Of a stretch of DNA of 64,000 bases, positions 1-64,000 are shown one piece after another. The stretch comes from Chloroflexota bacterium (GTDB lineage: Bacteria > Chloroflexota > Dehalococcoidia > Lucifugimonadales > UBA3495): positions 8,600 through 72,599 of the forward strand of contig VXTR01000052.1 in NCBI GenBank assembly GCA_009837355.1. Direction: 5' to 3'. Position numbers and translations under genes: made by a program. Within the stretch, counting starts at the first letter, position 1, and every line of letters starts with the position of its first letter. Below the pieces are notes generated by a model, which saw only the letters and a list, made by a program, of their open reading frames with translations, had not been told where the DNA came from and made no database searches.

Positions 1-1
1 C

Positions 2-1168
2 GTGAGCCGCGCTATGGAAGAGGGCGGCTGGATTCGCCGCATGTTCGAGGTTGGCATCGCTCTCAAAGCGCAGTACGGCGAGGACAGCGTTTTTGACCTG
101 TCTTTGGGCAACCCGATTATGGAGCCGCCGGACGAGTTCCACGCTGAGCTGCTTCGAATCGCGCAAGCCCCGACGCCCGGGATGCACCGTTATATGCCCA
201 ACGCCGGCTATCCCGAAACGCGGCAGGCGGTGGCCGAAACGCTGTCGTCGGAGACCGGGTTGGCGTTCGGCGTGGGCGACATCGTGATGACGTGCGGCGC
301 GGCGGGAGCGGCCAACGTAGTGCTGCGGGCAATACTGAATCCGGGCGACGAGGTAATCATCCTGTCGCCGTTCTTTGGAGAGTACACATACTACATCCAG
401 AACCACCAGGGAACGCCGGTGATTGTGCCCACCAACGCCGAGTTCGGGCTGGATATTGATGCCATCGCTGCCGCTATCACCTCCCGAACGCGGGCAGTGA
501 TGCTCAACTCACCCAACAACCCATCCGGGGTGGTCTATCCAGCGGAGGATGTGGTCGCTCTGGCAGAGGCGCTGACCCAGGCCGAAGCCCGGTTCGGCTC
601 GGAGATTTTCATAATCAGCGACGAACCCTACCGGCGCATAATCTACGACGGGCTGGTGTACCCTCAGGTGTTCCCTCACTACGAGCGCACTATCGTTGTG
701 AACTCCCACGCCAAGGATTTAGGCCTGCCCGGAGAGCGCATCGGGCACATCGCCGTGCACCCCGATTATTCCGGCAAAGGGGAACTAATGGATGGGTTGG
801 TGTTCTGCAACCGGGTGCTTGGATTCGTCAACGCGCCGGCGCTGATGCAGCACGTCGTCCGCGCGGTTCAGGACGCATCCGTGGACGTGGGCGAGTACCA
901 GCGCAAGCGAGACTTTCTATACGACCGGCTGACCGGGATGGGATACTCGGTGGTGAAGCCGCAGGGCGCGTTCTACCTGTTCCCCCGTTCGCCACTGGAC
1001 GACGACGAGGCCTTCGTGGCGGCGTTGCAGGAGTACAACGTGCTAGTGGTGCCGGGCAAAGGCTTCGGCACGCCCGGCCACTTCCGCATCTCCTACTGCC
1101 TGGAGGATAGGGTGCTGGAGGGAGCGATGGACGGATTCTCGCGGGCTGCGGAGCAGTACCTGAGTTAG
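2..1168 (+). CDS. PLP-dependent class I/II aminotransferase (AspC/AlaT-like); 5' end at window edge
   Basis: 388-aa ORF from the window edge. SPNNPSG and SHAKDLGLPGERIG (PLP-lysine) motifs of fold-type I aminotransferases. The GTG at nt 2 may not be the true start. Confidence 0.85.
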   Translation: MSRAMEEGGWIRRMFEVGIALKAQYGEDSVFDLSLGNPIMEPPDEFHAELLRIAQAPTPGMHRYMPNAGYPETRQAVAETLSSETGLAFGVGDIVMTCGAAGAANVVLRAILNPGDEVIILSPFFGEYTYYIQNHQGTPVIVPTNAEFGLDIDAIAAAITSRTRAVMLNSPNNPSGVVYPAEDVVALAEALTQAEARFGSEIFIISDEPYRRIIYDGLVYPQVFPHYERTIVVNSHAKDLGLPGERIGHIAVHPDYSGKGELMDGLVFCNRVLGFVNAPALMQHVVRAVQDASVDVGEYQRKRDFLYDRLTGMGYSVVKPQGAFYLFPRSPLDDDEAFVAALQEYNVLVVPGKGFGTPGHFRISYCLEDRVLEGAMDGFSRAAEQYLS

Positions 1169-2298
1169 GGCCAGTTGGCGTCGGATTTCCGGGAGGGAAG
1201 GCGGACCATAGCGTTGCCTCGCGTGGTAACCTGCTGGCGCTGGTTCTCGCCCCAAATCTCCATATCCACCAGGTGCTCGCCGTCCTCCACGCGCTTGCCG
1301 ATAATTTTGCCCTTGCACCAAGTGGTGTCGCCGACGACGTTGAAACGGCGCAGTTCCACGTGCATGGCTTTCAGGAAGCCGTCGTCGCCCATCCAGTTGG
1401 TGAGCAGGTGGCCCATCCAGCAGCAGCGCTGGCAACCGTAGTCGTAGGCGCCGGGCAGACCGGCCGACTCGGCGGCCTCCTGGATGTCGTGCACGCGGAT
1501 GATGGCTTCCTGCGCGCCGGTGTTGGGGTCGGTGAAGCCCCACGAGGGATGGCGCAGCATCTCCCGCAGCTGGATGCCGTGGCTGATGCCGCCGATGCAG
1601 CCGGCGACGAAAGCGGTGATGTCGCCGTGGCTCAGCGGCCCTTTGACTACAGGGGTTAGCTCGTCACCCACGCTGACGTCCTCGAACCAGCGGGGGTTGT
1701 TGCCCCGAATTTCCTCGTTGAGGATGGCCTGGTGGATGGTTTCCAGCTCCTCGCGGGAATACTGGTAGGGTTCGAAGGTGTATTTCTGGCGTTCGCGGGC
1801 GGCGCTGCGCTCGGCGCGCACCTGCCAGCCCTTGGTTTTTGCGATCGCCTCGCCACGCTGGTTGTAGTAGCGGGTAACGCTGGACTGGATGACGATGCGG
1901 CCGGCGAACTCGCTCTCCTTTTCCTCCAAGCCGGTGAACTGCTCCTGGACGCTGATTTGGTCGTCCAGGTAAATGGGACGATACCACTCCCAATCGTTGC
2001 CGGCGTGAAAGCCGTGAACTCCGGGCAGTCCGCCGGTGCGCCCGGAACACCAATAGACGCTGTACAGGAAACAGGGCGGCGCGATGATGTTCCCGTATTT
2101 GCTGGTCTGGGCGTAGGAACGGTCCCAGTACAGGGGGTTGGTGTCGCCGATGCCCTGGCAGAAGTGGCGGATGGCGCTGCGGGAGGCTTCCTCGTTAAAC
2201 AGGCCGACGCCATACTGCCGGGGTCGGTTGAACATCCCGAGGCGGCTGCGGAGGCGGTCAAGTCCTTCCGGGGTGATTCTGCCGGATTCCAGTACCAT
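1165..2298 (-). CDS. MaoC/FAS1-like double hot-dog acyl dehydratase
   Basis: 377-aa ORF. N-terminal 'IRHFCQGIGDTNPLYWD' resembles the MaoC/FAS1-like dehydratase motif, and the length fits two hot-dog halves. Convergent 4-nt overlap with the aminotransferase gene. Confidence 0.7.
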   Translation of the reverse strand: MVLESGRITPEGLDRLRSRLGMFNRPRQYGVGLFNEEASRSAIRHFCQGIGDTNPLYWDRSYAQTSKYGNIIAPPCFLYSVYWCSGRTGGLPGVHGFHAGNDWEWYRPIYLDDQISVQEQFTGLEEKESEFAGRIVIQSSVTRYYNQRGEAIAKTKGWQVRAERSAARERQKYTFEPYQYSREELETIHQAILNEEIRGNNPRWFEDVSVGDELTPVVKGPLSHGDITAFVAGCIGGISHGIQLREMLRHPSWGFTDPNTGAQEAIIRVHDIQEAAESAGLPGAYDYGCQRCCWMGHLLTNWMGDDGFLKAMHVELRRFNVVGDTTWCKGKIIGKRVEDGEHLVDMEIWGENQRQQVTTRGNAMVRLPSRKSDANWP

Positions 2299-2537
2299 GA
2301 TGAGGTTTCCTCTCGTATCGTGATGCTCCGATGGTTGGAGAGGCCATTATAAACTACCGACGGCGCAGGGCAATCTGCTGCTGTGGCGCGGCATTTGACC
2401 CTCTGCCGGCTGCCGTCTATACTGCCGGCGGGTTGGCCGCCGACCACTATTCTTTTCCGGCCGGCCCGGCCGCTACCTCATTCCCGGCCGCTCACCGCTT
2501 CACGGCGACGGCGCTAACGTATCGAGGAGGTGTTATC

Positions 2538-3017
<480 letters not shown>

Positions 3018-3020
3018 GCG

Positions 3021-5426
3021 ATGACTACCCGTATTTTCGGTTCCGGCATTCGGCGGCGGGAGGACCCCCGCCTGATTACCGGTCAGGCCGCCTATACCGA
3101 CGACATCAAGTTGACCGGAATGGTACACGCTGCCATCCTGCGCAGCCCCCATGCTCACGCCCGCATCACCGGCATCAACACCGACGCTGCTAAAGCCGCC
3201 CCCGGCGTGCTGGCCGTCTATACCGGCGCGGACATCGAGGGAGTGCTGAACCCCATACCCTGCGCCTGGGCCATTCCCGACTCCGACCTCAAAGCCGTCG
3301 CCTATCCGGCCATCGCCAGCGACACCGTTCGCTACGTCGGCGACGCCGTGGCGGTCGTGGTGGCGGAAAATCGCTACCAGGCTGAGGACGCTCTGGAACT
3401 TATCGAGGTTGACTACTCGCCGCTGCCGACGGTTATCAATCCCGAGAAATCCCTGGACGCCGTATCAAAAAAAAAACAAGAGGACGCGCCCAACAACCAG
3501 GCGTTCCACTGGGTGGCCGCCGGCGGCGACACCGACGCCGCCTTCGCCGATGCCGCCATAACCGTCAGCGAGACCATCAACCAACAGAAACTTATCCCAA
3601 ACCCGATGGAGACCCGCTCCGCCATCGCTTCCTGGTCGCCGGCAATGGGCGAGCTCACCATCTGGAACACCACGCAGAACCCGCACATTGCCCGTTTCGT
3701 AACCTGCTTGGTTACCGGCGTTGCAGAGCACAAAATCCGCGTGATTGCGCCGGAAGTGGGCGGCGGGTTCGGCGCCAAGATTGCTGTCTATCCCTGGGAA
3801 ATGATTACCGCCTTCTGCTCCATGCAGTTGGGGGTCCCCGTCAAGTGGACGGAAACCCGCACCGAGAACTACATGGCCACCACCCACGGGCGCGACCACG
3901 TTGAATACGTAGAGATGGCCGCCAACGCCGACGGCAAGGTAACCGCCGTGCGTAGCGTGGTCTATGCCGGTATGGGCGCTTACCTGTCCACCGCCGCGCC
4001 GGGCATCCCGACGATTCTGCACGGCCTGATGTACTCCGGACCCTACGACATCGCCAACATCAAGGCCGACGTGTACGGCGTCTTCACCAACTCCACGCCC
4101 GTTGAGGCGTACCGCGGCGCCGGCCGTCCGGAAGCGACGTTCCTGCTGGAGAGGCTGATGGACAAGGTGGGCGACGCCGTGGGCATCGACTCGGTGGAAG
4201 TACGCCGCCGCAACCTAATCGAACCCTTTGACAACAACCGCGACGTCGCCATCGGCATCACCTACGACAGCGGCAATTACTCCAACGCGCTGGACCAGTT
4301 GTTGGGACACGTCGGCTACGACCAGTTCCGCAACGACCAGGCCCACGAGCGCGATCATGGAACTTTCCGGGGCATCGGGGTCGCCTGCTACTGCGAAATC
4401 TGCGGGCTTGGCCCCTCCCAGGTGGCCGGCGCCGTTGGATTCGGAGGCGGGTTGTGGGAATCCGCTACGGTGCGGATTTACGCTACCGGCAAGGTCAACG
4501 TGTTCATCGGCACGTCGCCCCACGGCCAGGGTGAGGAAACCACCTTCGCCCAAATCGTCGCCGACGAAATCGGCGTTGACGTGGACGACGTGGAAGTGGT
4601 GCACGGCGACACGGACACCACGCCCATGGGCTGGGGCACCTACGGCAGCCGGACCACCGTCGTCGGTGGCGCCGCCGTCGCCCTGACCATGCGCAAGCTC
4701 CGTGACAAGGCCAAGGTTATCGCCGCCCACCTGCTGGAGGCGGACGAGGCAGACATTGAGTACGCCGACGGACAGTTCTTCGTGCGGGGCGCGCCCGACC
4801 GGGCCCAGAGCATCCAGGACGTTGCGTTACAGGCCAACGTGGCCTGGAACCTGCCGGAAGGCATCGAGCCGGGTATGGAAGCCAGCACCTACTACGACCC
4901 GCCCAACTTCAGCTATCCCTTTGGGGCGCACGCGGCCATAGTCAGCATTGACCCGGACAACGGGCACATCACGCTGGACCGCTATGTCGCCGTTGACGAC
5001 TGTGGCCCGCAAATCAACCCCATGGTGGTCGAAGGACAGGTTCACGGCGGCGTGGTGCAAGGTGCCGGCCAGGCTCTCTGGGAGGGCGCCGTCTATGACG
5101 ACAACGGTCAGCTGCTCACCGGCTCCATGATGGACTATGCCATCCCGCGGGCCCACATGGTGCCGGACATAGAGGTGCATTCCACCGTAACGCCGTCGCC
5201 GCACAACCCGCTGGGCGTGAAAGGCATCGGCGAAACCGGCACCATCGCCTCCACCGCCGCCATCTACAGCGCAGTGATGGACGCCTTGAAGCCCATGGGA
5301 ATCGGCAGCCTGGATATGCCGCTGACTCCCGAGCGGGTCTGGCGCGCCATTCAGGAGAGCGGCTACACCGGCAACGGACACAGCCATAACCACGGCCACG
5401 ACCATGGCCATGGACACCAGCACTGA
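3021..5426 (+). CDS. Molybdopterin-binding large subunit, form II CoxL-like (putative, substrate unknown)
   Basis: 801 aa with xanthine dehydrogenase-family large-subunit architecture. The active-site loop reads AYRGAGR (nt 4107-4127), not the AYxCSFR of verified CO dehydrogenases. C-terminal tail is GNGHSHNHGHDHGHGHQH. Confidence 0.9.
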   Translation: MTTRIFGSGIRRREDPRLITGQAAYTDDIKLTGMVHAAILRSPHAHARITGINTDAAKAAPGVLAVYTGADIEGVLNPIPCAWAIPDSDLKAVAYPAIASDTVRYVGDAVAVVVAENRYQAEDALELIEVDYSPLPTVINPEKSLDAVSKKKQEDAPNNQAFHWVAAGGDTDAAFADAAITVSETINQQKLIPNPMETRSAIASWSPAMGELTIWNTTQNPHIARFVTCLVTGVAEHKIRVIAPEVGGGFGAKIAVYPWEMITAFCSMQLGVPVKWTETRTENYMATTHGRDHVEYVEMAANADGKVTAVRSVVYAGMGAYLSTAAPGIPTILHGLMYSGPYDIANIKADVYGVFTNSTPVEAYRGAGRPEATFLLERLMDKVGDAVGIDSVEVRRRNLIEPFDNNRDVAIGITYDSGNYSNALDQLLGHVGYDQFRNDQAHERDHGTFRGIGVACYCEICGLGPSQVAGAVGFGGGLWESATVRIYATGKVNVFIGTSPHGQGEETTFAQIVADEIGVDVDDVEVVHGDTDTTPMGWGTYGSRTTVVGGAAVALTMRKLRDKAKVIAAHLLEADEADIEYADGQFFVRGAPDRAQSIQDVALQANVAWNLPEGIEPGMEASTYYDPPNFSYPFGAHAAIVSIDPDNGHITLDRYVAVDDCGPQINPMVVEGQVHGGVVQGAGQALWEGAVYDDNGQLLTGSMMDYAIPRAHMVPDIEVHSTVTPSPHNPLGVKGIGETGTIASTAAIYSAVMDALKPMGIGSLDMPLTPERVWRAIQESGYTGNGHSHNHGHDHGHGHQH

Positions 5427-5455
5427 CCGGCCACGGAAAAGGAGGACTGATTGCA

Positions 5456-6334
5456 ATGTTTGCAGCAGAGTTTGAATACCGCAAGGCCGGCTCCATCGCG
5501 GAAGCGGTACAGTTGCTGGCCGACAACCCGGACGCCAAGCTGCTGGCCGGCGGCCACAGCCTGATTCCGTTGATGCGGTTCCGCCTGGCCCGCCCGGAGT
5601 TGCTCATCGACATCGGCGGCATCGCCAACCTGCGGGGCATCACCGTCAGCGGCGATACCATCAACATCGGAGCGCTGACTACTCACGCCGAAATCGCCGC
5701 GTCTGCCGAAGTGCAGCAGGCCAACGGATTGCTGGCAGAGGCGGCCGGCGGCATCGGCGACCCGGCAGTGCGCAACCGGGGAACCATCGGTGGCAACCTG
5801 GCCCACGCCGACCCTGCGTCAGACTGGGCTACCGTGCTGACCGCGCTGGGCGCAACGGTGTCGGCACAGGGACCATCGGGCAGCCGCACCATCGCGGTGG
5901 CCGACCTCATTGAGGACGCCTTCGCAACCGCGCTGGCCGAAAATGAGCTGATTGCCACGGTTTCCGTGCCGACCCTGGCCGCCAACCAGCGGGCGGAGTA
6001 CGCCAAGATGGCCCATCCGGCCAGCTTCTACGCCGTAGTGGGCGGCGCGGTGGTGGTAACCATGGACGGCGATCGCTGCACGGCGGCGTCCGTGGCCGTC
6101 GGTGGTCTGACGCCGCGCCCGGTGAAAGCGCCGTCGGTGGAGCAAGCATTAGCCGGAACCACGCTGACCATGGACAGCATCGCCGACGCTACGGCGCGCC
6201 TGAGCGACGACCTCAGCGCTGCCGGAGTGGACATCATCGGCGACGTGTATGCCTCCGCCGATTTCCGGGCCAGCGTAGCCCCGGTAGAGGTGAAGCACGC
6301 CCTGCTTCACGCCATTGGGCTGGCGCACCACTAG
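5456..6334 (+). CDS. FAD-binding medium subunit (CoxM/CutM-like)
   Basis: 292 aa with an N-terminal FAD-binding PCMH-type motif (LLAGGHSLIPLM). It lies directly downstream of the S and L genes, giving an S-L-M order. Confidence 0.88.
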   Translation: MFAAEFEYRKAGSIAEAVQLLADNPDAKLLAGGHSLIPLMRFRLARPELLIDIGGIANLRGITVSGDTINIGALTTHAEIAASAEVQQANGLLAEAAGGIGDPAVRNRGTIGGNLAHADPASDWATVLTALGATVSAQGPSGSRTIAVADLIEDAFATALAENELIATVSVPTLAANQRAEYAKMAHPASFYAVVGGAVVVTMDGDRCTAASVAVGGLTPRPVKAPSVEQALAGTTLTMDSIADATARLSDDLSAAGVDIIGDVYASADFRASVAPVEVKHALLHAIGLAHH

Positions 6335-6433
6335 GCTACCAATCGGAACCTTGTACCCCGCACAGTGCGTTGCTTGACTCTGTGCGGGGTGTATCATTTT
6401 AAGGCTCGAAACATCGACCTGCGAGGCCATACC

Positions 6434-7336
6434 TTGAAAATCTTGCTCACCAACGACGACGGCATTCACGCTTCCGGGCTGTGGGCTGCCGCCCGCAGCC
6501 TTTCCGCTGTCGGTGAAGTGGCCGTGGTCGCGCCCGACCGGGAGCAGTCCGGCGTCGGGGCGTCGATGACGCTGCACGCCCCGCTGTTCGCTCACCAGGT
6601 GCCGGCCGAGCAATACCTGTTGCAACACGCCCCCGGTGACGATACGCCACCCCGCAGCGCCGACGCCGTGCGGGAACCGTCCGGCAACGCCGACCTTGAC
6701 CTGCCCAACCCTATCACGGCCTGGGCCGTCCAGGGCACGCCCGCCGATTCGTGCATCCTGGCGCTGGAGCAACTGGTGAACCCGAAGCCCGACCTGGTGG
6801 TCAGCGGCATTAACCGGGGTTCCAACATGGGTTGGGACGTCATCGTCTCAGGGACGGTGGGCGCAGCGATACAGGGGTTCGTTCGTGGCTATCCCACCAT
6901 CGCCATATCCGTTGGTTCGGTGCAGTCGCCTCGCTACGGGCTGGCGGCGCAGGTAGTGGCCGCTCTGGCCCGCCGTCTGGCCGACGCGCCGGAGGTGTCG
7001 CCGCCGTACTTCCTAAACGTCAACGTACCCAACGAGCCGGCCGAGAAAATCGCCGGCGTGCGGATAACCCGCTTGGGCGGACGCGCCTACGGCGAGTCGG
7101 TGCGCACCGAGGAATCCTTCGGCCACCGTCGATACTGGATTTCCCGCAACCGGCCCATTCTTGCTGGGGGTGACGGCACCGACATATCCGCCCACAAGGA
7201 GAACCACATCACCATTACGCCCATGGGGATGGCTTTCTCCACCACCGACGAGCGCATCAATCTGGTGCAGGGATTGGTGGACGGTGCGGGTATTCTACCG
7301 ACGCCGGCGCCGGCTGCGGACGCTGCCGCGGTTTGA
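6434..7336 (+). CDS. surE: 5'/3'-nucleotidase SurE
   Basis: In-frame TTG 6434 gives the canonical SurE N-terminus 'LKILLTNDDGIHASGL'. GINRGSN motif present. About 300 aa, longer than typical because of an internal insert and a C-terminal Ala/Pro tail. Confidence 0.88.
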   Translation: MKILLTNDDGIHASGLWAAARSLSAVGEVAVVAPDREQSGVGASMTLHAPLFAHQVPAEQYLLQHAPGDDTPPRSADAVREPSGNADLDLPNPITAWAVQGTPADSCILALEQLVNPKPDLVVSGINRGSNMGWDVIVSGTVGAAIQGFVRGYPTIAISVGSVQSPRYGLAAQVVAALARRLADAPEVSPPYFLNVNVPNEPAEKIAGVRITRLGGRAYGESVRTEESFGHRRYWISRNRPILAGGDGTDISAHKENHITITPMGMAFSTTDERINLVQGLVDGAGILPTPAPAADAAAV

Positions 7337-7762
7337 CCGGCGGGGGTGTTCCGGCGATTCTTCACGGTGTCTTTGACTTGTGGCGAGGCCTGCGTCCGGT
7401 TCGGCGTAGGCGGCAAACCCTCCGGTGTCGCGGATGCGCCGGATGCGTGGGCGGTCGCGGGTCAGCCACAGCGCCTGCGTGACGATGGTCAGGAAGATGC
7501 CCGGTGCGGCCAGCGCCAGCAGCGTTGGGTCAACCAGAGGTTCCCCGTTCTGGAAGCGCAATTGCGTGCGCAGGAATATCCAGCCGCCGCCGACAATTAT
7601 CCAGGCCCAGGACAGCGCGCCGGAAACCACGCCGTTGTGCCAGGGCGAGCGGATGAACAGGATTGCGCTGCAGGGCCACCAGACGAAGGTAGGAACGATG
7701 AACCAGCCCTGGTAGTACCAGGGCTTGAGGGCATCGGGTGGTTGGGGAGGCGGTGAGGACAT
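7295..7762 (-). CDS. Small integral membrane protein, unknown function
   Basis: ATG at 7762 overlaps the upstream gene's stop (ATGA). Trp-rich hydrophobic segments (WFIVPTFVWWPCSAILFI, WAWIIVGGGWIFL, LLALAAPGIFLTIV) and an Arg-rich tail. Confidence 0.55.
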   Translation of the reverse strand: MSSPPPQPPDALKPWYYQGWFIVPTFVWWPCSAILFIRSPWHNGVVSGALSWAWIIVGGGWIFLRTQLRFQNGEPLVDPTLLALAAPGIFLTIVTQALWLTRDRPRIRRIRDTGGFAAYAEPDAGLATSQRHREESPEHPRRSNRGSVRSRRRRR

Positions 7763-8025
7763 CAGTTGCGGGCCAGCAGCACGTGAAACTCCAGCTCGCC
7801 GATGTGCCGCCCTTCGTTGATTGACGCTGCGGCGTACTCCAGGCACATGCGGGCGAAGCCGGGGTAATCGTACACGTTCCGGCCCAGCACCACCCGCGGA
7901 ATCACGCCTTCCAGGTCAACTTCCAGAAAGGTAGGGTCGTCGTCAACTACCCGCAGCTCAACGTCGCGGTTGGTGATGCGTTCCAGCTTGTCCTGCAAAC
8001 GCGCCAGGAAAACTTCGTCATCCAT
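7762..8025 (-). CDS. Hypothetical 87-aa cytosolic protein
   Basis: ORF with clean ATG. Its stop overlaps the start of the downstream membrane-protein gene. No family recognised. Confidence 0.5.
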   Translation of the reverse strand: MDDEVFLARLQDKLERITNRDVELRVVDDDPTFLEVDLEGVIPRVVLGRNVYDYPGFARMCLEYAAASINEGRHIGELEFHVLLARN

Positions 8026-8168
8026 TTTCCGATTGTCTCCGGGGCCGAGCCTTCAGCCGACGGTTGGTATTGTATCAGGTTCAAGGGCGATGGAGTTGCT
8101 ATGCTATGATGCACTGCCCATAACGCTGGCGTTGCTCACACCGTTTTCTGTTGGCATCCTCTCCGAAC

Positions 8169-8885
8169 ATGAACGAACAACTCGATAAGGGATTCAACCG
8201 TGCCATGGTCGTGGTCGCCCACGCCGATGACGCCGAATGGGGCTGCTCCGGCACAGTAGCCCGTTGGTGCGCCGAGGGCTGGGACGTGGCCTACGTGATT
8301 TGCACCGACGGGAGCAAGGGCAGCGACGATCCGGCGATGACCTCCGCGGAACTGGCAGCAATCCGCGAGGAGGAACAGCGAGAGGCGGCGCGGGTCCTGG
8401 GCCTGTCTCAGGTGTTTTTCCTGGGCTTTCCCGACGCTTACCTGGAATCCACGCTGCAGTTGCGCAAGGACATTTCGCGGGCGATTCGGATACACCGTCC
8501 CGACGTGCTGGTCTGCATGAACCCCGTTCGCAACCTGGACGGCGGCGGATACATCGACCACCCTGACCACTTCGCGTCCGGGGACGCGGCCTTGGGCGCG
8601 GTATATCCGGCGGCCCGGGACCGGCTGACCTTCCCTGAACTGCTCAACGAAGAGGGGCTGGAACCGCACAAGGTGCGGGAGGTCTGGATAATGGGGCGCA
8701 CGGAGCCTGACCACGTGGTGGACGTTACCGACCACATCGAAACCGCGGTAGCCGCCCTGCAAGCCCACCGGAGCCAGGTTGACCCGGAATCGGCGGACCG
8801 CTACCTGAAGGAATGGCGTCGCCGGGACGGGAAGCGTATCGGTGTGGAATACGCCGAAGTGTTCAAACGCTTCCGCCTGGGCTGA
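8169..8885 (+). CDS. PIG-L/LmbE-family N-acetylglucosaminyl deacetylase
   Basis: 'AMVVVAHADDAEWGCSG' and 'HPDH' zinc-site motifs. ATG 8169 preferred; in-frame TTG 8151 is an alternative. Confidence 0.85.
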   Translation: MNEQLDKGFNRAMVVVAHADDAEWGCSGTVARWCAEGWDVAYVICTDGSKGSDDPAMTSAELAAIREEEQREAARVLGLSQVFFLGFPDAYLESTLQLRKDISRAIRIHRPDVLVCMNPVRNLDGGGYIDHPDHFASGDAALGAVYPAARDRLTFPELLNEEGLEPHKVREVWIMGRTEPDHVVDVTDHIETAVAALQAHRSQVDPESADRYLKEWRRRDGKRIGVEYAEVFKRFRLG

Positions 8886-8903
8886 TCATCTCGCCGGTAT
8901 GAA

Positions 8904-10253
8904 TCACACCGGCGGCGTGAGCTCAACGCCCAGTGCCTGCTCGCACCACGCCGCCGCTGACAATAAACGGCTCTCCGCGAAGGGCGACGCAATCAGCTGT
9001 ATCGACAGAGGCAGGCCCGATTCCGCCAGACCGGACGGGAGGGCGATCGCCGGCAGGCCACAGGATGTCCACGGCCCCTGAAAGGCCGGGTCGCCGGTGT
9101 TGGTGCGGTCGGCTTGGGACGGCGCCGGGGTAGCCGGGGTCAGCAACACGTCGCACTGCTGCGAGAGTTTCTGCATATCGTCGATAAACGTCCGCCGCCG
9201 CTCCAACGCCCGGGCGTACACGATGCCGTCGGTTGCCAGGCCATCGGCCAGCATTGCGCGCAGCTTGGGCTGGTAGTCCTCGGCCTGGTTACGATACATC
9301 GGTTCGTGGAAGGATGCCGCCTCCACCGCCATTATCAGCAACTGGTCGTTGAAGGCCGTTTCGATGCTGTCGGGCATCGGCAGTTCTTCAATCTCGGCTC
9401 CCGCCTGTGCCAGCTGCTCGGCAACACCGTCCAGATGGCGCCGGGTTTCGGTATCGGCTCGCTCGTAGAAATAACGGCGGAGCAGGCCGATGCGCGGGAG
9501 AGGTGGGTCCGCAATGGCCGAAAGATAATCTCCCACCGGCTCCCGGGAGGATACCGGGTCGGCAGCGTCAGGCCCGGCCATCACCTGCAAGAGCAGCGCG
9601 GCGTCTTCCACCGTACGCACCAGCCAGCCCACGGTGTCGAGGTTCCAACTCACCGGAACAACGCCGCGCCGGCTCACCCGCCCGAAGGTCGGCTTGAACC
9701 CGACCACGCCGTTGTACGCCGCCGGGCGCAGCACCGAGCCCACGGTTTGGGAACCCATTGCCGCCGGGCACATCCTCGACGCCACGGCGACGGCCGAGCC
9801 GCTGCTGCTGCCGCCGGGGGTATGGGCCGGGTTCCAGGGGTTGAACGTCGGAGATGGGTCCAGGCAGGCGAACTCGGTGGTAACCGCCTTGCCCAGCATG
9901 ATTGCGCCGGCCCGTTTGAGCAGCGTCAGGGACACGGCGTCGTAGTCCGGCACAAAGTCCTTATAGACCTCGCTGCCGGCGCGGGTGGGGATGCCGGCGG
10001 TATAGTAGATGTCCTTCATGCCGATGGGCACGCCGTGCAGCGGGCCCAGGGGGCGGCCGCGGGATATGGCGGCGTCGGCGCCGGCAGCGTCAGCGAGCAC
10101 GGTTTCCCGGTCAACATAAACCCAGGCTTGTAGCCGCTCATCCAGCGATTCGATGCGGTCGAGACAAGCCTCAGCCAGTTCGGTGGCGGTGAGGCGTCGC
10201 TGGGCGATGGCGCGGGCAGCTTGGGCCGCGGTGAGTTCGTTGGGGTTGGGCAT
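8904..10253 (-). CDS. Amidase-signature (AS) family amidase
   Basis: 449 aa. Catalytic Lys context GVPIGMKD, Gly/Ser-rich GGSSSGSAVAVA, and GSVLRPAA nucleophile region. Confidence 0.88.
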   Translation of the reverse strand: MPNPNELTAAQAARAIAQRRLTATELAEACLDRIESLDERLQAWVYVDRETVLADAAGADAAISRGRPLGPLHGVPIGMKDIYYTAGIPTRAGSEVYKDFVPDYDAVSLTLLKRAGAIMLGKAVTTEFACLDPSPTFNPWNPAHTPGGSSSGSAVAVASRMCPAAMGSQTVGSVLRPAAYNGVVGFKPTFGRVSRRGVVPVSWNLDTVGWLVRTVEDAALLLQVMAGPDAADPVSSREPVGDYLSAIADPPLPRIGLLRRYFYERADTETRRHLDGVAEQLAQAGAEIEELPMPDSIETAFNDQLLIMAVEAASFHEPMYRNQAEDYQPKLRAMLADGLATDGIVYARALERRRTFIDDMQKLSQQCDVLLTPATPAPSQADRTNTGDPAFQGPWTSCGLPAIALPSGLAESGLPLSIQLIASPFAESRLLSAAAWCEQALGVELTPPV

Positions 10254-10294
10254 GAAGATACACCTCCGCTAGTTCATCAACGTTAGGGAGCCGG

Positions 10295-11716
10295 TTACAC
10301 TCCCGGCGGGCGCCGCTCTCCCCAGTCCGTTGCCTGTTCGTAAGCATAGGCCAGGCGGAACAGGGTCGTTTCGTCGAAGGCGCGGCCGGCGATTTGCAGG
10401 CCGATGGGCAGACCCGATGCGGTGAAGCCGCAATTGATGGACAGGGCCGGCAGATTCGCCAGGTTGAACGGCGCGGTGAACCCCCGCCGTCCCTTGAAGC
10501 CGGTGATGACGTCTGCTTTTGTGCCCAGTCCGGCCGAGTCAGGTATCAGGGTGGCCGGCACCGAGGAGGCTGGCATTATCAAGGCGTCAACACCTTCCAG
10601 CGCTCCCAGAATCTGCCGGCGGAGAACATCCCGCAAGCGCGCCGCCTTCTGATACGCCCTGGACGGTATCACGCTGCCCATGAGCAGCCGCACCTGGTTG
10701 TTGTGGTCAAGCTCGCGCAGTTGTTCCGTGGATATGATGTCCCAGTTTAACATTGCGGCGTCGCTGCTGATGATGGCGTAGGAAATTTCCGACGAATTGA
10801 CGATGAGGGGCAGGGAGACCTCGCTGACTTCGGCGCCCAGACCGGCGAGAACCTGGGTGGCGGCAAGCACGGCGTCGCGGACCTCGGGGTCGTTGGCGTC
10901 GGTATGCACCCGCTCGGTGACGATGCCCAGCTTCAGACCCTTGACGTTGCCGTCCAGAGCGGCGGCATAATCCGGCACTGGCACGTCCCATGTCTGCTGG
11001 TCGTTGGGGTCGTGGCCGGCGATAGCCGCCAGGGTGTTGGCGCAGTCGGTAACGGTGCGGGAAACGGGGCCGGCCGTGTCCATGGACCAGCAGGCGCCGA
11101 ACACGCCATGGCGGCTGACCAGTCCGAGGGTGGGCCGGATACCCACCAGGCCACAGAAGGCCGCTGGGCCGCGGATGCTGCCGCCGGTGTCCTCACCTAG
11201 CGACGTAGCGCACAGAAAGGCCGCCGTCGCCGCGCCGGAACCACTGCTGGACGTGCCGGGGTTGCGGTTGGTGTCCCAAGGGTTGCGAGGCCGGCCGTAG
11301 GGATGACGGAAGGCGTCGCCGCTGGCGTACTCGCTCATGTTGAGCTTGCCCAACAGCACCGTGCCGGCGTCGCGCAGGCGCGACATGATGGTTGCGTCTT
11401 CGTCCGGGACGTTTTCGGCAAGGATGGTCGAGCCGTTGGTGGTTACGATGCCGGCGGTGTCGAACTGGTCCTTCACGGCTACTGGGACGCCATGCAGGGG
11501 CCCCCGGCGGTTGCCGGCGGCGATTTCAGCATCGGCCTGGCGAGCGTCGGCCCGAGCCCGTTCCGGTGTAACGGTGATGTAGGAGGCATAGTTGCCGTCC
11601 AGTCGGGCGATGCGTTCCAGGTAAGCCTCCGTAGCCTCCGTCGAGGACACCTCGCCGGCGGCGATGCGCATGCCCAGTTCAGTGGCCGAAAGGTAGCAAA
11701 TGCTCTCGTCCGCCAT
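10295..11716 (-). CDS. Amidase-signature (AS) family amidase (GatA/AtzE-like)
   Basis: 473 aa with GVPVAVKD, GTSSSGSGAATAA and DTGGSIRGPAAFCG. GGAGG RBS. Start lies 2 nt after the stop of the upstream micro-ORF. Confidence 0.9.
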   Translation of the reverse strand: MADESICYLSATELGMRIAAGEVSSTEATEAYLERIARLDGNYASYITVTPERARADARQADAEIAAGNRRGPLHGVPVAVKDQFDTAGIVTTNGSTILAENVPDEDATIMSRLRDAGTVLLGKLNMSEYASGDAFRHPYGRPRNPWDTNRNPGTSSSGSGAATAAFLCATSLGEDTGGSIRGPAAFCGLVGIRPTLGLVSRHGVFGACWSMDTAGPVSRTVTDCANTLAAIAGHDPNDQQTWDVPVPDYAAALDGNVKGLKLGIVTERVHTDANDPEVRDAVLAATQVLAGLGAEVSEVSLPLIVNSSEISYAIISSDAAMLNWDIISTEQLRELDHNNQVRLLMGSVIPSRAYQKAARLRDVLRRQILGALEGVDALIMPASSVPATLIPDSAGLGTKADVITGFKGRRGFTAPFNLANLPALSINCGFTASGLPIGLQIAGRAFDETTLFRLAYAYEQATDWGERRPPGV

Positions 11717-11718
11717 GA

Positions 11719-11919
11719 TTATGCCTCCTGTTTGCGCGCCGTTGCGGACACGATGATGGGCAGGGCTTCGATCCCTGCTACGTCAGGCTCCGTGATGGCG
11801 TCCAGCGCTTCCAGCAGGCCGTTGAGAGACTCACGAACCTCCGGGAGCAGGTCGTCCGGTATGGTAATTCCCGAGGCTTTGGCCAGAGCCATAACCTCGG
11901 CGTCGTTCAAATCCGCCAC
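11719..11919 (-). CDS. 66-aa GatC/AtzG-like small partner protein of the amidase (DUF4089-like)
   Basis: GTG 11919 preceded by GAGAGG. Sequence: VADLNDAEVMALAKASGITIPDDLLPEVRESLNGLLEALDAITEPDVAGIEALPIIVSATARKQEA. It forms the 3' end of a 300-aa shadow ORF, and its TAA lies 2 nt before the amidase ATG. Confidence 0.6.
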   Translation of the reverse strand: MADLNDAEVMALAKASGITIPDDLLPEVRESLNGLLEALDAITEPDVAGIEALPIIVSATARKQEA

Positions 11920-12004
11920 GATGCACCTCTCGTTGCTATTACGTATGGATTCGCAATTTTGTGCCGGCGCAGGAACCTTGTCAACAGCATTGCCGGCGGG
12001 CGAT

Positions 12005-12033
12005 TTGGAAAGGGGTCGCCTTTGTGATATAAT
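12005..12033 (+). promoter_or_regulatory. Sigma-70-type promoter: TTGGAA, 17-nt spacer, extended -10 TGaTATAAT
   Basis: TTGGAA at 12005-12010 and TATAAT at 12028-12033 with TG at -15/-14. About 40 nt upstream of ATG 12076. Confidence 0.6.
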
Positions 12034-12075
12034 GCACGAGGCAAGAGCCAAAAAATTTCCCTGAGAGGAGAAATC

Positions 12076-12363
12076 ATGGAAGGCAAAGTTCAACTGGAGA
12101 TTACCTACTGCGTGCCTTGACAGCACCACGCTACCGCCACGTGGATGGCGAACGAGTTTTTCCGGGCCTACGGCGCGGACGCCGCAATCACTATCTCCCC
12201 GCGCGGCCAGGGTATCATGGAAGTGTTCCTGGACGGCGAGAAGATTTTCGACAAGAAGGCTGAGGGGAACATCTACCCCGACCTTTCCCGCGTCCGGCAG
12301 ATGAAAGAAGTCATCTCCGCCAAGATTGCCAACGTTGACTTGGCCGTTGCTGCAGACGACTAG
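12076..12363 (+). CDS. Rdx/SelW-like selenoprotein with in-frame UGA (Sec) at 12118-12120
   Basis: ATG 12076 with GAGAGGAG RBS is in frame with the ORF-track ORF 12145..12363. Translation is MEGKVQLEITYCVPUQHHATATWMANEFF..., which puts the TGA at the CxxU position of the Rdx-family CxxC/CxxU motif. Confidence 0.8.
12121..12153 (+). promoter_or_regulatory. Candidate bacterial SECIS hairpin region downstream of the UGA
   Basis: Two alternative stems: CCACG (12126-12130) with CGUGG (12140-12144), or CGCCA (12135-12139) with UGGCG (12146-12150) and a CGUGGA loop. Not folded computationally. Confidence 0.4.
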
Positions 12364-12388
12364 CCTGCAACTTACGCTCTGAGCGTCA

Positions 12389-12424
12389 GGCCGCTGCCTG
12401 TGTTGACGGGCAGCGGCCATTTTT
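12389..12424 (+). terminator. Rho-independent terminator after the selenoprotein gene
   Basis: GGCCGCTGCC / GGCAGCGGCC 10-bp stem followed by ATTTTTG. Confidence 0.75.
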
Positions 12425-12510
12425 GCCTCCGCGGGTCGGTGAGGCCGGCGCGTTGGTGTGGTATAATAAAATAGACCTATTCTCTGCATACCGACTGATT
12501 GACTATTGCC

Positions 12511-14331
12511 ATGACCCAGATTGACGATGTAAAAAGCCGGCTGGACATCGTAGAGTTGATCGGCGGCTACGTGAACTTGCAGCGGTCGGGCAGCTCGCTG
12601 AAGGCCAACTGCCCTTTCCATCAGGAACGCACGCCTTCGTTTTACGTGTTTCCCGACCGTCAGTCATGGCGCTGCTTTGGAGCTTGTGCCGAGGGCGGCG
12701 ATGCCTTCTCCTTCGTGATGAAGGCGGACCGGGTGGACTTCCGAGATGCGCTACATCAGTTGGCGGCCCGCGTCGGCATTACCATCGTCAGCCAGGGCGA
12801 TTCTGGCGACCGGTCCCGGCAGCTTTTCGAAATTAACGATGCCGCCCGTCGGTTCTTCCAGGATATGTTGGCGACTCCGGAAGCGGAGTTTGTCCGGGAT
12901 TACCTTCGAGACCGGGGAATCAACGAGCGGTCTTTGCAGACGTTTGAGTTTGGGTACAGCCCGGCCAGTGGCAACCGCCTGCTGGCTCACTTGACCGGCG
13001 CCGGCTATACCCCGGAGCAGATTGCCGAGGCTGAGCTGGCTCGGGCCACCGACGACGGACGGCATTACGACTTTTTCCGCGGCCGGCTGATGATTCCGAT
13101 ACGGGATTGGCAGGCGCGGGTCGCCGGGTTCGGCAGCCGGGCGCTGGACGACAACGCTACGCCGAAGTACCTCAACACGCCTCGCACGCCGGTGTTTGAT
13201 AAATCCCGCATCCTGTTCGCAATGCACATCGCCAAGGAGCCGGTGCGCCAGCAAGGAGCCGTCATCGTTGAGGGCTACATGGACGCCATCATGGCCCACC
13301 AGCACGGCTACGACAACGTGGTCGCGTCGATGGGGACGGCGTTGACTGAGCAGCAGGTGGACCTGGTGCGGCGTCTGACCAGACAGGTAACCATGGCCCT
13401 GGACGGCGACCCCGCCGGGCGCAACGCCACCCTGCGCAGCCTGGAATCGTCGTGGGGTGTGTTCCAGCGTCGCAACGTGCGGCAGACTGGCGCATCGGTG
13501 TTGCAACCGCCGGAAGCGATGGAGCTGCGTGTCGCCGAACTTCCCGCTGGCCAGGACCCGGACGATTTCATCCGCCAATCGCCGGAAGCGTGGCCAACCT
13601 TCGTGGAGCAAGCGCAGGAGCTGTTCGACTACCTGATGGTGTCACTGTCGGTTCGGGCCGACATGGAATCGGCGGACGGACGAGCTTGGGTTGCGCAAAC
13701 TATGCTGCGTTTCGTGGCGCAGATACCCGACCGGATAAGGATGGATCTGTATCTTGACCGTCTGGCAGCCCGCCTTTCTATAAACGGCGATACGCTGCGG
13801 GCGGCTATGCCCTCAATCATGAGGCAATCGGGCAGCGCCCGCGCCGGACAGCCCCCGCCGGCTACTGCCGACGAAGCCGTGCCGGCTCCATCGCCGGAGC
13901 ATGACGCTATCGAAGAGTCGCTGCTCGCGGTGCTGCTGCAGCACGGCAGTGAACTTACCACTGATGCAGTCGCGGATATATCTCCCGAGTGGTTCACACG
14001 CTCAGAGAACCGCGCAATCTATGCCAGCGTATTCGCAAGTGAGAGCACTGCGGACTTGGAGATGCCGCCGGAACTGGAACCCCACCTGAGCCGCCTGCGT
14101 TCCCTGGAACTCCGGTTGTCCAATGAGAAGAAACTGGAACGAGCATGGCAGCAAATTCGTCTGACCATTGAAAAGGAGTACCTGAATAACGAAGTGAAAC
14201 AGCTGTCAAGCATTGAGGAAGAGATTCTGGAAGACTCCGAGTCTCCTTTGGCCCTGCGCCTGCGGGACAGCACCTATCGCATCGGCGAAATCGACCGGTT
14301 GCTCAAGCCGGCTGGGCCGACCCATTTGTGA
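12511..14331 (+). CDS. dnaG: DNA primase DnaG
   Basis: CHC2 zinc finger '[25 protein letters not shown]', Toprim region '[10 protein letters not shown]', C-terminal helicase-interaction region. An extended -10 TGgTATAAT sits at 12459-12467. In-frame TTG 12499 is an alternative start. Confidence 0.93.
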
Positions 14332-14341
14332 CGGAGGATCT

Positions 14342-16090
<1,749 letters not shown>

Positions 16091-16116
16091 TGGTTCTCAA
16101 ACCGCGCGAGCCGCCG

Positions 16117-16149
16117 CAGGGGGAATTACGATTCCCCCTGTTGCTTTTT
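16117..16149 (+). terminator. Rho-independent terminator of the dnaG-rpoD operon
   Basis: CAGGGGGAAT-TACG-ATTCCCCCTG perfect 10-bp hairpin followed by TTGCTTTTT. Confidence 0.85.
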
Positions 16150-16268
16150 CAAGAAAATGTTCAAAGCTGCTTGTAGATACGTAGGCAACCCACCTGTCGG
16201 CATGGCTATACTTGGCCCGACTGAGAACCCAGTCGAGCTGGGTAAGGGAGGGTATCCTGGTGGAAGCA

Positions 16269-16454
16269 ATGGAGTTTCCGGTCTGTCAGCAATGCAACAT
16301 TGGCGTTTTGGTGCCATTGTCTGACTACGGTGCCCAGGGGGCGCCGGTTCACTATAAAGCATGGACGTGTACCAATCCCGGTTGCGGGTACAACATCAAA
16401 ATCCGCAACGGAGATATCTTCGTCAACGAACCAATACGCGCCGGCAGGCACTGA
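16269..16454 (+). CDS. Small zinc-ribbon protein (61 aa)
   Basis: MEFPVCQQCN...WTCTNPGCGY gives two Cys pairs. GGTGGA lies upstream of ATG 16269. Confidence 0.5.
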   Translation: MEFPVCQQCNIGVLVPLSDYGAQGAPVHYKAWTCTNPGCGYNIKIRNGDIFVNEPIRAGRH

Positions 16455-16564
16455 GCCCGGACCGCCTTCTGGCAACTCGGTGCGCCTCAGGTCGTTGGCT
16501 TCCGGCCGACACTTAGACGGAGGAGACGCCACGCCGGCCCTCCGCGCTGTTTTCGGAGTGAGAA

Positions 16565-17329
16565 ATGGAAATCGGACTCGATTATATGCAGATGCGCAGC
16601 CGGGCGCAGCACTATGGATTGCGCTTGACGGGTATCGGACTGCTCGTGGCTGGCATTGTATTGGTTGGCATTGGCCTGGCCTATTATGGAAACCTGTACT
16701 GGCTGCGATCCGGAGTAGAGAACTACGCTGCCCAACGCCAGGACGCGACTCTACTGAACGAGGTCACAGCCTCCCAGGATTTGAAGAACGGGGCGATAGT
16801 CTCAGCGTATGCCCTGCCGGCTGGAGCCTACGCGGAGACGGTGGAAGAGTTGGGCTTTACTCCACTGAAGCAATCCGATGCTAAGCCTCTGGGTACACTG
16901 GCGCCGGCCCAGCGGGTGATAGTGCCGGAGTTGGGCATCAATGTAACTATGAACCAGATCAACCTTACCGGGGCCTCCATTGTAAATGACGTGGATGGCA
17001 TCGACCCGGGGGAGTATGAAGCAGTTCAGGCTAATCCTGGCGAGCGCGGTGCAATGTGGCTGTTTGGAGCGGCCGACAAGGGCGCGGACGCTTTCGGCGG
17101 TTTGAACGACGCAGCTGGGCTGCTGACCGAAGGCAACGACCTGTTGATATACGTGAACAGCGGCACGCAGATTTATCTATATGGGGCCACGCACACCGAC
17201 GTTATACCTGCCGACGACCTGCGGTTGAGCAGCACGGACCGGGCTACCATTCACCTGGCGGTGCCCACTCCTGCGGGACTGTATGACCACTTCCTGGTGT
17301 TGAGCGGCGAGTTGGTGGGCGTGAAGTAA
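16565..17329 (+). CDS. Membrane-anchored sortase-like protein lacking the catalytic His/Cys/Arg
   Basis: 254 aa with an N-terminal TM helix (LTGIGLLVAGIVLVGIGLAYY). The C-terminal region follows the sortase layout, but FGAAD replaces TGHR, LAVPTP replaces LxTCxP and DHFLV replaces xxRxV. Aligned by eye from memory. Confidence 0.45.
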   Translation: MEIGLDYMQMRSRAQHYGLRLTGIGLLVAGIVLVGIGLAYYGNLYWLRSGVENYAAQRQDATLLNEVTASQDLKNGAIVSAYALPAGAYAETVEELGFTPLKQSDAKPLGTLAPAQRVIVPELGINVTMNQINLTGASIVNDVDGIDPGEYEAVQANPGERGAMWLFGAADKGADAFGGLNDAAGLLTEGNDLLIYVNSGTQIYLYGATHTDVIPADDLRLSSTDRATIHLAVPTPAGLYDHFLVLSGELVGVK

Positions 17330-17334
17330 CCTGA

Positions 17335-18558
17335 TCAGACGGACGGGCTTCCGGTTTCCCGGTCGGCAGCGGTGGAGGAGGTGAGGCGTAGCTGGTGAAT
17401 GCGTCGGCCTCGCACTTCCGTAACCTCGATGGACACTTCGTCGTCGGCTATAACATCGCCAACGGCAGGCATCCGCCCAAGCTTGGTATACACGTAGCCG
17501 CCGATGGTGTTGACGTCGGAGTAGTCGATCTGGATTCCCAGGGAGCGGGCGACCGATTCCACGGGGACGGTCGCGCTGACTGACCAGGAACCGTCAGCAG
17601 TAAGGATTGGGACATCATCATCTTCATAGTCGGCAAACTCGTCCTCAATCTCGCCGACAATTTCTTCAAGCACGTCTTCCAGGGTAACCATACCTTCCAC
17701 GCCGCCGTACTCGTCAACCACGATGGCCATTTGCAGGAAATTGACGCGCATCAGTTGCAGCAGGTCATCCACTGGCATATTTTCCGCGACGAACTCCGGT
17801 TCCCGCATCAGGCCCTGCAAATCGACGTGGGTTTGATGATTCGCCAGGGCGTTCAGAACGTCGCTGATGTGCAGTATGCCGACGATATTGTCCATGGTTT
17901 CGTTATAGACCGGCAACCGGGTATGCCGGCTGGTGACAAAGGTATCTACGACTTCCTGAAATGACGCCGTAGAGGACACGGCGTCAACGTCGAGGCGGGG
18001 CACCATGATGTCCAGCACATCCCGTTCGTCCATGCGGCTGATGGAACGAACCATATCGATGTCGTGGGTGTCCAGGTTTAGGATTTCGGCCGGCGTCAGG
18101 GGTAAAATGTCGGCGTGGCCGTCGCCGTTGGCAGAGTCTGAGCCGTTAACGCCGTTGACCGTTGGCGGGTCGCCGTTGGCGGCAGCGCCAGTGGAGTCAG
18201 AGAACCACCGTTGTGGGCGGGTGAGCCAACGGGAGGCGCCGGGGAAGTGGACAGCCCAGCGGTCAGCCAGAAAGTGAACCAGCACCAGAACTGCGATGGT
18301 GACGGCCAGGGCGGCAAGCAACAACAGAGCGGGTGGCCATTGACTAGTCAAAGCGGCGCCGATGGAGACTGCGGAAATGCCTGCGGCGGAAGCGGATGCC
18401 GCTCGCAGGATGCCTACGCCGGGAGCCGGAGAATAGTCCAGAAGCGCAAGGAGGGCTGGCCGTCGCCGACGGGTAGCGACGGCGATACTGGCCCAGCCGA
18501 AAAGCAACAGCGACGCGGCCAGCAACAATAACGGTGGTAAGCTACTGTCAGTATCCAA
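17335..18558 (-). CDS. CNNM/CorC-HlyC family protein (TM region + CBS pair + CorC_HlyC domain)
   Basis: CBS-pair region 'VLDIMVPRLDVDAV...VGILHISDVLNAL' and C-terminal transporter-associated domain. The ORF-track start (18843) overlaps glmU in another frame, so TTG 18558 is chosen. The start is uncertain. Confidence 0.75.
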   Translation of the reverse strand: MDTDSSLPPLLLLAASLLLFGWASIAVATRRRRPALLALLDYSPAPGVGILRAASASAAGISAVSIGAALTSQWPPALLLLAALAVTIAVLVLVHFLADRWAVHFPGASRWLTRPQRWFSDSTGAAANGDPPTVNGVNGSDSANGDGHADILPLTPAEILNLDTHDIDMVRSISRMDERDVLDIMVPRLDVDAVSSTASFQEVVDTFVTSRHTRLPVYNETMDNIVGILHISDVLNALANHQTHVDLQGLMREPEFVAENMPVDDLLQLMRVNFLQMAIVVDEYGGVEGMVTLEDVLEEIVGEIEDEFADYEDDDVPILTADGSWSVSATVPVESVARSLGIQIDYSDVNTIGGYVYTKLGRMPAVGDVIADDEVSIEVTEVRGRRIHQLRLTSSTAADRETGSPSV

Positions 18559-18562
18559 GTTG

Positions 18563-19957
18563 TTACTGCGTGGGTTTAGGTGGCAGTAGTCTAGCAGGAA
18601 CACCGACCACCCGTCCAGAGGGGGGCACGTCGCTAGTAACCACGGATCCGGCTCCGGTCGTGGCGCCCGGCCCGACGTTGATCGGAGCGATGAGCATGGT
18701 GTCGCTGCCGATAAAGGCGCCGTCGCCGATGGTGGTTTGGTGTTTGTCGACGCCGTCGTAGTTGCAAGTGATGGTTCCGGCTCCGATGTTGACGTTGGCG
18801 CCCACGTGGGAATCGCCGAGATAGCAGAAGTGTCCGGCAGCAACGCCAGGGCCGATTCGGCTGTTCTTCACCTCCACGTAATTGCCTAGGTGGACGCCGG
18901 TCTCGATGACCGTGTCGGGACGCAGGTGGCTGTAGGGGCCGATGTCCACGTCCGAATGAATCGTGGCTCCTTCTATCACGGAGGCAACGATGCGGCAACG
19001 GTCGGCGATGATGGAATCGCGGACAACGGAATTGGGGCCGACTTGACAATCCTGTCCGATGACGGTTCGTCCGGCTAGCATGGTGTTGGGCAGGATTACC
19101 GTATCGGGGGCGATGGTAACTTCAGAATCGATGTAGGTGGTGGCGGTGTCGATGATGGTAACGCCCTCGCGCATCCAGCGGCAGTTGACGCGGTCGCGGA
19201 GCACGGTTTCGACCGCGGACAGCTGGAGACGGTCGTTGACGCCCATGGCTTCGTCGGGAAGGGCGATGGGCGCGGCGACGACGCTGCGGCCGGCGTCGGC
19301 GGCGATCCGCACCAGCGCCGTTAGGTAGCGTTCGCCCGACGGTGAGGGCGTCACTTCGGCGATGGCGGCTGTCAGCCAATTGCCGTCAAAGCAGTACACG
19401 CCGGTGTTGACCTCGGCCGGACCGGTTGACGAATCGGGCCGGTCGGCGGCTTCGACAATGGCTGACACCGGACCGACGTCATAAGAGTCGCCCGAGGCGG
19501 CCCGCTGAATTTGCCCTAAGTCGTGAGCGAAAACATCGGTGGCGGACAGAATGGTCATACAGCGTCCGGCAGCGGAGGCGTGTTCGTCCATGAGACGGCG
19601 CAGGGATTCGGCCCGTACCAGGGGAGTATCGGCGGCCAGAACGACCACGGTATCGGGCGCGGCGTCCAGAGCGGCCAGTGCGCAGGCAACGGCGTCGGCG
19701 GTGCCGTTGGCGACGGGCTGGATGGCGCAGTTCACGGCGCCGCCCAGGACGGCGGCGAGGGAGTCGTGGTTCGCCGGAGAAGCGACGACGACAATATGAG
19801 CGACACCGCATTGGGCCAGCAATTCGACCGGATAACGGATCAGCTCCTTGCCGGCGGCCAGGTGCAGGGGCTTGGGAATGCGGGAGCGCATACGACTGCC
19901 GTCCCCGGCGGCTAGGATAATCCCGATGGCATCGGTTTGGATGGTGGCGGCGCTCAT
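18563..19957 (-). CDS. glmU: Bifunctional UDP-GlcNAc pyrophosphorylase / GlcN-1-P N-acetyltransferase GlmU
   Basis: 'ILAAGDGSRMRSRIPKPLH' nucleotidyltransferase motif plus C-terminal left-handed beta-helix hexapeptide repeats. Confidence 0.92.
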   Translation of the reverse strand: MSAATIQTDAIGIILAAGDGSRMRSRIPKPLHLAAGKELIRYPVELLAQCGVAHIVVVASPANHDSLAAVLGGAVNCAIQPVANGTADAVACALAALDAAPDTVVVLAADTPLVRAESLRRLMDEHASAAGRCMTILSATDVFAHDLGQIQRAASGDSYDVGPVSAIVEAADRPDSSTGPAEVNTGVYCFDGNWLTAAIAEVTPSPSGERYLTALVRIAADAGRSVVAAPIALPDEAMGVNDRLQLSAVETVLRDRVNCRWMREGVTIIDTATTYIDSEVTIAPDTVILPNTMLAGRTVIGQDCQVGPNSVVRDSIIADRCRIVASVIEGATIHSDVDIGPYSHLRPDTVIETGVHLGNYVEVKNSRIGPGVAAGHFCYLGDSHVGANVNIGAGTITCNYDGVDKHQTTIGDGAFIGSDTMLIAPINVGPGATTGAGSVVTSDVPPSGRVVGVPARLLPPKPTQ

Positions 19958-20089
19958 GACTGGCCTCCGGCACTGGCGAATAACGGGAGTTAGAGCGGGT
20001 TAGATTATAACAAGGGTTGCCGACGGAGATGCGGGAGGGACTCGGTGTGTTATGATGCCAGCTAATTGCACGTTAGGAGACAGTCAAAG

Positions 20090-21364
20090 ATGGCTACCAC
20101 ACGTTCCCGCCGGCTGGCCCGGCAAGTTTCCATCGTCGGCGCCGGGCTTTCACAGTTTGGCGCGTATCCCGACAAGTCCAGCCGCGACCTGTTCGTGGAG
20201 GCGTTTCAGGACTTGCAGGAAAACATCGACACGGGAATAACGGCTTCGGACATTGAGGCCGGCTACCTGGGGAATTACTCCGCTGACCTGTTTGAGCATC
20301 AGGGACACACGGCGCCGATTATGGCGGACTGGCTGGGGATGACGCCTACGCCCATCACGCGGGTGGAGAACGCCTGCGCCAGCAGCGGGTCGGCGTTGCG
20401 CGAGGGTGTGATGGCCATTGCCAGCGGGATGTACGACGTCGTGCTGGTGGGGGGCGTGGAGAAGATGACCTCGCTGCCGACCGAGGGCGTAACCGACGTG
20501 CTGGCGTCCGCCGCCGACGGGCTGTATGAGGTGCCGGCCGGACTGACTTTCCCGGGCATTTTCGGCGCCATCGCCAAAGCCCATATGGACCGGTACGAAA
20601 CCAACCTTAACCACCTGCTCAAGGTTGGAGTAAAGAACCACGAGAATGGGAAACTCAATCCCAAGGCTCAGTTCCAGGTTACCATCCGTGACATGATGGA
20701 GCGGCGCAAAGCCAGAGCGGAACAGCGGGGCGAGCCGGTTCCGGATTGGGACGACGAGCTGGACTTTCTGAACGACGCGCGAGCGAACCCGTGGATTGCC
20801 TGGCCTCTGCGCCTGTACGACTGCGCGCCCATCACCGATGGAGCGTCGTGTGTATTGCTGGTGGCTAGCGAAATTGCCGAGCAGTTCACTGACAAGCCGG
20901 TGAACATCGCCGGCATCGGACAGGCTACCGGTCGTCCGCTCCACGACGCAGACGAACTGACGTCGCTGTCGGCGGCCAGGATTGCATCGGCGCAAGCGTA
21001 TGAGATGGCGGGTATCGGGCCGGAGCAGGTCGGCGTGGCCGAAGTGCACGACTGTTTCACCATCGCGGAAATCGTTGCCAGTGAGGATTTAGGATTCTTT
21101 GCGCCCGGCGAAGGGCCACACGCGGTGGACGAAGGACGAACGGCGCGCACGGGCGACCGGCCCATCAACACCAGTGGCGGCCTGAAAGCCAAAGGGCACC
21201 CGGTGGGGGCCAGCGGCGTCGCGCAGGTCATTGAGGTGTACAAGCAGTTGCGCGGCGAGGCCGGCGAGCGCCAACTGGATAACCCCAACCTTGAGTTTGG
21301 ACTTACGCACAACGTGGGGGGCACCGGCGGCACCTGCGTGGTGAACGTGCTGCAACGAGGTTAG
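20090..21364 (+). CDS. Thiolase-fold protein (SCP-x/nonspecific lipid-transfer type)
   Basis: ATG 20090 with AGGAGA RBS. Nucleophile context 'VENACASSGSAL', C-terminal 'KGHPVGASG'. Paired with a DUF35 gene. Confidence 0.85.
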   Translation: MATTRSRRLARQVSIVGAGLSQFGAYPDKSSRDLFVEAFQDLQENIDTGITASDIEAGYLGNYSADLFEHQGHTAPIMADWLGMTPTPITRVENACASSGSALREGVMAIASGMYDVVLVGGVEKMTSLPTEGVTDVLASAADGLYEVPAGLTFPGIFGAIAKAHMDRYETNLNHLLKVGVKNHENGKLNPKAQFQVTIRDMMERRKARAEQRGEPVPDWDDELDFLNDARANPWIAWPLRLYDCAPITDGASCVLLVASEIAEQFTDKPVNIAGIGQATGRPLHDADELTSLSAARIASAQAYEMAGIGPEQVGVAEVHDCFTIAEIVASEDLGFFAPGEGPHAVDEGRTARTGDRPINTSGGLKAKGHPVGASGVAQVIEVYKQLRGEAGERQLDNPNLEFGLTHNVGGTGGTCVVNVLQRG

Positions 21365-21368
21365 GGCG

Positions 21369-21788
21369 ATGGCAAGCGAAACCGAAATCCGACCTTTCAA
21401 CGCCGCGTCGTTCTACGCCTTTCTGAAAGAGGGCAGGTTTATGGGCGTACGCTGCCGGGAGAATGGCAACATCTACGCGGAAGCGCGGCCCATTGACCCG
21501 GTGAGCCACAGCAGCGACATGGAGTGGCACGAACTGAGCGGGCGGGCGACGTTGAGCACGTTCACTTGCATTTCGGTAGCCCCGGCGTCGCTGGAGGCCA
21601 AGGGATACGGGAGGAATAACCCCTACTGCACGGGGATAGTCACGCTGGAAGAAGGGCCGCGCATATCGGCGCGGATTGCCGGAGTTGACGCAGCGAATCC
21701 GCAGAACATACGGACGGGGATGGCGCTCCGGCTGGACCTGGGCGAGTTTGACCCGGAGGAGCCAGGACTGGTGTTTCGGCCGGCGTAA
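21369..21788 (+). CDS. DUF35 OB-fold protein (thiolase partner), zinc ribbon degenerate
   Basis: 139 aa starting 5 nt after the thiolase stop. OB-fold C-terminal region. Only one Cys remains where the usual CxxC...CxxC ribbon sits. Confidence 0.7.
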   Translation: MASETEIRPFNAASFYAFLKEGRFMGVRCRENGNIYAEARPIDPVSHSSDMEWHELSGRATLSTFTCISVAPASLEAKGYGRNNPYCTGIVTLEEGPRISARIAGVDAANPQNIRTGMALRLDLGEFDPEEPGLVFRPA

Positions 21789-21790
21789 GG

Positions 21791-22267
21791 TCAGGCTTGG
21801 CCGGAACGCTTGCAGATGGTGCAGGCAGAGTCGTGCCAGACGTAGGACGAATGGGGTGAGTGCACGACCTCAAACAAACCTATGTCGCGGTATTTGCGGC
21901 AGTTGAAGCAGAGTTGGGTGGCGTCGGGGTCTAGTTGTGCCGGGATCCCCCTTTCCGCGAGGATATGGGTTTTGCGGATCTGTCGCTTGGAAAAGGGAAG
22001 GCGTTGCAGGACGCGCTCTTCAAACATCAGCTTCCAGGCGTCTCCGGCGGACATGGGACGGTAGAGTAGCCTCTGCTCGTCATCGGGCTGATGCGCGTAC
22101 ACGTAATCAATGTAGTTTCCCACCGTCTCATACAGCATTGAGACGACTTCATCGTAGGTGTCGCCGATGGCGGGAACGTCAAGTTCAACGCAGAAGGCTT
22201 CCCAAGTGTCGGGGTCGGACCGGGTTTTCTTGACGTAACAGGTCAACTTGCGCGGTCTTGCATTCAT
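21791..22267 (-). CDS. HicB-like N-terminal domain fused to a C-terminal CxxC...CxxC zinc ribbon (paralog 1)
   Basis: 158 aa. 'LTCYVKKTRSDPDTWEAFCVELDVPAIGDTYDEVVSML' resembles the HicB_lk antitoxin fold. C-terminal CFNC...CTIC. Confidence 0.55.
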   Translation of the reverse strand: MNARPRKLTCYVKKTRSDPDTWEAFCVELDVPAIGDTYDEVVSMLYETVGNYIDYVYAHQPDDEQRLLYRPMSAGDAWKLMFEERVLQRLPFSKRQIRKTHILAERGIPAQLDPDATQLCFNCRKYRDIGLFEVVHSPHSSYVWHDSACTICKRSGQA

Positions 22268-22320
22268 GGCCGTTACCGATGCGGGCTTGACGCTGTTGCG
22301 GTGGGCTGCGCCGATAGATG

Positions 22321-22797
22321 CTAGCCAGCGACGGGGTCCTTGCAGAAGTTGCAGGTTTTGTCGTACCAGACATAGGCGCTGTTGGGCTCGTGGAAGACCT
22401 CAAAGTCGCCGATACTGCGGAATTTTTTGCAGGTGAGGCAGAGCGCAGTGTAGTTGGGGTCAAGTTGGACGGGGATGCCCTTCTCAGCGCTGACGTGGAT
22501 TTTGCGAACCTGTCGATTGGAGAAAGGGAGCCTCTGGAGGAAGCGTTCCTCGAACCGGAGCTTCCAGACATCGGCGGCCGGCATGGGCCGGAACATCAGG
22601 CTCTGCTCGTCGTCGGGCTGGCGTTCGTGGATGAAATCAATATAGTTTTCCAGCCGCTCGTGCATCTTGCCGACTACTTCTTCGTAAGTGTCCCCGATGG
22701 CAGGTATGTCCACTTCAACACAGAACCCTTCCCAGGTATCAGGATTGGAGCGGGTTTTCTTGATGTAGCAGGTCAACTGGCGGGGTTGCGTGTCCAT
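22321..22797 (-). CDS. HicB-like N-terminal domain fused to a C-terminal zinc ribbon (paralog 2)
   Basis: 158 aa. Gapless alignment to paralog 1 gives 98/158 identical residues (counted by hand). CLTC...CNFC. Confidence 0.55.
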   Translation of the reverse strand: MDTQPRQLTCYIKKTRSNPDTWEGFCVEVDIPAIGDTYEEVVGKMHERLENYIDFIHERQPDDEQSLMFRPMPAADVWKLRFEERFLQRLPFSNRQVRKIHVSAEKGIPVQLDPNYTALCLTCKKFRSIGDFEVFHEPNSAYVWYDKTCNFCKDPVAG

Positions 22798-22894
22798 GAT
22801 ATTTCCTTGGCGGTGGTATCAGCATGAAACAGGGGTGGAGATACTGATGCCCCTCTCGGTAAAGAGGAGAGGGGCATTTTGCGGTGTCGGTTGG

Positions 22895-23320
22895 TTAGTC
22901 GAGGCCGCGGGTGCCGACCCAGCCGGTTTCGGAGACGTCGATCATCTCGCCGTTGGGACCCTCGTACTTCGTCTCTACGTTCTGAGTGCGGGGGCCGGTC
23001 ATGCCGGCGTGGAGGGCATGGTTCACCTCGTCCATGGGCTTGGAGTTGGCGGCGGCGAGGCGGGCCTCGATGTCTTCCAGGCTCTCGACCTCAAAGCCGA
23101 TGTGGTGGATGCCTTCCCAGTCCTTGCCGCGCTCGCCGGCGACGGCGTCGTTCTGGAAGTCCAGGATGGCCATGTTGACGTTGCCGTCGCTGAGCATGTA
23201 GCCGTTGGCGTTGTCGCTCTGGAGCTCGGCTACCTGGCGGAGGCCGAAGACTTCGGCGTAGAATTTGGCGGTTTTTGCGGCGTCGTTGGTGGCGATGGCG
23301 ATGTGCTTAATCTGAGGCAT
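22895..23320 (-). CDS. VOC/glyoxalase-family protein
   Basis: ATG 23320 with GGAGGGAC RBS, 141 aa. 'IKHIAIATNDAAKTAKFYAEVFGL' and 'IHHIGFEVESLEDI' fit the VOC pattern. Confidence 0.8.
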   Translation of the reverse strand: MPQIKHIAIATNDAAKTAKFYAEVFGLRQVAELQSDNANGYMLSDGNVNMAILDFQNDAVAGERGKDWEGIHHIGFEVESLEDIEARLAAANSKPMDEVNHALHAGMTGPRTQNVETKYEGPNGEMIDVSETGWVGTRGLD

Positions 23321-23412
23321 TTTGTCCCTCCTGGAGTTTGGCTCGTAGTGGGCTGGTTGTTGGTGGAACGATACCACTTTTGCGGCGGATGGGCTAGTGC
23401 GGGCGATGGCAG

Positions 23413-24453
23413 TTACTTTCCGGAGCGCGCGCCGTGAACGGCGCCCCGGGCGACGGCGTGCTCGGCGATTTGCAGGGCGTTGAGGGCGGCGCCTTTGACC
23501 AGGTTGTCGGTTACGACCCACATGGCGAGGCCGTTGGGATGGGAAGCGTCCTGGCGGATGCGGCCCACGAACACCTCGTCGCGGCCGGCGGCGTCGACGG
23601 GCATTGGATAGAGGGATGCCGTCGGGTCGTCGTGGACGGCGAGGCCGGGCATCTGGCTGAGCAACTCGCGAGCCTCGCCGGGGGAGAGCGGCTGCTCGAA
23701 CTCCAGATGGGCGGCTACGCAGTGAGATACGAAGACCGGGACGCGGACACAGGTTGCGGAGACCGCCATCTCCGGTTCGTGGAGAATCTTGCGGCTTTCG
23801 TCAATCATCTTCTGCTCTTCGCGGGTGTAGCCGGACTCGGTGAAGGCGTCAATCTGGGGGATGACGTTGAAGGCTATTTGCTGGGGCTGCGCTTCCGGTT
23901 CGGCGGGGCCGCCGTGCATCACGGTGCGGGTCTGGTCGGTCAGTTCGTTCATGGCCGCGCCGCCGGCGCCGGAAACGGACTGGTAGGTGTCGGCGACGAT
24001 GCGGCGGATGGGACTGGCCTGGCGCAGCGGATGGGCAACCATCACCAGCGGCGTGGTGGAGCAGTTGGGAATGGACACGATGCCATTGTGCCAGTCCAGG
24101 TCGTCGCCGTTGACCTCCGGCACGACCAGGGGAACGTCGGGGTCCATGCGGAAGGCGCTGGAGTCGTCGATGACCATAGCGCCGGCTTGGGCGGCCAGCG
24201 GGCCGAAACGTCGGGAGTCCTCGGTGCGCGCGGAGATGAAGACCAGGTCGGCGTCATCGAAACTGTCATCGGTGGTCTCGGCCACGGTGAAGGTCTTGCT
24301 GTTGACCTCCATCTTGCGGCCGGCGGAACGCTTGGAGGCCAGCAGCTTGAGGTTGGTGTGCTGCGGATAGCGGGCCTCGATGAGACGCAGGGTCTCCTGA
24401 CCAACGGCGCCGGTAGCGCCGACGATGGCGAGTTTCAATCCTTGAAGGTCCAT
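23413..24453 (-). CDS. asd: Aspartate-semialdehyde dehydrogenase
   Basis: 'KLAIVGATGAVGQ' NADP site and 'IPNCSTT' active-site Cys. 346 aa. Confidence 0.93.
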   Translation of the reverse strand: MDLQGLKLAIVGATGAVGQETLRLIEARYPQHTNLKLLASKRSAGRKMEVNSKTFTVAETTDDSFDDADLVFISARTEDSRRFGPLAAQAGAMVIDDSSAFRMDPDVPLVVPEVNGDDLDWHNGIVSIPNCSTTPLVMVAHPLRQASPIRRIVADTYQSVSGAGGAAMNELTDQTRTVMHGGPAEPEAQPQQIAFNVIPQIDAFTESGYTREEQKMIDESRKILHEPEMAVSATCVRVPVFVSHCVAAHLEFEQPLSPGEARELLSQMPGLAVHDDPTASLYPMPVDAAGRDEVFVGRIRQDASHPNGLAMWVVTDNLVKGAALNALQIAEHAVARGAVHGARSGK

Positions 24454-24570
24454 TTCACTCCTTTGCTGTTGCTCACTCCCGGAATCGGCGCTGCGGGAGT
24501 TGATGACCGCTATTCAGGTTACACCCGATGCAGATTGCCGTCCATACGATGCAACGGAGCAAAGGAAACG

Positions 24571-25380
24571 CTAGAGGCCGAGGACGGTTTCCAGGCCGAC
24601 GGTGAGGCCGGGGCGATTGACCACCTCGCGGACGCAGCGGAGCACGCCGGGCATATAGCAGTCGCGGCCGAGGGTGTCGTGGCGGATGCTGAGGGTCTGG
24701 CCGGCGGCGCCGAATATCACCTCGTGGTGGGCGCTGCGGCCGGGGAGCCGCAGGCTGTGGATGCCCACGCCGCCGGTGTCGCCGCCGCGGGTTTCGGGCA
24801 GGTGATGGACGGAGGTTTGGTTGCGCTGGAAATCGCTGCCCCGCTCTTCGCGCATACCCCTGGCGATGGCCAGGGAGAAGCCGGAGGGCGCATCAATTTT
24901 CATTTCGTGGTGGGCTTCCACCACGTCAACGTAGTCAAAAAAGGCGGCGGCCTGCTCGGCCAGCTTTTTCAGCACGACGGCGCCCAGGGCGAAGTTGGGG
25001 GCGACGATGACGCCGACGCCGTGCTCGCGGCTCATGGTGTCCAGCGTTTGCAGCTGGTCGGCGTTGAGGCCGCTGGCGCCGAGGACCATGTGGATGCCCC
25101 GGTGGGCGGCCAGTAGGACGGCCTCCATACAGGCTTCGGCGTGAGTGAATTCAACCATTACCTGCGGATTGGCCGAATCGAGGAGGGATGCCAGGTCGGT
25201 GGACAGGGGAACGTCTCCGGCGGGTGTTGGGAGAATGTCGCCGCGGGGAGTATGGCAGGTTGCGCCTACGAGGGTCATATCGTCGGCGACAGATACAGCA
25301 CGGACGGTTTCGGCGCCCATGCGTCCGGTGGCGCCGTGAATTACGACTGAGATTGCGCCGGTGTTTGCAGTGGCCGTCAT
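24571..25380 (-). CDS. dapB: 4-hydroxy-tetrahydrodipicolinate reductase
   Basis: 'VVIHGATGRMG' and 'EAHHEMKIDAPSG' motifs. 269 aa. Confidence 0.92.
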   Translation of the reverse strand: MTATANTGAISVVIHGATGRMGAETVRAVSVADDMTLVGATCHTPRGDILPTPAGDVPLSTDLASLLDSANPQVMVEFTHAEACMEAVLLAAHRGIHMVLGASGLNADQLQTLDTMSREHGVGVIVAPNFALGAVVLKKLAEQAAAFFDYVDVVEAHHEMKIDAPSGFSLAIARGMREERGSDFQRNQTSVHHLPETRGGDTGGVGIHSLRLPGRSAHHEVIFGAAGQTLSIRHDTLGRDCYMPGVLRCVREVVNRPGLTVGLETVLGL

Positions 25381-25455
25381 AACAGCGCCTCCGTATCGTG
25401 TTTAGTCGCCGGTTGGAGCGAATATAGCATACCGGCCAGCCGGGTTCGGGTGCCG

Positions 25456-27399
25456 CTATTGGGTCAGGGCGTGGTCGTAGCGTTGCAGGCAGGACTTCAC
25501 CACCAGGTCAACATCCTCGGCCAGGAGGTAGCCCTCATCAGCCAGCCGGGTGGTGGCGACTTCGACTTGGGCAGCGTAGTCGCCGCGGCTGGCGTAGCGT
25601 TCGGCGAGGGACGGACGCGGGTCGCTGTTGGCGCTGCGCTGGGCTTCGGTGGCGGCGAACCAGTGGGTTGAACCCTGCATGGACATCAGCTGCTCGGGCG
25701 CTCCGGTGTCGGGATGGCGAAGGTTCCAGCCGGTGTGGGTGCCGATGGGGACGGTGAGGTCGGGCAAACGGATGCCGGCCAGGTCGTTGCCGTCGGCGTC
25801 GGGGGCGGGCACCAGGTGAGGATACTCGCGACCCTCCCGGACGGGGTAGGCGGCGATGCCGCGATGTCCCTCGGGGCCTAGGTCGATTTCACGGACGCGC
25901 CAGAGGCGTGCCGGGTCGGGCCGACTTTGCTCAGGGACGGCTGGCAGGTTGTTGAGGTAGGCGGCCTGGGTTACGGCGGTGCCATCGTCGAGCCTGGGGT
26001 GTTGGCTTGGCGGCGGTTCCGTGCCGTCGGATGCCCAACGGTCGAGGTTGAACAGGGCGGCCCGCAGCAGCGGTATGTAGTCAACGGCGCTATAGGGATG
26101 CCGGCCGGTGGAACCGTCGGGGCCCTGGCCGGCCATGAGGTCGGGAGCTCCGGGCAGATGCTGGGCGCCGGCGAATAGATAGCGCCGGGTTTCGGAGGCC
26201 GCGTCCAGATCGGCGTCGCCGGCGCTGCTGACGTGGGTGAGGCAGGCGTCGCCGCGCCAGTACTCGGCGGCGGAGTCGGTGTAGATGATCTTGGGCACGG
26301 CGTTGAGCTTTCGCAGGCGGTTGAGCAGGCCGTCGGTCTGTTCGGTTAGAGTGTCGGTGAGGGTGTCGTCGGCGAAGGGGAATTGATGGCCGAAACCGGG
26401 GTTGGACTGGCAGGAAGGCTGGGCGAAACGATGGTTGAACTCGCCCATGCGTCCGCCGGCGACGTGGGGGAGCAGACCGTCGAAGACGGGCTGGCCGGAC
26501 TCGTCCACGTTGAGGCCGAGGTAGGCCATGGTGCGGAGGAGGCGGCCGGACTGGGAGACGCCGTGGGCGTAGATGCGCTGGTAGCCGGCGGCGATGTCGG
26601 AGGGGTTGCGCAGCCAGGCGGCGGCGTCGCGGATGGCGAGCAGGCCGCAGCCAACGACGACGGGCTTGGCGGCGGTGTAAATGACGTAGTAGATTTTGCC
26701 GGGTTGGAATCCTGATTCCAGGGTAATGTGCTCCGGGTCGGGGAAATGCCACTGGGAGCGAGGGATTACGGTATCGGGGCCGTCTTCCCAATCGCGGACC
26801 CGGAGGGTTGCGTCGGGGTCGTTGAGGTCGGCGACGGGATAGGGGCGATGCTCGCGGTTGGCGAGGAGGCGGGTGGTTTCGGCGACGTTGGGGCGCATCT
26901 CGACGCAGGCCTGGCCGGTTACGGGCTGGCCGTCGATGCGGATTTCGGGAGCGTCGAGGCCGAGGAGGGCGTCGCTGCGATAGACGTCCCACTGCCAGCC
27001 GATGGAGAGGACGGAGTAGCCGTGCTTGAGCAGAAAGCCGTCGCCCTCGGGTATTTCGGTGGAAGTGATGGGCGGCGTCGGAGCGCGGTTGAAGAAGGGG
27101 ATGGTGCGGCGCCGGCCCCGGTTGACGACTTCGACGATGAGCCGGCCGTTGCCACACGACGGGTCGGTGGGCGCGACCAGGGTGAAGTCGGATTGAAAGC
27201 GGACGCAGCCGGCGTCGGGATCTGTCGAGGGCCGGGTCGGAGCGTATTGCAGGTCGGTGATGGATTGGTTGGCCGGGTTCTGTGGGTCAACGGCGTAGGT
27301 GAGCACACCGTCGATGCGTTGGTAGCTGCCGGCAGCGCCAAAGGATTGGGCGCCGGCGTAGGGTTGACGTTGCTTGATGTTCACTGCGGTTACGGGCAT
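25456..27399 (-). CDS. Large hypothetical protein, possible alpha/beta-hydrolase-domain protein
   Basis: 647-aa ORF with a GxSxG-like 'HGVSQSGR'. The family is only vaguely recognised from memory. Confidence 0.55.
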   Translation of the reverse strand: MPVTAVNIKQRQPYAGAQSFGAAGSYQRIDGVLTYAVDPQNPANQSITDLQYAPTRPSTDPDAGCVRFQSDFTLVAPTDPSCGNGRLIVEVVNRGRRRTIPFFNRAPTPPITSTEIPEGDGFLLKHGYSVLSIGWQWDVYRSDALLGLDAPEIRIDGQPVTGQACVEMRPNVAETTRLLANREHRPYPVADLNDPDATLRVRDWEDGPDTVIPRSQWHFPDPEHITLESGFQPGKIYYVIYTAAKPVVVGCGLLAIRDAAAWLRNPSDIAAGYQRIYAHGVSQSGRLLRTMAYLGLNVDESGQPVFDGLLPHVAGGRMGEFNHRFAQPSCQSNPGFGHQFPFADDTLTDTLTEQTDGLLNRLRKLNAVPKIIYTDSAAEYWRGDACLTHVSSAGDADLDAASETRRYLFAGAQHLPGAPDLMAGQGPDGSTGRHPYSAVDYIPLLRAALFNLDRWASDGTEPPPSQHPRLDDGTAVTQAAYLNNLPAVPEQSRPDPARLWRVREIDLGPEGHRGIAAYPVREGREYPHLVPAPDADGNDLAGIRLPDLTVPIGTHTGWNLRHPDTGAPEQLMSMQGSTHWFAATEAQRSANSDPRPSLAERYASRGDYAAQVEVATTRLADEGYLLAEDVDLVVKSCLQRYDHALTQ

Positions 27400-27851
27400 G
27401 GTGAAGCTCCGCGGGTCAAGGTTACGCCGGCGATGGTAGCAATCAGAGCGTGCCGGGTCAAAGGGGAGGGGGGCGGATTTGCGGTTGGCTGCGTGGCGCT
27501 GGTTTCATTTTGGTTGGCTCCTTTGGGTTGGATTCGGGATTCGGTAGGTTAGCCTGCGAGAGGTAAGGTGGTCGTTGTCAGCCCCACGGCCGGGGGAGTT
27601 ACGCAAGGGGGTTTATACCCTCCGAGTGGGTGAGCCTAATGAGAGCGTCCAGATCAGAGGTAGCCACCGTTAAGATTCGCACGGGTCATTTGTTAGCCGT
27701 ACACGCCGCAGTGGGTAGCGCGCTGGAACAAGCGTGGTCTTGCGATTTGGAGATGCTGACGGTTGTGGCCGTTGACGACCGGAACCGTGATGGTTCTGAT
27801 TTACCTCGTTGCAGACTGTGGGTTACCGATGATTTCGCTAGCGATGAGGCT

Positions 27852-27881
27852 ATTATGAACGTCTGTTCTATGAATTGTCAA
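27852..27881 (-). promoter_or_regulatory. Near-consensus sigma-70 promoter on the minus strand (TTGACA, 18-nt spacer, CATAAT)
   Basis: TTGACA is the reverse complement of 27876-27881 and CATAAT the reverse complement of 27852-27857. It points toward the 647-aa gene about 445 nt away. Confidence 0.55.
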
Positions 27882-27930
27882 GCAGTTTGAGGTCACTGTA
27901 AGAATTTGGATTGCTGCCTCTGCCCGGTCC

Positions 27931-27970
27931 CTGGATTCCCATCTGCGCGGAAATGACGGCGTGGGAGGCG
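27931..27970. repeat. Short hairpin repeat, copy A (CTGGATTCC...GGAAATGACGG)
   Basis: Shares CTGGATT(C/A)C-N(8-10)-GGAA(A)TGACG with the copies at 29073-29110 and 37511-37539. Copies A and B also share a following GTGGGAGG/TGGGGGAGG. Confidence 0.6.
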
Positions 27971-27971
27971 G

Positions 27972-28000
27972 TTGACCGTTGGGGGATTGGGTTTTAGACT
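27972..28000 (+). promoter_or_regulatory. Candidate promoter of the aquaporin gene (TTGACC, 17-nt spacer, TAGACT)
   Basis: Hexamers at 27972-27977 and 27995-28000. Confidence 0.4.
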
Positions 28001-28051
28001 GTCTGCGCTATGAATGGTTGCGGCGACATCGCAAAGGTTTGGGCAGCGCGC

Positions 28052-28076
28052 GAGGGCGGATTTTCCGCCCTTTTTG
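28052..28076 (+). terminator. Terminator-like hairpin with T-run in the aquaporin 5' leader (possible attenuator)
   Basis: GGGCGG (28054-28059), ATTTT loop, CCGCCC (28065-28070), then TTTTT. A second GGGCGG at 28084-28089 could pair with the same CCGCCC. Confidence 0.45.
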
Positions 28077-28098
28077 CATGTGCGGGCGGATAGTGCCT

Positions 28099-28761
28099 AT
28101 GCACGGGTTGATGCAAAGGTTGCTGGCGGAGGCGGTGGGGACGGCGTTTCTGCTGATGGCGGTGGTGGGCAGCGGGATCGCGGCGCAGCGGTTGAGTCCC
28201 GGCGACGTTGGGCTGCAGCTGTTTGAGAACGCGGTGGCGACGGCCTTTGCGCTGATGGCGTTGATTTGGGCTTTCGGGCCGGTGTCGGGGGCGCACTTCA
28301 ACCCGGCGGTTACGCTGGCGGACGTGGCGCTCAAGGGGCGTCCGGTGAAGGAGGGCATCGCCTACATCGGCGCGCAGGTGATTGGCGGCATCGTGGGGAC
28401 GATTCTAGCCAACCTGATGTTCGCGCTGCCGGCGGTGAACTGGTCGACGAAGGTACGGAGCGGGCCGGATTTGTGGCTGGCCGAGGTGATTGCCACGCTG
28501 GGCCTGCTGATGGTGATATTCCTGATACCGCGGCGGAACGGGATTATTGTTGCGCCGGCGGTGGGGGCGTACATCGGCGCGGCGTACTTTTTCACGTCGT
28601 CAACGAGTTTTGCCAACCCGGCGGTAACGGTGGCGCGGATGTTTTCGGACACGTTCGCCGGGATCCAGCCGGCGTCGGCGCCGGTGTTCATCGTGATGCA
28701 GCTGGTGGGGGCGGCGTTGGCGATTGGGCTAGTGTGGGCGCTAGTCGGACGGCGACGATAG
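28099..28761 (+). CDS. MIP-family channel (aquaporin/aquaglyceroporin)
   Basis: Two NPA boxes (GAHFNPAVTLA, SFANPAVTVAR), six hydrophobic segments, ATG 28099. Confidence 0.9.
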   Translation: MHGLMQRLLAEAVGTAFLLMAVVGSGIAAQRLSPGDVGLQLFENAVATAFALMALIWAFGPVSGAHFNPAVTLADVALKGRPVKEGIAYIGAQVIGGIVGTILANLMFALPAVNWSTKVRSGPDLWLAEVIATLGLLMVIFLIPRRNGIIVAPAVGAYIGAAYFFTSSTSFANPAVTVARMFSDTFAGIQPASAPVFIVMQLVGAALAIGLVWALVGRRR

Positions 28762-29625
28762 GGGAACGTAAATCCAGCCTTCCAGTCGGGCGTCGGCCAG
28801 CTCGTCGGGCTGGGGACGGCGAAAGCGGACACAGTCCTGCGCCCACATGGCGGCTCCAACCGCGGCGACTACGGAGTCCAGGCAGTCGTCGTTGGCGAGG
28901 GAGTTTGCGCGCACCGTGTCCAGGTTGGGCAGTGGGATGCCGGAGTTCAGAGCGAGGCCGTTGAGAATCGCCGCGCGCCGCTGGGTTGAATGTTGTCCGC
29001 GCTTGTACCCTTTGTAGGGCAGGTTGAGGGACTTGAGGAGGGCGCCGGGCATTAGCTCCAGGAGGGTTACGCATGGATTCCGGCTTTCGCCGGAATGACG
29101 TGGGGGAGGGGAGGATTCGGGTTCGAGCGGAGAAGTTTCGGGTAGCGGCGGGACATGCCAGCGTAGCGGGTGGTGTTGATGCCACTGATGGAGCAATTGG
29201 AGGCCGGCGTGGGTCATGGGGAGCATATTGGGGTTGACGTTGTGCAACGGTGAGTAGCTTTCAGGATGATGCTTTCGGTCGCCGGCGCGTTTTGGTTCGC
29301 CGTGGTTAGCGACGAAGGCGTTGCGGGCGGCGATAAAGTCCGCCTGGCTCATGCCGGCTACGGTTCGCCAGAGGGTCGGCATATCAAGCGGTCGATGTTT
29401 GGGTGACAGGAAGCAGGCGAATTGGGATGGTACACCAAAGGGAAAGTCCAAGGCGGCTACTGCCGGCGTGGGTACAGTAGGCAGCAGGTCGTAGAGATCG
29501 GCGCGGCGGATGGACTGCGCTCCGTCCAGCAGTAGCGCGCCGTCGTCAGTTAGATTTCCCAGGGTGAGCCAGGTGTTGCGGTCGGAGCGGGCGCCGCTGA
29601 AATCGACGCCGATGATGGTGGTCAT
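28741..29625 (-). CDS. DUF429-family protein carrying an in-frame hairpin-repeat insertion
   Basis: ATG 29625 gives 'MTTIIGVDFSGA', typical of DUF429 N-termini. The internal stretch 'PPPRHSGESRNPCV' is encoded by repeat copy B. Confidence 0.65.
   Translation of the reverse strand: MTTIIGVDFSGARSDRNTWLTLGNLTDDGALLLDGAQSIRRADLYDLLPTVPTPAVAALDFPFGVPSQFACFLSPKHRPLDMPTLWRTVAGMSQADFIAARNAFVANHGEPKRAGDRKHHPESYSPLHNVNPNMLPMTHAGLQLLHQWHQHHPLRWHVPPLPETSPLEPESSPPPRHSGESRNPCVTLLELMPGALLKSLNLPYKGYKRGQHSTQRRAAILNGLALNSGIPLPNLDTVRANSLANDDCLDSVVAAVGAAMWAQDCVRFRRPQPDELADARLEGWIYVPLSSPSD
29073..29110. repeat. Short hairpin repeat, copy B (inside the DUF429 coding sequence)
   Basis: TGGATTCCGGCTTTCGCCGGAATGACGTGGGGGAGGGG. 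Perfect 8-bp stem ATTCCGGC/GCCGGAAT. Confidence 0.65.
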
Positions 29626-29722
29626 CGCCGTGCCGTCCGGGTTGCGTTGGTTAGCAATTGAGTTAGAATACGGACGAGCAGATTTTAGCGCAATTGCCGA
29701 TTGACGGAAGGAGCCAGATTTC

Positions 29723-30577
29723 ATGGACTATACCAAGCGACGAGAGAATTACCGGGCCGTCCTGGCCGGGAACGTGTGCGTGCATCCCGGTTCGGTGTTT
29801 GACCCGATTTCAGCGCGGATTGCCGAAGACCTGGGCTTTGAGGTGGGCATGTTCGCCGGCTCCATTGCCAGCGGGACGGTGCTGGGCGCGCCGGACTACG
29901 TGGTGCTGACGCTGAGCGAGTTCGCCCAGCAGATTTACCGCATCTGCCGGGCCGGCCAACTGAGCCTGATGGTGGACGCCGACCACGGCTACGGCAACGC
30001 CTTGAACGTGAAACGCACGGTGGAAGAGCTGGAAGCCTCCGGCGTGGCGGCGCTGACCATCGAGGACACCACGCTGCCGATGGTGTTCGGCGGCGACGGC
30101 GGGTTCATCTCGCTGGAAGAGGGCGTGGGCAAGATGAAAGCCGCGCTGTCGGGCCGCACCGATCCCAACCTGGTGGTGGCCGGGCGCACCAGCAGCCTGA
30201 GCCTGGGACTGGACGAGTGCATCCGCCGGGTGAAAGCATACGAGGCGGCCGGCGTGGACGCGGTGTTCCTGGCTGGAGCGACCACCAAGGAACAGGTAGC
30301 GGCGGTGAACGCCGAGCTGAACATTCCGCTGCTGCTGGGCGGCGCCGGTGGCGAGCTGTCGGACAAGGCGTGGCTGGGACAGAACGGCGTGCGGGTGGCC
30401 TTGCAGGGCCATCTGTCCTTCCAGGCGTCCATCAAGGCGGTGTACGACACGCTGAAGGCGCTGCGGGACGGCGTTGCGCCGGGCGACCTGCGGGACACGC
30501 TGGCGTCGGCGGAGCTGATTGCACAGGTTACGCGGAAGGACGACTACGACAAGCAGATTGCGGACTACCTCAGGTAG
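29723..30577 (+). CDS. Isocitrate lyase/PEP mutase-superfamily protein (oxaloacetate decarboxylase/methylisocitrate lyase-like)
   Basis: 'VDADHGYGNALNVKRTVEELEASGVAALTIEDT' matches the superfamily core. 284 aa. Confidence 0.8.
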   Translation: MDYTKRRENYRAVLAGNVCVHPGSVFDPISARIAEDLGFEVGMFAGSIASGTVLGAPDYVVLTLSEFAQQIYRICRAGQLSLMVDADHGYGNALNVKRTVEELEASGVAALTIEDTTLPMVFGGDGGFISLEEGVGKMKAALSGRTDPNLVVAGRTSSLSLGLDECIRRVKAYEAAGVDAVFLAGATTKEQVAAVNAELNIPLLLGGAGGELSDKAWLGQNGVRVALQGHLSFQASIKAVYDTLKALRDGVAPGDLRDTLASAELIAQVTRKDDYDKQIADYLR

Positions 30578-30616
30578 TTGCACCAGAATTGAATCACAGC
30601 CATCGGAGGAAACATC

Positions 30617-31006
30617 ATGGCATTCGTTTGCAATCACCTGCACCTGCGCAGCGAAGACCCGGACAACGCGGCCAAGTTCTACGTGGACAACTTCGGCGCG
30701 GAGATCGTGTCCACCCGTCCCCTGTCCACCACGGTGTCGCACCAGCTGGAGCTGAACGGCCAGCCGCTGCTGACGGTGTCGGGCGAGGCCGAGGGCGAGA
30801 ACGCGGTGCCGGGTTCCACTCACCCGCGTTTCGGCTTGGACCACTTCGGGTTTGAGACCGACGACATCCAGGGGGCCTTTGAGCGGTTCAAGGCCAACGG
30901 GGCCAATATCATCTGCGAGCCGTGGACGATGCCGTCGGGGTCGCAGGTGATGTTCGTGGAAGCGCCGGACAAGGTGAGCCTGGAGATAATCCAGCGGCCG
31001 GCGTAA
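30617..31006 (+). CDS. VOC/glyoxalase-family protein
   Basis: 129 aa. 'CNHLHLRSEDPDNAAKFYVDNFG' and 'LDHFGFETDDIQ' fit the VOC pattern. Confidence 0.78.
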   Translation: MAFVCNHLHLRSEDPDNAAKFYVDNFGAEIVSTRPLSTTVSHQLELNGQPLLTVSGEAEGENAVPGSTHPRFGLDHFGFETDDIQGAFERFKANGANIICEPWTMPSGSQVMFVEAPDKVSLEIIQRPA

Positions 31007-31018
31007 AGCGCGCGGCAA

Positions 31019-31870
31019 TCAGAGGCCGGCGAAGAAGTCTGCGGGGACGACTTCGCCGGCCGCCACCGGGGGCTGGGCGCGGATGAAGTGCTCGATGCCT
31101 AAAGTGGAGGCGGTTACTTCGCGAGGCACGCGCTCGTAGGGCCAGTCAGGCTGTAGCTGGGTGAAGTGTCGCTTGATGCAGGCCATCTTGGCGTCCAGGC
31201 CGTCGGATACGTCGGCGGTGATGTGGATGGTATCCAGGTCAACGCCGTCGTTGACCCGGTCGGGGGACGGCATGGGAAAATCGACGCCGGCGGCGCGCAG
31301 GGTTTCGGCCATGTGGATGCGGAAGCCGCGAGGGCGCACGCTGTAAAAGAGACGGTCGGTTTGGTGGGGCTGGATGCCGATGGCCATGTGGTGGGGGAAA
31401 GCGGTTGCGTCGGCGGCCAGACGCAAGGCAGTAGTGGCGTGGTTGCAGATGGCGATGTGGTCGGGGTGGCCGTAGAGTCCATCCTGCCCGAAGGTCAGGA
31501 TCACCTGGGGTTTGAAGCGGCGGATTTCGAAGACCAGGCGGGCGACCACCTCATGCTCGTCGGCCTGGACGAAAGCTTTGGGATGAAAATTGTCATCCCA
31601 GCCGGCCATGCCCGAATCGCGGTATTGCAGCACCTCATGGGAAGCGATGCCCAGTTCCTGGACGGCTTCGGCCAACTCGGCGCGGCGTACTTCGCCGATG
31701 GTTTCGCGAGTAGCGGAACCGGGCTGGCGGATTTCGCCAAGCTCGCCGGAGGTGGCGGTTATCAGCCGGGCAGTTACGCTCCGCGCCGTGTGCATGGCGA
31801 TGGTTCCGCCGACGGGGAAGGCTTCGTCGTCGGGGTGAGCGAAGAGGATGAGGAGGCGATGGTCGGGCAT
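31019..31870 (-). CDS. PIG-L/LmbE-family deacetylase (MshB/Mca/BshB-like)
   Basis: 'LLILFAHPDDEAFPVGG' and 'GHPDHIA' motifs. 283 aa. Confidence 0.85.
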   Translation of the reverse strand: MPDHRLLILFAHPDDEAFPVGGTIAMHTARSVTARLITATSGELGEIRQPGSATRETIGEVRRAELAEAVQELGIASHEVLQYRDSGMAGWDDNFHPKAFVQADEHEVVARLVFEIRRFKPQVILTFGQDGLYGHPDHIAICNHATTALRLAADATAFPHHMAIGIQPHQTDRLFYSVRPRGFRIHMAETLRAAGVDFPMPSPDRVNDGVDLDTIHITADVSDGLDAKMACIKRHFTQLQPDWPYERVPREVTASTLGIEHFIRAQPPVAAGEVVPADFFAGL

Positions 31871-31890
31871 GGCGAGGCTCTTTGAGGATA

Positions 31891-31920
31891 AGGCGGGGCG
31901 AATGGCTGTTCGCCCCGCCT
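31891..31920 (-). terminator. 12-bp perfect hairpin downstream of the VOC gene (no U-tract)
   Basis: AGGCGGGGCGAA-TGGCTG-TTCGCCCCGCCT. It lies 8 nt beyond the stop at 31928. Confidence 0.4.
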
Positions 31921-31927
31921 AGACGAT

Positions 31928-32287
31928 TCAGTCGATGACTTCCAGCACTTCCAGGATGATGCCCTGCGGTCCTTCGAAGAACATGACGCGGCGGCCGCCG
32001 CCTACGGTGGTTTCTTCCAGGACGGTTGCGCCGCCGTTTTTGAGGTCGGCGACGGTGCCGTCGATGTCGGTGGTGTCGATGGCGATGTGCTCGAAGCCGT
32101 AGTTCTGCGGGTGGGTTTGCGTCTCGATGTGGTCGGTTACGTTGAGGGGCAGGCCGTGGAGGTCCAGTCGGAAGCCGCCGTTGGCGGTCTCGGCGGTTAC
32201 CGTCGCGCCGAGGTTCTGCACGTACCAGTCGGCGGTGGACTTGGGGTCGGGGGTCTTGAGGTGAACGTGGTTGAGTGAGAATGCCAT
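31928..32287 (-). CDS. VOC/glyoxalase-family protein
   Basis: ATG 32287 with AGGAGG RBS, 119 aa. 'LNHVHLKTPDPKSTADWYVQNLG' and 'FEHIAIDTTDID'. Confidence 0.78.
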   Translation of the reverse strand: MAFSLNHVHLKTPDPKSTADWYVQNLGATVTAETANGGFRLDLHGLPLNVTDHIETQTHPQNYGFEHIAIDTTDIDGTVADLKNGGATVLEETTVGGGRRVMFFEGPQGIILEVLEVID

Positions 32288-32410
32288 GGTGGAGAGCCTC
32301 CTGGTTGGGATTGTCGGCGATTGTAGCATAACGGGCCGGCGCCTTCCGACGGTGATATACTTGCGCCGCCCGATCCGGCGGATTGGCGACAACTACTCAC
32401 GGAGGCGATA

Positions 32411-33061
32411 TTGATGCTGGCATTTCTGGGAGGCACCGGGCCGGAAGGCAAAGGACTGGCGCTGCGTTTGGCCATGGCCGGAGAGTCGGTGATCATAGGA
32501 TCACGGGACGCCGGGCGGGCGCAAGAAGCGGCGGACGAGCTGCTGGCCCTGGCGCCGGGCAAGGCCATCTCCGGCGCGGTGAACGAGGCGGCGGCGGCGC
32601 AGGCCGACGTGGTGTTCCTGACCATGCCGTACAACGGAATGTCGCCGACCATCGCCGGAGTGAGCGGCGCGCTGGCGGGCAAGACGCTGGTAACGGTAAT
32701 TGCGCCGATGCGGTTTGAGCGCGGCGTGGGCGCGATTGCCGAGGAAGTGCCGGCCGGCTCGGCGGCGCAGGAAGCCCAAGCGGCGGCTCCCGACTCCAGG
32801 GTGGTGGCAGCCTTTCAGAACGTGTCCGCCGAGGAGCTGTTGAAGCCCGACGTTACGCTGGACGAGGACGTGGTGATTTGCGCCGATGATGCCGAAGCCA
32901 AGCAGACCGTCATTGACCTGACCCGCAAAATCCCCAACCTGCGGCCCGTGGACGCCGGCGCGCTGTACAACGCTAAATACGTGGAGCAGATTACGCCGCT
33001 GCTGGTGAACATAAACCGCATTCACCGGGCACATTCGGGGGTGCGGATAACCGGAGTTTAA
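32411..33061 (+). CDS. NADPH-dependent F420 reductase (Fno/NpdG family)
   Basis: 'LAFLGGTGPEGKGLALRLAMAGESVIIGSRD' N-terminus is characteristic of the family. 216 aa. Confidence 0.82.
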   Translation: MMLAFLGGTGPEGKGLALRLAMAGESVIIGSRDAGRAQEAADELLALAPGKAISGAVNEAAAAQADVVFLTMPYNGMSPTIAGVSGALAGKTLVTVIAPMRFERGVGAIAEEVPAGSAAQEAQAAAPDSRVVAAFQNVSAEELLKPDVTLDEDVVICADDAEAKQTVIDLTRKIPNLRPVDAGALYNAKYVEQITPLLVNINRIHRAHSGVRITGV

Positions 33062-33105
33062 TGCCCGTGTAGAAGCCAACGATAGAGTGATAAGGAGGAA
33101 CACCG

Positions 33106-33630
33106 ATGCCACGAGCGACACTTGATTTGCAGAATGCCGGCGACCTGTCCGCAGTGGGCGGACAGTGGAAATTTGCCTACGGGTTTGTGCCGGGGGAACC
33201 CAACGAGGGTTTCGTGAACGAGGCGGAGGGTTCGCCATGCCGGCTGCCGGATTACGACGATTCCGGCTGGGAGGCTTGCGAGGATCTGGCCGCCTGGCGT
33301 CGGCGGGGCGTGTCCTTCATCTGGTATCGCATCAAGGCCACGCTGCCGGCCACCGTGGGAGGCAGGTCAATCGAGGGCGCGCGCTGCCTGTTTGAGTCGT
33401 GCATCGACGACTACGGCGAAATCTGGATCAACGGGGAGTGCGACCGGGAGCGGGCGACGGTGCAGGGGTTCAACGTGCCGCAACGGGTGGTGGTGTCTGC
33501 CGAGCCCAAGGCCGGCGACGAGGTCAGCATCGCGATACTGGCGATGAACGGCCCGTTGGCGGCGCCGGGCGGTGCAGTGTTCGTGCGCTACGCCACGCTG
33601 GCCTTTGAGTGGCGGGAGCCGGGTTACTAG
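33106..33630 (+). CDS. Hypothetical protein with a galactose-binding-like (GH2 sugar-binding-like) domain
   Basis: 174 aa, strong AAGGAGG RBS. 'FESCIDDYGEIWINGE' resembles the jelly-roll motif of GH2 N-domains. Confidence 0.5.
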   Translation: MPRATLDLQNAGDLSAVGGQWKFAYGFVPGEPNEGFVNEAEGSPCRLPDYDDSGWEACEDLAAWRRRGVSFIWYRIKATLPATVGGRSIEGARCLFESCIDDYGEIWINGECDRERATVQGFNVPQRVVVSAEPKAGDEVSIAILAMNGPLAAPGGAVFVRYATLAFEWREPGY

Positions 33631-33935
33631 GCCAACCAGTCGTCATCCTCGTCATCGCCGGTGTCGCTTTCGTTGGATACCACCTGGCCGGGGTTGAGCT
33701 GGTAGCCGTTGGCCTCCAGCTCGGCGCGGATGGTGGCGGCGTAATCGTCGGGTGACCGGCTGACCGGCAGGGTGATTTCGACGGACCCGGCCGGCGTGAT
33801 GCTGACTGCGCCGGGATCTTCGCGGGCCAGTTCCACGCTGACGGACTCGCGATGAATGCCGAAGTCGTCGGTTACGGAGAAGACGGCGGCCATATCGGCC
33901 ATGGTGATGATGGTGATGTTGTCGTCGTCGGGCAT
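33627..33935 (-). CDS. Small acidic hypothetical protein (102 aa)
   Basis: ATG 33935, 7 nt after the stop of the thioredoxin-like gene. Asp/Glu-rich termini (MPDDDN..., ...DTGDDEDDDWLA). Confidence 0.5.
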   Translation of the reverse strand: MPDDDNITIITMADMAAVFSVTDDFGIHRESVSVELAREDPGAVSITPAGSVEITLPVSRSPDDYAATIRAELEANGYQLNPGQVVSNESDTGDDEDDDWLA

Positions 33936-33942
33936 TGATTGC

Positions 33943-34572
33943 TTACTCCTGCGGGGGCCATTGGGTGCCGCCTTCGGCAGGACGGTCGCTTGCTGACAAG
34001 GCGAAACCGTCGGCGACGGTCCGTTGAAACTCACTGAGGATGACGGCGCCCCACTCGGCGGCCTTGCCGACCCGATGGGCAGTGCGCCGGCCCCGGGTCT
34101 GCTGCCGCCTTTCGGCTTCGTCGCTGACGGACGCAGCGGCTTGGGCGACCATTTCGTCCATGGCGTCGATGGACGGCACCAGGGAGCGGGCGGTTTCGAT
34201 GAAGCGGGCAACCTCGCCCATGTTTTCGTCAAAGACCACGAAGACGGGGACGGTGCCGGCCCGGTGTTCAGGCAGGAAACTGTTGGTCAGCTCCAACTCG
34301 TCGTCGCGGTTGAATACACCCAGGCGGATGTTGTCGCTGGCGTCGGCCAAGCGCAGTATGGCCGGCGTGGTGGACATGGCGTCGCCGCACCAGTCGGAGG
34401 TGAAAATGGCCAGGTTGACGGGCTGAGCCAGGCCGTTGAAATAGTCCAGCACATTACCCGGGATCTCCACGCCGGAGTGAATCTGGAGAAATGGGTCCTT
34501 GTTGACTTTGATAATGTCGATGTACTGGTTGGTGGTCATGCCCTGGGCAAATTTTTCGGCTGACAGCGCCAT
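33943..34572 (-). CDS. Thioredoxin-like family protein
   Basis: 209 aa. 'AIFTSDWCGDAMSTTP' shows a WCxD thioredoxin-fold position with a single Cys. 'VPVFVVFD' strand. Confidence 0.65.
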   Translation of the reverse strand: MALSAEKFAQGMTTNQYIDIIKVNKDPFLQIHSGVEIPGNVLDYFNGLAQPVNLAIFTSDWCGDAMSTTPAILRLADASDNIRLGVFNRDDELELTNSFLPEHRAGTVPVFVVFDENMGEVARFIETARSLVPSIDAMDEMVAQAAASVSDEAERRQQTRGRRTAHRVGKAAEWGAVILSEFQRTVADGFALSASDRPAEGGTQWPPQE

Positions 34573-34679
34573 TGGGGGCCTCCTGGTAATGTGCTTTGCC
34601 GTTTATGTGCGGCCAGTGCTAAAATCGGCGGCGAAGTACTGCATCGCTCGCCGGCGAGCGGGCCGAACGGAGCCGCCCG

Positions 34680-35108
34680 TTGACTACTGCTACTGACCGT
34701 ACCGGAGTGTACCTTAAATACGCCCTGTTCTGCCGGGAAACCGAGGAAGGGGACGGGGATAACCTCAGTTTCAAGGGCATCATTGACCTTGTGGACATCC
34801 CGATGCCGGAGAGTCCGCCCAGCGACGATGGCCCGCGGGTGCTGTCCGAGGTGGACGCGCACCTGGCTTTCTGCATCGCGGGCGCCAACGCCGGCCGGCA
34901 CACGCTGGAAGTGTCGATACGGGCGCCGGGGGCGAGCCTGTCCAGTCCGCCGCCGCAGGAAGTGGAATGGGAGGAAGGGATTTTCTTCCAACGTTGGATC
35001 AAGCCCTTTCGCATCCCGGTAACCCGCCTGGGCCGGCACGTGGCGGCGATAGCGTTCGACGGGATGCCGCTGGGGGAGGCGAGCTTCCTGGTGCGCTTGG
35101 CGCCATGA
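34680..35108 (+). CDS. Hypothetical protein (142 aa)
   Basis: TTG start with GGAG 9 nt upstream. No family recognised. Confidence 0.45.
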   Translation: MTTATDRTGVYLKYALFCRETEEGDGDNLSFKGIIDLVDIPMPESPPSDDGPRVLSEVDAHLAFCIAGANAGRHTLEVSIRAPGASLSSPPPQEVEWEEGIFFQRWIKPFRIPVTRLGRHVAAIAFDGMPLGEASFLVRLAP

Positions 35109-35117
35109 GGAGAAACA

Positions 35118-35705
35118 ATGGATGTTCGTCTTAACCGTGAACTGAAAGCATACTGCGCAGATTTCGCGCCGGTCCGCCAGATTATACGAGACTTGGGAGC
35201 GGTTTTTGTCGAAGTCAAGGAGCAGGTGGACTGCTATTACCACTTGCCGCTGGGTAGTTCGGACGAGGGAAACCGCCGGCTCAAGCTCCGTGTCGAGAAG
35301 GGAAAAGGGGAACTGATATATTACTGCGAGCGACAGGAGAGCAACGCCCGCACCAGCCGGTTTCAACTGTGGGAAACGAACGACCTTGGGGTTGGGGAAG
35401 TGCTGGAGAGGGCCCTCGGAACCAGGGCTGTAGTCCGTAAGCGTCGGGAACTTTGGGAAAAAGATAACGCGATTTTCAACCTGGACGCGGTGGAGGAGAT
35501 AGGCCAAATTTTTGAGGTGGAGGTTCGTCAGAAAGACGGGTACGATATCGACTCCCAAGTCAGGGAGTACCGCTGCCTCTTTGAGCCTTACTTAGGCGGC
35601 TACATCCTCGGCTCCAACGAAGACCTGATTGTTGCGTCCGGATACAAGTTGCCCCAACCTGGGGAAAGAATTGCGAACCTCAGCGGAGGGTCTGATACAA
35701 GATGA
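35118..35705 (+). CDS. CYTH-domain protein (class IV adenylate cyclase/triphosphatase-like)
   Basis: 195 aa. 'RLKLRVEKGKGELIYYCERQ', 'VRKRRELW' and 'IFEVEV' follow the CYTH beta-barrel charge pattern. Its stop overlaps the next start (ATGA). Confidence 0.65.
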   Translation: MDVRLNRELKAYCADFAPVRQIIRDLGAVFVEVKEQVDCYYHLPLGSSDEGNRRLKLRVEKGKGELIYYCERQESNARTSRFQLWETNDLGVGEVLERALGTRAVVRKRRELWEKDNAIFNLDAVEEIGQIFEVEVRQKDGYDIDSQVREYRCLFEPYLGGYILGSNEDLIVASGYKLPQPGERIANLSGGSDTR

Positions 35706-37390
35706 GACTGATGAAGTCCTGCATAGCTCTTTCGACACTGCTCCTGGCGGTGGTGGCGGCCTTTGGCGCCAATGCGTCGCCGGTTGCAGCTCAAACTGCT
35801 CCCACCGAGACTCCGGGGAAACCCAAAGTAGTCGCCGGGTCTAACTCGGGCGAAGTAGTGGTCGAGTGGAAGGCCGTCAAGGGAGCGAAATATTATCGAA
35901 TTGGGTGGATTTCCAAAGAAGATAATGACGCTGCCAGAATTGGCAACCGCGACTGGCTGGAAGCGTTTACCTCCGTGAGCGTGGCTAACAGAGGGCAGAC
36001 TTCCCACACGGTTAAGCGGCCCACTCCGGGCGCGGAGTACTGGTTCATTGTGGGTAGCAGTGACCGGCGGTATGGCAATCCGCAGTGGTCGTTATGGTCC
36101 GACTTGGTGAAAGCGTCGGGAGGGCCGGAGACCTGCGCCGGCGACCGGGACGCGCTGGCGGCGCTGTATAACGCTACCGATGGCGCCAACTGGCGGAACA
36201 ATGTGAACTGGCTCAGCCGTACTGTGCCCATTGGCAACTGGTTCGGCGTATCCACCGACGGCGACGGATGCGTGGTAGTTCTATACTTGGACAACAATGG
36301 TCTGAGCGGCCAACTGCCGCCGGAGCTGGGCAGCCTGGCCAGGCTGGACACCCTGGATCTTGACGGCAACCGCCTCAGCGGGGAGATACCCGCCGAACTG
36401 GGCAACCTTACTCGGTTGACCGTTTTGTCATTCGATCACAACAACCTGAGCGGGACGATACCACCGGAGTTGGGCCGCCTCAGCAACCTCACCGATCTCG
36501 AGTTGTGGAACAACGAACTAACCGGCGAGATTCCTGACGAGATAGTCGGCCTTACCAGCCTGAGGACGCTTGATCTGGATGATAACAAGATGACCGGATC
36601 GCTTCCGGCCGCACTTGGAGGTCTTACCAATCTCGGGGCGCTATGGCTCAGCGACAATCAGTTCACCGGAGAGATACCGGCAGAGTTCGGAAATCTGACC
36701 CGACTGAACTGGCTGGGCATACACAGCAACGAGCTGACCGGAGAGATACCGGCGGAGCTGGGCAACCTGTCCAATCTGACGGTGCTAACCCTCCGCAACA
36801 ACCAGCTGAGCGGCGAGATACCGTCGGAGCTGGGAGGCATGTCAAACCTTGAGGTGTTGTACCTTTCCAACAATTGGCTGGAAGGAGCAATCCCCCCTGA
36901 GCTGAGTACGTTAGCCAACTTGAACAATCTGCGGTTGAACAGCAATCGACTGACGGGCGAGATACCGGTTGAGTTGAGCGACCTGTCCAACCTGGAGGAA
37001 CTGTACCTTCTCGAGAATGAATTGGAGGGAGAAATTCCCTCGGAGTTGAGCGAGTTAACCGAGTTGAAGGTATTGAATTTGAACCGGAACCGGTTGAGCG
37101 GCGCGATACCGTCCGAGTTGGGCGATCTGACCAATCTGGAGGAACTGCACCTGGATAACAACCAACTGAGCGGGGCGATACCGTCCGAGTTGGGGAATCT
37201 GGCCAAGCTGGAGCAACTGCATCTGGACACCAACCGGCTGACTGGCGAAATACCGGCTCAACTGGACGATCTGAATGAACTGGTGCTGCTGTACATCATC
37301 AGAAACGAGTTGACCGGGTGCATACCGGCAGGCTTGCAGGATGTGGCGCAGAATGACCTGGACGAACTACAACTGCCAATTTGTCAGTGA
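35702..37390 (+). CDS. Secreted FN3 + plant-specific-type leucine-rich-repeat protein
   Basis: Signal peptide MRLMKSCIALSTLLLAVVAAFGANA. FN3-like 'PGKPKVVAGSNSGEVVVEWKAVKGAKYYRIGW'. LRRNT-like cap 'RDALAALYNATDGANWRNNVNW...WFGVSTDGDGCVVVLYL'. Fifteen 24-aa repeats LxxLxLxxNxL(S/T)GxIPxELGxL. Confidence 0.9.
   Translation: MRLMKSCIALSTLLLAVVAAFGANASPVAAQTAPTETPGKPKVVAGSNSGEVVVEWKAVKGAKYYRIGWISKEDNDAARIGNRDWLEAFTSVSVANRGQTSHTVKRPTPGAEYWFIVGSSDRRYGNPQWSLWSDLVKASGGPETCAGDRDALAALYNATDGANWRNNVNWLSRTVPIGNWFGVSTDGDGCVVVLYLDNNGLSGQLPPELGSLARLDTLDLDGNRLSGEIPAELGNLTRLTVLSFDHNNLSGTIPPELGRLSNLTDLELWNNELTGEIPDEIVGLTSLRTLDLDDNKMTGSLPAALGGLTNLGALWLSDNQFTGEIPAEFGNLTRLNWLGIHSNELTGEIPAELGNLSNLTVLTLRNNQLSGEIPSELGGMSNLEVLYLSNNWLEGAIPPELSTLANLNNLRLNSNRLTGEIPVELSDLSNLEELYLLENELEGEIPSELSELTELKVLNLNRNRLSGAIPSELGDLTNLEELHLDNNQLSGAIPSELGNLAKLEQLHLDTNRLTGEIPAQLDDLNELVLLYIIRNELTGCIPAGLQDVAQNDLDELQLPICQ
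36272..37351 (+). repeat. 15 tandem 72-nt coding repeats (LRR units)
   Basis: Protein-level 24-aa periodicity counted by hand from residue 191. The repeats are coding, not an intergenic array. Confidence 0.85.
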
Positions 37391-37480
37391 AGGTGTCCGG
37401 CGTTAGTTGGCTCCCCTCACAACCCGGCCAAGCATGAGCAAAGGGTTGAAGAGCGGGAGGTTGCGCGTGGCTGTAATAAC

Positions 37481-37510
37481 GCAGTGGGCGAATAATCATT
37501 CGCCCACTGC
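37481..37510. terminator. Perfect 13-bp palindrome between convergent genes (likely bidirectional terminator)
   Basis: GCAGTGGGCGAAT-AATC-ATTCGCCCACTGC. Confidence 0.6.
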
Positions 37511-37539
37511 CTGGATTACGCCCGTTGCCGGAATGACGG
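37511..37539. repeat. Short hairpin repeat, copy C
   Basis: CTGGATTACGCCCGTTGCCGGAATGACGG, directly abutting the palindrome. Confidence 0.5.
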
Positions 37540-37549
37540 ATAAATTAGG

Positions 37550-39898
37550 CTACCCGCCGTTCCGCTCCCAGAGGGCTTCCAGGACGGCGCCGGGGTTCAT
37601 GGGCAGGTTCTCCAGGCGCGCGCCGGTGGCGTTGGCGATGGCGTTGCCGATGGCCGCCATGGGCGGCACCAGGGAGACCTCGCCGACGCCGCGCACGCCC
37701 AGCGGATGGCCCGGGTTGGGCACTTCCACGATTACCGTGTCGATCATGGGCAGGTCGAGGGCGGTGGGCATCCGGTAGTCCAGGAAGGACGAGTTAAGCA
37801 TCTGGCCGTCGCCATCGAAGAAGTACTCTTCGTTGAGCGCCCAGCCGATGCCCTGCACTGCGCCGCCCTGTATCTGGCCTTCCACGTAGCTGGGATGGAT
37901 GGCCTTGCCGCAGTCCTGAATGGCGGTGAAGCGCAGCAGCTCAACCTTGCCGGTGTCGGGGTCAACCTCCACGTCGGCGACGTTGATGGCGAAGGCGTTG
38001 CCCACGCCGGCGGGATTGGCCGTGCCGTGCCCGACGATGGGACCGCCGGTGCCGTTGAGACGGCGGGCCAGCTGGTCAAAGGTCATGCGCAGGGCGTCGT
38101 CGGACTTGTGGGCCAAGCTGCCGTCTTCCTGGTATTCCACGTCCTCGACGGGAACGTCCCAGATGCGGGCGGCGCGTTCAATCATCTGGCGGCGCACGTC
38201 CTCGCCGGCCTGATAGACGGCGGTGCCCATCTTGAAGGTAACGCCGCTGCCGCCGGCGCCGCTGCTGTAGCCGATGCTGTCGGTGTCCACGATGGACGGC
38301 TTGATGCGCTCGGCCGGCAGGCCCAGCACCTCGGCGACGTGCATGGCCATGGCGGCCCGCGAGCCTCCGATGTCCGGTGAGCCTTCAATCAAGCTCACGG
38401 TGCCGTCGGGCATCACGCTGGCGACGGCGCTGGCCGGGCCGGTGCCGTTGAACCAAGCGCCGGCGGCGATGCCCCGTCCGGTGAGGCGTCCGGGCGCGGA
38501 AGGTTCCGGCACCGGAGAGGCCAAATGAGGGTGTTCCTGGGTCGCTTGCAGAACCTCAACCATGCCGACACGCCGGTAAGTGGGGCCGGCGATCTGGCGG
38601 CTGCCCTCTTTGGAGGCGTTGTTGAGGCGGAACTCCACCGGGTCAACGCCCAGCTTTTCGCAGAGTTCGTCGATGGCTTGCTCGGCAGCGAATGAAGCGG
38701 CCGGCGATCCGGGTGCGCGGTAAGCGGCGGCCTTGGGGACGTTGGTCACTACGTCGTAACCCTCAACAAAGCCGTTGGGTACATAGTAGGGGCCGAACAT
38801 GGTGCGGCACCCGCTGGGCACCGGCGAACCGGGGAATGCGCCAGCTTCGTAGATGAGGCTGGCCTGGGCCGCGGTAAAGCGTCCGTCGCGAGTGCCGCCG
38901 ACCTTCACCTTGATGATGCAGCCGGAGGTAGGGCCGGTGCCGGTGAACACTTCGGTACGGCTCATGGCGATTTTGACCGGGCGGCCGGTTTTGCGGGCCA
39001 GGGCAGCGACGACCGGCTCCAGGTAGCAGCCGCCCTGACCTTTTCCGCCGAAGCCGCCGCCGATCTCCATGGGGACGACGTTGACTTGGCCGACCGATAT
39101 GCCGAGGATGCGGCTGGTATGGTCGCGCAGGGCGAAGTGGCCCTGGCTGCTGGCCCAGATAGTTACAGTGCTGTCGGTATTCCAGCGGGCAGTTGCCGAA
39201 TGGGGTTCGATGTAGCCCTGGTGCACTTGGCTGGTACGGTATTCGCGTTCTACGATGGCGTCGGCTTCGGCAAATCCGGCCTCCACGTCGCCCAGCGTAG
39301 CCTGGAAATGGTTGGATACGTTGGAGCCGTCGCCGGTGTCGCCCTCGGCCCAACCGCCGGAGCGTTGAGCCGGATTGGCCAGGGTTACCAGACGCTCGTG
39401 AACCAGCGGCGCGCCCGGGGCCATGGCATCCTCGGCGGTGAGCACGGGCGGCAGGACTTCCCAATCCACGTCAATCAGCGCCATCGCTTCCTCGGCCAGG
39501 TGGGGCGAGTCGGCGGCGATGGCGGCAACTGCGTGACCACGGTACAGGGCCTTCTCGCGGGCCATCACGTTGCGGCTGTAAAAGCCGTAGTTCACCGCTG
39601 CCCCTTCTTCCTGATCCTTGATCTCGGCAGACACGTCCGGGAAGTCGGCGGACGTTACGACCGCGTGGACGCCGGGCAGAGCCAGGGCGCGGCTGGCGTC
39701 GATGCTGCGGATGCGGGCGTGGGCGTGGGGACTGCGCAGGATTTTGCCGTGGAGCATACCGGGAAGGTGAATGTCGGCGGCGTAGCGGGCGCGCCCCATC
39801 ACCTTGTCCGGCCCGTCGTGGCGGACGGGGCGGGTCCCGACGACCTTATAGTTCTCATCGGGATTGGACAGGACGATGTTGGGTTTATAGTCAAGCAT
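37550..39898 (-). CDS. Xanthine dehydrogenase/aldehyde oxidase-family molybdopterin-binding subunit (orphan large subunit)
   Basis: 782 aa. 'VGTRPVRHDGPDKVMGRARYAADIHLPGMLHGKILRSPHAHARI' a/b-hammerhead N-terminus. Mo-binding domains. No adjacent Fe-S or FAD subunit genes. Confidence 0.88.
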   Translation of the reverse strand: MLDYKPNIVLSNPDENYKVVGTRPVRHDGPDKVMGRARYAADIHLPGMLHGKILRSPHAHARIRSIDASRALALPGVHAVVTSADFPDVSAEIKDQEEGAAVNYGFYSRNVMAREKALYRGHAVAAIAADSPHLAEEAMALIDVDWEVLPPVLTAEDAMAPGAPLVHERLVTLANPAQRSGGWAEGDTGDGSNVSNHFQATLGDVEAGFAEADAIVEREYRTSQVHQGYIEPHSATARWNTDSTVTIWASSQGHFALRDHTSRILGISVGQVNVVPMEIGGGFGGKGQGGCYLEPVVAALARKTGRPVKIAMSRTEVFTGTGPTSGCIIKVKVGGTRDGRFTAAQASLIYEAGAFPGSPVPSGCRTMFGPYYVPNGFVEGYDVVTNVPKAAAYRAPGSPAASFAAEQAIDELCEKLGVDPVEFRLNNASKEGSRQIAGPTYRRVGMVEVLQATQEHPHLASPVPEPSAPGRLTGRGIAAGAWFNGTGPASAVASVMPDGTVSLIEGSPDIGGSRAAMAMHVAEVLGLPAERIKPSIVDTDSIGYSSGAGGSGVTFKMGTAVYQAGEDVRRQMIERAARIWDVPVEDVEYQEDGSLAHKSDDALRMTFDQLARRLNGTGGPIVGHGTANPAGVGNAFAINVADVEVDPDTGKVELLRFTAIQDCGKAIHPSYVEGQIQGGAVQGIGWALNEEYFFDGDGQMLNSSFLDYRMPTALDLPMIDTVIVEVPNPGHPLGVRGVGEVSLVPPMAAIGNAIANATGARLENLPMNPGAVLEALWERNGG

Positions 39899-40029
39899 AA
39901 GCGGAAGTCTCCCTATTACAGTGTGAGGAATGCCGGTGGCCGTAATTTACCACAAACGCAAGTGGGGCGCCCCTAAGACCACCCCAACTGCGGTTACCTC
40001 TACACACGCCGTTCGGTGCGCGCCGGAGT

Positions 40030-40623
40030 TCAGTGGCGGCCGCGCTCCTTCCCGGGTCCGCCCCGAAATCCGCCTTGCTTGCCTCCGATGTAATCGTCGG
40101 TATCGTGGCCGGCGGGATTGGCCAGGAAGTCAGGACGCTGGGTTTGCCAGGCGGCGATGGATTCCGCCTGCGCCTGCGTAATGCGTTCGGCAGACACCAG
40201 CCTGGCCAGCGTCGCTGTAGTGCGTTGGGGGCTCGCCGCTCCGGCCATGGCGGCGGCCACACCGTCGGTATCCGCCGGGCGCCCCAGGAACCAGGCGTTG
40301 GCCTCGTCAGCCTGTTCCTGGGTGAGCATCCCATTGGCGGCTAACAGGCCGGTGTAGGAGGTGAACCGGGCGTCGGCCTGTTCCGCCGGGTCGGGTTGTT
40401 CCACGCCAAACCACCCGCCGATGCGGGCAAATGGTCCGCGGCTGTGTTCGAAGCCGTGGCGGGGATGGTCAAAGCCGTATCCGGAGTACTTGCTGGCAGC
40501 AATCCGATCCGAGCGGTGGTCGGCCTTGACGGCGATACCGAGCGCCAGGGCAACGATGAGCAGAGCCGAAACCCCGGCCAAGATGAACCAGCGCTTCCGC
40601 ATGGTACGTATCCTGTTGAACAT
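40030..40623 (-). CDS. Membrane-anchored hypothetical protein downstream of the two-component system
   Basis: GGGAGGA RBS. One N-terminal TM helix (WFILAGVSALLIVALALGIAV). No family recognised. Confidence 0.5.
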   Translation of the reverse strand: MFNRIRTMRKRWFILAGVSALLIVALALGIAVKADHRSDRIAASKYSGYGFDHPRHGFEHSRGPFARIGGWFGVEQPDPAEQADARFTSYTGLLAANGMLTQEQADEANAWFLGRPADTDGVAAAMAGAASPQRTTATLARLVSAERITQAQAESIAAWQTQRPDFLANPAGHDTDDYIGGKQGGFRGGPGKERGRH

Positions 40624-40713
40624 TGATTCCTCCCTTTGCCGCCGGAGGAATAAAGTTTTGTTTCCCGGCGGCGCCGATGGGAGTCAGACTAGACTGGCGA
40701 TGTTAAGAATTTA

Positions 40714-42153
40714 TCAATGTTCGTGAGCGGGCAGGTCGAAACCGAAACGGCTGCCGACCCGCTCCTCGCTTTCGGCCCAGACGATTCCACCATGAGCTTC
40801 TACCAATCGGCGGGCGATGGTGAGTCCCAGGCCGGCGCCGCCGGTGGCGCGTTCGCGGGACGGGTCAACGCGATAGAGGCGGTCGAACACGTGAGGCAGC
40901 GCATCGCTCGGGATGCCGGAGCCGGTGTCGGTGACGACAACGCGCACTCCGTCACCATGTGGCCCGACAGCAATGGTGACGCTTCCGCCGGGCGGCGTGT
41001 GGCGGATGGCGTTGTCAACCAGGTTGCCCAGGGCCTGCTCAATCCGCAGACGGTCCAGGTTCAGGAGGGGCAAGCCGTCAGGCAGGTCGGTGTCCAGGCG
41101 GACGGATTGAGCTTCGGCGCGAGGGCGGAAGGAGTCCACTACGCGCGCTGCAATGTCGACTATGGATTCGTGCTCCAATTGCAGGCGCAGTTCCTGGGCT
41201 TCCGTTTGGGCCAACAGGCTGAGGTCGGACACCAGGCGGTTGAGGTAAAGCGTTTGCCGGTGCACGGTGTCAAGCGTGGCGGCGTCGGGTTGCAGCAGGC
41301 CGTCCTGCATGGCCTCAATGTGGCCCTGGATGTTGGACAGGGGGGTGCGCAGCTCGTGGGCGACGTCGGCCACCATGCTGCGGCGCTGACGTTCGGAATC
41401 TTCCACAGCGTCGGCCATGTTGTTGAATGCGTGGCCCAGTTCGGCAATTTCGTCGCTCCCCTTGACGTTAACGCGGCTGGACAAGTCGCCGCCACCCAGC
41501 CGGCGCGCGGCGGCGGTGAGGCCGCCTATGGAGCCCAGAATACGGCGGGAGAGCAGCAACACCAGGATGATTCCCACAACACCGGCGACGAACCCGGCCA
41601 CGATCAAAGACCGATTGACTCGCTCGGTGAATTGAGTGAGGGGAGGTTCCTCATCGTGGGGTTCGTCCGAATGCGAGTCTGGGAAAATATAGACCGGGCC
41701 GCCGCGACGACCGGCGGCGATGGCGACGGCTCCTACCTCTGAGCCGTCCGACATGATGGGCGTGAAATACTGAGGTGGCGGCAAGGGCCCGCGAGGGATG
41801 CCGGCGTTGAACAGAACCCGGTGTCCCCGGTCATCGTGGCGTCGCCGAAGGGGCCGGTTGTCGGCGACGACGACCCCGTCAGCGTCCAGCACCACGATTT
41901 CACGTTCGGATTGGAAGCCGATGCGGTTCACGAAGTCTTGCAGTCCGTCCCAGTCGCCGGCTTCATCGTAGTAGTCAGCGAGGGCGCTGTGGATGCGACC
42001 GGCTCGCACGCGGTCCTGCTCATCCTGGATATGGGACACCTCGCGATGGGCGGCGAAACCGGTGCAAACGGCGGCGGCGATCATGGACAGGGCCAACACC
42101 GCAGCGAAGCCCAGAATGAGGCGAAGCCGGATGCCGAAGCGAAATTCAGGCAT
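40714..42153 (-). CDS. Sensor histidine kinase (TM-sensor-TM, HAMP, HisKA, HATPase_c)
   Basis: ATG 42153 overlaps the response-regulator stop by 8 nt. H-box 'VADVAHELRTPLSNIQGHIE', N/G boxes 'DNAIRHTPPGGS' and 'DTGSGIP...GGAGLGLTI'. Confidence 0.9.
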   Translation of the reverse strand: MPEFRFGIRLRLILGFAAVLALSMIAAAVCTGFAAHREVSHIQDEQDRVRAGRIHSALADYYDEAGDWDGLQDFVNRIGFQSEREIVVLDADGVVVADNRPLRRRHDDRGHRVLFNAGIPRGPLPPPQYFTPIMSDGSEVGAVAIAAGRRGGPVYIFPDSHSDEPHDEEPPLTQFTERVNRSLIVAGFVAGVVGIILVLLLSRRILGSIGGLTAAARRLGGGDLSSRVNVKGSDEIAELGHAFNNMADAVEDSERQRRSMVADVAHELRTPLSNIQGHIEAMQDGLLQPDAATLDTVHRQTLYLNRLVSDLSLLAQTEAQELRLQLEHESIVDIAARVVDSFRPRAEAQSVRLDTDLPDGLPLLNLDRLRIEQALGNLVDNAIRHTPPGGSVTIAVGPHGDGVRVVVTDTGSGIPSDALPHVFDRLYRVDPSRERATGGAGLGLTIARRLVEAHGGIVWAESEERVGSRFGFDLPAHEH

Positions 42154-42835
42154 TGCCGAACCGGTAGCCGACGCCGTGGACGGTCTGAATGTAGCGGTGC
42201 TTTTTGCCGTCGGGTTCGATTTTGCGGCGCAGGTTGGCCACGTGGACGTCCACGGTGCGGTCGAACCCGTCGAAGTCGTAGCCGAAGACTCCGTCAATAA
42301 TCTGGTTGCGGGTGAAGGTTCGCCCCGGCTCGGCGGCCAGCATCGCAAGGAGGCGGAACTCGGTGCGGGTCAGGGCCGGCTTATGCTCTCCAACCAGGAC
42401 GGTGCGCGAGTTGAGGTCAATGGTAATGCCGTCGTGTTCGATGCGAGGAGAGCGGTCAGGCGCTACTTGCCGGGAAGTGCGGCGCAGTACGGCGCGGACG
42501 CGGGCGGCCAGCTCGCGAGGGCTGAAGGGTTTGACTACGTAGTCGTCGGCCCCCAGGTCCAGGCCGGCCAGTCGGTCCGCTTCGGCGACGCGAGCGGTAA
42601 CCATAATGATGGGAACGTCGGATTCCTGGCGCAGCGCGCGGCAGATTTCCATGCCGTCCAGACGGGGCAGCATCAGGTCCAGGACGATGAGATCGGGAGC
42701 GGACTCGCGGGCCAGTTTGAGACCGGCGACGCCATCGCCAGCGGTGGCGACCCGGTGGCCGTCCTGCTCCAGATAGAGGCGAACGACGCGGGCGATGCCG
42801 GGGTCGTCTTCAATGACAAGCACGTTGTGCGACAT
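42146..42835 (-). CDS. OmpR/PhoB-family response regulator
   Basis: ATG 42835. Receiver domain 'VLVIEDDPGIARVV...DLIVLDLMLP' and winged-helix 'RTVDVHVANLRRKIE...IQTVHGVGYRF'. Confidence 0.92.
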   Translation of the reverse strand: MSHNVLVIEDDPGIARVVRLYLEQDGHRVATAGDGVAGLKLARESAPDLIVLDLMLPRLDGMEICRALRQESDVPIIMVTARVAEADRLAGLDLGADDYVVKPFSPRELAARVRAVLRRTSRQVAPDRSPRIEHDGITIDLNSRTVLVGEHKPALTRTEFRLLAMLAAEPGRTFTRNQIIDGVFGYDFDGFDRTVDVHVANLRRKIEPDGKKHRYIQTVHGVGYRFGNA

Positions 42836-42982
42836 CGTGATGAGTGGATAGTTGAAGGAGAGGATTTCGGGCAAGCGTAGCACAGCCGGGATGAGCCACA
42901 CCATCGCGCCGGTTTGACGCTCCGAGATTTCGCTGTCTATAATCCCCGCAGAATATTAAGAAATTGTGAGGTATCACACGCG

Positions 42983-43285
42983 ATGAACCTGAAAACTGGA
43001 CAGCGTTACGTAGGCCCCGGCGGGGCGGAGATGATTGTCAGCAAGGCCAGCGGCGACGGCGAGTTGACCGACGGCGAAGTACAGTTGCAAATCAAGGGGC
43101 CGAACGTGGACTTCGGCGGAGCGGCTCCGGCGGAGGACGCGCCGGAAGTTACCATGGGGAAGCGTCTGACGTCGCCGGATGGCAGCGTCTCGGTGCTCAT
43201 TACCAAGGCCGGCAAGTGCGACCTGCGCCTGAACGGCGAACCGATGGAACTGCAGGAGGCGAAGCAGTTGCCGTCGTCGGACTAG
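42983..43285 (+). CDS. Hypothetical 100-aa protein
   Basis: ATG 42983, divergent from the two-component operon. No family recognised. Confidence 0.4.
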   Translation: MNLKTGQRYVGPGGAEMIVSKASGDGELTDGEVQLQIKGPNVDFGGAAPAEDAPEVTMGKRLTSPDGSVSVLITKAGKCDLRLNGEPMELQEAKQLPSSD

Positions 43286-43363
43286 TGACGCAACAAAATA
43301 GCGCGCGTGCCAAAGGGGCGGGTGTCAAACTCGCCCCTGTTGCGTTGCCCAGAATTAGCCGGA

Positions 43364-44539
43364 CTACAGTGTTTCCAGGACGCGGGCTATGCGTTCCACC
43401 CCTTCCACAACCCGGTCGGCGGGAGACCGCATCAGGGCAATGCGGAAGTGGCCTTCCCCGCTGGCGCCAAAGCCGATGCCGGGGGTTACCACCACTCCTT
43501 CCCGCTCCACCAGCAACTCGGCCATCTCAGTGGAGGACATATCCGCCGAGTAGCGGGGGAACAGGAAAGTAGCCCCTTCGGGCCGCGGGCAATGTACGCC
43601 GCCCACCTGGGACAACCGGTCGGCGCAGCGTACGCGCAGCTCGTCGCACTCCTCCCTCCACTTGGTTAGATGCTCTTGGGGGCCTTGCAGGGCAGCCACT
43701 CCGGCCATCTGCACAAAGGGAGAGACGAAACTGGCCGTTTGCTCCTGTATCTTCAGCAGCGGCTCCAGCAGGTTTGACTGAGCCACGATGCAGCCCAACC
43801 GCCAGCCGGACATTGAATACGCCTTGGTGAAGGTGTAGCTGGTCAGGGTTCGTTCCGCCATGCCCTCCAGAGTAGCGACGGTAACGTGCCGGTTGGCATC
43901 GTAGAGGAAATACTCGTAGGTCTCGTCGCAAAGAACCAGCAGGTCCTGCTCCTGGGCCAAACGTGCTACGGCTGCCAGTTCTTCCTCGGAGTACACCCGG
44001 CCCGTGGGATTGTTGGGGTTGTTGATGACGATCATCTTGGTGCGCGGGGTAACGTACTGCTTCAACTGCTCGTAGCTGATGTGGTACTCCTCCTCCTCGC
44101 TCAGCGGCACGGCTATCGGCACGCCCTCGGCCATCTCAACCTGCTGGGCGAAACTGACCCACGTGGGCTCCAGCACCAGCACCTCATCTCCGGCCTCGAC
44201 ATAGGCGTTGATGGCCTCATACAGCCCCATCTTGCTGCCGGGCGTTACCAGGATGTCGCCGTCGGGATCAACGGCGCGGCCATTGTGGGCGGCCAGTTTG
44301 GCGGACATGGCGTGGCGCAGCTCGGGCAGGCCGCGGGATGAACTGATATTGGTAAGTCCTGCGTTCAGGGCCTTAACCCCGGCGTCGATGATGTGCTGCG
44401 GGGTTACGTGGTGCGGGCTTGACTGGCCCAGGTCGATTACGTCGTGACCCTGCCGGGCCAGTTGTCGCGCTTTTTCGCCGGCGGCCAGAGTGGCCGGCGG
44501 CTGCACTCGCTGGATGCGCGTTGCGGGAGCTCTGGACAT
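43364..44539 (-). CDS. PLP-dependent class I/II aminotransferase
   Basis: 'INNPNNPTG' and 'FTKAYSMSGWRLG' (PLP Lys). 391 aa. Confidence 0.88.
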   Translation of the reverse strand: MSRAPATRIQRVQPPATLAAGEKARQLARQGHDVIDLGQSSPHHVTPQHIIDAGVKALNAGLTNISSSRGLPELRHAMSAKLAAHNGRAVDPDGDILVTPGSKMGLYEAINAYVEAGDEVLVLEPTWVSFAQQVEMAEGVPIAVPLSEEEEYHISYEQLKQYVTPRTKMIVINNPNNPTGRVYSEEELAAVARLAQEQDLLVLCDETYEYFLYDANRHVTVATLEGMAERTLTSYTFTKAYSMSGWRLGCIVAQSNLLEPLLKIQEQTASFVSPFVQMAGVAALQGPQEHLTKWREECDELRVRCADRLSQVGGVHCPRPEGATFLFPRYSADMSSTEMAELLVEREGVVVTPGIGFGASGEGHFRIALMRSPADRVVEGVERIARVLETL

Positions 44540-44568
44540 GGTTCACCTCTTTCCCGTTGGATAGCCGC

Positions 44569-45639
44569 TTACAGGAAGTGGGGGATGACGTACTTTCCGA
44601 AGAGGCGGATGCTGTTCATTATCTTGCTGTGGGGCAGGTTGCCCATCTGCATGAAGCAGAGAATCTGGTCAACGCCGGCCTCGCGGTACTTTTCGATGGT
44701 CTTGATGACGGTTTCGGGGCTGCCCATGGCGAAGGCGCCGGAAGCGATGTGGTCGTCGGCGGTCTTATCGACGCGTTCCTCCTGGACGGCGTTGACGGCG
44801 AACTGGTAGCTCTGGGGAACGTTGCGCCCGGCCCAGGGGGCGTAGAGTTCCTCCGCTTTGCCAACGAACCACTCGCCCTCGCGGGCAGCGGACTCGTAGG
44901 CTTCCTCGTCGGTGTCGGCGACGTGAACCATGCAGAGGGCGGCGATGTTGTCGTTGACCATCCGGCCGATGGGCCGGGCGTTTTTCACGGCATCGCGGTA
45001 AATCTGCACCCGCTCCACCAGCTGCTCGTGTCCGCCCAGGTTAAAGCAGAGGACACCGACGCCAAGCTCGCCGGCCTCGCCGAATGAAGTGGGCTGGCTG
45101 CAGGCCATCCACATGGGCGGGTGCGGGTTCTGCACGGGCTTGGGGATTACGGAACGGGGCGGGATGTTGTAGAACTCGCCGGAGTGGGAGAAAGGATCTT
45201 CCGTCCACATCCGGGGAATCATCTCAATGGCCTCGCGCCACTGGGCCTTGGTCGTTTCGGGGTCAACCTCAAAGCCGTCCATCTCGATGAGGGTGGTGGA
45301 GCGTCCCGTGCCCAGATCCATGCGCCCATCGCTAACGATATCCAGCACGGCGGCGCGCTCGGCAACACGGACGGGATGGTTGTAAGCGCCGGGCAGCAGG
45401 GCGACGGCGTGGCCGATGCGGATGCGCTTGGTGCGCTGGGAGATGGCCCCATACAGCACCTCCGGCGCGGAGCAGTGGGAAAACTCCCGCAGGAAGTGGT
45501 GCTCCACCGTCCAGAAGTAATCAAAGCCAACGTCGTCGGCCAATTCCACCTGGGCCATCACCTGCTTGTAACGCTCGGCTTCAACGCCGGGGTAGTGGGG
45601 TTCGGGAACCTGGATTTCGTACATCAATCCGAATTTCAT
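44569..45639 (-). CDS. LLM-class (luciferase-like) flavin/F420-dependent oxidoreductase
   Basis: 'MKFGLMYEIQVP...LADDVGFDYFWTVEHHF' is the typical LLM N-terminus. 356 aa. Confidence 0.85.
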   Translation of the reverse strand: MKFGLMYEIQVPEPHYPGVEAERYKQVMAQVELADDVGFDYFWTVEHHFLREFSHCSAPEVLYGAISQRTKRIRIGHAVALLPGAYNHPVRVAERAAVLDIVSDGRMDLGTGRSTTLIEMDGFEVDPETTKAQWREAIEMIPRMWTEDPFSHSGEFYNIPPRSVIPKPVQNPHPPMWMACSQPTSFGEAGELGVGVLCFNLGGHEQLVERVQIYRDAVKNARPIGRMVNDNIAALCMVHVADTDEEAYESAAREGEWFVGKAEELYAPWAGRNVPQSYQFAVNAVQEERVDKTADDHIASGAFAMGSPETVIKTIEKYREAGVDQILCFMQMGNLPHSKIMNSIRLFGKYVIPHFL

Positions 45640-45688
45640 AGGTTTTCTCCTCAGATCAGCTGCTTGCGTCAGTTGCCCACGGCTGGTG

Positions 45689-46795
45689 CTACGGCACCAG
45701 CATCGCCCGCGTTATCTCCGTCTGCCGCTGGCTCCACTCGGCGGCGGCAAAAGCTTCGTTCACGTCGGCCAGGGGGAAAGTGTGGGACACCAGCTTGTCG
45801 AAGGGCAGCCGGTCCTGGTTGCGCACCAGGAAGTCCAGCAGCTCGGGCAACAGCGACGGGCGGTACATCAGGCTGCCCACGATGTTCTTGCCTTGCAACA
45901 GCTTGGACGGGTCGATGGACACTTCCTGCCCGCGCACGATGTCGCCGATTTCCACGAAGGTTCCGCCGTTGGACAGCATATCGATGCCTTCTTTCAGCAG
46001 ATCGGCGCGACCCACCAGCTCCATCACCACGTCAGCGCCCCGGCCCCGGGTCAGCTCGCGGACGCGGCGGACGCGGGTTTCGGGCGTGTTGAACTCCTCG
46101 ATGTTGATGGTGTCGTCGGCGCCGAACTCCTCGGCCAGAGCCAGGCGGTTCTCCAGGCGGTCCAGCACGATGACTCGGTCGGCGCCCCGCTCTTTGGCCA
46201 TGGCGGTGGCGTGGATGCCCAGGCCGCCGGCGCCCATTATGACCACGGATTGGCCGTGGCTCATGCCGGCCCGTTCCAGGCCGGTGGTAACGGTGCCCAT
46301 GGCGCAGTTGACCGGCCCCAGGATGCTGTCGGGCAGCTCGTCGGGGACGCGGAAGAAGGGATGGCGCGGCGGCAGGTAGAGAAAATCGCCGTAGGTGCCG
46401 GTGAAGTAGGGCCAAATGCCGGCCGCGGGATACTGGCGGTTGACGCACCAGTTGGTGTTGCCCCGCAGACACATGTGACAGTGGTAGCAGGGGAACACGG
46501 CGGCGTACACCACCCGGTCGCCCTCTTCGACTTCCGTGCCATAGTAGTCGGAAGCGACGCCGTCACCCAGGTATTCGATGACGCCGGTGCCTTCGTGTCC
46601 CATGACGCGGCCGGTGTCGGGCAGTGGCAGGTGCTCCTGGGTCTGGTCGCCGCGCCAGGTGTGCAGGTCGGAGCCGCAGATGCCGGCCTGGGTCATGCGG
46701 AGCAGAACGGCGCCGGGTTGCGGCTCGGGCACGTCGTACTCTTCAATTTCAAATGGCTTGCCGTATTCTTTGACAACAACGATCCGTCCTTTCAT
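45689..46795 (-). CDS. Zinc-dependent medium-chain alcohol dehydrogenase-family oxidoreductase
   Basis: 'GICGSDLH' catalytic-zinc motif, structural-zinc Cys cluster 'CYHCHMCLRGNTNWC', 'VIMGAGGLG' Rossmann motif. Confidence 0.88.
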   Translation of the reverse strand: MKGRIVVVKEYGKPFEIEEYDVPEPQPGAVLLRMTQAGICGSDLHTWRGDQTQEHLPLPDTGRVMGHEGTGVIEYLGDGVASDYYGTEVEEGDRVVYAAVFPCYHCHMCLRGNTNWCVNRQYPAAGIWPYFTGTYGDFLYLPPRHPFFRVPDELPDSILGPVNCAMGTVTTGLERAGMSHGQSVVIMGAGGLGIHATAMAKERGADRVIVLDRLENRLALAEEFGADDTINIEEFNTPETRVRRVRELTRGRGADVVMELVGRADLLKEGIDMLSNGGTFVEIGDIVRGQEVSIDPSKLLQGKNIVGSLMYRPSLLPELLDFLVRNQDRLPFDKLVSHTFPLADVNEAFAAAEWSQRQTEITRAMLVP

Positions 46796-46905
46796 AGATT
46801 TCCCTCCGTGATACAGCCGTAGCTGGATGGCGGTATCCTAGCACAGCCCCGCCGGTTTTGTGCTATGCTGACGGCGCGAGAGGCGCCACCGGGAGCGGCA
46901 GAGTT

Positions 46906-47334
46906 ATGAAGATTGGGATTGGTTCCGACCACGCCGGGTTTGAATACAAAGGCAAGTTGCTGGCGCTGCTGGCCTACCTGGGCCACGAGGCGGTTGACTA
47001 CGGAGCCTACTCCGACGAAGCCAGCGACTACCCGCAGTGGATTCGGCCGGTGGCGGAGTCCGTGGCCCGGGGCGAGGTTGACCGGGGCATAGTGCTGGGC
47101 GGCTCCGGCAACGGCGAGGCAATCGTCGCCAACCGCGTGCCCGGCGTGCGCTGCACGCTGTGCTGGAACGTGGAATCAGCCCGCTACGGACGGCAACACA
47201 ACGACTCCAACGTGCTGTCCATGGGGCAGCGGATGGTGTCCTGGGAAACGGCGCGGGAGATTGTGGATGCGTGGCTGACCACCGAGTTCGAGGGTGGGCG
47301 GCACCTGCGCCGCATCAATCAGATAGACGAGTAA
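46906..47334 (+). CDS. rpiB: Ribose-5-phosphate isomerase B (RpiB/LacAB family)
   Basis: 'MKIGIGSDHAGFEYK' N-terminus. 142 aa from ATG 46906. Confidence 0.88.
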   Translation: MKIGIGSDHAGFEYKGKLLALLAYLGHEAVDYGAYSDEASDYPQWIRPVAESVARGEVDRGIVLGGSGNGEAIVANRVPGVRCTLCWNVESARYGRQHNDSNVLSMGQRMVSWETAREIVDAWLTTEFEGGRHLRRINQIDE

Positions 47335-47926
47335 CCCCAATCATGCTGTCCCGGGTAACGAGCCCGGCCAACTCCTCTTCGCTCATCCCCTCGGTCCCGG
47401 CCGGTCGGCACGGGAGCACGAGATAGCGCATATCGGCGGTGCTGTCCAGCACATCAACTCTGGTATCCGTGGGTAGCGTCGTCCCGAATTCCGCCATCAC
47501 GCCGCGAGGGTCGCTCACGGCGCGGGCACGGTAGGCCAGGCTCTTGTACCAGTCGGGCGGCCGGCCCAGCAGCATCCGGGGGTAGCAGGAGCACAGCGTG
47601 CAGACCACCAGGTGATGCAAGTCGTCGGTGTTCTCAACGACGGCCAGATGTGGTGTCTCCGCAGGTATGCTGATGCCCATTTCGGCCAGAGCGGAACGGG
47701 AATCGGCCAGGAGGCGAGCCTTGAACGCGGCGTCCGTCCAAGCGCGGGCGACGACCCTTGCGCCGTCGGCGGGAGTGCGCCCGTCCATCAGGTTCACCTG
47801 CTGCTGCACCTGGTCGGCGGTGAGCAGGCCCTTGTCGGCCAGCAGCGCCTCGATTGCCACCGAGCGCAGGGCAACCTCGCTCATGGGCTGGTCGTGTACG
47901 TGGTCTTCAACGTGGGTTGCGGTCAT
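47315..47926 (-). CDS. Nitrile hydratase alpha-subunit-like protein (Co-type VCTLCSC site)
   Basis: ATG 47926 with GGGAGGG RBS, 203 aa. 'HHLVVCTLCSCYPRMLLGRPPDWYKS' (nt about 47582-47608) is the NHase/SCNase metal-binding claw. Thr at position 2 of the claw is the cobalt-type variant. Confidence 0.88.
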   Translation of the reverse strand: MTATHVEDHVHDQPMSEVALRSVAIEALLADKGLLTADQVQQQVNLMDGRTPADGARVVARAWTDAAFKARLLADSRSALAEMGISIPAETPHLAVVENTDDLHHLVVCTLCSCYPRMLLGRPPDWYKSLAYRARAVSDPRGVMAEFGTTLPTDTRVDVLDSTADMRYLVLPCRPAGTEGMSEEELAGLVTRDSMIGVTRLSD

Positions 47927-47936
47927 ACTTCCCTCC

Positions 47937-49052
47937 CTAGTTGTGGCAGCCCCGCGCCTCGATATCCCACACCGCTTCGACCATGCCGTCGCGGATACCG
48001 ATGAAGCGGTCCCAGCGGCTGACCATAGCGTCTTGCTGGCCGGGGAGCAACAGAACCTGGTCGCCGACGGCCAGTTCAGCGCCTTCCGCCACCTGGAACA
48101 CAGTGCGGTCGGTGTCCATGGCAACGGCTTCAACGCCGGGGCGGCCTTCCACCCGGGGCAGGCCCTTGATGCCGCACACCGCGCGGGCGCCGGCGTCGCC
48201 GATGGCCGTTCCCGGCCGAGGCACGCTGACGATGGTGCTCAGCACCTTGCCGGCCAGGTGAAAGTCCTGGATGTAATCGTAGGAGGTTTCCATCACCAGG
48301 TAGGAGCCGCCCTGGATTTCGGTAACCTCAGGCATGTCGCCGGCGACGTCGTAGCTCCAGGTTTCGCCCGTGGATACGATTTCCACCGGAAGGCCGTCGG
48401 CAAGCATGGCTTCCCGCAGGTCCAGAACAGGCTGGACAAGGCGGCGAAGTTCGGAGACCCGGTCTTCCAGGTCGCCGGAGACTTCGGCCATCATCTGATG
48501 GCTCATCACGCCTTTCAGGGAAAGACCCGGCAGCGAATCAATCAGCCGGGCCAGGGCCACGCCGGATCCCACTCCATCCTCTCCTTCCTGCACGCCGCAG
48601 CGGAGCAGTCCGGTTTCCTGCTCGATGACCACGCCCAGGTTCACGCCTTGGTCAGCGGCGGCCTGAGAGAGGTCGCGGGCGTTGGTTTCGTTTTCGCAGG
48701 CCACCAGAATCTCGGCCTGGTCGGCCAAAGCGCAAAGCCGGGCAATCTTGGGCTGGGCGACCACCTCGCTGGTTACGAATACGCTGGCCACGCCGCCCTG
48801 CACCATCACCTCAGCTTCGGCGACCTTGGCGGCGCACACTCCGCCGATGGTGCCGCCCCGTTGAATCTGCCGGAGGGCCAAAGCCGGGCTCTTGTGATTC
48901 TTGCTATGGCCGCGCAGCTTGCTGTGGCGTCCTTCGTAGTAGTCGGCGATCACATCCATGTTGTGGTCCAGCGCGTCCATATCCAGGATGAGGCATGGAG
49001 TATCCAGCTCCGCCATGGGAGTGCCGGGTTGGGGTTCATACGCTTGCGGCAT
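47937..49052 (-). CDS. DSD1/D-threonine aldolase-type PLP enzyme (alanine racemase N-terminal fold), canonical Lys present
   Basis: ATG 49052 with GGAGG RBS. 'LRGHSKNHKSPALA' matches the RPHxKTHK PLP-Lys motif. 371 aa. Confidence 0.78.
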   Translation of the reverse strand: MPQAYEPQPGTPMAELDTPCLILDMDALDHNMDVIADYYEGRHSKLRGHSKNHKSPALALRQIQRGGTIGGVCAAKVAEAEVMVQGGVASVFVTSEVVAQPKIARLCALADQAEILVACENETNARDLSQAAADQGVNLGVVIEQETGLLRCGVQEGEDGVGSGVALARLIDSLPGLSLKGVMSHQMMAEVSGDLEDRVSELRRLVQPVLDLREAMLADGLPVEIVSTGETWSYDVAGDMPEVTEIQGGSYLVMETSYDYIQDFHLAGKVLSTIVSVPRPGTAIGDAGARAVCGIKGLPRVEGRPGVEAVAMDTDRTVFQVAEGAELAVGDQVLLLPGQQDAMVSRWDRFIGIRDGMVEAVWDIEARGCHN

Positions 49053-49131
49053 GGAAGTACCTCCGAGGTTTCCTGGTATCTGGTTGAATCCGGCCGTGGA
49101 TACTTGGCCGGCGGATTGCAGCAATGCCGAA

Positions 49132-50250
49132 CTATCCCAGCTGTCCCCGGCCGGAGACGGGCCAGTACCCCACCAGCCGGCCGCCCTGAACGGCGCGGAT
49201 GTAGTCATACTGGTTCACGCACAGGGCCAGGTTGTACGGAACCAGGCGGACCTTGTCGTTGGGCATCAGCTGCTCGGTGGCCGGCCCGTCCAAGTCCAGG
49301 ATGCCGTGCTCGGCGCTGAACCTGGCGGCGACGGCGCCCGGGAATCCATGGAGAACCGGCACGCCGAAATCGGGGCCGGTGGTCTTGTGGCCGGCGTCCA
49401 CCACCGCCCGGCCGGCGACGGGATGGCTGATAACCGTCGCCAGCACTGTGGCCGCGGATTGCAGTTCGGGGCGAACCCGCAAGGTCTCCGCATCCATCAG
49501 AGGATACACTCCCGCCTGAACCTCGGTGATGCCCGACAGCTGCGAGACCACGTCGTAGTTGTAAGTGCTGCCGGCGCTCACCGTGGCAACCTCCAGGCCG
49601 GCCTGCTCTAGGTCGCTGCGAGTGTCCAGCACCGGCTGCAGACGGCGAAGGGTTTCGGCGTCCAGCTCGGCGTGGTCGGCGATGGGCAGCGGGCCCTCGT
49701 AGGTCATTATCCCCTGGAAGGACAAGCCGGCCGCGTCCGCAACCGCGCGGGCCAGGTCAACCGCATCCCTACCGGGTGCAACACCGCCAAACCCGTAGCC
49801 GGAGTCGATGTCCACCAGCACGCCCAGGGTAACACCGGCCGCCCGCGCAGCCTCGCTGAGGTCGGCGACGTTGCGGGCGTCGTCCACGGCCACGCTCAGC
49901 GTAATTCGTCCCGCCAGGGCGACCAACCGGCGAATCTTGGCGGCGGTTACCACCCGACCGGCGATGAGTATGTCGTCGATGCCAGCATCGTCGCCGGCAA
50001 ATGCCTCGGCTTCTGCCAGCGAACTCACGGCCACGCCGCCGGAGCTGCCGCCGGCGTCCAGCTGGTACCGGGCGATATCAGGGCAGCCATGGCAGGAGAC
50101 GTGGGGGCGCACCAGGACCTGGCCGTCGCCGCCAATAGCGCCGTGCAGTCGCGCGATGTTCTGCTCCATTATCCCCAGGTCAACCACCAGGGCCGGCGTG
50201 TCCAGTTTCTCGACGGGGGCGCCAAATGGCTGAAATATGGGCCGCTCCAT
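49132..50250 (-). CDS. DSD1/D-threonine aldolase-like paralog lacking the PLP lysine
   Basis: 372 aa with the same overall layout ('LDTPALVVDL...'). The motif reads 'VRPHVSCHGCP' (nt about 50082-50114), so Ser and Gly occupy the positions of both Lys residues. Confidence 0.7.
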   Translation of the reverse strand: MERPIFQPFGAPVEKLDTPALVVDLGIMEQNIARLHGAIGGDGQVLVRPHVSCHGCPDIARYQLDAGGSSGGVAVSSLAEAEAFAGDDAGIDDILIAGRVVTAAKIRRLVALAGRITLSVAVDDARNVADLSEAARAAGVTLGVLVDIDSGYGFGGVAPGRDAVDLARAVADAAGLSFQGIMTYEGPLPIADHAELDAETLRRLQPVLDTRSDLEQAGLEVATVSAGSTYNYDVVSQLSGITEVQAGVYPLMDAETLRVRPELQSAATVLATVISHPVAGRAVVDAGHKTTGPDFGVPVLHGFPGAVAARFSAEHGILDLDGPATEQLMPNDKVRLVPYNLALCVNQYDYIRAVQGGRLVGYWPVSGRGQLG

Positions 50251-50298
50251 TGCTCAGGTCCCTCTCAATTGCGATGCTGGCCGGCAGGATAGCACAAA

Positions 50299-50601
50299 TC
50301 AGGCCGGTTCCAGCCAGTGCTGGTACACGTCCACCAGCAGCGTATCGTCTGGATTGCCGGCGTAGTCTGGCCACAGGTCGGTCTGGCGCAGCCGGACGCG
50401 GTACAGCGGCTGCCGCGGCAACCCGTCGCCCCCATGCGCCAGCGATTCAGGATTGGGATACGTGCCGCACAGCGCGTCCACCACGCCGGTGTGCCCCTGG
50501 ATGTAGGCCGGCGTGCGGAAGTGATGGGCCGGCGCTCCAACGCGCACGCGCACAGCAGCGCCGTCAGGGTAGCGGACGGTTTCGGAAGAAATGGTAGTCA
50601 T
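50299..50601 (-). CDS. Nitrile hydratase beta-subunit C-terminal half (stand-alone, SH3-like)
   Basis: 100 aa. 'HHFRTPAYIQGHTGVVDAL...PLYRVRLRQTDLWPDY...TLLVDVYQHWLEPA' follows the GHxRxPxYxRGKxG...LYxVxF...LWG...VxVDxWExYLE pattern of NHase beta C-termini. Confidence 0.8.
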   Translation of the reverse strand: MTTISSETVRYPDGAAVRVRVGAPAHHFRTPAYIQGHTGVVDALCGTYPNPESLAHGGDGLPRQPLYRVRLRQTDLWPDYAGNPDDTLLVDVYQHWLEPA

Positions 50602-50625
50602 GGCATCCGCACTCAGGCTTGAGCA

Positions 50626-51048
50626 TCAGGGTTGGCGTTGCAGTATAACGCGCAATGAGGCGGGCGTGATAATCGGGATTACGGACTCTTCGGTAAGAGC
50701 CAATAGGTCGGGATCCTTTGTTACCAGATAATCTGCTGCGGCTTGGTAGGCGAGTACGAGGAACATCTGGTCTTTGGGATCGCGGCAGGTTGGCGTTTCC
50801 GGGGGCGAGTCAGGTATGGCAACCCTTTCGCAGTGATCAAAGTAGGCAGCAGCAGTGTCGGTGATCTGCTCCTCGGAGATTCCGAGTCTGGGGTTGCGCA
50901 GTGTTCGGATTAACTCTGCCTTAGTGTCGCTACTGATAAGCGGCACGATATGCTGTTGTTCCGACGCCTCACGAAGCCATATGTCACTGCTGGTTGTCCT
51001 GGCGATTGGCATCAGCACAGCATTGGTGTCCAAAACCACCCTTATCAT
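50626..51048 (-). CDS. PIN-domain toxin (PIN_3/TIGR00305-like)
   Basis: 140 aa. 'IRVVLDTNAVL' N-terminal acidic motif and 'YLVTKDPDLL' C-terminal Asp. ATGA overlap with the upstream gene. Confidence 0.78.
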   Translation of the reverse strand: MIRVVLDTNAVLMPIARTTSSDIWLREASEQQHIVPLISSDTKAELIRTLRNPRLGISEEQITDTAAAYFDHCERVAIPDSPPETPTCRDPKDQMFLVLAYQAAADYLVTKDPDLLALTEESVIPIITPASLRVILQRQP

Positions 51049-52151
51049 TGGCCGCTTCTTTCGGCGCGGGTCTCTGCTATCGCAGCGAGAATATCGTCCT
51101 CGGTGAGTTCCAGGGCTTGTATGCGTCTCAAAGCCGCTTTGACTCGTTCTGGATTACTCCGATGCGTCCGGTTAGAGTTTTTGAAGGCTATGATGTCGCC
51201 CAAGTCTTTGATGTTGTGGCTCCGCATAGGTTTGCCGAAGCCGTTCCGTAGGACCTCCCACGTTTCAACCAGCGGGTAAATTTCTTGATGCAGTACCAAA
51301 ACGGCATCAAACGCGCTGATGTCCGGCATGGTAGCTGCATCCCAATCGGACGCGTACAGAAACTGCTGATTGTGTAGGATGAGGCAGTATTTAGCCCCGT
51401 TCAGAGCTGTCAGTTTGCTTGGCTTGCGGCCGTGCTTTATGGCGTCATTGAGGGCCGTTTGGAGAGTGTCGGGGCCGTCGGGCATCTGCGGCAATGGCAT
51501 TGCCAGCAAATCGAGTTGCTCCGCGATGCCTCGCTTATCGTTCGGATGCCCAACCTTGCGGTGGTAGTTTTCTTTAGGATCAAGGCGCAGTTCGGTGAGT
51601 TCGAAGGCCCATGTGACGCCATCAATAGTTGCCCGATAGTCAATGGGATCGTTCGGATTTTCCCGATCCCAAGCGACGTTGACAGTTAGGCCCTGTTGGG
51701 TAAGGAAAATGGCCGCTTTCCGCATCAGGTCGTACTCTCGGAGTTCCTTATCGGACATAGCATCGAACTTGTTCGCCATCCTGGTTCGCTCTTCCACTAT
51801 CACGCTGATGTCGGCCGCGGCCTCGCGGAGGGTTTCGGCCACGGCCATGGGATTAGTTGCGCAGCTCCATAGGGTGATTGGGCTAAATGAATCGGCATAC
51901 TCGGGATAGCGGTCTGTGATGTATTGCCGCAAGTCCGGCAGCAAATGCGGCAACCCGTAGGTTCGGATTTTATTCTGCGCCTGGGTTTCGGCAGCCATGA
52001 ACTCGTCCCGCGCCTGTAGGAGCGCGCTGTAGGCGCCGCATTCCTGTAATGCGGTTGGAGCAGCGCCGGCAACTATCTCCGCCGCCCGGTTGATTACGGT
52101 TGCGGCGAAGTCTGCGTTGACAGTTGGAGTGTCGCTTTTTGAGGTAGCCAT
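51045..52151 (-). CDS. 368-aa hypothetical protein, upstream partner of the PIN toxin
   Basis: Clean ATG. Helical N-terminal third, a central region of unknown fold, and a C-terminal helical tail (RVKAALRRIQALELTEDDILAAIAETRAERSGQ) ending in the ATGA overlap with the PIN gene. Confidence 0.6.
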   Translation of the reverse strand: MATSKSDTPTVNADFAATVINRAAEIVAGAAPTALQECGAYSALLQARDEFMAAETQAQNKIRTYGLPHLLPDLRQYITDRYPEYADSFSPITLWSCATNPMAVAETLREAAADISVIVEERTRMANKFDAMSDKELREYDLMRKAAIFLTQQGLTVNVAWDRENPNDPIDYRATIDGVTWAFELTELRLDPKENYHRKVGHPNDKRGIAEQLDLLAMPLPQMPDGPDTLQTALNDAIKHGRKPSKLTALNGAKYCLILHNQQFLYASDWDAATMPDISAFDAVLVLHQEIYPLVETWEVLRNGFGKPMRSHNIKDLGDIIAFKNSNRTHRSNPERVKAALRRIQALELTEDDILAAIAETRAERSGQ

Positions 52152-52200
52152 GATTACTGTACGAGGTCACGCGATCACGAATTTGGATGCTTGTACCTCG

Positions 52201-52230
52201 ATTATCGTTGGATAAAATGCACGCTGTCAA
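52201..52230 (-). promoter_or_regulatory. Near-consensus promoter (TTGACA, 18-nt spacer, GATAAT) for the 368-aa/PIN pair
   Basis: TTGACA is the reverse complement of 52225-52230 and GATAAT the reverse complement of 52201-52206. About 50 nt upstream of ATG 52151. Confidence 0.55.
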
Positions 52231-52243
52231 CACGGAAACGTGA

Positions 52244-52420
52244 TTAGAAGTGATCACCCACCGCGTCGGCGTAGCAGTATCCAAATCGGCTGAGACGTAT
52301 TAATCGGTGGAGTAATTCATTATCGTCGTCAGTATATCCTTCCGATTCTAGTAAATCTCGATAATCCGGGAACCGATCCAGCCAGCGGACCAGCTTGGCA
52401 TCTGCCTCCGCGATCTTGTT
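52244..52420 (-). other. 58 sense codons continuing in frame after the TGA stop of the 286-aa gene (readthrough, pseudogene or recoding candidate)
   Basis: The frame continues as NKIAEADAKLVRWLDRFPDYRDLLESEGYTDDDNELLHRLIRLSRFGYCYADAVGDHF then TAA (52244-52246). No ATG, GTG or TTG is present until 5 codons before its end. Confidence 0.4.
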
Positions 52421-53281
52421 TCAATTGTAGCCTGGCTCGTAAGCCATTCGAATTCTGTTCGACTCTTCTCTCAGATTATCGGGGATTCGGCGCATTACCC
52501 CGTCTTCGTCTGACACCAATAACGGAGCTTGCTGTTCTAGATCTCGTCGCGTCCATGGTCCTGACTCAATACCCGGTCTGGCTGCAGCCATCATTAGCTC
52601 AGTCTCGGACGTCCAGAATGCGTATGGACGCACATGTAGGGTTTTCATTATTCGAACTGCTTCTTTAATGATGTCGTCAGCAGCAGTAGCTACGGAACTA
52701 TCGATCTGCGGCCTGCATTCCGAAACTGGCAGGTCCCAAAGCTCGTAATATGGTCGTCCGATGACGGCCTCAATATCGGCTGTACCTATCCGGTCATTCC
52801 CAAGCGTCCAGGATGCCAGAGCGATCTGTCCCTCCATCTTCTCTCGTGGGTCGGATGAGTGATATTTGCGGCGGATCTCATGCTTGTTGCGCAAATCAAC
52901 GGATTCGATTGGTCGTGTCCGTGAAGTTTCAAATACGATGATCATGTGATCCCGCATTCCAAAAAACCGTGCGCACTGGTACCACAGTGACTTTTGATCT
53001 GAGTACCGTGTTAAGATGCGCGCCCGTTCGTCACGGTCTGCAAAGGTTTCCACATGGAACCGCTGATCAAGTTCCGTGACAAATCGGTCACGATACTCAC
53101 CTGCCTGGCGGTCCAAGTAGCCCGTACGCCAGTAGATAGCGTCCCAATATAGGTAATCTTGGAACTTCAATTGATGGAAGAAAGTTGAAATCCCGTTCGG
53201 ATTCCAAGATTGACCGTTTACGCGGGTCTCACGCGGTAGTCCTAATGCATCCCACATACCAGTCTCCGTAACAGTCATCAC
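52421..53281 (-). CDS. 286-aa hypothetical protein (island gene), start overlapping the NHase beta-N stop
   Basis: GTG 53281 or ATG 53278 overlaps the TGA of the upstream gene (CTGTGATGACT). AT-richer codon usage than the flanks. No family recognised. Confidence 0.6.
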   Translation of the reverse strand: MMTVTETGMWDALGLPRETRVNGQSWNPNGISTFFHQLKFQDYLYWDAIYWRTGYLDRQAGEYRDRFVTELDQRFHVETFADRDERARILTRYSDQKSLWYQCARFFGMRDHMIIVFETSRTRPIESVDLRNKHEIRRKYHSSDPREKMEGQIALASWTLGNDRIGTADIEAVIGRPYYELWDLPVSECRPQIDSSVATAADDIIKEAVRIMKTLHVRPYAFWTSETELMMAAARPGIESGPWTRRDLEQQAPLLVSDEDGVMRRIPDNLREESNRIRMAYEPGYN

Positions 53282-53580
53282 AGCCCCCGCTGCCGCAGCT
53301 CGGCGGCCTTGGCGTCGATCTCCGCCGCCGTCAGGATGCCCTTTTCAATCAGCAGGATTTCCAAGGCCGCCGTCCATTTTTCGTAGTAGGACAGCGATTC
53401 GTACTGCTCCGGTGGCAGGCTCTCGATGGCCCGCCGCATCTCGTCGGTGGTGCGGATGCCCTGCGCGGCCAGCACCTGGTGCACGGCGTCAACCCGACGC
53501 TCCCAGTCGCTGTATTCGTGCTCGGTGCGGTCGATGGGCGTGTCGTCGGGCCAGCCGCCCCGGTCGTGTGCTGCGGGCAT
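53278..53580 (-). CDS. Nitrile hydratase beta-subunit N-terminal half (stand-alone)
   Basis: ATG 53580 with AAGGAG RBS, 4 nt after the deacetylase stop. 'HDRGGW...IDRTEHEYSDWERRVDAV...DEMRRAIESLPPEQYESLSYYEKWTAALEILLIEKGILTAAEI' follows the NHase beta N-terminal pattern. Confidence 0.8.
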   Translation of the reverse strand: MPAAHDRGGWPDDTPIDRTEHEYSDWERRVDAVHQVLAAQGIRTTDEMRRAIESLPPEQYESLSYYEKWTAALEILLIEKGILTAAEIDAKAAELRQRGL

Positions 53581-53584
53581 ACTG

Positions 53585-54403
53585 TTACGCTCCTTTCTCC
53601 CACATCTCGGCGAGGGCGTCGGCGCGCATGAACCGGACGCCGGGGAAGGTCTTGATGTACTCAATCAGCCGTTCCAGCATCAGCAGCCGCCCCGGCCGCC
53701 CGATGTACTGCGGGTGCATGGTCAGATTGTAGCAGCGTCCGTAGCGGTAGATGCCGCGGAACTCCTCCGCCCAGCTCACGAACACCTCGTCGGGGTTGCG
53801 CATGGGCCCCAGGCGGTTGGCCGACGGCGCGTAGGCGAAGTGGGGCGCGTCGTCCAGCAGCCAATGGATGGGCAGCTCCACCATCTGCCGGGGCGGGTCG
53901 CCGCCGGACACGAAATACGGCGCGTCGTCGCCCATCAGGCTGCTGTCGTAGCAGAAGCCGTGCTTGGCCAGCAGGTCCAGCGACACCGCGCTCAACTCCC
54001 AGCTGGGCGAGCGGTAGCCCACCGGCGCGGTGTCGGTCAGCTCGCCCAGGATGCCGATGCCCTTGACCAGCACTTCCTCCTCCTCGGCCGGCGTCATGGT
54101 GGCCGGCGGCTCGTGGAGGTAGCCGTGGTGGGCGACTTCATGGCCACGTCCGGCGATCTCCCGCACCAGGTCGGTATGGGTCTCGGCCACCTGGCCGGGG
54201 ACGTAGAAGCTGGCCGGAATGCCCTGGGCGTCCAGCAGATCCAGGATGCGCGGCGTGGCGACGCTGGGGCCGTACTCGGCCATGGACAGCAGGCTGGGGT
54301 AGTTGGCGAAGTCGGCGTTGCGCCGCAGCCAGGAAGAAACGCCGTCCACGTCAAAAGTAATCAGCGCCACGCACTGTATGTCATCGGGCCAAATGCCGGA
54401 CAT
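53585..54403 (-). CDS. Polysaccharide deacetylase (NodB-homology/PuuE-like) family hydrolase
   Basis: 272 aa. 'VALITFDVDGVS', 'GHEVAHHGYLHE' and 'RSPSWELS' match the NodB metal and catalytic motifs. Confidence 0.8.
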   Translation of the reverse strand: MSGIWPDDIQCVALITFDVDGVSSWLRRNADFANYPSLLSMAEYGPSVATPRILDLLDAQGIPASFYVPGQVAETHTDLVREIAGRGHEVAHHGYLHEPPATMTPAEEEEVLVKGIGILGELTDTAPVGYRSPSWELSAVSLDLLAKHGFCYDSSLMGDDAPYFVSGGDPPRQMVELPIHWLLDDAPHFAYAPSANRLGPMRNPDEVFVSWAEEFRGIYRYGRCYNLTMHPQYIGRPGRLLMLERLIEYIKTFPGVRFMRADALAEMWEKGA

Positions 54404-54494
54404 ATCGATTCTCTCCGTTGTGCCAATCTTGAGAAGTGCTCAGATGTGTTTAACGATTGCGGCCGCGGACCATGTTGCGGAATTCAGCTACGGT

Positions 54495-54686
54495 TCAGCC
54501 GGCTTGAGCGATAATGCCGCCCATAGTGTTGGGGGGAATGTCTTTACCATGATGACGTGGGATGGGCACCATCCTGCCGTCCTTTATTGCCTTCGTATGC
54601 TTGCGGCCCTGATTGATTGTCCACCCGTCGTTGCGAAAGGCCCGCAGAACGTCGGAGATGGTAAAACCGGGAACCCGAGGCGGCAT
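54495..54686 (-). CDS. hicA: HicA-family mRNA interferase toxin
   Basis: 63 aa from ATG 54686. 'VLRAFRNDGWTINQGRKHTKAIKDGRMVPIPRHHGKDIPPNTMGGIIAQAG' fits the HicA dsRBD-like pattern. ATGA overlap with the upstream gene. Confidence 0.8.
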   Translation of the reverse strand: MPPRVPGFTISDVLRAFRNDGWTINQGRKHTKAIKDGRMVPIPRHHGKDIPPNTMGGIIAQAG

Positions 54687-55330
54687 CAGACGCGCTCGCG
54701 CTGCTCCCACAGGGCAACGTAGGCCACTTCGATACTGGCAAGGGCGATGCCATAGTACGGGTCGCGCCGGAGCGCAGCGTCATAATCGGCGATAGCCAAG
54801 TCATACTGCCCGCTGTTGAAGTGCGCGTCGCCTCGCCGGCAATAAGCCTCGGCGTTGTCGGGGGCAAGGGATATGGCGGTGGAGCAATCGTCAATGACTT
54901 GGCCATACTCTCCCTTGTTGAGATAAGCGCCGGCCCGTTCTATGTAGGCTTTGACATCATTGGGATTGCGTTCAATGGCGGCGGTGCAGTTGGATACTAT
55001 TTCATCCCAATCCGCCGGAAGGACAGTGGTTATTTCGATGCCGTAACCCTCGGTCCGGTATTCAGCGACGGTAGCCGCCATGGCGTTAGGGGTAAAGAGC
55101 GGTTCCACGCCGTCTTCGGCGTAGCTGTCCAGCAAAATCGAGATTGCGTCGGCAATCATCTCCAGCGCTTCCTCGCGAGTGTCGCCCTGGCTGGCGCAAC
55201 CTAGCGAGGGGCATAGCACGGCATAGCCCTCGTCTTCTGGATGTGTAACCAGCAATACTTCGTACTCCTGACCTTTGCCGGCCCGGGTTACGTGGTCGGC
55301 ATCGGCCAAATTGGAGGCATTGGACGTCAT
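54686..55330 (-). CDS. HicB-like antitoxin domain fused to TPR repeats
   Basis: 214 aa. N-terminal 'YEVLLVTHPEDEGYAVLCPSLGCASQGDTREEALEMIADAISILL' is HicB-like. The C-terminal half holds about 3 TPR units (AIERNPNDVKAYIERAGAYLNKGEYGQVIDDCSTAISLAPDNAEAYCRRGDAHFNSGQYDLAIADYDAALRRDP). No RHH or HTH domain seen. Confidence 0.7.
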   Translation of the reverse strand: MTSNASNLADADHVTRAGKGQEYEVLLVTHPEDEGYAVLCPSLGCASQGDTREEALEMIADAISILLDSYAEDGVEPLFTPNAMAATVAEYRTEGYGIEITTVLPADWDEIVSNCTAAIERNPNDVKAYIERAGAYLNKGEYGQVIDDCSTAISLAPDNAEAYCRRGDAHFNSGQYDLAIADYDAALRRDPYYGIALASIEVAYVALWEQRERV

Positions 55331-55450
55331 TATGCTTCCCCTCCGCTCAGCAGGATGGTATCACATAGGAGGTATTAGGGCGATGCAGCGGATGTCGTCA
55401 GGCCAGATGTCGGACATTGCAAACCTCTTTGTTGGTCGGCGCCTCTACGC

Positions 55451-56731
55451 CTACCCCGCCGGTATCACGTCAAACCCCGTATAGGGCCGCAGCGCTTCCG
55501 GTATCACCACCGACCCGTCGGGCTGCTGGTTGTTCTCCAGGATGGCGATGATGACCCGCGGCAGCGCCAGGCCGGAGCCGTTCAGCGTGTGCACGAAGCG
55601 GGGCCGCTCCCCCGCCGCCGGACGGTAGCGGATGTTGGCCCGCCGCGCCTGGAAGTCGGTGCAGTTGGAGCACGACGACACTTCCAGCCACTCCTGCGAA
55701 CCGGCTGCCCACACCTCGATGTCGTAGGACTTGGTCGAGGGGAACGAGATGTCGCCGGCGCACAGCTGCAGGATGCGGTAGGGCAGGTTCAGCCGCTGGC
55801 ACACGGCTTCGGCGTTGCCCAGCAGCGACTCCAGCTCGTCGAAGGAGGTCTCCGGCGCGACGAACTTGTACATCTCCACCTTGTTGAACTGATGCACCCG
55901 CTTGATGCCCCGGGTGTCCCGGCCGGCCGCCGCTTTCTCCCGCCGGAAGCAGGGCGTCTGCGCCACGTAGTACCGGGGCAGCTCGTCGGCGGACAGGATT
56001 TCGTCCCGGTGCAGGTTGGTAACCGGCACCTCGGCGGTGGGTATCAGCCAGAGGTCATCCTCGTCGTCGTGGTACAGGTTGTCGGCGAACAGCGGCAGGT
56101 TGCCCGAGCCTTCCATGGTCTCCCGGCGCACCAGGATGGGCAGGGCCATTTCAGTGTAGCCGTGCTCCCGGCCGTGCAGGTCCAGCATCCACGAGATGAT
56201 CGCCCGCTCCAAGCGCGCCCCGTAGCCGTTGAAAGTGTAGAACCGGCTCCCCGACAGCTTGACCCCCCGCTGGAAGTCGATGATGCCCAGCCGCTCGGCG
56301 ATGTCCCAGTGGGGCTGCGCCTCAAAATCCAGCTGGGTCGGCTCGCCCCAGTGGCGCAACACGACGTTGGCGGTCTCGTCGATGCCGTCGGGGGTGCTGG
56401 CGTCGGGCAGGTTGGGCAGGGCCATCATGGCGTCGTTGATTTGCGCGTCCAGCGAGCGTACTTCGTCCTCAAGCTCGCTGATGCGGCGGCCAACGTCGCG
56501 CATCTGGGCCACCACATCGTCCGGAGGCTGTTGCCCCTGCGACCGCGCCTGCCCGATTTCCCGTGACACCTGGTTGCGCCGCGCGCGGAGTTCGTCGCCC
56601 TCGGTTACGGCGACGCGACGCCGGGCGTCCATCGCGAGTATGTCGTCCAGGCAGTCCTCGTCCTCGGCCCGTCTGACCAGGGCGGCGCGCACGGTGTCGG
56701 GATCGCTGCGAATCTGTTCAATGGAAAGCAT
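55451..56731 (-). CDS. serS: Seryl-tRNA synthetase
   Basis: 426 aa with an N-terminal coiled-coil arm and class II motifs ('YVAQTPCFRREKAAAGRDTRGIKRVHQFNKVE', 'HTLNGSGLALPR'). Confidence 0.94.
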   Translation of the reverse strand: MLSIEQIRSDPDTVRAALVRRAEDEDCLDDILAMDARRRVAVTEGDELRARRNQVSREIGQARSQGQQPPDDVVAQMRDVGRRISELEDEVRSLDAQINDAMMALPNLPDASTPDGIDETANVVLRHWGEPTQLDFEAQPHWDIAERLGIIDFQRGVKLSGSRFYTFNGYGARLERAIISWMLDLHGREHGYTEMALPILVRRETMEGSGNLPLFADNLYHDDEDDLWLIPTAEVPVTNLHRDEILSADELPRYYVAQTPCFRREKAAAGRDTRGIKRVHQFNKVEMYKFVAPETSFDELESLLGNAEAVCQRLNLPYRILQLCAGDISFPSTKSYDIEVWAAGSQEWLEVSSCSNCTDFQARRANIRYRPAAGERPRFVHTLNGSGLALPRVIIAILENNQQPDGSVVIPEALRPYTGFDVIPAG

Positions 56732-56776
56732 AAAAAACTGCTGCTCGTCAGTATCAGGGATTCGTCGCTGTAGCGA

Positions 56777-58345
56777 TCACCCGTCGTTATCGTCGGGTGT
56801 GCCAGCGTTTCCGGCCTCGCCGGACAGGGAACGCATCTGCGGGAATAGTAGCACATCGCGGATGGTGGACTGCCCCGTGAGCAGCATCACCAGCCGGTCG
56901 ATGCCGATGCCCAACCCGCCCGTCGGTGGCATTCCGTACTCCAGGGCGGTGAGGAAGTCGGCGTCGGTGCGGTCGGCCTCCTCATTGCCGTAGGCGTCCC
57001 GCTGGTGTTCCTGGGCGGCGAACCTCGCCCGCTGCACTTCGGGGTCGTTCAGCTCGGTGTAGGAGTTGGCGATCTCCATGCCGGCGGCGAAGGCTTCAAA
57101 CCGCTCGACATAACCGGGCTTGTCGGGGTGCCCCTTGGCCAGCGGCGACATATCCTCGGGATAGTCCAGCAGGAAGGACGGCTGAATCAGGTTCGGCTCC
57201 ACGTACACTGACAGCATCTTGTCAATCAGCCGTCCCCGTGCCTCTCTCGGGCCCGGCTGCAGCCCCAGGTCCTGGGCCACCCGCGTCAGCGATTCGGCGT
57301 CGGGGTAATCCTCGATGTCGATGCCGCTGCGCCGTAGCAGTTCCTCCCGCAGCGAAAGGCGCGCCCATGGCGGAGTGAAGTCAATCAGATGGTCGCCCAT
57401 GGCTATCTGCATACTGCCGTGCACGTCCTGCGCCAGCGTGGACACCAGAGATTCAACCATCTCCATAACGACGTTGTAGTCGGCGTAGGCTTCGTAAGAT
57501 TCCAGCAGTGTGAACTCCGGGTTGTGGTCCTGGTCGATCCCTTCGTTGCGGAATACCCGGCCGATTTCAAACACCTTGTCCAGGCCGCCGACGATGAGCC
57601 GCTTCAGGTACAGCTCGGTGGCGATGCGCAGGTACAGCCGCTCGTCCAGCGCGTTGTGATGAGTGGTGAACGGACGGGCGTGGGCGCCGGCCGGGATGGG
57701 CACCAGGATGGGCGTGTCAACCTCAACGAAGCCGCGGTTGTCCAGAAAGCGGCGGATGCCGCTGATGATGCGGCTGCGCTGCACAAACGTGTCGGCTACT
57801 TCCGGGTTGGCGATGAGGTCCAGGTATCGCTGGCGGTAGCGAGTTTCCACGTCGCGCAGGCCGTGCCATTTTTCAGGCAGGGGACGCATCCCCTTGGCCA
57901 GGATGGTCAACGAATGGGCCTCAATGGTCACCTGGCCGGTGCGCGTGCGTATCATGTTGCCGGTGACGCCAAGAAAATCGCCTAGGTCAAGATCGGACAG
58001 TAGGGCGTAGTCCTCGCCCAACACGTTCTGCCGCAGCATCGTCTGCACCACGCCGGAAGCGTCCCGCAGGTCCAGGAAGGCGGCGCGCCCCATCACCCGC
58101 ATGGACACGATGCGACCGGCCAGGTTCAAACCGCTGGCGGCGTCGGGCTGCTCCGCGGCTTCGGCGGCCTCGAAGCGGGCGATGGCCTCGGCGGCGGTGC
58201 TGGCGCGCTGGAAACGGGGCGGGTAAGGGTCGATGCCGCGTTCCCGAATGCGTTCCAACTTGGCGCGGCGGCTCTCCAGGTTTGCCTCGAGGCTACTCAG
58301 GTTATCAATAGTATCGGTTCGAGAAAGTTCGTTTTGGTCAGGCAT
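56777..58345 (-). CDS. lysS: Lysyl-tRNA synthetase (class II)
   Basis: OB anticodon-binding domain 'LAGRIVSMRVMGRAAFLDLRDASG', class II core and 'GIDRLVMLLTGQSTIRDVLLFPQMR'. ATG 58345 preferred over TTG 58369. Short acidic C-terminal tail. Confidence 0.93.
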   Translation of the reverse strand: MPDQNELSRTDTIDNLSSLEANLESRRAKLERIRERGIDPYPPRFQRASTAAEAIARFEAAEAAEQPDAASGLNLAGRIVSMRVMGRAAFLDLRDASGVVQTMLRQNVLGEDYALLSDLDLGDFLGVTGNMIRTRTGQVTIEAHSLTILAKGMRPLPEKWHGLRDVETRYRQRYLDLIANPEVADTFVQRSRIISGIRRFLDNRGFVEVDTPILVPIPAGAHARPFTTHHNALDERLYLRIATELYLKRLIVGGLDKVFEIGRVFRNEGIDQDHNPEFTLLESYEAYADYNVVMEMVESLVSTLAQDVHGSMQIAMGDHLIDFTPPWARLSLREELLRRSGIDIEDYPDAESLTRVAQDLGLQPGPREARGRLIDKMLSVYVEPNLIQPSFLLDYPEDMSPLAKGHPDKPGYVERFEAFAAGMEIANSYTELNDPEVQRARFAAQEHQRDAYGNEEADRTDADFLTALEYGMPPTGGLGIGIDRLVMLLTGQSTIRDVLLFPQMRSLSGEAGNAGTPDDNDG

Positions 58346-58556
58346 GGGCACGTCTTGGGCAGCGTCCAAACGCCGCCGGTTGGAAATGGCGTTTATGCTG
58401 TGGTGGCGAGTTTAGATTATAAAGCAAAACCGCTAAACTACGCAGGTTCACCAATAGTCAAGCAGCGGCTAACACGACTACAATTGCTGCGACATCCCGG
58501 TTGGCACAATCAGCCCCAACCGGGAACACGGCGACGTCAGCACTGGAGGTGCGACG

Positions 58557-59159
58557 ATGATTCAACGAATGATTGGTGCGGCGTTCTTCAACCGCAATAC
58601 CTACGAGGAAATCGAAGCCGACCAGGGCGCGTTGGGCCAGGCCATCGGCGTGGTGCTGCTGGTAACGCTGTGCGGCATCGTCGGCGGCGTCATCGGAGGG
58701 ATTATTCAAGGCGAATCCCTCGGCCTGGGCATTCTCCTGGGCATCATCGGCGGGTTCGTGTTCGGCATCGTCCGCTGGGCGCTCTGGGTGTCGGTGATGT
58801 ATCTGGTGGGCGGCAAGATGCTGCGCACCAGCGACACCGAAACCAGTTGGTCTGAAGTGGGACGCGTCGTGGGTTTCGCCTATACGCCCGGTGTGTTGTC
58901 GCTGTTCACTTTTGTCCCAGCCATAGGCGGACTATTCGGGCTGGTGGCATTTGTCTGGCAAGTATCGGCAGTGGTAGTAGCGGTGCGCCAGGCGATGGAT
59001 TTCGAGTCCACTGGCCGGGCCATCGGGGTGGTGCTGCTTTCCGCAGTCATCGGCTTCATCCCGTGGGTGATCATCGTCGTCATTCAATGGTCGATTCTCG
59101 GCGGGCCCGAAGCTCAGGAGGTCGAGAGCGCGGTGCGCACCTTGCTCGCTCTGGTCTGA
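58557..59159 (+). CDS. Yip1-domain membrane protein
   Basis: 200 aa. 'FFNRNTYEEIEADQGALGQAIGVVLL' N-terminus plus 5 hydrophobic segments. Confidence 0.7.
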   Translation: MIQRMIGAAFFNRNTYEEIEADQGALGQAIGVVLLVTLCGIVGGVIGGIIQGESLGLGILLGIIGGFVFGIVRWALWVSVMYLVGGKMLRTSDTETSWSEVGRVVGFAYTPGVLSLFTFVPAIGGLFGLVAFVWQVSAVVVAVRQAMDFESTGRAIGVVLLSAVIGFIPWVIIVVIQWSILGGPEAQEVESAVRTLLALV

Positions 59160-59196
59160 CGGTACAGCGTGGAGAGGTGAGCGGGATAGGATAGAT

Positions 59197-60471
59197 TTAC
59201 AACAATCCCGCCCAACCGAAAATCCAACCCAGGACGCCGGCGCCGATAATCACCAGCGGCGCCGGCGCTCGGAAAAACATCACCGACCCGAAGGCCAGCA
59301 GCGCAATCACCGCTCCGGCGGCGCTGGGGTCGGCCCGCTCCCACAGCAGGAACACCACGCCTACCACCAGGCCGATGGCGGTAGCATTGACCCCAGTCAG
59401 CGCTATCCTGACCCACGGATAGCGCCGCACCTGCTCCCAGAAAGGCAACACCCCGAAGATTATCAGCACGCCCGGTAGGAACAAGCCCACAAAGGCCAGC
59501 AGCAGCCCGGTAACGCCGCCGGCTACCGCCCCCAGGTAAGCGCTGAAGCTGAACAGCGGGCCGGGCAGCGCCAGCATCAGGGCCAACCCGTCTAGGAACT
59601 GCTGCTCCGTTACCCAGCCGGGTTCCACCACCTCGGCGCTTAGCATGGGCAATACCACCTGCCCGCCGCCGAAAATCAGCGAACCGGTGCGGTAAAAGGA
59701 CTCCAGGACTTGTAGCCACGACCAGTCCAGCGCCAGCCGCGCCAGGATCAGCCCGCCCAGCAACCCGAAGAACACTAGCAGCAGCAGGGCGCCGGCCACC
59801 CGCGAGATTCCCAGGTTGTCCAGGGGGGTGCTGCCCGACCGGTCAACCGCATCGTGTCGCTGGGAGCGCAGGGCCACCGCCGTTACCATCCCGCCCAGGG
59901 CCAGGGTAGCCGGAAAGGCCCAGGGTTGGCGCACCAGTATGGTTACCACTGCCCCCAACAGCATCAGGCCCATGGTCAGCTTGGTGTTGACCACTGCCGT
60001 GCCCAGCCGCCAGGCCGCCACTGCCACCAGGGCTACCGTGGCCGGCTGTACTCCGTCCAGCCACTGCGGGCGTCCACCTTCGTCCAGAAAAGTGGCTACG
60101 CCCAGGCCGGCCAGGGCCATTATCGTCGCCGCCGGATACAGGAAGAGCAGAAAAGCCAGCAACCCGCCCAGCGGCCCGGCCCGGGCCGTACCCACGGCCA
60201 CCACCATCTGGGTTGAGGTCGGGCCGGGCAATCCCTGTCCCAGACCCAGAAGTTCCACGAAGCGCTGTTCGTCCAGCCAGCGCCGCCTCGCCACGAAACG
60301 CTCCTGCAACAGGGAGATGTGCGCTTGCGGCCCCCCGAAGGCAATCCAGCCCAGCGGCAGGAAGGCCCAGGCGACCTCGGCCAGCCGGCGGCCCAGCGAG
60401 GGGGCAGGCTCAGGGTTTGCAGCTAGTTCTTCCATCTCACGCCTTAGAACAGGACGCTTGCTGCTCTCCAC
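59197..60471 (-). CDS. chrA: Chromate transporter ChrA (two CHR domains)
   Basis: 'LGWIAFGGPQAHISLLQERFVARRRWLDEQRFVELLGLGQGLPGPTSTQM' and a second homologous half. Alternative start ATG 60435 avoids the overlap with the upstream gene. Confidence 0.85.
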   Translation of the reverse strand: MESSKRPVLRREMEELAANPEPAPSLGRRLAEVAWAFLPLGWIAFGGPQAHISLLQERFVARRRWLDEQRFVELLGLGQGLPGPTSTQMVVAVGTARAGPLGGLLAFLLFLYPAATIMALAGLGVATFLDEGGRPQWLDGVQPATVALVAVAAWRLGTAVVNTKLTMGLMLLGAVVTILVRQPWAFPATLALGGMVTAVALRSQRHDAVDRSGSTPLDNLGISRVAGALLLLVFFGLLGGLILARLALDWSWLQVLESFYRTGSLIFGGGQVVLPMLSAEVVEPGWVTEQQFLDGLALMLALPGPLFSFSAYLGAVAGGVTGLLLAFVGLFLPGVLIIFGVLPFWEQVRRYPWVRIALTGVNATAIGLVVGVVFLLWERADPSAAGAVIALLAFGSVMFFRAPAPLVIIGAGVLGWIFGWAGLL

Positions 60472-61286
60472 ATCATCATGCAGCCGGATGCAGTGAGCAG
60501 GGTGCCCATGACCAGCAGCAGCAGGTTGACGCTGATCCTGCCCGTATATTTGGCGCCCATGTAACTGCCCACCACTGCCGGCGCCAGCAATATTATCAAG
60601 AGCGGCAAGTCCGGACGAGTGTGCAGTACATGGCCCAGCCAGCCCAGCGCTCCCATTGTCATGCCGATAAACAGGTTGCTGCCGGCGGCAATTCGCGGGT
60701 CAACCCGCAGCACCCTGATGATCAGCGGGAGCCTGATGGAACCCAACACCAGCCCAATCGCCCCGGCCAGCAACCCGATCCCGAAGCTCGCGCCAGCGCC
60801 CCCGACGGTTCGCGCAATAGTGAATTGCCCTGCCGAACCTTCCAGTTGGTCCTCTCCCGGCCGATCTGAGCGGGCATCCCTGCGTCTCCGGTATGCCAAC
60901 AACGCCAACTCTACGCCCTGCCACAAGATGAGGACGCCGGCCAGCGCAATGAGTAGGTTGGTCGGCGCTTGATTGCTGAAGTATCCGCCCAGGAACCCGG
61001 CGACAAATGCCGGCACGCCAATGATGGCAACCAACAGCAGCTTGACCCGGCCGTCCCGGAAGTGTCGATAACTGCCGGTGATGCCGACCACGCTGCTGAC
61101 AAATATATTGGCGCTGGCGGCCACTGGCAGCGGTACGCCCAGCATCAGCATTGCCGGCAGCCGCATGGTGCCCAAGGACAGGCCAATCAGTCCACCGAGC
61201 AACCCGATGAAGAGGGACAGCGCCAGCAGCAGCGCGCCCAGCCAGACCGCCAGGTCTGACGGCAATCCGAAGTCAGAGAGAAGCAT
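60444..61286 (-). CDS. TauE/SafE (TSUP) family anion exporter
   Basis: 280 aa, polytopic, with an internal duplication and Gly-rich TM segments typical of TSUP. Confidence 0.75.
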   Translation of the reverse strand: MLLSDFGLPSDLAVWLGALLLALSLFIGLLGGLIGLSLGTMRLPAMLMLGVPLPVAASANIFVSSVVGITGSYRHFRDGRVKLLLVAIIGVPAFVAGFLGGYFSNQAPTNLLIALAGVLILWQGVELALLAYRRRRDARSDRPGEDQLEGSAGQFTIARTVGGAGASFGIGLLAGAIGLVLGSIRLPLIIRVLRVDPRIAAGSNLFIGMTMGALGWLGHVLHTRPDLPLLIILLAPAVVGSYMGAKYTGRISVNLLLLVMGTLLTASGCMMMWRAASVLF

Positions 61287-61334
61287 CGGCGCACCTCCCC
61301 ATCCGACCCGGCGCTATGCCGGAAAGATTGCCGG

Positions 61335-62387
61335 TCAGGGTTGCCCCACCGCCTCTGCGACGCCGACCTCTTCCATCAACTCGGAAATTTGCCGCCACGT
61401 CTCATCCTCGATGAAAATGCCGTTGGCGCGGCGGTCCTGCTCGGTGCGGAACTCGATTTCGCCCGGGTAGAACACTTCGCTGACGCCGGGGGCCGGCGGC
61501 GAAGTCTTGACGAACTCGGCGAACTCGGTCATCTCCCGCTTAAAGTCATCCAGCGGACGGAACTTGGACACGTCGAACACGGCCAGGAAGCAGCCGTCGT
61601 TGTGCCGAGCCTGCGGGTCAATGCCGAACCCCAGCCCGGTGAGCAGGCCGGAGAACATCTCCACCATGAACGACAGGCCGAAGCCCTTGTGTCCCTGGTC
61701 GGCTCCCACGGGCAGAATCGCGCCGCCGGCAGCGTAGTCGTTTGGGTCGTTGGTGGGATTGCCGTCCTTGTCCACAATCCAGCCGGTGGGCACCTGCTCG
61801 CCCCGGTTGCGCGCCAGGCTGATTTTGCCGGCGGCCACGGCTGAAGTCGCCATGTCCAGCAGCACCTGGCCGGGCAGGTTGCTGGGCACCCCGATGCAGA
61901 TGGGGTTGGTGCCCAAACGACGCGCGCGTCCGCCGAAGGGGGCCACCGCCTTGGGGCCGGCGCCGGAGTCGGCGGTGAGCAGCGCAATCATTCCTTCCTG
62001 GGCGCAAATCGTAGGGTAGTCGCCCAGCCGCCCGATGTGGCTCTGCCGGCGGATGGTGAAGGCGGCGACGCCGTTCTCCTTGGCCTTGGCGATGGCCATG
62101 CGGGTGGCCTTTTCGGTCACCACGAACCCGAACCCCCAATGGCCGTCAACTACGGCGGTAGTCGGCGTCTCACTCAGTACCTCAAAAGGCGCGCCGGGCA
62201 CGATATGGCCGCGGTCGATGCGCTCGCAGTACTCGGGAATGTGGATGCAGCCGTGAGAGTCGTGACCCACCAGGTTCGCCTTGACCTGGTGCGCGGCAAC
62301 GATTTCGGCTTCGTCGGCCGGCGTGCCCTTTGCTTGATAAATAGCGGACGCGGCCTTGTGCAGATATTCAGGAGCAAAAACGGGCAT
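61335..62387 (-). CDS. Ldh_2-family (type 2 malate/L-lactate/sulfolactate) dehydrogenase
   Basis: ATG 62387. 'VKANLVGHDSHGCIHIPEY' is characteristic of Ldh_2. 350 aa. Confidence 0.8.
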   Translation of the reverse strand: MPVFAPEYLHKAASAIYQAKGTPADEAEIVAAHQVKANLVGHDSHGCIHIPEYCERIDRGHIVPGAPFEVLSETPTTAVVDGHWGFGFVVTEKATRMAIAKAKENGVAAFTIRRQSHIGRLGDYPTICAQEGMIALLTADSGAGPKAVAPFGGRARRLGTNPICIGVPSNLPGQVLLDMATSAVAAGKISLARNRGEQVPTGWIVDKDGNPTNDPNDYAAGGAILPVGADQGHKGFGLSFMVEMFSGLLTGLGFGIDPQARHNDGCFLAVFDVSKFRPLDDFKREMTEFAEFVKTSPPAPGVSEVFYPGEIEFRTEQDRRANGIFIEDETWRQISELMEEVGVAEAVGQP

Positions 62388-62473
62388 GGGAGAGCCTCCG
62401 TTGGGCGTATCAGCATGGATTGACAAGATGGAGGGGATTGTAGCAGGAAATTGCAAACCCGGTGGGGCGCCCG

Positions 62474-63064
62474 TTAGTCTGTCAGTAGTCGTTCCACCTC
62501 ACGACAAAAGCGGTTGAAAGAATGGGAACGGCTACGGGCGAGGGAAACGTCAATGGCACTGGAAAATGCAGCTTGATCGTCTGTTTCTTTGTATCTCCTG
62601 TTAAGCACGTTTCGCTCTAGCCATTCCTTGGGGTTTCTGATTTCCTCAATGTTCGACGGTATCTGAAAAGCGGCGTCAGATCCGACGTGGTGGGCAATTG
62701 ATTCAGAACTCGCTATGAACCAGGTTTCATACTCCCTATTGGCCACAATGACTGAAGAGGGATTATCTGGGAATCGGGATTGAATTCTTTGCAACAACTG
62801 CGTTCCGAGTTCGGCAGGACAGCTATCGTCGGCATCCAAGACGACCATTAACTTCGCAGTTGGTCCACCTTCTTTGATCGCCATTTCAGAATAACGCTCG
62901 AGTTCCCCGGGCGCATTTACCAACATACCCCAAGGAACCCGGAATGGCTTAGAAATCACCGGGTAAATTCCCGACCCTATAGCAGATAGTATTGTAGAGA
63001 GCAAAACACGGAGGGCGACCTCCTCTCCGTGACCTTCAACTATGGATGCGATAACAACTGGCAT
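62474..63064 (-). CDS. DUF4276-family protein (Toprim-like partner of an ABC-type ATPase)
   Basis: 196 aa. 'VVIASIVEGHGEEVALRVLL', 'MVVLDADD' and 'REYETWFIAS' match my memory of the DUF4276 pattern. AT-richer than the bulk of the window. Starts 4 nt after the ATPase stop. Confidence 0.65.
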   Translation of the reverse strand: MPVVIASIVEGHGEEVALRVLLSTILSAIGSGIYPVISKPFRVPWGMLVNAPGELERYSEMAIKEGGPTAKLMVVLDADDSCPAELGTQLLQRIQSRFPDNPSSVIVANREYETWFIASSESIAHHVGSDAAFQIPSNIEEIRNPKEWLERNVLNRRYKETDDQAAFSSAIDVSLARSRSHSFNRFCREVERLLTD

Positions 63065-63068
63065 ATCG

Positions 63069-64000
63069 TCATACCAGCCGGCCAGTGAAATCTGCTAAGG
63101 ATTCTAGTGACTTCTCAGTTGGCGTCAGTCTTTTCTGGCGCAGCAACTCCCCCGGCGTCGCTAATCGCTCACGTATGAGTTGGCGGCTACTTTCAATAAC
63201 CGGCCCGATTTCAGTCCGGCCGGCATCACTGTCGGTCGCCAAAATTGAGTTGATGGGAATGTCCTTGCGGTCAAGCAGGTCTGGGCCATGGGTAGTTACA
63301 AGCACCTGCGCCCTGTCTTGTCCATCCATCAGCGCATCCCACAAAATGCCCGCTGCCGCTGGATGCAGGGCGATTTCCGGCTCTTCTATGCCGATCAGCG
63401 ATGGCGAATCGCCATCACCTTGCAGCAGGGCAGTGAGCACTGCCAAGGCACGCAAGGTCCCATCTGACATATTGATGGCTGGAAACCTCCAGGGGGATTT
63501 CTGTCCGGCGACTTGCTGCCGGAATTGGAGAGTTTCCAGGTTGCCAATCGCAATACGTTCCACACTCTGAACGCCGGGGGTTACCTGACGAAGATATTTC
63601 TGGATGAGTTGATGGCTGGGCGCATTTCGCTTTTCCAGCGCGGCCAGGACGCCGGCGAGATTATGCCCGTCCGATTCCAATATGTACCCTGGGTCGGGAG
63701 ATTGTGGGGAGCGCATGACGTCCGGTGAAAAACTGTAAAAGGCCATGTCGGTTAGCGCGTCGTACACTGGCCGAAACTCGTCAATGTTGCTGGCGCTGAC
63801 GAGGAATAGGCGGTCTAAGGCCGGTCGTGGCAACTGCACCTCAATATTAGTATCAGCTATCTTGCCTTCCTTAACTACAAAGCGCATCGGAGTGCCCAAG
63901 GCATCGGCGCTTCCTATCTCGCAGGTCTCGTTGAGAACGGAAAAACCGCCATTGCTTTGCGATGTCACTTCAAAACCATATTTACCCTGCTTCATTCCAC
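63069..64000 (-). CDS. ABC/AAA_21-type ATPase, C-terminal part (N-terminus beyond window)
   Basis: 'MSDGTLRALAVLTALLQ' (signature-like), 'LIGIEEPEIALHP' (Walker B) and 'VLVTTHGPDLLD' (H-loop). No Walker A is visible, so the gene continues past nt 64000. Confidence 0.75.
   Translation of the reverse strand, partial: GMKQGKYGFEVTSQSNGGFSVLNETCEIGSADALGTPMRFVVKEGKIADTNIEVQLPRPALDRLFLVSASNIDEFRPVYDALTDMAFYSFSPDVMRSPQSPDPGYILESDGHNLAGVLAALEKRNAPSHQLIQKYLRQVTPGVQSVERIAIGNLETLQFRQQVAGQKSPWRFPAINMSDGTLRALAVLTALLQGDGDSPSLIGIEEPEIALHPAAAGILWDALMDGQDRAQVLVTTHGPDLLDRKDIPINSILATDSDAGRTEIGPVIESSRQLIRERLATPGELLRQKRLTPTEKSLESLADFTGRLV

Follow-up and report, generated by a model that had tools for sequence, protein, structure and literature searches.

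A SelW-like (Rdx) gene of a marine SAR202/Dehalococcoidia bacterium with an in-frame TGA that is very probably read as selenocysteine

Bacterial SelW-like selenoproteins are known from metagenomes of the Sargasso Sea and of GOS (PMC1088965, PMC2398784), and Cys homologs of the SelW-like proteins were noted to be few or absent in the organisms that use selenocysteine (Sec) (PMC1794560). SelB is considered a signature of the Sec-decoding trait (PMC1273633). Eukaryotes have a SECIS element of another structure, which is located in the 3' UTR (PMC1088965), and about 13% of bacterial selenoprotein genes are reported to be without a canonical SECIS (PMC13326102). The Rdx family corresponds to Pfam PF10262 (formerly PF05169); its Cys-containing members are represented among solved structures by 2OKA (P. 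aeruginosa), 2OBK (P. fluorescens), 2FA8 (A. tumefaciens Atu0228), 2OJL (B. parapertussis), 2P0G (V. cholerae) and 3DEX (S. avermitilis). In the bacterial SECIS of the E. coli fdhF type, a hairpin closely follows the UGA within the coding region; its small apical loop contains G-U, and the spacing is about 11-20 nt.

The locus considered here lies in a window of 64 kb (by the window we mean the whole stretch of DNA that was analysed). We believe that it is, very likely, a monocistronic gene of a marine SAR202/Dehalococcoidia bacterium and that it encodes a SelW-like (Rdx) selenoprotein of 95 residues, with its UGA decoded as Sec. The original prediction for this DNA was that ORF calling had missed a Sec-containing N-terminus of an Rdx/SelW-like protein; we confirm the observation, which goes beyond chance, and the comparisons given below support its interpretation.

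The gene and its place in the Rdx family

The full coding sequence is assigned to positions 12076-12363 of the forward strand (the stop TAG 12361-12363 included) on the basis of Pfam, PDB and fold matches and of codon variation; the other features of the gene described here are on the same strand. A TGA at 12118-12120 stands in frame between ATG 12076-12078 and this stop, at the very position where the frame had been predicted to be interrupted, and a second ATG is found at 12145-12147. The frame thus reads MEGKVQLEITYCVP, TGA, QHHATATW and then ATG 12145, and the conceptual translation with the TGA marked passes from MEGKVQLEITYCVP across the TGA into QHHATATWMANEFF and further. The second ATG is the internal Met24 codon; it is the start used by ORF callers, and its position as the start in the ORF list, 23 codons after the in-frame ATG 12076, is as originally predicted.

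Both signals that had been predicted upstream of ATG 12076 are present. The Shine-Dalgarno sequence GAGAGGAG occupies 12063-12070, 5 nt upstream of the ATG. A consensus scan gives a sigma-70-type promoter-like site at 12005-12033, which consists of TTGGAA (12005-12010), a 17-nt spacer and the extended -10 element TGaTATAAT (12025-12033, with the hexamer TATAAT at 12028-12033). The site has 10 of 12 consensus matches in addition to the TG, and the scan found 3 sites against 0.2 expected from shuffles; strings of the type TTGnnn...TGTGATAnAAT also occur upstream of the gene in a subset of relatives. Downstream, the same kind of scan gives a strong candidate intrinsic terminator at 12389-12428, a 13-bp G+C-rich stem (12389-12418) followed by the T-run ATTTTTGCCT. 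We presume that the former site serves as the promoter and the latter as the terminator; with the two at its ends, the gene looks like a self-contained, monocistronic transcription unit.

For profile searches, U in the conceptual protein was written as C. The full 95-aa protein matches the Pfam Rdx profile with 51.8 bits (E = 9.8e-14, profile positions 2-65 of 74), while the annotated 72-aa form scores 23.9 bits against a gathering score of 22.6, the region across the TGA adding 28 bits. With the same replacement, the score for NCBIfam TIGR02174 (CXXU_selWTH) is 34.0 bits at a cut-off of 34.2, and the Campylobacter equivalog NF041051 is clearly not reached (37.6 vs 88). The best sequence matches in the PDB are the six Cys-containing proteins listed above (E = 2e-8 to 5e-5, residues 2-75). 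The motif C12-V-P-U15 falls column for column on the C-T-Q-C of 2OKA, 2OBK, 2FA8 and 2OJL, and U15 coincides with their second Cys; the prediction that the TGA occupies the second redox position of CxxC/CxxU is thereby borne out. The segment GIMEVFLDGEKIF aligns with the block G-x-F-x-I-x-x-D-G of the bacterial Rdx proteins in the PDB.

The fold was considered using the AlphaFold model of an ortholog (P0001, 89% identical), which carries Trp at the Sec position and stands in for the window protein (pLDDT 81.2, pTM 0.73). The order of its elements is beta1-alpha1-beta2-beta3-beta4-alpha2 (E14-21, H24-44, E45-52, E57-61, E64-68, H79-95); beta1 ends with the Cys, and alpha1 begins with the Sec position. 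In a Foldseek search with this model, the best 22 PDB matches are all of the SelW family, including mouse SelW 2NPB, and thioredoxins come next; the target-normalised TM-score for the SelW family is 0.75-0.88 and the rmsd is 1.4-3.7 A (1.4-2.1 A for most chains). The claim that the rest of the protein also fits the Rdx/SelW family agrees with both the profile match and the topology of the model.

Conservation across the TGA and the hairpin behind it

A scan of one genome per species gave 80 loci, all from metagenome-assembled genomes of Dehalococcoidia/SAR202; the protein match continues through the stop in 80/80 of them, and the TGA is at codon 15 in 80/80. With a 69%-identical relative as the anchor, a scan of contigs from metagenomes gave 80 further loci that form a divergent clade, and the names of their contigs suggest soils and sediments. 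Together with the window and four exact-match contigs this makes 165 loci. The TGA is found in all 165, each of them has the CxxU N-terminus, and Cys12 and Sec15 are both invariant. The codon of Cys12, the first residue of the redox motif, is TGC (12109-12111) and varies synonymously between TGC and TGT, and the codon of Sec15 is the TGA itself. At the protein level the gene is 81-97% identical among the marine loci; the ortholog on the complete chromosome OZ220464.1 is 97% identical. Cys-containing counterparts, which had been proposed as a point of comparison, do exist at the level of the family, namely the PDB proteins, but none is found among the 165 loci. Nor does any ortholog, at the DNA level, begin at the downstream Met without the CxxC-bearing N-terminus.

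Within codons 1-14 of the 81 marine sequences, the variable sites number 1 at the first, 0 at the second and 11 at the third codon position; of the 15 codons that vary among codons 1-23, 13 do so purely synonymously. Such third-position variation on either side of the TGA argues for a translated and selected peptide that extends across it; in terms of codon substitution, the comparison shows a reading frame that behaves as translated through the TGA.

These data bear directly on the current annotation. If it were right, TGA 12118 would be a true stop, the product would have 72 residues and start from ATG 12145, and the 14 codons upstream would be a leader ORF or untranslated. Such a product is given by ORF callers and by most database entries, and even the truncated protein is just above the Pfam Rdx threshold (23.9 vs 22.6 bits). 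However, it would be devoid of beta1 and of the entire CxxC/CxxU centre that defines the family, and throughout the 165 loci the protein sequence is conserved, with variation in third positions, over the 14 upstream codons as well as over the 8 that separate the TGA from the ATG. Every lineage has a GGAGG-type motif before the upstream ATG, its flanking sequence differing, whereas no Shine-Dalgarno motif stands before ATG 12145. The divergent clade has GTG (Val) rather than Met at codon 24, and the frame is nonetheless conserved. In addition, ATG 12145 is buried in a conserved hairpin. We consider it very improbable that the annotated start is the real one, and return to the reading of the TGA as a Sec codon.

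The hairpin in question belongs to a 20-nt block, ACCGCCACGTGGATGGCGAA (12133-12152), which is nucleotide-invariant in the 81 marine SAR202/Dehalococcoidia sequences. If positions are numbered from the U of the UGA as 1, only positions 18, 28 and 33 of the block ACCGCCACGUGGAUGGCGAA (that is, 12135, 12145 and 12150) vary among 164 loci. All four four-fold degenerate sites inside the block are invariant in the marine sequences, compared with 1 of 14 outside it (Fisher p = 0.0016). Conservation and covariation delimit the hairpin at 12135-12150, with the arm CGCCA (12135-12139), the loop CGUGGA (12140-12145) and the arm UGGCG (12146-12150). Its stem begins 14 nt and its loop 19 nt after the UGA; there is a G at position 2 of the loop and G-U at loop positions 2-3. 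The ATG 12145-12147 falls within the loop and the 3' arm.

Positions 18 and 33, both of which are synonymous sites, form C-G in 149 loci and G-C in 15, and the mixed state does not occur, the joint change being seen in the divergent clade; in the 68 unique sequences tested this pair is CG in 59 and GC in 9. The stem 18-22/29-33 has 100% of its cells paired and one compensatory pair in these unique sequences; none of 500 shuffles and no slid control attained the same covariation. A single pair carries it, and one evolutionary event may account for the change. In the window's own sequence the hairpin has 5 bp and an energy of -7.4 kcal/mol and is not the minimum free energy (MFE) fold; in the divergent clade the change A28->G provides a sixth pair and a GUGG tetraloop, and the hairpin, at -12.6 kcal/mol, is now the MFE fold.

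The MFE hairpin after the UGA in the window (9 bp, positions 12-20/24-33, with 63 nt folded) was also considered as a SECIS and rejected: its z-score of -1.07 is like that of shuffles, and in its register 46 cells are unpaired, compensatory changes are absent, and C18G and G33C break the pairing. The original prediction of short hairpins after the UGA stands insofar as they are present and one of them is conserved; yet the MFE one is not, and the conserved hairpin is shorter and in a different register. A conserved structure after the UGA, in any case, was found as the invariant block with its compensatory pair.

We infer that the hairpin 12135-12150 is a SECIS and that it would be bound by SelB. 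Directly 3' of the UGA and with a small apical loop containing G, it has what the criterion of PMC1088965 calls for; the Rfam search gave no family that matches it. The 20-nt element is near-unchanged, with its three variable positions, between marine SAR202 and the divergent soil-like clade in the 164 loci. It is tempting to go further and to propose a minimal SECIS specific to the lineage (the stem of 5-6 bp, the loop GUGG or CGUGGA) and a distinct SelB-mRNA recognition in Chloroflexota; we regard this proposal as unlikely. Were it true, the element could belong to the non-canonical group of about 13% mentioned above (PMC13326102), and the fact that Sec is kept without exception (165/165, no Cys forms) would mark the protein as a core reason for SAR202, abundant bacteria of the ocean, to maintain the entire Sec machinery.

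With the hairpin taken simply as a bacterial SECIS, the expression of the gene may be pictured as follows. Transcription would start from the sigma-70-like promoter 12005-12033, and translation from ATG 12076 behind the strong Shine-Dalgarno site. The ribosome would not terminate at UGA 12118; the hairpin would recruit SelB-GTP-Sec-tRNA(Sec), Sec would be inserted, and translation would proceed through the hairpin to TAG 12361. The product is predicted from the model of the ortholog to have a thioredoxin-like Rdx fold, in which Cys12 would end beta1 and Sec15 would begin alpha1. Its CxxU centre most likely cycles between the thiol/selenol and selenenylsulfide states, and the protein itself is presumably a small cytosolic thiol-dependent oxidoreductase.

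Selenocysteine machinery, genetic code and neighbourhood

No tRNA genes were found in the 64-kb window, Pfam scans of about 40 window ORFs revealed no SelA, SelB or SelD, and tblastn with these three proteins of E. coli returned nothing in the window. For the window and the 164 loci taken together (751 kb), the same probes gave only a C-terminal fragment of SelD at two loci of the soil clade, and ARAGORN detected no tRNA-Sec in the 164 loci. The machinery of this genome is therefore judged from its relatives. Two of the ortholog loci belong to SAR202 cluster bacterium bin87 (L014, MPNC01) and bin22 (L075, MPMM01), which are among the Chloroflexi SAR202 bins in Table 2 of Slaby et al. 2017 (PMC5649159); the GC content is given there as 62.8% for bin87, and it is similar in the window (62.7%). 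According to Table S4 of the same paper, bin87 has three genes of COG1921 (SelA), one of COG3276 (SelB) and one of COG0709 (SelD); the numbers for bin22 are 2, 1 and 1, and all three proteins are present in the other three SAR202 bins as well (PMC5649159). In the 2026 BSepDB paper, the ten bacteria richest in selenoproteins include two Dehalococcoidia MAGs, which have 49 and 46 selenoprotein genes (PMC13326102). The sel genes are thus absent from the window itself, but they are published for relatives that carry the ortholog.

It might be argued that the UGA is read through by a near-cognate tRNA (Trp, Cys or Arg) with no part played by the Sec machinery, the product being CxxW, CxxC or CxxR. 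UGA followed by C is a weak termination context, UGA 12118 is in such a context, and in one entry of the databases (P0008) the Sec position is occupied by Arg (presumably CGA). On the other hand, leaky read-through does not explain why the TGA is kept in 165/165 loci, where one base change to TGC or TGT would give Cys, or why an invariant hairpin with a compensatory pair occurs at SECIS spacing. The motif would be lost if its second redox position were Trp or Arg; genomes that bear the ortholog (bin87 and bin22) encode SelA, SelB and SelD; and in part of the divergent clade the context is UGA-A and not UGA-C. We can give this explanation very little credit compared with Sec insertion.

Elsewhere in the window the genetic code is standard, as shown by TGA ending about 28 of the 66 plausible ORFs, dnaG and an 801-aa molybdenum hydroxylase included. 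The same count effectively refutes a recoding of the TGA as Trp or Gly, which we consider together with the notions of a pseudogene and a sequencing error. It is true that some metagenome gene callers translate this TGA as Trp (P0001-P0007 and P0087) and so record full-length but wrong CxxW proteins; these entries, however, come from short contigs (551-1508 nt), for which the caller probably chose an alternative genetic code. As to a pseudogene or an error, 165 independent assemblies share this TGA, and either side of it is under purifying selection. All three notions together appear to us scarcely credible, and the TGA is further treated as a Sec codon.

Three scans of the window for TGA-bridged ORFs found no second selenoprotein gene. 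The only candidate, at 50299-51048 (minus strand) and with a U-C context, was rejected as a TGA-interrupted gene: it consists of two unrelated adjacent genes in the same frame, a complete PIN-domain gene (50626-51048) and a stand-alone gene for the C-terminal part of nitrile hydratase beta (NHase_beta_C, 50299-50601), which are separated by a TGA and 8 codons and mimic an interrupted gene. At 55451-58369 (minus strand), a lysyl-tRNA synthetase-like gene (530 aa, assigned by sequence only) and a seryl-tRNA synthetase gene (426 aa, assigned by Pfam) are also in the same frame with a TGA between them. SerRS charges tRNA-Sec with serine; its gene is a housekeeping one.

With regard to the neighbourhood, a conserved operon with dnaG-rpoD was considered and rejected: dnaG is downstream in only 19 of the 84 marine loci (L001-L084), and the order amidase, Rdx, dnaG, rpoD seen in the window is common to these 19 only. 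Judged by its neighbours, the gene for the Rdx selenoprotein is a mobile unit. On its other side, two tandem amidase genes (449 and 473 aa, PF01425) are found at 8904-11919 on the minus strand, below a conserved 66-aa ORF without a Pfam match and divergent from the Rdx gene; a promoter-like site TTGACA-17-CAAAAT is at 11984-11956 on the same minus strand. Amidases (COG0154) are among the COGs enriched in SAR202 bins of sponge symbionts (PMC5649159).

A different arrangement is observed in a few loci of the divergent clade (L123, 34-1376; L109, 26-1041; also L137, L112 and L141), where the TGA-containing Rdx gene is directly downstream, on the same strand, of an ORF with a Pyr_redox_2 domain (PF07992, E = 2.4e-19). 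After this ORF, in a shifted overlapping frame, only the C-terminal 115 or so residues of SelD (AIRS_C) are encoded; the fragment is 35-39% identical to residues 231-336 of E. coli SelD. The arrangement resembles a fusion gene of an oxidoreductase and SelD that has decayed or been rearranged beside the selenoprotein gene.

Other genes of the window may be mentioned briefly. A 562-aa protein encoded at 35702-37390 (plus strand) consists almost wholly of leucine-rich repeats (LRR_1, E = 9e-51); eukaryote-like LRR proteins are often reported in sponge symbionts. Two large subunits of Mo hydroxylases of the xanthine dehydrogenase/CoxL type, one of which adjoins an FAD-binding subunit, and a luciferase-like flavin monooxygenase are encoded at 3021-6334 (plus), 37550-39898 (minus) and 44569-45639 (minus); these enzyme families are expanded in SAR202 and sponge-symbiont bins (PMC5649159). 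A HicB-like antitoxin domain is fused to TPR repeats at 54686-55330, and an ATPase of the AAA_21/AbiEii type (E = 3.8e-14) is found at the window edge (63069-63995, minus strand), possibly as a component of a toxin-antitoxin or abortive-infection module. At the thresholds used, Pfam gave no match for five ORFs of 174-368 aa: 34536-35558, 51045-52151 and 40030-40623 (minus strand) and 16565-17329 and 33106-33630 (plus strand).

Annotation and comparison with known systems

The practical value of the observation is in annotation, where a fragment is recorded without its active site. Relatives in the databases are mostly 72-aa fragments; more than 100 clusters from SAR202/Dehalococcoidia are present either as the 72-residue fragment or with Trp at the Sec position. 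The expectation that gene callers truncate the protein and lose the active site is borne out by most entries, and only a few read the TGA as Trp. The mis-called ATG 12145 lies inside the SECIS hairpin, which makes the annotation error systematic. A separate case is P0008 (92 aa, a cluster of 16 sequences on a 1.2-kb contig), with Arg at the Sec position in CVPRQHH, presumably encoded by CGA; it has several other unusual substitutions and could be a decaying copy or the result of a low-quality assembly. The observation also flags the organism as a Sec decoder, and, considering the Dehalococcoidia MAGs with 46-49 selenoprotein genes, other TGA-interrupted genes are to be expected elsewhere in its genome. 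Our general knowledge of selenoproteins is left unchanged, since SelW-like CxxU proteins have been recognised since 2005 as the commonest family of marine bacterial selenoproteins.

The Cys-containing Rdx proteins of known structure share with the window protein the predicted fold, the register of the redox motif and the signature G-x-F/M-E-V-x-x-D-G. They differ from it in having Cys in place of Sec, with C-T-Q-C in solved homologs where the window protein has C-V-P-U, and the identity in structural alignments is about 21-28%. Mouse SelW (2NPB) has the same beta1-alpha1-beta2-beta3-beta4-alpha2 fold (Foldseek E = 7e-5, TM 0.82), but the identity is 16%; a CxxU at the junction of beta1 and alpha1 is common to the window protein, mammalian SelW and the SelT/SelH/Rdx12 group. 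Unlike the eukaryotic SECIS in the 3' UTR, the candidate SECIS of the window is inside the coding sequence. It resembles the E. coli fdhF-type element in the place of the hairpin, the G-U of the apical loop and the order of the spacing, whereas it has a far shorter stem and no evident bulged U, and Rfam has no match for it.

The closest likeness is to the marine SelW-like selenoproteins. They, too, have about 90-100 aa with CxxU near the N-terminus and come from marine bacteria; the in-frame UGA is directly followed by a small hairpin with a G in its apical loop; and the Sec forms far outnumber the Cys forms (165/165 here). The differences are that the SECIS stem of this lineage, at 5-6 bp, is at the short end, and that SAR202/Dehalococcoidia and the soil-like sister clade are not named in the reports on these proteins (PMC1088965, PMC2398784). 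The gene is an ordinary, currently mis-annotated member of a selenoprotein family long known as common in marine bacteria.

Follow-up and report, generated by a model that had tools for sequence, protein, structure and literature searches.

A probable three-subunit cobalt nitrile hydratase encoded alongside a CE4/NodB protein and two DSD1-like proteins in a Dehalococcoidia genome

The 64-kb stretch of DNA analysed here (the window) carries genes for a nitrile hydratase (NHase)-like enzyme, the beta subunit of which is divided over two polypeptides, together with a NodB-type gene and two genes of the DSD1 type. This raises the question whether the enzyme is unusual in itself, and whether its neighbours act in the same pathway. 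The gene order and the minus-strand orientation that had been read from the sequence before were confirmed for every gene. Nine genes, all on the minus strand, were found at the positions described earlier; in the direction of transcription these are:

53585-54403, minus strand: NodB/CE4, first gene of the operon (272 aa; PF01522, 64 bits)
53278-53580, minus strand: betaN, N-terminal half of NHase beta (100 aa; PF21006, 83 bits)
50602-53277, minus strand: island of 2.7 kb between betaN and betaC, consisting of isl1, isl2 and a PIN_3 gene
52421-53278, minus strand: isl1, orphan (285 aa)
51045-52151, minus strand: isl2, orphan (368 aa)
50626-51048, minus strand: PIN_3 domain toxin gene, last of the island (140 aa; PF13470, 58 bits)
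50299-50601, minus strand: betaC, SH3-like C-terminal half of NHase beta (100 aa; PF02211, 75 bits)
49132-50250, minus strand: DSD_A, D-threonine-aldolase/DSD1 fold (372 aa; Ala_racemase_N and D-ser_dehydrat)
47937-49052, minus strand: DSD_B, D-threonine-aldolase/DSD1 fold (371 aa; Ala_racemase_N and D-ser_dehydrat)
47315-47926, minus strand: alpha, Co-type NHase (203 aa; PF02979, 267 bits; VCTLCSCY claw)

The NodB/CE4 stop and the betaN start are separated by 4 nt. GC3 was host-like in the cluster genes (0.79-0.91) versus 0.51-0.64 in the island, which is foreign in composition, and dN/dS values indicated that purifying selection acts on every cluster gene.

The identity of the enzyme was examined with family models and by alignment to proteins of known structure. 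Alpha scored 253.5 with TIGR01323, the nitrile_alph equivalog (cutoff 249.85), and matched the alpha chains of Co-NHases in the PDB with E-values of 1e-60 to 1e-65; its dN/dS was 0.05-0.14. The two beta halves (67.6 and 64.4 bits) did not reach the cutoff of 152.2 of TIGR03888, a model of full-length beta of which the middle segment (model positions ~99-133) is missing from both. BetaN gave 75-77 bits with its small counterparts in three-piece sets of Planktothrix and Streptomyces versus 52 with two-piece betas from the PDB, and betaC, with a dN/dS of 0.06-0.13, gave 99 bits with Planktothrix betaC versus 48 with two-piece PDB betas. In NHases a pair of beta arginines and a beta tyrosine contact the oxidised cysteines. 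Both members of this Arg pair, which the original prediction had singled out for checking, were found to be kept upon alignment to the beta subunit of the Pseudomonas putida Co-NHase (3qxe): the Arg of DEMRRAIE in betaN aligned with that of DEFRH, and the Arg of HHFRTPAY in betaC with the second one in GHTRMPRY. The Tyr-Tyr motif (YYEKW) was conserved in betaN as well. The claw, both beta Arg, the beta Tyr and the PF and TIGR01323 scores all agree with the three-piece Co-type NHase that had been proposed. Judged by these sequence features, it is reasonably probable that betaN, betaC and alpha form a cobalt NHase of the known three-subunit class. The three genes would then encode a working enzyme, in which alpha binds cobalt via CTLCSC and the two ~100-aa proteins stand in for beta.

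Thiocyanate hydrolase (SCNase) belongs to the same superfamily and is likewise built from three polypeptides (alpha, beta and gamma) with a split beta, and its gamma, beta and alpha chains were detectable as relatives. However, with the SCNase gamma model TIGR03887 the window alpha remained at 182.4 bits, under the cutoff of 291.45, whereas it passed TIGR01323; its E-value with SCNase gamma in the PDB was 1e-42, about 20 orders of magnitude poorer than with the Co-NHase alphas. Besides, the subunits differ in size (100 + 100 aa here versus 157 + 126 aa in SCNase), a sulfur-oxidation context is absent and, unlike the window locus, SCNase has an activator gene (PMC7193024). The distinction from SCNase that had been made before is upheld by these scores, and it is extremely improbable that the enzyme is an SCNase or another member of the NHase superfamily that does not act on nitriles. 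The earlier observation that no activator gene is visible was borne out within the 64-kb window, in which no separate activator-like ORF was present and betaN was the sole accessory-like stretch. This leads to the alternative that betaN is a P14K/NhlE-type activator instead of a structural subunit, and that the enzyme consists of betaC and alpha only. NHase activators have a known similarity to the N-terminal part of beta (PMC7329996), and betaN weakly matched the accessory-protein model TIGR03889. This match (23.7 bits) did not reach the cutoff of 46, whereas NHase_beta_N gave 83 bits, and both the Tyr-Tyr motif and the Arg of the active site are still present in betaN. Moreover, activity of the Streptomyces canus enzyme required both small subunits, AnhD being subunit and chaperone at the same time (PMC7329996). 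An activator role in place of a structural one is therefore very unlikely. By analogy with AnhD, betaN is a structural subunit and a probable self-subunit-swapping and cobalt chaperone; a separate activator gene would be unneeded, because the betaN-type subunit acts as chaperone in this class.

BetaN and betaC were separate ORFs in 78/78 related Dehalococcoidia loci, including the island-free ones, where the betaN stop overlaps the betaC start at the empty-site junction. This implies that the split of beta is ancestral and was not caused by the island. The order betaN-betaC-alpha was seen in all 71 metagenome loci in which the three genes were found; plasmids of Streptomyces and Planktothrix have this order in their annotation too, and a Rhizobium plasmid has the permuted order betaC-alpha-betaN. 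The three NHase genes, on whose joint retention in relatives the original prediction had relied, are co-conserved. Split-beta NHases without an activator, of the Co type, are a class that is already known and abundant, with ToyJKL and S. canus AnhDEA as described split-beta examples (PMC12648386; PMC7329996). As an ordinary member of this three-subunit, activator-free class, the enzyme would not be of a new type. The suggestion that it was unusual is not borne out, because both the three-subunit layout and the absent activator are documented (PMC7329996, PMC12648386) and beta was split in 75/76 metagenome loci.

By published description, the AnhD-AnhE-AnhA enzyme (ScNHase) is similar to that of the window in having two beta-half proteins of ~10-11 kDa and a Co-type alpha of ~21 kDa, in the ancestral order betaN-betaC-alpha and without an activator gene, the betaN-type protein being the chaperone (PMC7329996). 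The present locus differs in its Chloroflexota host, in being interrupted by the island and two DSD1-like genes, and in the CE4 gene that precedes it. ToyJKL of Streptomyces rimosus, again likened by description, is also a three-subunit, split-beta NHase (PMC12648386), but it is encoded in the toyA-M deazapurine biosynthetic cluster, and no such genes occur here. As surrogates for ToyJKL and AnhDEA in the sequence grouping, annotated three-piece sets of Streptomyces, Planktothrix and Rhizobium were used, with a positive outcome. The plasmid sets (Planktothrix agardhii, Streptomyces sp. NBC_01176 and Rhizobium ruizarguesonis) were 54-61% identical to the window in alpha, 39-41% in betaN and 38-52% in betaC, and share with it a CSCYPR...PPDWYK stretch. 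Their small betas, which adjoin nthA, are labelled 'SH3-like domain-containing protein' by PGAP; they are accompanied by aquaporin and cobalt transporter genes (HoxN, CbtAB) or by an AsnB/TauD-type cluster, and by no CE4 or DSD1-like gene. A classical Co-type NHase operon comprises beta, alpha and activator genes, usually with an amidase gene. The window locus resembles it in an alpha that passes TIGR01323 and carries the claw, in the Arg pair and Tyr of beta, and in a hydrolase gene alongside; it differs in the split beta that has no middle segment, the missing activator and a CE4 protein instead of a signature amidase.

The product of this first gene is, by sequence, a metal-dependent deacetylase or amidohydrolase of the CE4/NodB family. 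Its best PDB matches were 3rxz (an uncharacterised Mycobacterium smegmatis protein, E 1e-55), HpPgdA (3qbu) and PuuE (3cl6), and in a sequence alignment its TFDVD and HEVAHHGYLH stretches coincided with the Asp-His-His triad motifs of 3rxz and HpPgdA. It scored under every NCBIfam equivalog cutoff; allantoinase PuuE was considered and rejected (TIGR03212, 77 bits versus a cutoff of 424.6). Its dN/dS was 0.03-0.15. The CE4 gene adjoins betaN in most Dehalococcoidia relatives, which is weak evidence because related Dehalococcoidia would share this gene order even if there were no functional link. In more distant Dehalococcoidia its position is taken by an arginase-family or Amidohydro_2 hydrolase, and a CE4 gene lay beside the split-beta NHase in 0/80 metagenome and 0/3 plasmid loci. 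Most likely the CE4 protein would hydrolyse the amide made by the NHase (nitrile to amide to acid and ammonia), and might thereby fill the role of the amidase of classical NHase operons. Against this role it counts that CE4 enzymes are typically de-N/O-acetylases and not primary-amide hydrolases.

Two PLP enzymes of the DSD1 type had been predicted between betaC and alpha. Both domain architectures were found as stated, but DSD_A is without the Schiff-base lysine, which leaves a single candidate, DSD_B, for a canonical PLP enzyme. The best PDB matches of DSD_A were D-threonine aldolase (7dib, E 2.5e-53) and the BhcC-type aldolase 6qkb. Its RPHVSCHGCP aligned with RPHAKSHKCP, a Ser replacing the PLP lysine, and its PYNLALC with PSHVDPT, where N-L-A has taken the place of both metal ligands. 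Among 37 DSD_A sequences the residue at the PLP-lysine position was Ser in 36, Phe in one and Lys in none; a compensating invariant Lys was not found in these sequences, the only invariant lysines being K105, K289 and K333. The loss of the lysine and of the metal ligands extends to all 36 orthologs, on which purifying selection acts. Its dN/dS was 0.13-0.19 and its GC3 0.82. Lacking the Schiff-base lysine, DSD_A would not be a canonical PLP enzyme and would not bind PLP in the usual way; probably it is a non-catalytic or partner subunit. DSD_B, which matched 6qkb (E 1e-56) and 4v15 best, has kept the PLP lysine in RGHSKNHKSP. In PGQQDAM, aligned with PGHCDPT, it has Gln for the metal-binding His and has kept the Asp. 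Both motifs were invariant in 38/38 sequences, and dN/dS was 0.05-0.10. With D-threonine aldolase and BhcC, which are metal-dependent fold-type III PLP enzymes of the DSD1 family, the two proteins share the two-domain architecture and 30-36% identity, but differ from them in the residues mentioned. An identity as 3-hydroxy-D-aspartate aldolase BhcC was rejected: with NF045642 they scored 228 and 236 bits (DSD_B 236), about one-third of the cutoff of 690. Most plausibly, DSD_A and DSD_B form a putative heterodimer with one active site, whose substrate would be an amino-acid-like compound used or produced in the same pathway, the NHase not being dependent on it.

The neighbourhood had been called unfamiliar. 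This holds insofar as literature searches turned up no published description of it; its weight is limited, as the DSD pair is restricted to a subclade, DSD_A would not bind PLP in the usual way and unrelated cassettes occur throughout the operon. Within the clade 37 of 42 related loci carried the pair, as did the window. The pair sits as an insertion at the betaC/alpha junction of one Dehalococcoidia subclade, is found in no outgroup and was lost at least three times within that clade. Other split-beta loci have heterogeneous neighbours, and outside the relatives no DSD1-like gene lay beside a split-beta NHase in the metagenome and plasmid loci. Any functional link of the neighbours to the NHase is putative. 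The DSD pair, and possibly CE4, could be unrelated metabolic passengers fixed in one clade, the NHase acting alone on an unrelated nitrile. The pair may be such a passenger because the operon tolerates unrelated insertions: those of at least 400 nt were frequent at five junctions of the block, ranging from 22% at NodB/betaN through 25% at betaN/betaC, 33% at alpha/RpiB and 46% at SerRS/NodB to 85% at ADH/LLM. The same is suggested by relatives with an intact NHase that have no DSD genes, three of which (L036, L037 and L038) are nested inside the DSD clade with the betaC-alpha junction intact, and by the split-beta NHases elsewhere that have no adjoining DSD1-like or CE4 gene. In contrast, the host-like GC3 of the pair (0.79-0.82), its low dN/dS, its wide occurrence in the clade, the tight co-oriented spacing (10-80 nt) and the near absence of insertions at DSD_B/alpha and betaC/DSD_A argue against a mere passenger, a reading that we regard as possible but doubtful. 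It could also be supposed that the island broke the operon and that the NHase is decaying in this genome, for betaN and betaC now lie 2.7 kb apart and no longer overlap at stop and start. Yet none of the ORFs is disrupted, the island genes run in the same direction as the rest of the operon, terminator prediction gave no strong site, and 20 species-level genomes with islands at this site have intact NHase genes; betaC and alpha in genomes with islands had dN/dS values of 0.06-0.14, similar to those in island-free ones. Decay is thus highly improbable. The explanation that we favour, with moderate confidence, is that of an NHase, a CE4 amide step, a DSD heterodimer and an unrelated island together. 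The data spoke neither for nor against the amino-nitrile or hydroxy-nitrile pathway of the original prediction. More speculative, and rather unlikely as it stands, is the proposal that DSD_A and DSD_B are an obligate, prozyme-like heterodimer recruited to the operon, which with the NHase and CE4 would constitute an undescribed route by which marine and sponge-associated Dehalococcoidia would obtain a usable amino acid from an amino- or hydroxy-nitrile (or its amide).

Accessory cassettes are numerous throughout the syntenic block, and the low-GC island is one of them. Those at betaN/betaC are modular, co-oriented with the operon and present in 20/79 loci; the island would be an unrelated cassette that takes advantage of the boundary between two subunits that are translated separately. 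The isl1 ATG overlaps the betaN stop (TGATGACT), so that isl1 occupies the translational-coupling position held by betaC in island-free genomes. GC3 was 0.51 for isl1, 0.64 for isl2 and 0.60 for the PIN gene. Neither isl1 nor isl2 had a family match in Pfam, NCBIfam, PADLOC or PHROGs, and a profile search with isl2 against PDB sequences gave no match; the single-sequence AF2 model of isl1 was unusable (pLDDT 37) and that of isl2 had a pLDDT of 38. The PIN gene product scored 44.6 with TIGR00305, above the cutoff. The isl2 stop overlaps the PIN start, and therefore isl2 is presumed to be the partner or antitoxin of the toxin. Orthologs of isl1 were found at the same betaN/betaC junction in L033 and L002/L023, and isl2 and PIN together in 10-12 genomes. 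A promoter-like site (TTGACA-18-GATAAT) is situated at 52230-52201.

The genes between 47315 and 54403 all lie on the minus strand and are transcribed in the order CE4, betaN, isl1, isl2, PIN_3, betaC, DSD_A, DSD_B and alpha, as the original prediction had described; the ORFs, domains and GC3 bear this out. The features are:

53585-54403, minus strand: CE4 (NodB) gene, deacetylase-type metal hydrolase with a NodB-type domain
53278-53580, minus strand: betaN, N half of nitrile hydratase (NHase) beta, 100 aa, PF21006
52421-53278, minus strand: isl1, island gene, low GC
51045-52151, minus strand: isl2, island gene, low GC
50626-51048, minus strand: PIN_3 gene, island gene, low GC
50299-50601, minus strand: betaC, C half of NHase beta, 100 aa, PF02211
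49132-50250, minus strand: DSD_A, D-threonine-aldolase/DSD1-like, Ala_racemase_N + D-ser_dehydrat
47937-49052, minus strand: DSD_B, D-threonine-aldolase/DSD1-like, Ala_racemase_N + D-ser_dehydrat
47315-47926, minus strand: NHase alpha, 203 aa, VCTLCSCY

GC3 was 0.79-0.91 in the cluster genes versus 0.51-0.64 in the island genes. The 64-kb window contained no tRNA, no riboswitch and no member of any other Rfam family. Close homologs of the alpha protein number in the thousands. A scan of species-representative genomes yielded 80 loci, every one from a Dehalococcoidia/Chloroflexota MAG, with SAR202 and sponge-derived bins among them. The closest locus, L003, encodes cluster proteins 92-99% identical to those of the window.

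The enzyme had been taken for a three-piece Co-type NHase, and this class was correctly identified. Alpha passed the NCBIfam nitrile-hydratase alpha equivalog (253.5, cutoff 249.85) and failed the thiocyanate hydrolase (SCNase) gamma model (182, cutoff 291). Among solved structures it was closest to the alphas of Co-type NHases (E 1e-60 to 1e-65), with a much weaker match to SCNase gamma (1e-42). BetaN could be aligned to the N half of Co-NHase beta and retained the YYEKW tyrosines. Of the beta Arg pair, whose inspection had been proposed, both members were present, the active-site Arg in betaN (DEMRRAIE) and the second in betaC (HHFRTPAY). Co-conservation of the three NHase genes, likewise proposed as a check, was seen in the relatives: in 78/78 related loci having all three genes, a separate betaC ORF followed the betaN stop. 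At empty, island-free sites betaN and betaC were joined by a TGATG-type stop/start overlap. The split of beta is therefore not due to the island. The dN/dS of betaN, betaC and alpha (0.03-0.14) indicated purifying selection, island-bearing genomes included. The claim that no activator gene is visible holds in the window, where betaN was the only accessory-protein-like sequence; this fits the known biology of the activator-free class.

That class has been characterized before. In S. canus the NHase (ScNHase) is made up of AnhD (10.4 kDa, beta N half), AnhE (11.4 kDa, beta C half) and AnhA; the genome lacks an activator gene, and AnhD acts as a metal and self-subunit-swapping chaperone (PMC7329996). 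The other characterized three-subunit enzyme is the toyocamycin NHase ToyJKL (PMC12648386). Searching the plasmids of PLSDB by tblastn with betaC as query revealed stand-alone betaC genes adjoining nthA, annotated as 'SH3-like domain-containing protein'. The Planktothrix and Streptomyces plasmid sets had the order betaN-betaC-alpha, whereas a Rhizobium plasmid had betaC-alpha-betaN. The window betaN scored 75-77 bits against the Planktothrix/Streptomyces proteins versus 52 bits against two-piece PDB betas, and betaC 73-99 versus 48 bits. When metagenomes were scanned with an alignment of betaC, at least 574 relatives were confirmed; in the 80 loci retained, beta was split in 75/76, and the order was betaN-betaC-alpha in all 71 in which the three genes were found. 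The window enzyme is a further member of a known, abundant NHase class. Thus the original prediction was partly supported: it was right about the enzyme class, but neither the split-beta architecture nor the absent activator is novel. The result serves mainly as a calibration, in that these two features are no reason for flagging an anomaly; they define a large, environmentally abundant class, which annotation pipelines conceal under names such as that of the plasmid genes.

Several observations concern alpha itself. Its N-terminus carries a His-rich tail, HVEDHVHDQP (47885-47926). Similar tails occur in the relatives L068, L074 and L083-L086 (e.g. HDGHDHQH or HNHNHDHNH) and also on a classical alpha with an accessory protein, so that they do not single out the activator-free class. 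The motif 'CSCYPR' was rejected as a marker of three-piece alphas, since it was present in about 1/3 of 150 diverse alpha representatives, with W in about 1/6. Many NHase alpha representatives (P0244-P0390) were proteins of 280-560 aa whose alpha domain was C-terminal, which suggests frequent beta-alpha or betaC-alpha fusions beside split forms. A lone alpha, 80% identical to that of the window, was found in a different genomic context (L042 10001-10597); neither betaN nor betaC lay within 10 kb of it.

DSD_A and DSD_B had been described as two PLP enzymes. Each shares about 30-36% identity with D-threonine aldolases and with 3-hydroxy-D-aspartate aldolase (BhcC), and each scores far under the BhcC cutoff. 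DSD_A reads RPHVSCHGCP versus RPHxK(S/T)HKCP in the family, and PYNLALC at the family's metal-binding H-x-D. At the lysine position Ser was present in 36/37 sequences and Lys in 0/37, and no replacement invariant lysine was found among the aligned sequences. The dN/dS of DSD_A was 0.13-0.19. DSD_B retains the lysine but has Q-Q-D instead of H-x-D, in 38/38 sequences. Judged by these motifs, at most one of the pair is a canonical PLP enzyme, and the aldolase metal site is intact in neither. The description was therefore too generous for DSD_A, while DSD_B does have the lysine. A search for DSD_A homologs returned orthologs only (at least 76% identity). Lysine-less DSD1 relatives were sought on plasmids, where only canonical BhcC/DSD1 genes were found (about 36% identity). 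The most interesting leftover of the analysis is this conserved lysine-less DSD1/D-threonine-aldolase paralog, always beside a lysine-bearing one inside a hydratase operon, which makes it a candidate pseudoenzyme partner. To our knowledge, no such partner has been described in this family.

The DSD pair was confined to a subclade with alpha 81-96% identical to that of the window (37 loci; most at least 84%). In all outgroups alpha followed directly after betaC, with no DSD pair. In neighbour-joining trees, which carry no support values, DSD-less genomes nested within the DSD clade: L036, L037 and L038 did so in both the flanking-gene and the NHase-gene trees, and L041 and L052 in the latter. 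The pattern implies that the pair was gained once and was lost, or removed by allele replacement, at least three times. The pair is clearly dispensable for the hydratase, but its host-like composition and tight spacing make a functional link between the two plausible.

For CE4, Asp and His-His motifs could be aligned to 3rxz and HpPgdA, and no equivalog was matched. The nearest solved relative, 3rxz (M. smegmatis), is named only generically 'polysaccharide deacetylase'. CE4 directly preceded betaN in most Dehalococcoidia loci; this adjacency alone is weak evidence, because the whole block SerRS-NodB-beta-alpha-RpiB-ADH-LLM is syntenic in these genomes. No CE4 homolog was found near the split-beta NHase at 80 metagenome loci (among the matches listed) or three plasmid loci, whose neighbours were heterogeneous. 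In distant Dehalococcoidia other hydrolases replaced CE4 upstream of the split-beta NHase, an arginase-family ureohydrolase in L068 (8347-9351; also LLM and MBL genes, and a MATE exporter downstream) and two Amidohydro_2 proteins in L074 (6955-9035). Hydrolases directly upstream of betaN lend some support to a 'hydratase plus hydrolase' logic, and we tentatively propose that the CE4 protein acts like an amidase. Should CE4 and the DSD genes truly cooperate with the hydratase, abundant uncultured Chloroflexota would have a new route of nitrile salvage. The neighbourhood had been called unrecognized, and no description of it was found in the NHase literature searched (deacetylase, threonine aldolase, Chloroflexi and SAR202 angles); however, it is lineage-specific and partly dispensable.

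The island (isl1, isl2 and the PIN_3 gene) fills precisely the interval from the stop of betaN to the start of betaC. The isl1 start is an ATG overlapping the betaN stop, the position of betaC at empty sites; cassette genes starting there thus take on the translational coupling of betaC in genomes without an island. Post-betaN cassette genes of at least two unrelated families begin at such an ATG (TGATG...; junctions at 53276-53280 and 50599-50601 in the window, and in L033, L010, L015 and L029). This junction was occupied in 20/79 loci by modular, nearly always co-oriented cassettes: isl2+PIN, a 127-aa + 337-aa pair, isl1, a 550-aa HNH protein, DUF7689 or a PaREP1-like protein. A multi-subunit enzyme operon tolerates co-oriented foreign cassettes amid its subunit genes, and such a cassette can even usurp the start codon used for translational coupling. 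Some islands contained degenerate, partial copies of the 3' end of betaN or the 5' end of betaC (L041 6997-7149; L002/L023 5762-5944; L007 5810-6013; L020 6313-6375), which suggests that cassettes are gained and spread through recombination in the NHase genes on either side. The two ends of the island share ATGACT but otherwise showed no terminal repeats, direct or inverted; such repeats as turned up were short and chance-like. Isl1 and isl2 had no match in Pfam, NCBIfam, PADLOC or PHROGs, nor did an isl2 profile (10 sequences) among PDB sequences; single-sequence AlphaFold models had pLDDT 37 and 38, respectively. The isl2 upstream spacer contains a near-consensus sigma-70-like promoter (52201-52230, minus strand; TTGACA-18-GATAAT, 11/12 matches to a consensus that may not be that of Chloroflexota). 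This candidate could drive betaC and the downstream genes too.

The betaN-betaC junction was rejected as a unique integration hot spot, as four other block junctions were occupied as often or more. Insertions of at least 400 nt were present at SerRS-NodB (46%), NodB-betaN (22%), alpha-RpiB (33%) and ADH-LLM (85%), so that the island is ordinary accessory cargo of a cassette-rich lineage. NodB-betaN insertions held a Fic-family gene in loci run through Pfam, and an Abi-like gene and others elsewhere. There, a 1.3-1.6 kb insertion spans a whole subclade (L054-L057, L059, L061, L062, L066, L067, L069, L079, L081); its product in L054, L055 and L057 is a protein of 386-389 aa, of the Fic/DOC family by Pfam (L054 run). 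Weak matches at this site were Abi_2 in L060 and CoiA_N in L053. The serS-CE4 junction, variable in 46% of related loci, carries in the window a HicA toxin gene and a HicB-like antitoxin-TPR fusion gene (54495-55330, minus strand). A further accessory pair (62474-63995, minus strand; GC3 0.48-0.59) encodes a DUF4276 protein and an AAA_21 (AbiEii-like) ATPase, whose ORF reaches the last bases of the window. In L003 the betaN-betaC island is missing; 1.1 kb is inserted at the betaC-DSD_A junction (6574-7678), and serS and CE4 are about 5 kb apart (194-5150). Cassettes are therefore subject to turnover even among very closely related genomes.

Follow-up and report, generated by a model that had tools for sequence, protein, structure and literature searches.

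The 2676-nt insert at 50602-53277 (minus strand) of the 64,000-nt stretch of DNA analysed here (the window, from a sponge-derived Chloroflexota (Dehalococcoidia) MAG) probably represents a variable, integrase-free hotspot for gene cassettes in its filled state; the hotspot lies at the beta-N/beta-C junction of a three-subunit Co-type NHase in a marine/sponge-associated Dehalococcoidia clade. The insert holds three genes between NHase beta-N and beta-C; all three lie on the operon strand, so the polarity of the operon is not reversed, as the initial annotation had noted.

Composition and context of the insert

The three same-strand genes had been described as AT-richer, and this was confirmed (the GC content of the insert is 53.2%, while the mean of all other segments of equal length in the window is 63.2%, sd 2.05, z = -4.87). 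The insert has the lowest GC content among 1120 segments of that length. Tetranucleotide distance (0.405 for the insert, compared with 0.193 ± 0.032 elsewhere in the window) and codon usage deviate as well, with GC3 at 0.51-0.64 for the inserted genes as against 0.79-0.91 for those flanking them. The identical arrangement was found in four independent assemblies of the strain (L001-L004), so it is not an assembly artefact.

The conserved cluster, all on the minus strand, starts with a polysaccharide-deacetylase-family gene (53585..54403, PF01522, E = 1.4e-17), which ends 4 nt before beta-N. The N-terminal half of the NHase beta subunit, beta-N (53278..53580, 100 aa, exact protein MXZ91160.1), matches PF21006 (NHase_beta_N, E = 2.6e-23) and positions 1-98 of 226 in TIGR03888, while the C-terminal half, beta-C (50299..50601, 100 aa), matches PF02211 (NHase_beta_C, E = 9.7e-21) and positions 134-226 of 226 in the same model. 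Downstream of beta-C in the operon are two DSD1-family PLP enzymes (49132-50250 and 47937-49052, assigned by Pfam) and the Co-type alpha subunit (47315-47926, PF02979 E = 8.9e-80, TIGR01323 254.7 bits with a cutoff of 249.85), the translation of which contains the motif VCTLCSCY. With a cobalt-type alpha and two beta ORFs, the operon has the sequence characters of a split-beta Co-type NHase. The toyocamycin NHase ToyJKL is a three-subunit enzyme of this kind. AnhD/AnhE/AnhA of Streptomyces canus is another (PMC7329996). Shared features are separate beta-N and beta-C proteins of ~100 aa, the cobalt-type motif VCTLCSC in alpha, and the order beta-N, beta-C, alpha. In this clade, by contrast, beta-C and alpha are usually separated by two DSD1-family genes, and the beta-N/beta-C junction can hold foreign cassettes.

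Both junctions are as first described. The right junction reads CTG TGA TGA CT and is a start/stop overlap with beta-N, of one base if the start is ATG 53278 or of four if it is GTG 53281. At the left junction, 24 nt (50602..50625, minus strand) separate the stop of the PIN gene from the beta-C ATG, and this spacer is homologous to the PIN-to-beta-C spacer of other occupied loci. The hexamer ATGACT lies over the beta-N stop codon (53273..53278, minus strand), and the same hexamer opens the present beta-C at 50596-50601. In the empty relative L021, the beta-N/beta-C junction reads TGATGACTGCT. In L014, ATGAAT is found at the corresponding junction position and ATGAAC at the beta-C start, a single-base co-variation that is weak evidence. 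The hexamer at the right junction is probably, on such weak evidence, a relic of the original beta-C start and second codon.

Genes of the two cassettes

The first gene had been called as an unknown protein of 286 aa. An ORF of that length is present (52421-53281, minus strand), but it is not a complete gene. Family alignment and read-through translation revealed that the in-frame TGA at 52421-52423 replaces a conserved Trp codon, and the same stop is found in the four assemblies. The translation past the TGA (...ADAKLVRWLDRFPDYRDLLESEGYTDDDNELLHRLIRLSRFGYCYADAVGDHF) matches the C-terminus of the ORF350 family and runs for 57 in-frame codons (52244..52420, minus strand) to a TAA at 52244-52246. 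The 286-aa ORF thus reads as an ORF350-family gene of ~343 aa interrupted by a nonsense codon, and for this reason most of the 269-nt gap 3' of it is dead gene end. A GGAG ribosome-binding site at 53264-53267 precedes ATG 53257, and a homologue outside the hotspot shares both this RBS and the MWD start; ATG 53257 is probably the native start. The shortened gene (52421..53257, minus strand) would encode 278 aa from this ATG, or 285 aa from ATG 53278. Judging from the TGA, the copy in the window is inactivated or shortened, and the dN/dS of the family is 0.12-0.19. No match to the gene was found in Pfam, PADLOC, PHROG or NCBIfam.

The second cassette consists of ORF368, an orphan protein of 368 aa (51045..52151, minus strand), and a PIN_3 nuclease of 140 aa (50626..51048, minus strand). 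The presence of a PIN gene between beta-N and beta-C was supported by PF13470 (E = 1.6e-15) and by TIGR00305 (E = 1.5e-11, curated cutoff), with both matches above their cutoffs. The PIN_3 start overlaps the ORF368 stop by 4 nt (ATGA), and the pairing is kept in 12 hotspot loci and two non-hotspot loci, which marks the two genes by their sequence as a conserved bicistronic pair. Residues D7, E45, D93, D112 and D114 of PIN_3 are invariant across 11 homologues, and dN/dS is 0.20-0.36 for ORF368 and 0.18-0.31 for PIN_3. Upstream of ORF368 is a promoter-like site, TTGACA-18-GATAAT (52201..52230, minus strand), which agrees with the consensus at 11/12 positions and is the best in the 9 kb scanned, where the total of such sites is not above chance.

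The ORF368 family comprises 69 clusters among 5.8 billion proteins. A full HMMER search gave 77 representatives of the family, none of which has a Pfam domain, and ORF368 itself has no match in Pfam, NCBIfam or PADLOC. The AF2 model (pLDDT 81.7) has a helical N-terminal part, a central alpha/beta domain and a helical C-terminal tail, and in the central domain E139, D171 and E184 are invariant with the pattern E...D...ExT/K. Foldseek, which the initial annotation had proposed for this protein, returned only weak, non-significant matches to the SPARDA DREN and Hjc nucleases (E >= 0.14). ORF368 may have a PD-(D/E)xK-type fold. No recognisable DNA-binding domain was found in it (RHH, AbrB, HTH or Phd antitoxin fold).

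PIN domains are typically RNases. The pair is a putative self-promoted, translationally coupled toxin-antitoxin-like or defence module, in which PIN_3 is the predicted RNase effector and ORF368 would be the partner that restrains or triggers it. With type II toxin-antitoxin systems that have a PIN toxin (VapC-like or TIGR00305 PIN_3), it shares the two-gene unit, the 4-nt overlap with the toxin gene second, intact PIN acidic residues, a promoter-like site of its own and scattered accessory positions. However, the upstream partner is a multidomain orphan of 368 aa rather than a DNA-binding antitoxin of ~70-100 aa, and it may hold a nuclease-like core.

Occupancy of the junction among relatives

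The survey covered 80 GTDB species loci, and the close-clade set (n = 54) was made up of 51 surveyed loci, the window, L014 and L015. A junction was taken as occupied when the gap from beta-N to beta-C exceeded 300 nt. By this definition 22/54 close-clade loci are occupied and 32/54 are empty, while the distant clade, with beta-N at 60-76% identity, has only empty loci. Gaps of this size at other junctions within the operon are rare (2/54 for deacetylase-to-beta-N, and 1/40, 2/39 and 0/38 for the rest). In the tree of flanking genes, occupied and empty loci are interleaved and the nearest relative of the window is empty; this tree is based on only ~1.4 kb, and gain, loss and allele replacement are not separable on it. 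At 90-95.6% nucleotide identity, L021 is the relative closest to the window; its site is empty, and beta-N and beta-C overlap there in TGATG. The initial annotation was thus right in placing the insertion in the spacer between beta-N and beta-C.

The initial annotation had also raised the question whether the two halves are adjacent or fused in relatives, and had offered, as one of two alternatives, that a once-single beta gene was divided by the island. In 68/68 empty loci, distant clade included, beta-N and beta-C are adjacent and are two separate overlapping or abutting ORFs with a stop codon between them. The ORFs overlap by 1-4 nt in the empty state (4 nt in L005-L013). Since all empty relatives have separate ORFs, including those of the never-occupied distant clade, the insert did not split beta: comparison of the loci shows that the split is ancestral and predates the cargo. 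Gene splitting through an inserted free-standing endonuclease gene is known in phages, and mobE in nrdA of phage Aeh1 is such a homing endonuclease gene, which gives 'genes in pieces'. Shared with the present locus are a nuclease gene between gene pieces, a product that would still assemble, the lack of an integrase and spread via recombination of the flanks. The locus differs in that its split is older than the cargo, the cargo is heterogeneous with some sets lacking a nuclease, and any cleavage of the empty site is hypothetical. In favour of a split caused by the insert, it lies exactly at the beta domain boundary; against it, split beta subunits are also found in Streptomyces NHases (PMC7329996). 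With all empty loci already divided, it is extremely improbable that the insertion itself broke a once-fused beta gene, and an insertion-made split was rejected for any event within the clade. Formally, the split could go back to a very old insertion that was lost again in the common ancestor, but nothing speaks for this.

The cargo of the occupied loci is diverse. The inserts are 1.1-5.9 kb long, with cargo on the operon strand in 21/22, and their GC content is below that of the flanks in every occupied locus except L058. At least seven modules were found at the junction, and the cargo across relatives includes the ORF350-family gene, ORF368+PIN_3, a module matching PDC-M09A (a 337-aa membrane protein matches this PADLOC candidate at 9e-27), a PaREP1/HEPN-like pair with a PaREP1-like protein, large HNH proteins, a DUF7689 protein and a methylase-like gene, the match of which is weak. 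Several cargo sets, among them a 180+125+300-aa module and ORF350 alone, contain no recognisable nuclease. None of the cargo was identified as a validated defence system: the matches that point towards defence are the PADLOC candidate, generic HNH and PIN domains, the PaREP1/HEPN-like protein and the weak methylase-like one, and the ORF350 and ORF368 families have no PADLOC match. There is one gene at the junction in L014 and there are eight in L020.

Whether the three genes of the window travel together had been asked as well. All three occur in L015/L016, yet ORF350 is alone in L014 and L061, ORF368+PIN is alone in six loci, and both are present in L015. On this distribution the insert is two independent cassettes, and the single three-gene island of the initial annotation does not hold. 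The cargo families are under purifying selection (dN/dS 0.12-0.36) and their dS is similar to that of the flanks. How similar two loci are in their cargo does not follow how similar they are in their flanks (r = 0.17), a sign of shuffling. Outside the hotspot the cargo families occur in restriction-modification, transposon-rich and housekeeping contexts: homologues follow a type I R-M hsdR gene, have IS elements as neighbours, or follow a gene of the isocitrate/isopropylmalate-dehydrogenase family.

These data bear on whether the three genes are functional accessory parts of the NHase pathway, with a maturation or regulatory role, that were recruited into the operon. Such a role would agree with the shared strand and tight packing, with a first ORF for which translational coupling to beta-N is one reading, with purifying selection on the cargo, and with the frequent need of NHases for accessory proteins (PMC7329996). 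The initial annotation had held that its view of the genes as foreign would fail if relatives carried them as conserved cluster members, and this proved half true: some relatives carry the same genes in the same place, but 32/54 close-clade and all distant-clade loci have an intact operon with no insert, and others hold unrelated cargo. The three genes do not belong to the conserved cluster. Furthermore, the ORF350-family copy in the window has a nonsense codon, homologues occur in the other contexts given above, GC3 is 0.2-0.4 below that of the operon genes, and PIN_3 is annotated as a toxin family. An accessory role is highly improbable, being largely refuted by the presence/absence pattern.

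Proposed movement of cassettes at the junction

Partial copies of beta-C or beta-N lie between cassettes in L023, L015, L040 and L071. The beta-C pseudo-copies are 5' ends (nt 1-98 and nt 1-235), while the beta-N pseudo-copies are 3' ends. The alignment breaks at beta-C nt ~98 and passes directly into TTGACA; in L015 and L023, where the region is homologous to that upstream of ORF368 in the window, the same TTGACA stands exactly where the beta-C 5' pseudo-copy stops. Additionally, an ectopic copy was found in L101 (one HSP of 3268 nt, 79.9% identity), in which four cargo genes lie between a beta-N stub of 65 nt and a beta-C stub of ~143 nt. The initial annotation had reported no integrase, tRNA or flanking direct repeats. 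This is true of the window, but relatives do have repeats in the form of these flanking-gene copies, which supply the missing clue to cassette movement. No beta-C pseudo-copy was detected in the window (no blastn match at E < 1e-3), so the recombination model rests on relatives.

In the preferred reading, recombination in which beta-N and beta-C act as homology arms would bring cassettes in, swap them and remove them. Cargo would be exchanged by a double crossover, and the duplicated stubs would remain after single-arm or Campbell-type events; an element-encoded recombinase would not be required. The model explains neither the entry of the first cassette nor the preference for this junction over others.

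No tRNA genes, terminal inverted repeats or significant flanking direct repeats were found in the window, the gene tables contain no integrase near the site, and Rfam gave no structured RNA/DNA family. The cargo families are absent from IMG/VR. The insert does not have the marks of an integrase-borne island or prophage remnant, given the lack of a tRNA in the window, of a nearby integrase and of the cargo in IMG/VR. More broadly, a conventional mobile element (a transposon or an integrase-borne island) could have delivered the genes, its mobility genes or ends having decayed or lying outside the insert. On either side of the ORF350 cassette, 6-9 bp of the beta-C start are duplicated (ATGACT / ATGAAYACT), which resembles a target-site duplication, and the neighbours of the ectopic copy in L101 are IS genes, with DDE and rve transposase genes. 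However, none of the 22 distinct inserts contains a transposase or integrase gene, the duplicated segments of 98-235 nt are far longer than a transposition target-site duplication, and the inverted repeats, tRNA genes and Rfam matches are lacking as stated. Delivery by such an element is therefore very unlikely.

The cassettes could also be site-specific selfish elements, with a cargo nuclease (HNH, PIN or the PD-(D/E)xK-like ORF368) that cuts the empty junction in genomes without a cassette, repair that installs the cassette with a filled copy as template, and imprecise repair that leaves stubs. The same junction is filled in species with flanks differing by up to ~20%, there is no integrase, flanking-gene stubs are duplicated inside inserts, and several cargo sets encode nucleases, to which ORF368 would add its invariant E...D...ExT/K pattern and its weak Foldseek matches to PD-(D/E)xK nucleases. 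Yet those matches are non-significant, a recognisable nuclease is missing from several cargo sets (such as those named above), PIN domains typically act on RNA, and the large HNH protein resembles a multidomain protein of defence type rather than a compact homing endonuclease. Moreover, cargo dS is close to flank dS and no near-identical cargo occurs in divergent hosts, so there is no sign of recent homing sweeps. Homing of this kind is quite unlikely.

The exchange of cassettes by flank homology can be compared with core-gene-flanked defence/HGT hotspots (E. coli hotspot #37 and P. aeruginosa core defence hotspots; PMC10121019, PMC10250203). Both have a fixed position set by conserved flanks with patchy occupancy in relatives, and diverse, compositionally distinct cargo that includes nuclease, toxin-antitoxin and defence-candidate genes, with mobility genes often undetectable; 68% of hotspot #37 instances have no detectable MGE (PMC10121019). 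Conserved flanks with variable occupancy, and diverse unrelated cargo, are thus both found at the present junction. In contrast to those hotspots, the flanks here are two halves of one enzyme subunit in an operon, normally overlapping by 1-4 nt, the inserts hold little cargo (1-6 kb), which follows the operon strand in all but one of them, the cassettes are parted by partial duplicates of the flanking genes, and the cargo contains no validated defence system. Chromosomal integron cassette arrays likewise have compact, same-strand, often promoterless cassettes at one site, with toxin-antitoxin genes common and GC below that of the host. Unlike in these arrays, no IntI was found near the site in any locus, and the boundaries are copies of flanking genes rather than attC. 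No attC was detected by Rfam, which may hold no attC model, making this a weaker negative.

No convincing terminator was found between PIN_3 and beta-C. Because the cargo follows the operon direction and no terminator is recognisable in it, transcription of beta-C, the DSD1 genes and alpha is predicted to continue, by read-through together with the putative promoter of the cassette. What would be lost is the translational coupling that originally joined beta-N to beta-C.

A bolder reading, which we regard as unlikely, is that the beta-N/beta-C junction is a site dedicated to cassette accretion, of a type that needs no recombinase and has not been described before. A copy of either the 5' end (beta-C nt 1-98 or 1-235) or the 3' end (beta-N) of the target would travel with each cassette, and single-crossover or homing-like integration would restore beta-C and leave a pseudo-copy, so that arrays would grow in an integron-like way without IntI or attC; these uncultivated symbionts would have, in ORF368+PIN_3 and the ORF350 family, new systems for defence or addiction that are specific to them. 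If this were true, the place between co-dependent enzyme halves would shield the cassettes from imprecise deletion and would give them free transcription.

Gene order and composition of the insert

In the window, the NHase genes are all encoded on the minus strand and follow a polysaccharide-deacetylase-family gene (53585-54403). The N-terminal half of the beta subunit (beta-N, 100 aa, 53278-53580) comes first, followed by a 286-aa ORF (52421-53281), an apparently non-coding stretch of 269 nt, a 368-aa ORF (ORF368, 51045-52151) and a PIN_3 gene (50626-51048), whose start overlaps the preceding stop (ATGA). After a spacer of 24 nt come the C-terminal half (beta-C, 100 aa, 50299-50601), two DSD1-family PLP enzymes (49132-50250 and 47937-49052) and the Co-type NHase alpha subunit (47315-47926, motif VCTLCSCY, TIGR01323 254.7 bits against a cutoff of 249.85). 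On the canonical 226-residue beta model, positions 1-98 correspond to beta-N and positions 134-226 to beta-C. The exact proteins of the window are those of Chloroflexota MAG GCA_009841575.1 (contig VXLO01000035), and the arrangement recurs in three further independent assemblies. An assembly chimera is ruled out by these four independent assemblies, and long-read chromosomes share the architecture.

The insert between the beta-N stop and the beta-C start (50602-53277, 2676 nt) has a GC content of 53.2%, the lowest of 1120 windows of this length (mean of the others 63.2 ± 2.05%, z = -4.87). By tetranucleotide composition it lies at a distance of 0.405 from the rest (0.193 ± 0.032 elsewhere), and GC3 is 0.51-0.64 in its three genes versus 0.79-0.91 in their neighbours. 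All three measures set the insert apart from its flanks, as the initial annotation had claimed in calling it AT-richer, and the overall observation of a lower-GC three-gene insert between the beta halves was confirmed. Two other low-GC islets were detected. In one (35118-37390, plus strand, GC ~0.55-0.57), which ranks second most atypical in the window by tetranucleotide distance, the genes code for a CYTH-domain protein and a leucine-rich-repeat protein of 562 aa. The other (62474-63995, minus strand, GC 0.52-0.55) reaches the window edge and has genes for a DUF4276 protein and for an AAA_21 (AbiEii-like) ATPase, which look like another defence-type pair.

Occupancy of the junction in related genomes

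Beta-N proteins more than 90% identical to that of the window were found on many contigs. On nine of these the beta-N and beta-C genes share 4 nt and no cargo separates them, one contig carries only a gene of the ORF350 family (the family of the 286-aa ORF), Tara contigs carry the same three genes as the window, and a 4.55-Mb chromosome carries eight genes at the junction. A scan of GTDB species representatives revealed 80 loci, all from Dehalococcoidia or SAR202-type MAGs. No locus of a distant clade (beta-N 60-76% identical) is occupied, and alpha there usually lies straight after beta-C. In the close clade (54 loci, namely 51 from the scan plus the window and two loci with cargo, L014 and L015), more than 300 nt separate beta-N from beta-C in 22 of 54 loci. 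The same gap size was found in 2/54 loci between deacetylase and beta-N, 1/40 between beta-C and DSD1a, 2/39 between DSD1a and DSD1b and 0/38 between DSD1b and alpha. The beta-N/beta-C junction is thus a hotspot and not a one-off. The only comparably variable spot is the upstream intergenic region between SerRS and deacetylase (25/50 loci), which holds HicAB in the window.

In all empty loci the beta halves are separate ORFs that overlap or abut (an empty junction carries …CTGTGATGACTGC…), so the insert did not split the beta gene. The initial annotation had left two options, of which the splitting of an ancestral beta gene is refuted and the landing of an island in the beta-N/beta-C spacer is supported. 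The NHase in the window should not be recorded as disrupted. Three-subunit NHases with beta-N-like and beta-C-like proteins have already been described (AnhD/AnhE/AnhA, PMC7329996). The nearest relative of the window, L021, is empty at the junction (90-95.6% nucleotide identity), and occupied and empty loci are interleaved in a neighbour-joining tree of the flanks. A reading of the inserted genes as NHase accessory proteins was rejected on this presence/absence pattern, on their other genomic contexts and on a nonsense codon in one of them.

Several other features of these loci were also recorded. Beta-N of the window (53278-53580) also hits the NHase accessory-protein model TIGR03889, though weakly (E = 1.6e-5). 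In Streptomyces, the beta-N-like subunit AnhD is reported to act as a self-subunit-swapping metallochaperone as well (PMC7329996); if such a role is true here, the cargo would part a chaperone-like subunit gene from its partner. The two paralogous DSD1-family enzymes (47937-50250 in the window) lie between beta-C and alpha in 40/51 close-clade loci (loci L021-L071), while alpha directly follows beta-C in the other 11, as it does in the distant clade, indicating that the NHase genes have been interrupted twice, in this second case by genes of host-like GC. The enzymes bear a weak likeness to 3-hydroxy-D-aspartate aldolase (BhcC), far under the family cutoff, and together with the deacetylase they suggest an unusual substrate pathway.

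Between SerRS and the deacetylase gene, where the gap reaches up to 6.7 kb, the window has genes for a HicA toxin (54495-54710) and for a HicB-like antitoxin with fused TPR repeats (54686-55330), both on the minus strand with a GC of 0.57-0.59 and absent there in close relatives. Comparison of L021 (CBDEUH010000004.1) with positions 43000-61000 of the window revealed indels at several gene boundaries. L021 has ~4.9 kb between SerRS and the deacetylase gene, where the window has ~1 kb, and is longer by ~1 kb between beta-C and DSD1a and by ~0.7 kb after alpha. Small gene-boundary insertions seem common in these genomes. In loci L005-L008 a TA pair of the MazE/PemK type and a gene for a Uma2-family endonuclease lie where the window is empty, between ADH and luciferase-like genes and also between LysRS and SerRS. 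These are further small TA/nuclease cassettes wedged between housekeeping genes.

Cargo families at the junction

The inserts at the beta-N/beta-C junction are 1.1-5.9 kb long, with a GC content below that of the flanks in all but one and on the operon strand in all but one. The ORF368+PIN_3 pair is present in 12 loci. The other modules are the ORF350-family gene, a set of ~180-aa, ~125-aa and 300-337-aa membrane proteins (the large protein matches the PADLOC candidate PDC-M09A, 9e-27), a 243-aa + 120-aa pair whose small protein is PaREP1/HEPN-like, HNH proteins of 539-554 aa, a DUF7689 protein and a 1029-aa methylase-like protein.

The 286-aa ORF of the window is a nonsense-truncated gene. 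Homologues measure 337-354 aa, or about 500 aa where the N-terminus is extended. An in-frame TGA (52421-52423), common to 4/4 assemblies, takes the place of a conserved Trp and is followed in frame by 57 further family-like codons, so that most of the 269-nt gap is the dead 3' end of an ORF350-family gene. The conserved N-terminus of the family begins MWD(A/E)LGL, which places the start in the window at ATG 53257, with GGAG upstream of it. A homologue outside any NHase context keeps this RBS and this start, and the ATGACT that overlaps the beta-N stop is therefore most plausibly a remnant of the former beta-C start. It shares its frame with the 286-aa ORF, and coupled translation from it is conceivable. 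Elsewhere, ORF350 homologues lie next to DDE transposases and, in a single case (L017), immediately downstream of a type I R-M hsdR gene.

The ORF368+PIN_3 pair also occurs off-site, after an isocitrate/isopropylmalate-dehydrogenase-family gene and followed by HNH and Smr genes, and in an IS-rich region. Of the sigma-70-like sites in the 9 kb scanned, the one that matches best, TTGACA-18-GATAAT (11/12 positions), lies upstream of ORF368 as a putative promoter, and no credible terminator was found between PIN and beta-C. The acidic PIN residues D7, E45, D93, D112 and D114 are invariant. Values of dN/dS are 0.12-0.19 for ORF350, 0.20-0.36 for ORF368 and 0.18-0.31 for PIN. The cargo genes are genuine genes that also exist away from the junction.

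The two orphan families are small (33 clusters for ORF350 and 69 for ORF368 among 5.8 billion). Neither matched Pfam, NCBIfam, PADLOC or PHROGs, profile searches against PDB sequences gave nothing under E = 0.25, and both families are absent from IMG/VR viral contigs. Neither a profile search nor a full HMMER search of 1.84 billion representatives yielded distant relatives with an annotation. Their AF2 models were usable (ORF350, pLDDT 78.5, pTM 0.84; ORF368, pLDDT 81.7, pTM 0.62, with C-terminal helices of low confidence at residues 334-367) and had no Foldseek match at E < 0.1 in PDB or BFVD. The central alpha/beta domain of ORF368 carries an invariant E139…D171…E184-x-(T/K) pattern, and its weak top Foldseek hits are PD-(D/E)xK nucleases (probability <=0.44); from this pattern and these hits, a PD-(D/E)xK nuclease is a lead rather than a finding. 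The pair was likened to a type II TA module, but it lacks the small DNA-binding antitoxin. ORF350 and ORF368, the latter always paired with the PIN_3 nuclease, are candidate orphan TA or defence families.

Proposed cassette movement and its implications

The initial annotation had noted no integrase, tRNA or flanking direct repeats. This stands for tRNA genes, which are absent from the window, and for the ends of its insert, where there are no meaningful direct or inverted repeats; it does not describe the inserts of relatives, which hold copies of the flanking genes. No Rfam family was detected in the window, hence no riboswitch, group I/II intron or similar element. The insert of L023 holds a copy of beta-C nt 1-98 upstream of ORF364, another of nt 1-235 that separates PIN from the 243+120 module, and a beta-N fragment upstream of the HNH gene. 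A beta-C pseudo-copy with a mutated start codon follows the ORF350 gene in L015; its upstream spacer is the same as in the one-gene locus L014, and it ends at nt ~98, exactly at the start of the TTGACA of the putative ORF368 promoter. The last 150 nt of beta-N are duplicated in L071, and a beta-C fragment lies inside the insert of L040.

The most telling case is an ectopic second copy of a four-gene cargo set, found in one genome among IS genes. It forms a single 3268-nt match (79.9% identity) in which the four genes are framed by the last 65 nt of beta-N and the first ~143 nt of beta-C. The retention of both beta stubs indicates that cargo travels as DNA fragments still bearing both homology arms. 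The identity of cargo does not correlate with that of the flanks (r = 0.17; in one pair the flanks are 90.8% and the cargo 69.2% identical), and cargo dS is similar to flank dS. Taken with the stubs and the ectopic copy, these values point to old, diversifying cassettes shuffled among lineages. Such shuffling probably proceeds by recombination with beta-N and beta-C, and single-arm or Campbell-type events would leave the flank-gene stubs. In L027 and L034 the 243+120-aa module has taken the place of ORF368 and PIN, but the spacer and the final ~20 nt of the PIN coding sequence persist directly upstream of beta-C, a scar of cassette replacement at the junction.

Within the insert of the window itself, no beta-C or beta-N fragment is detectable at E < 1e-3, and an apparent match at ~52231-52258 in the alignment is too weak to claim. 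A comparison of the window's beta-C with that of L021 gave no signal either way on a crossover point, identity being uniform (~91%) from about codon 7, with the first 18 nt varying in all lineages. The stub here has probably decayed beyond detection, and for the window the movement model draws on relatives.

The closest concept is that of core-gene-flanked defence or HGT hotspots, which often lack mobility genes (PMC10121019, PMC10250203). The present junction differs in lying inside an operon, at the overlap between halves of one subunit, in its strict co-orientation and in the flank-gene stubs between cassettes. Membership among integrons, tRNA islands or "genes in pieces" was rejected, since each fails a defining test. 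Sponge symbionts are rich in TA and defence genes (PMC5649159, PMC5099237), so the kind of cargo is expected; the location is not.

The interest of the finding, which we rate as moderate, lies chiefly in a hotspot that is internal to an operon and bears homology-arm scars, and in two orphan families that are TA/defence candidates. Variable accessory or defence hotspots are usually reported between independent core genes, mostly in well-studied Proteobacteria, whereas this one lies within an operon, at the 1-4-nt overlap of two subunit halves, in uncultivated sponge and marine Dehalococcoidia. Cargo at an old split junction suggests that a gene that is already split can serve as a safe landing pad, and that small integrase-free cassettes can be exchanged via very short homology arms (65-235 nt). 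Several more modules at the junction are likewise flagged as candidates for TA or defence functions, and the empty and filled states of the site offer a natural comparison for the effect of cargo on the stoichiometry and expression of a multi-subunit enzyme.
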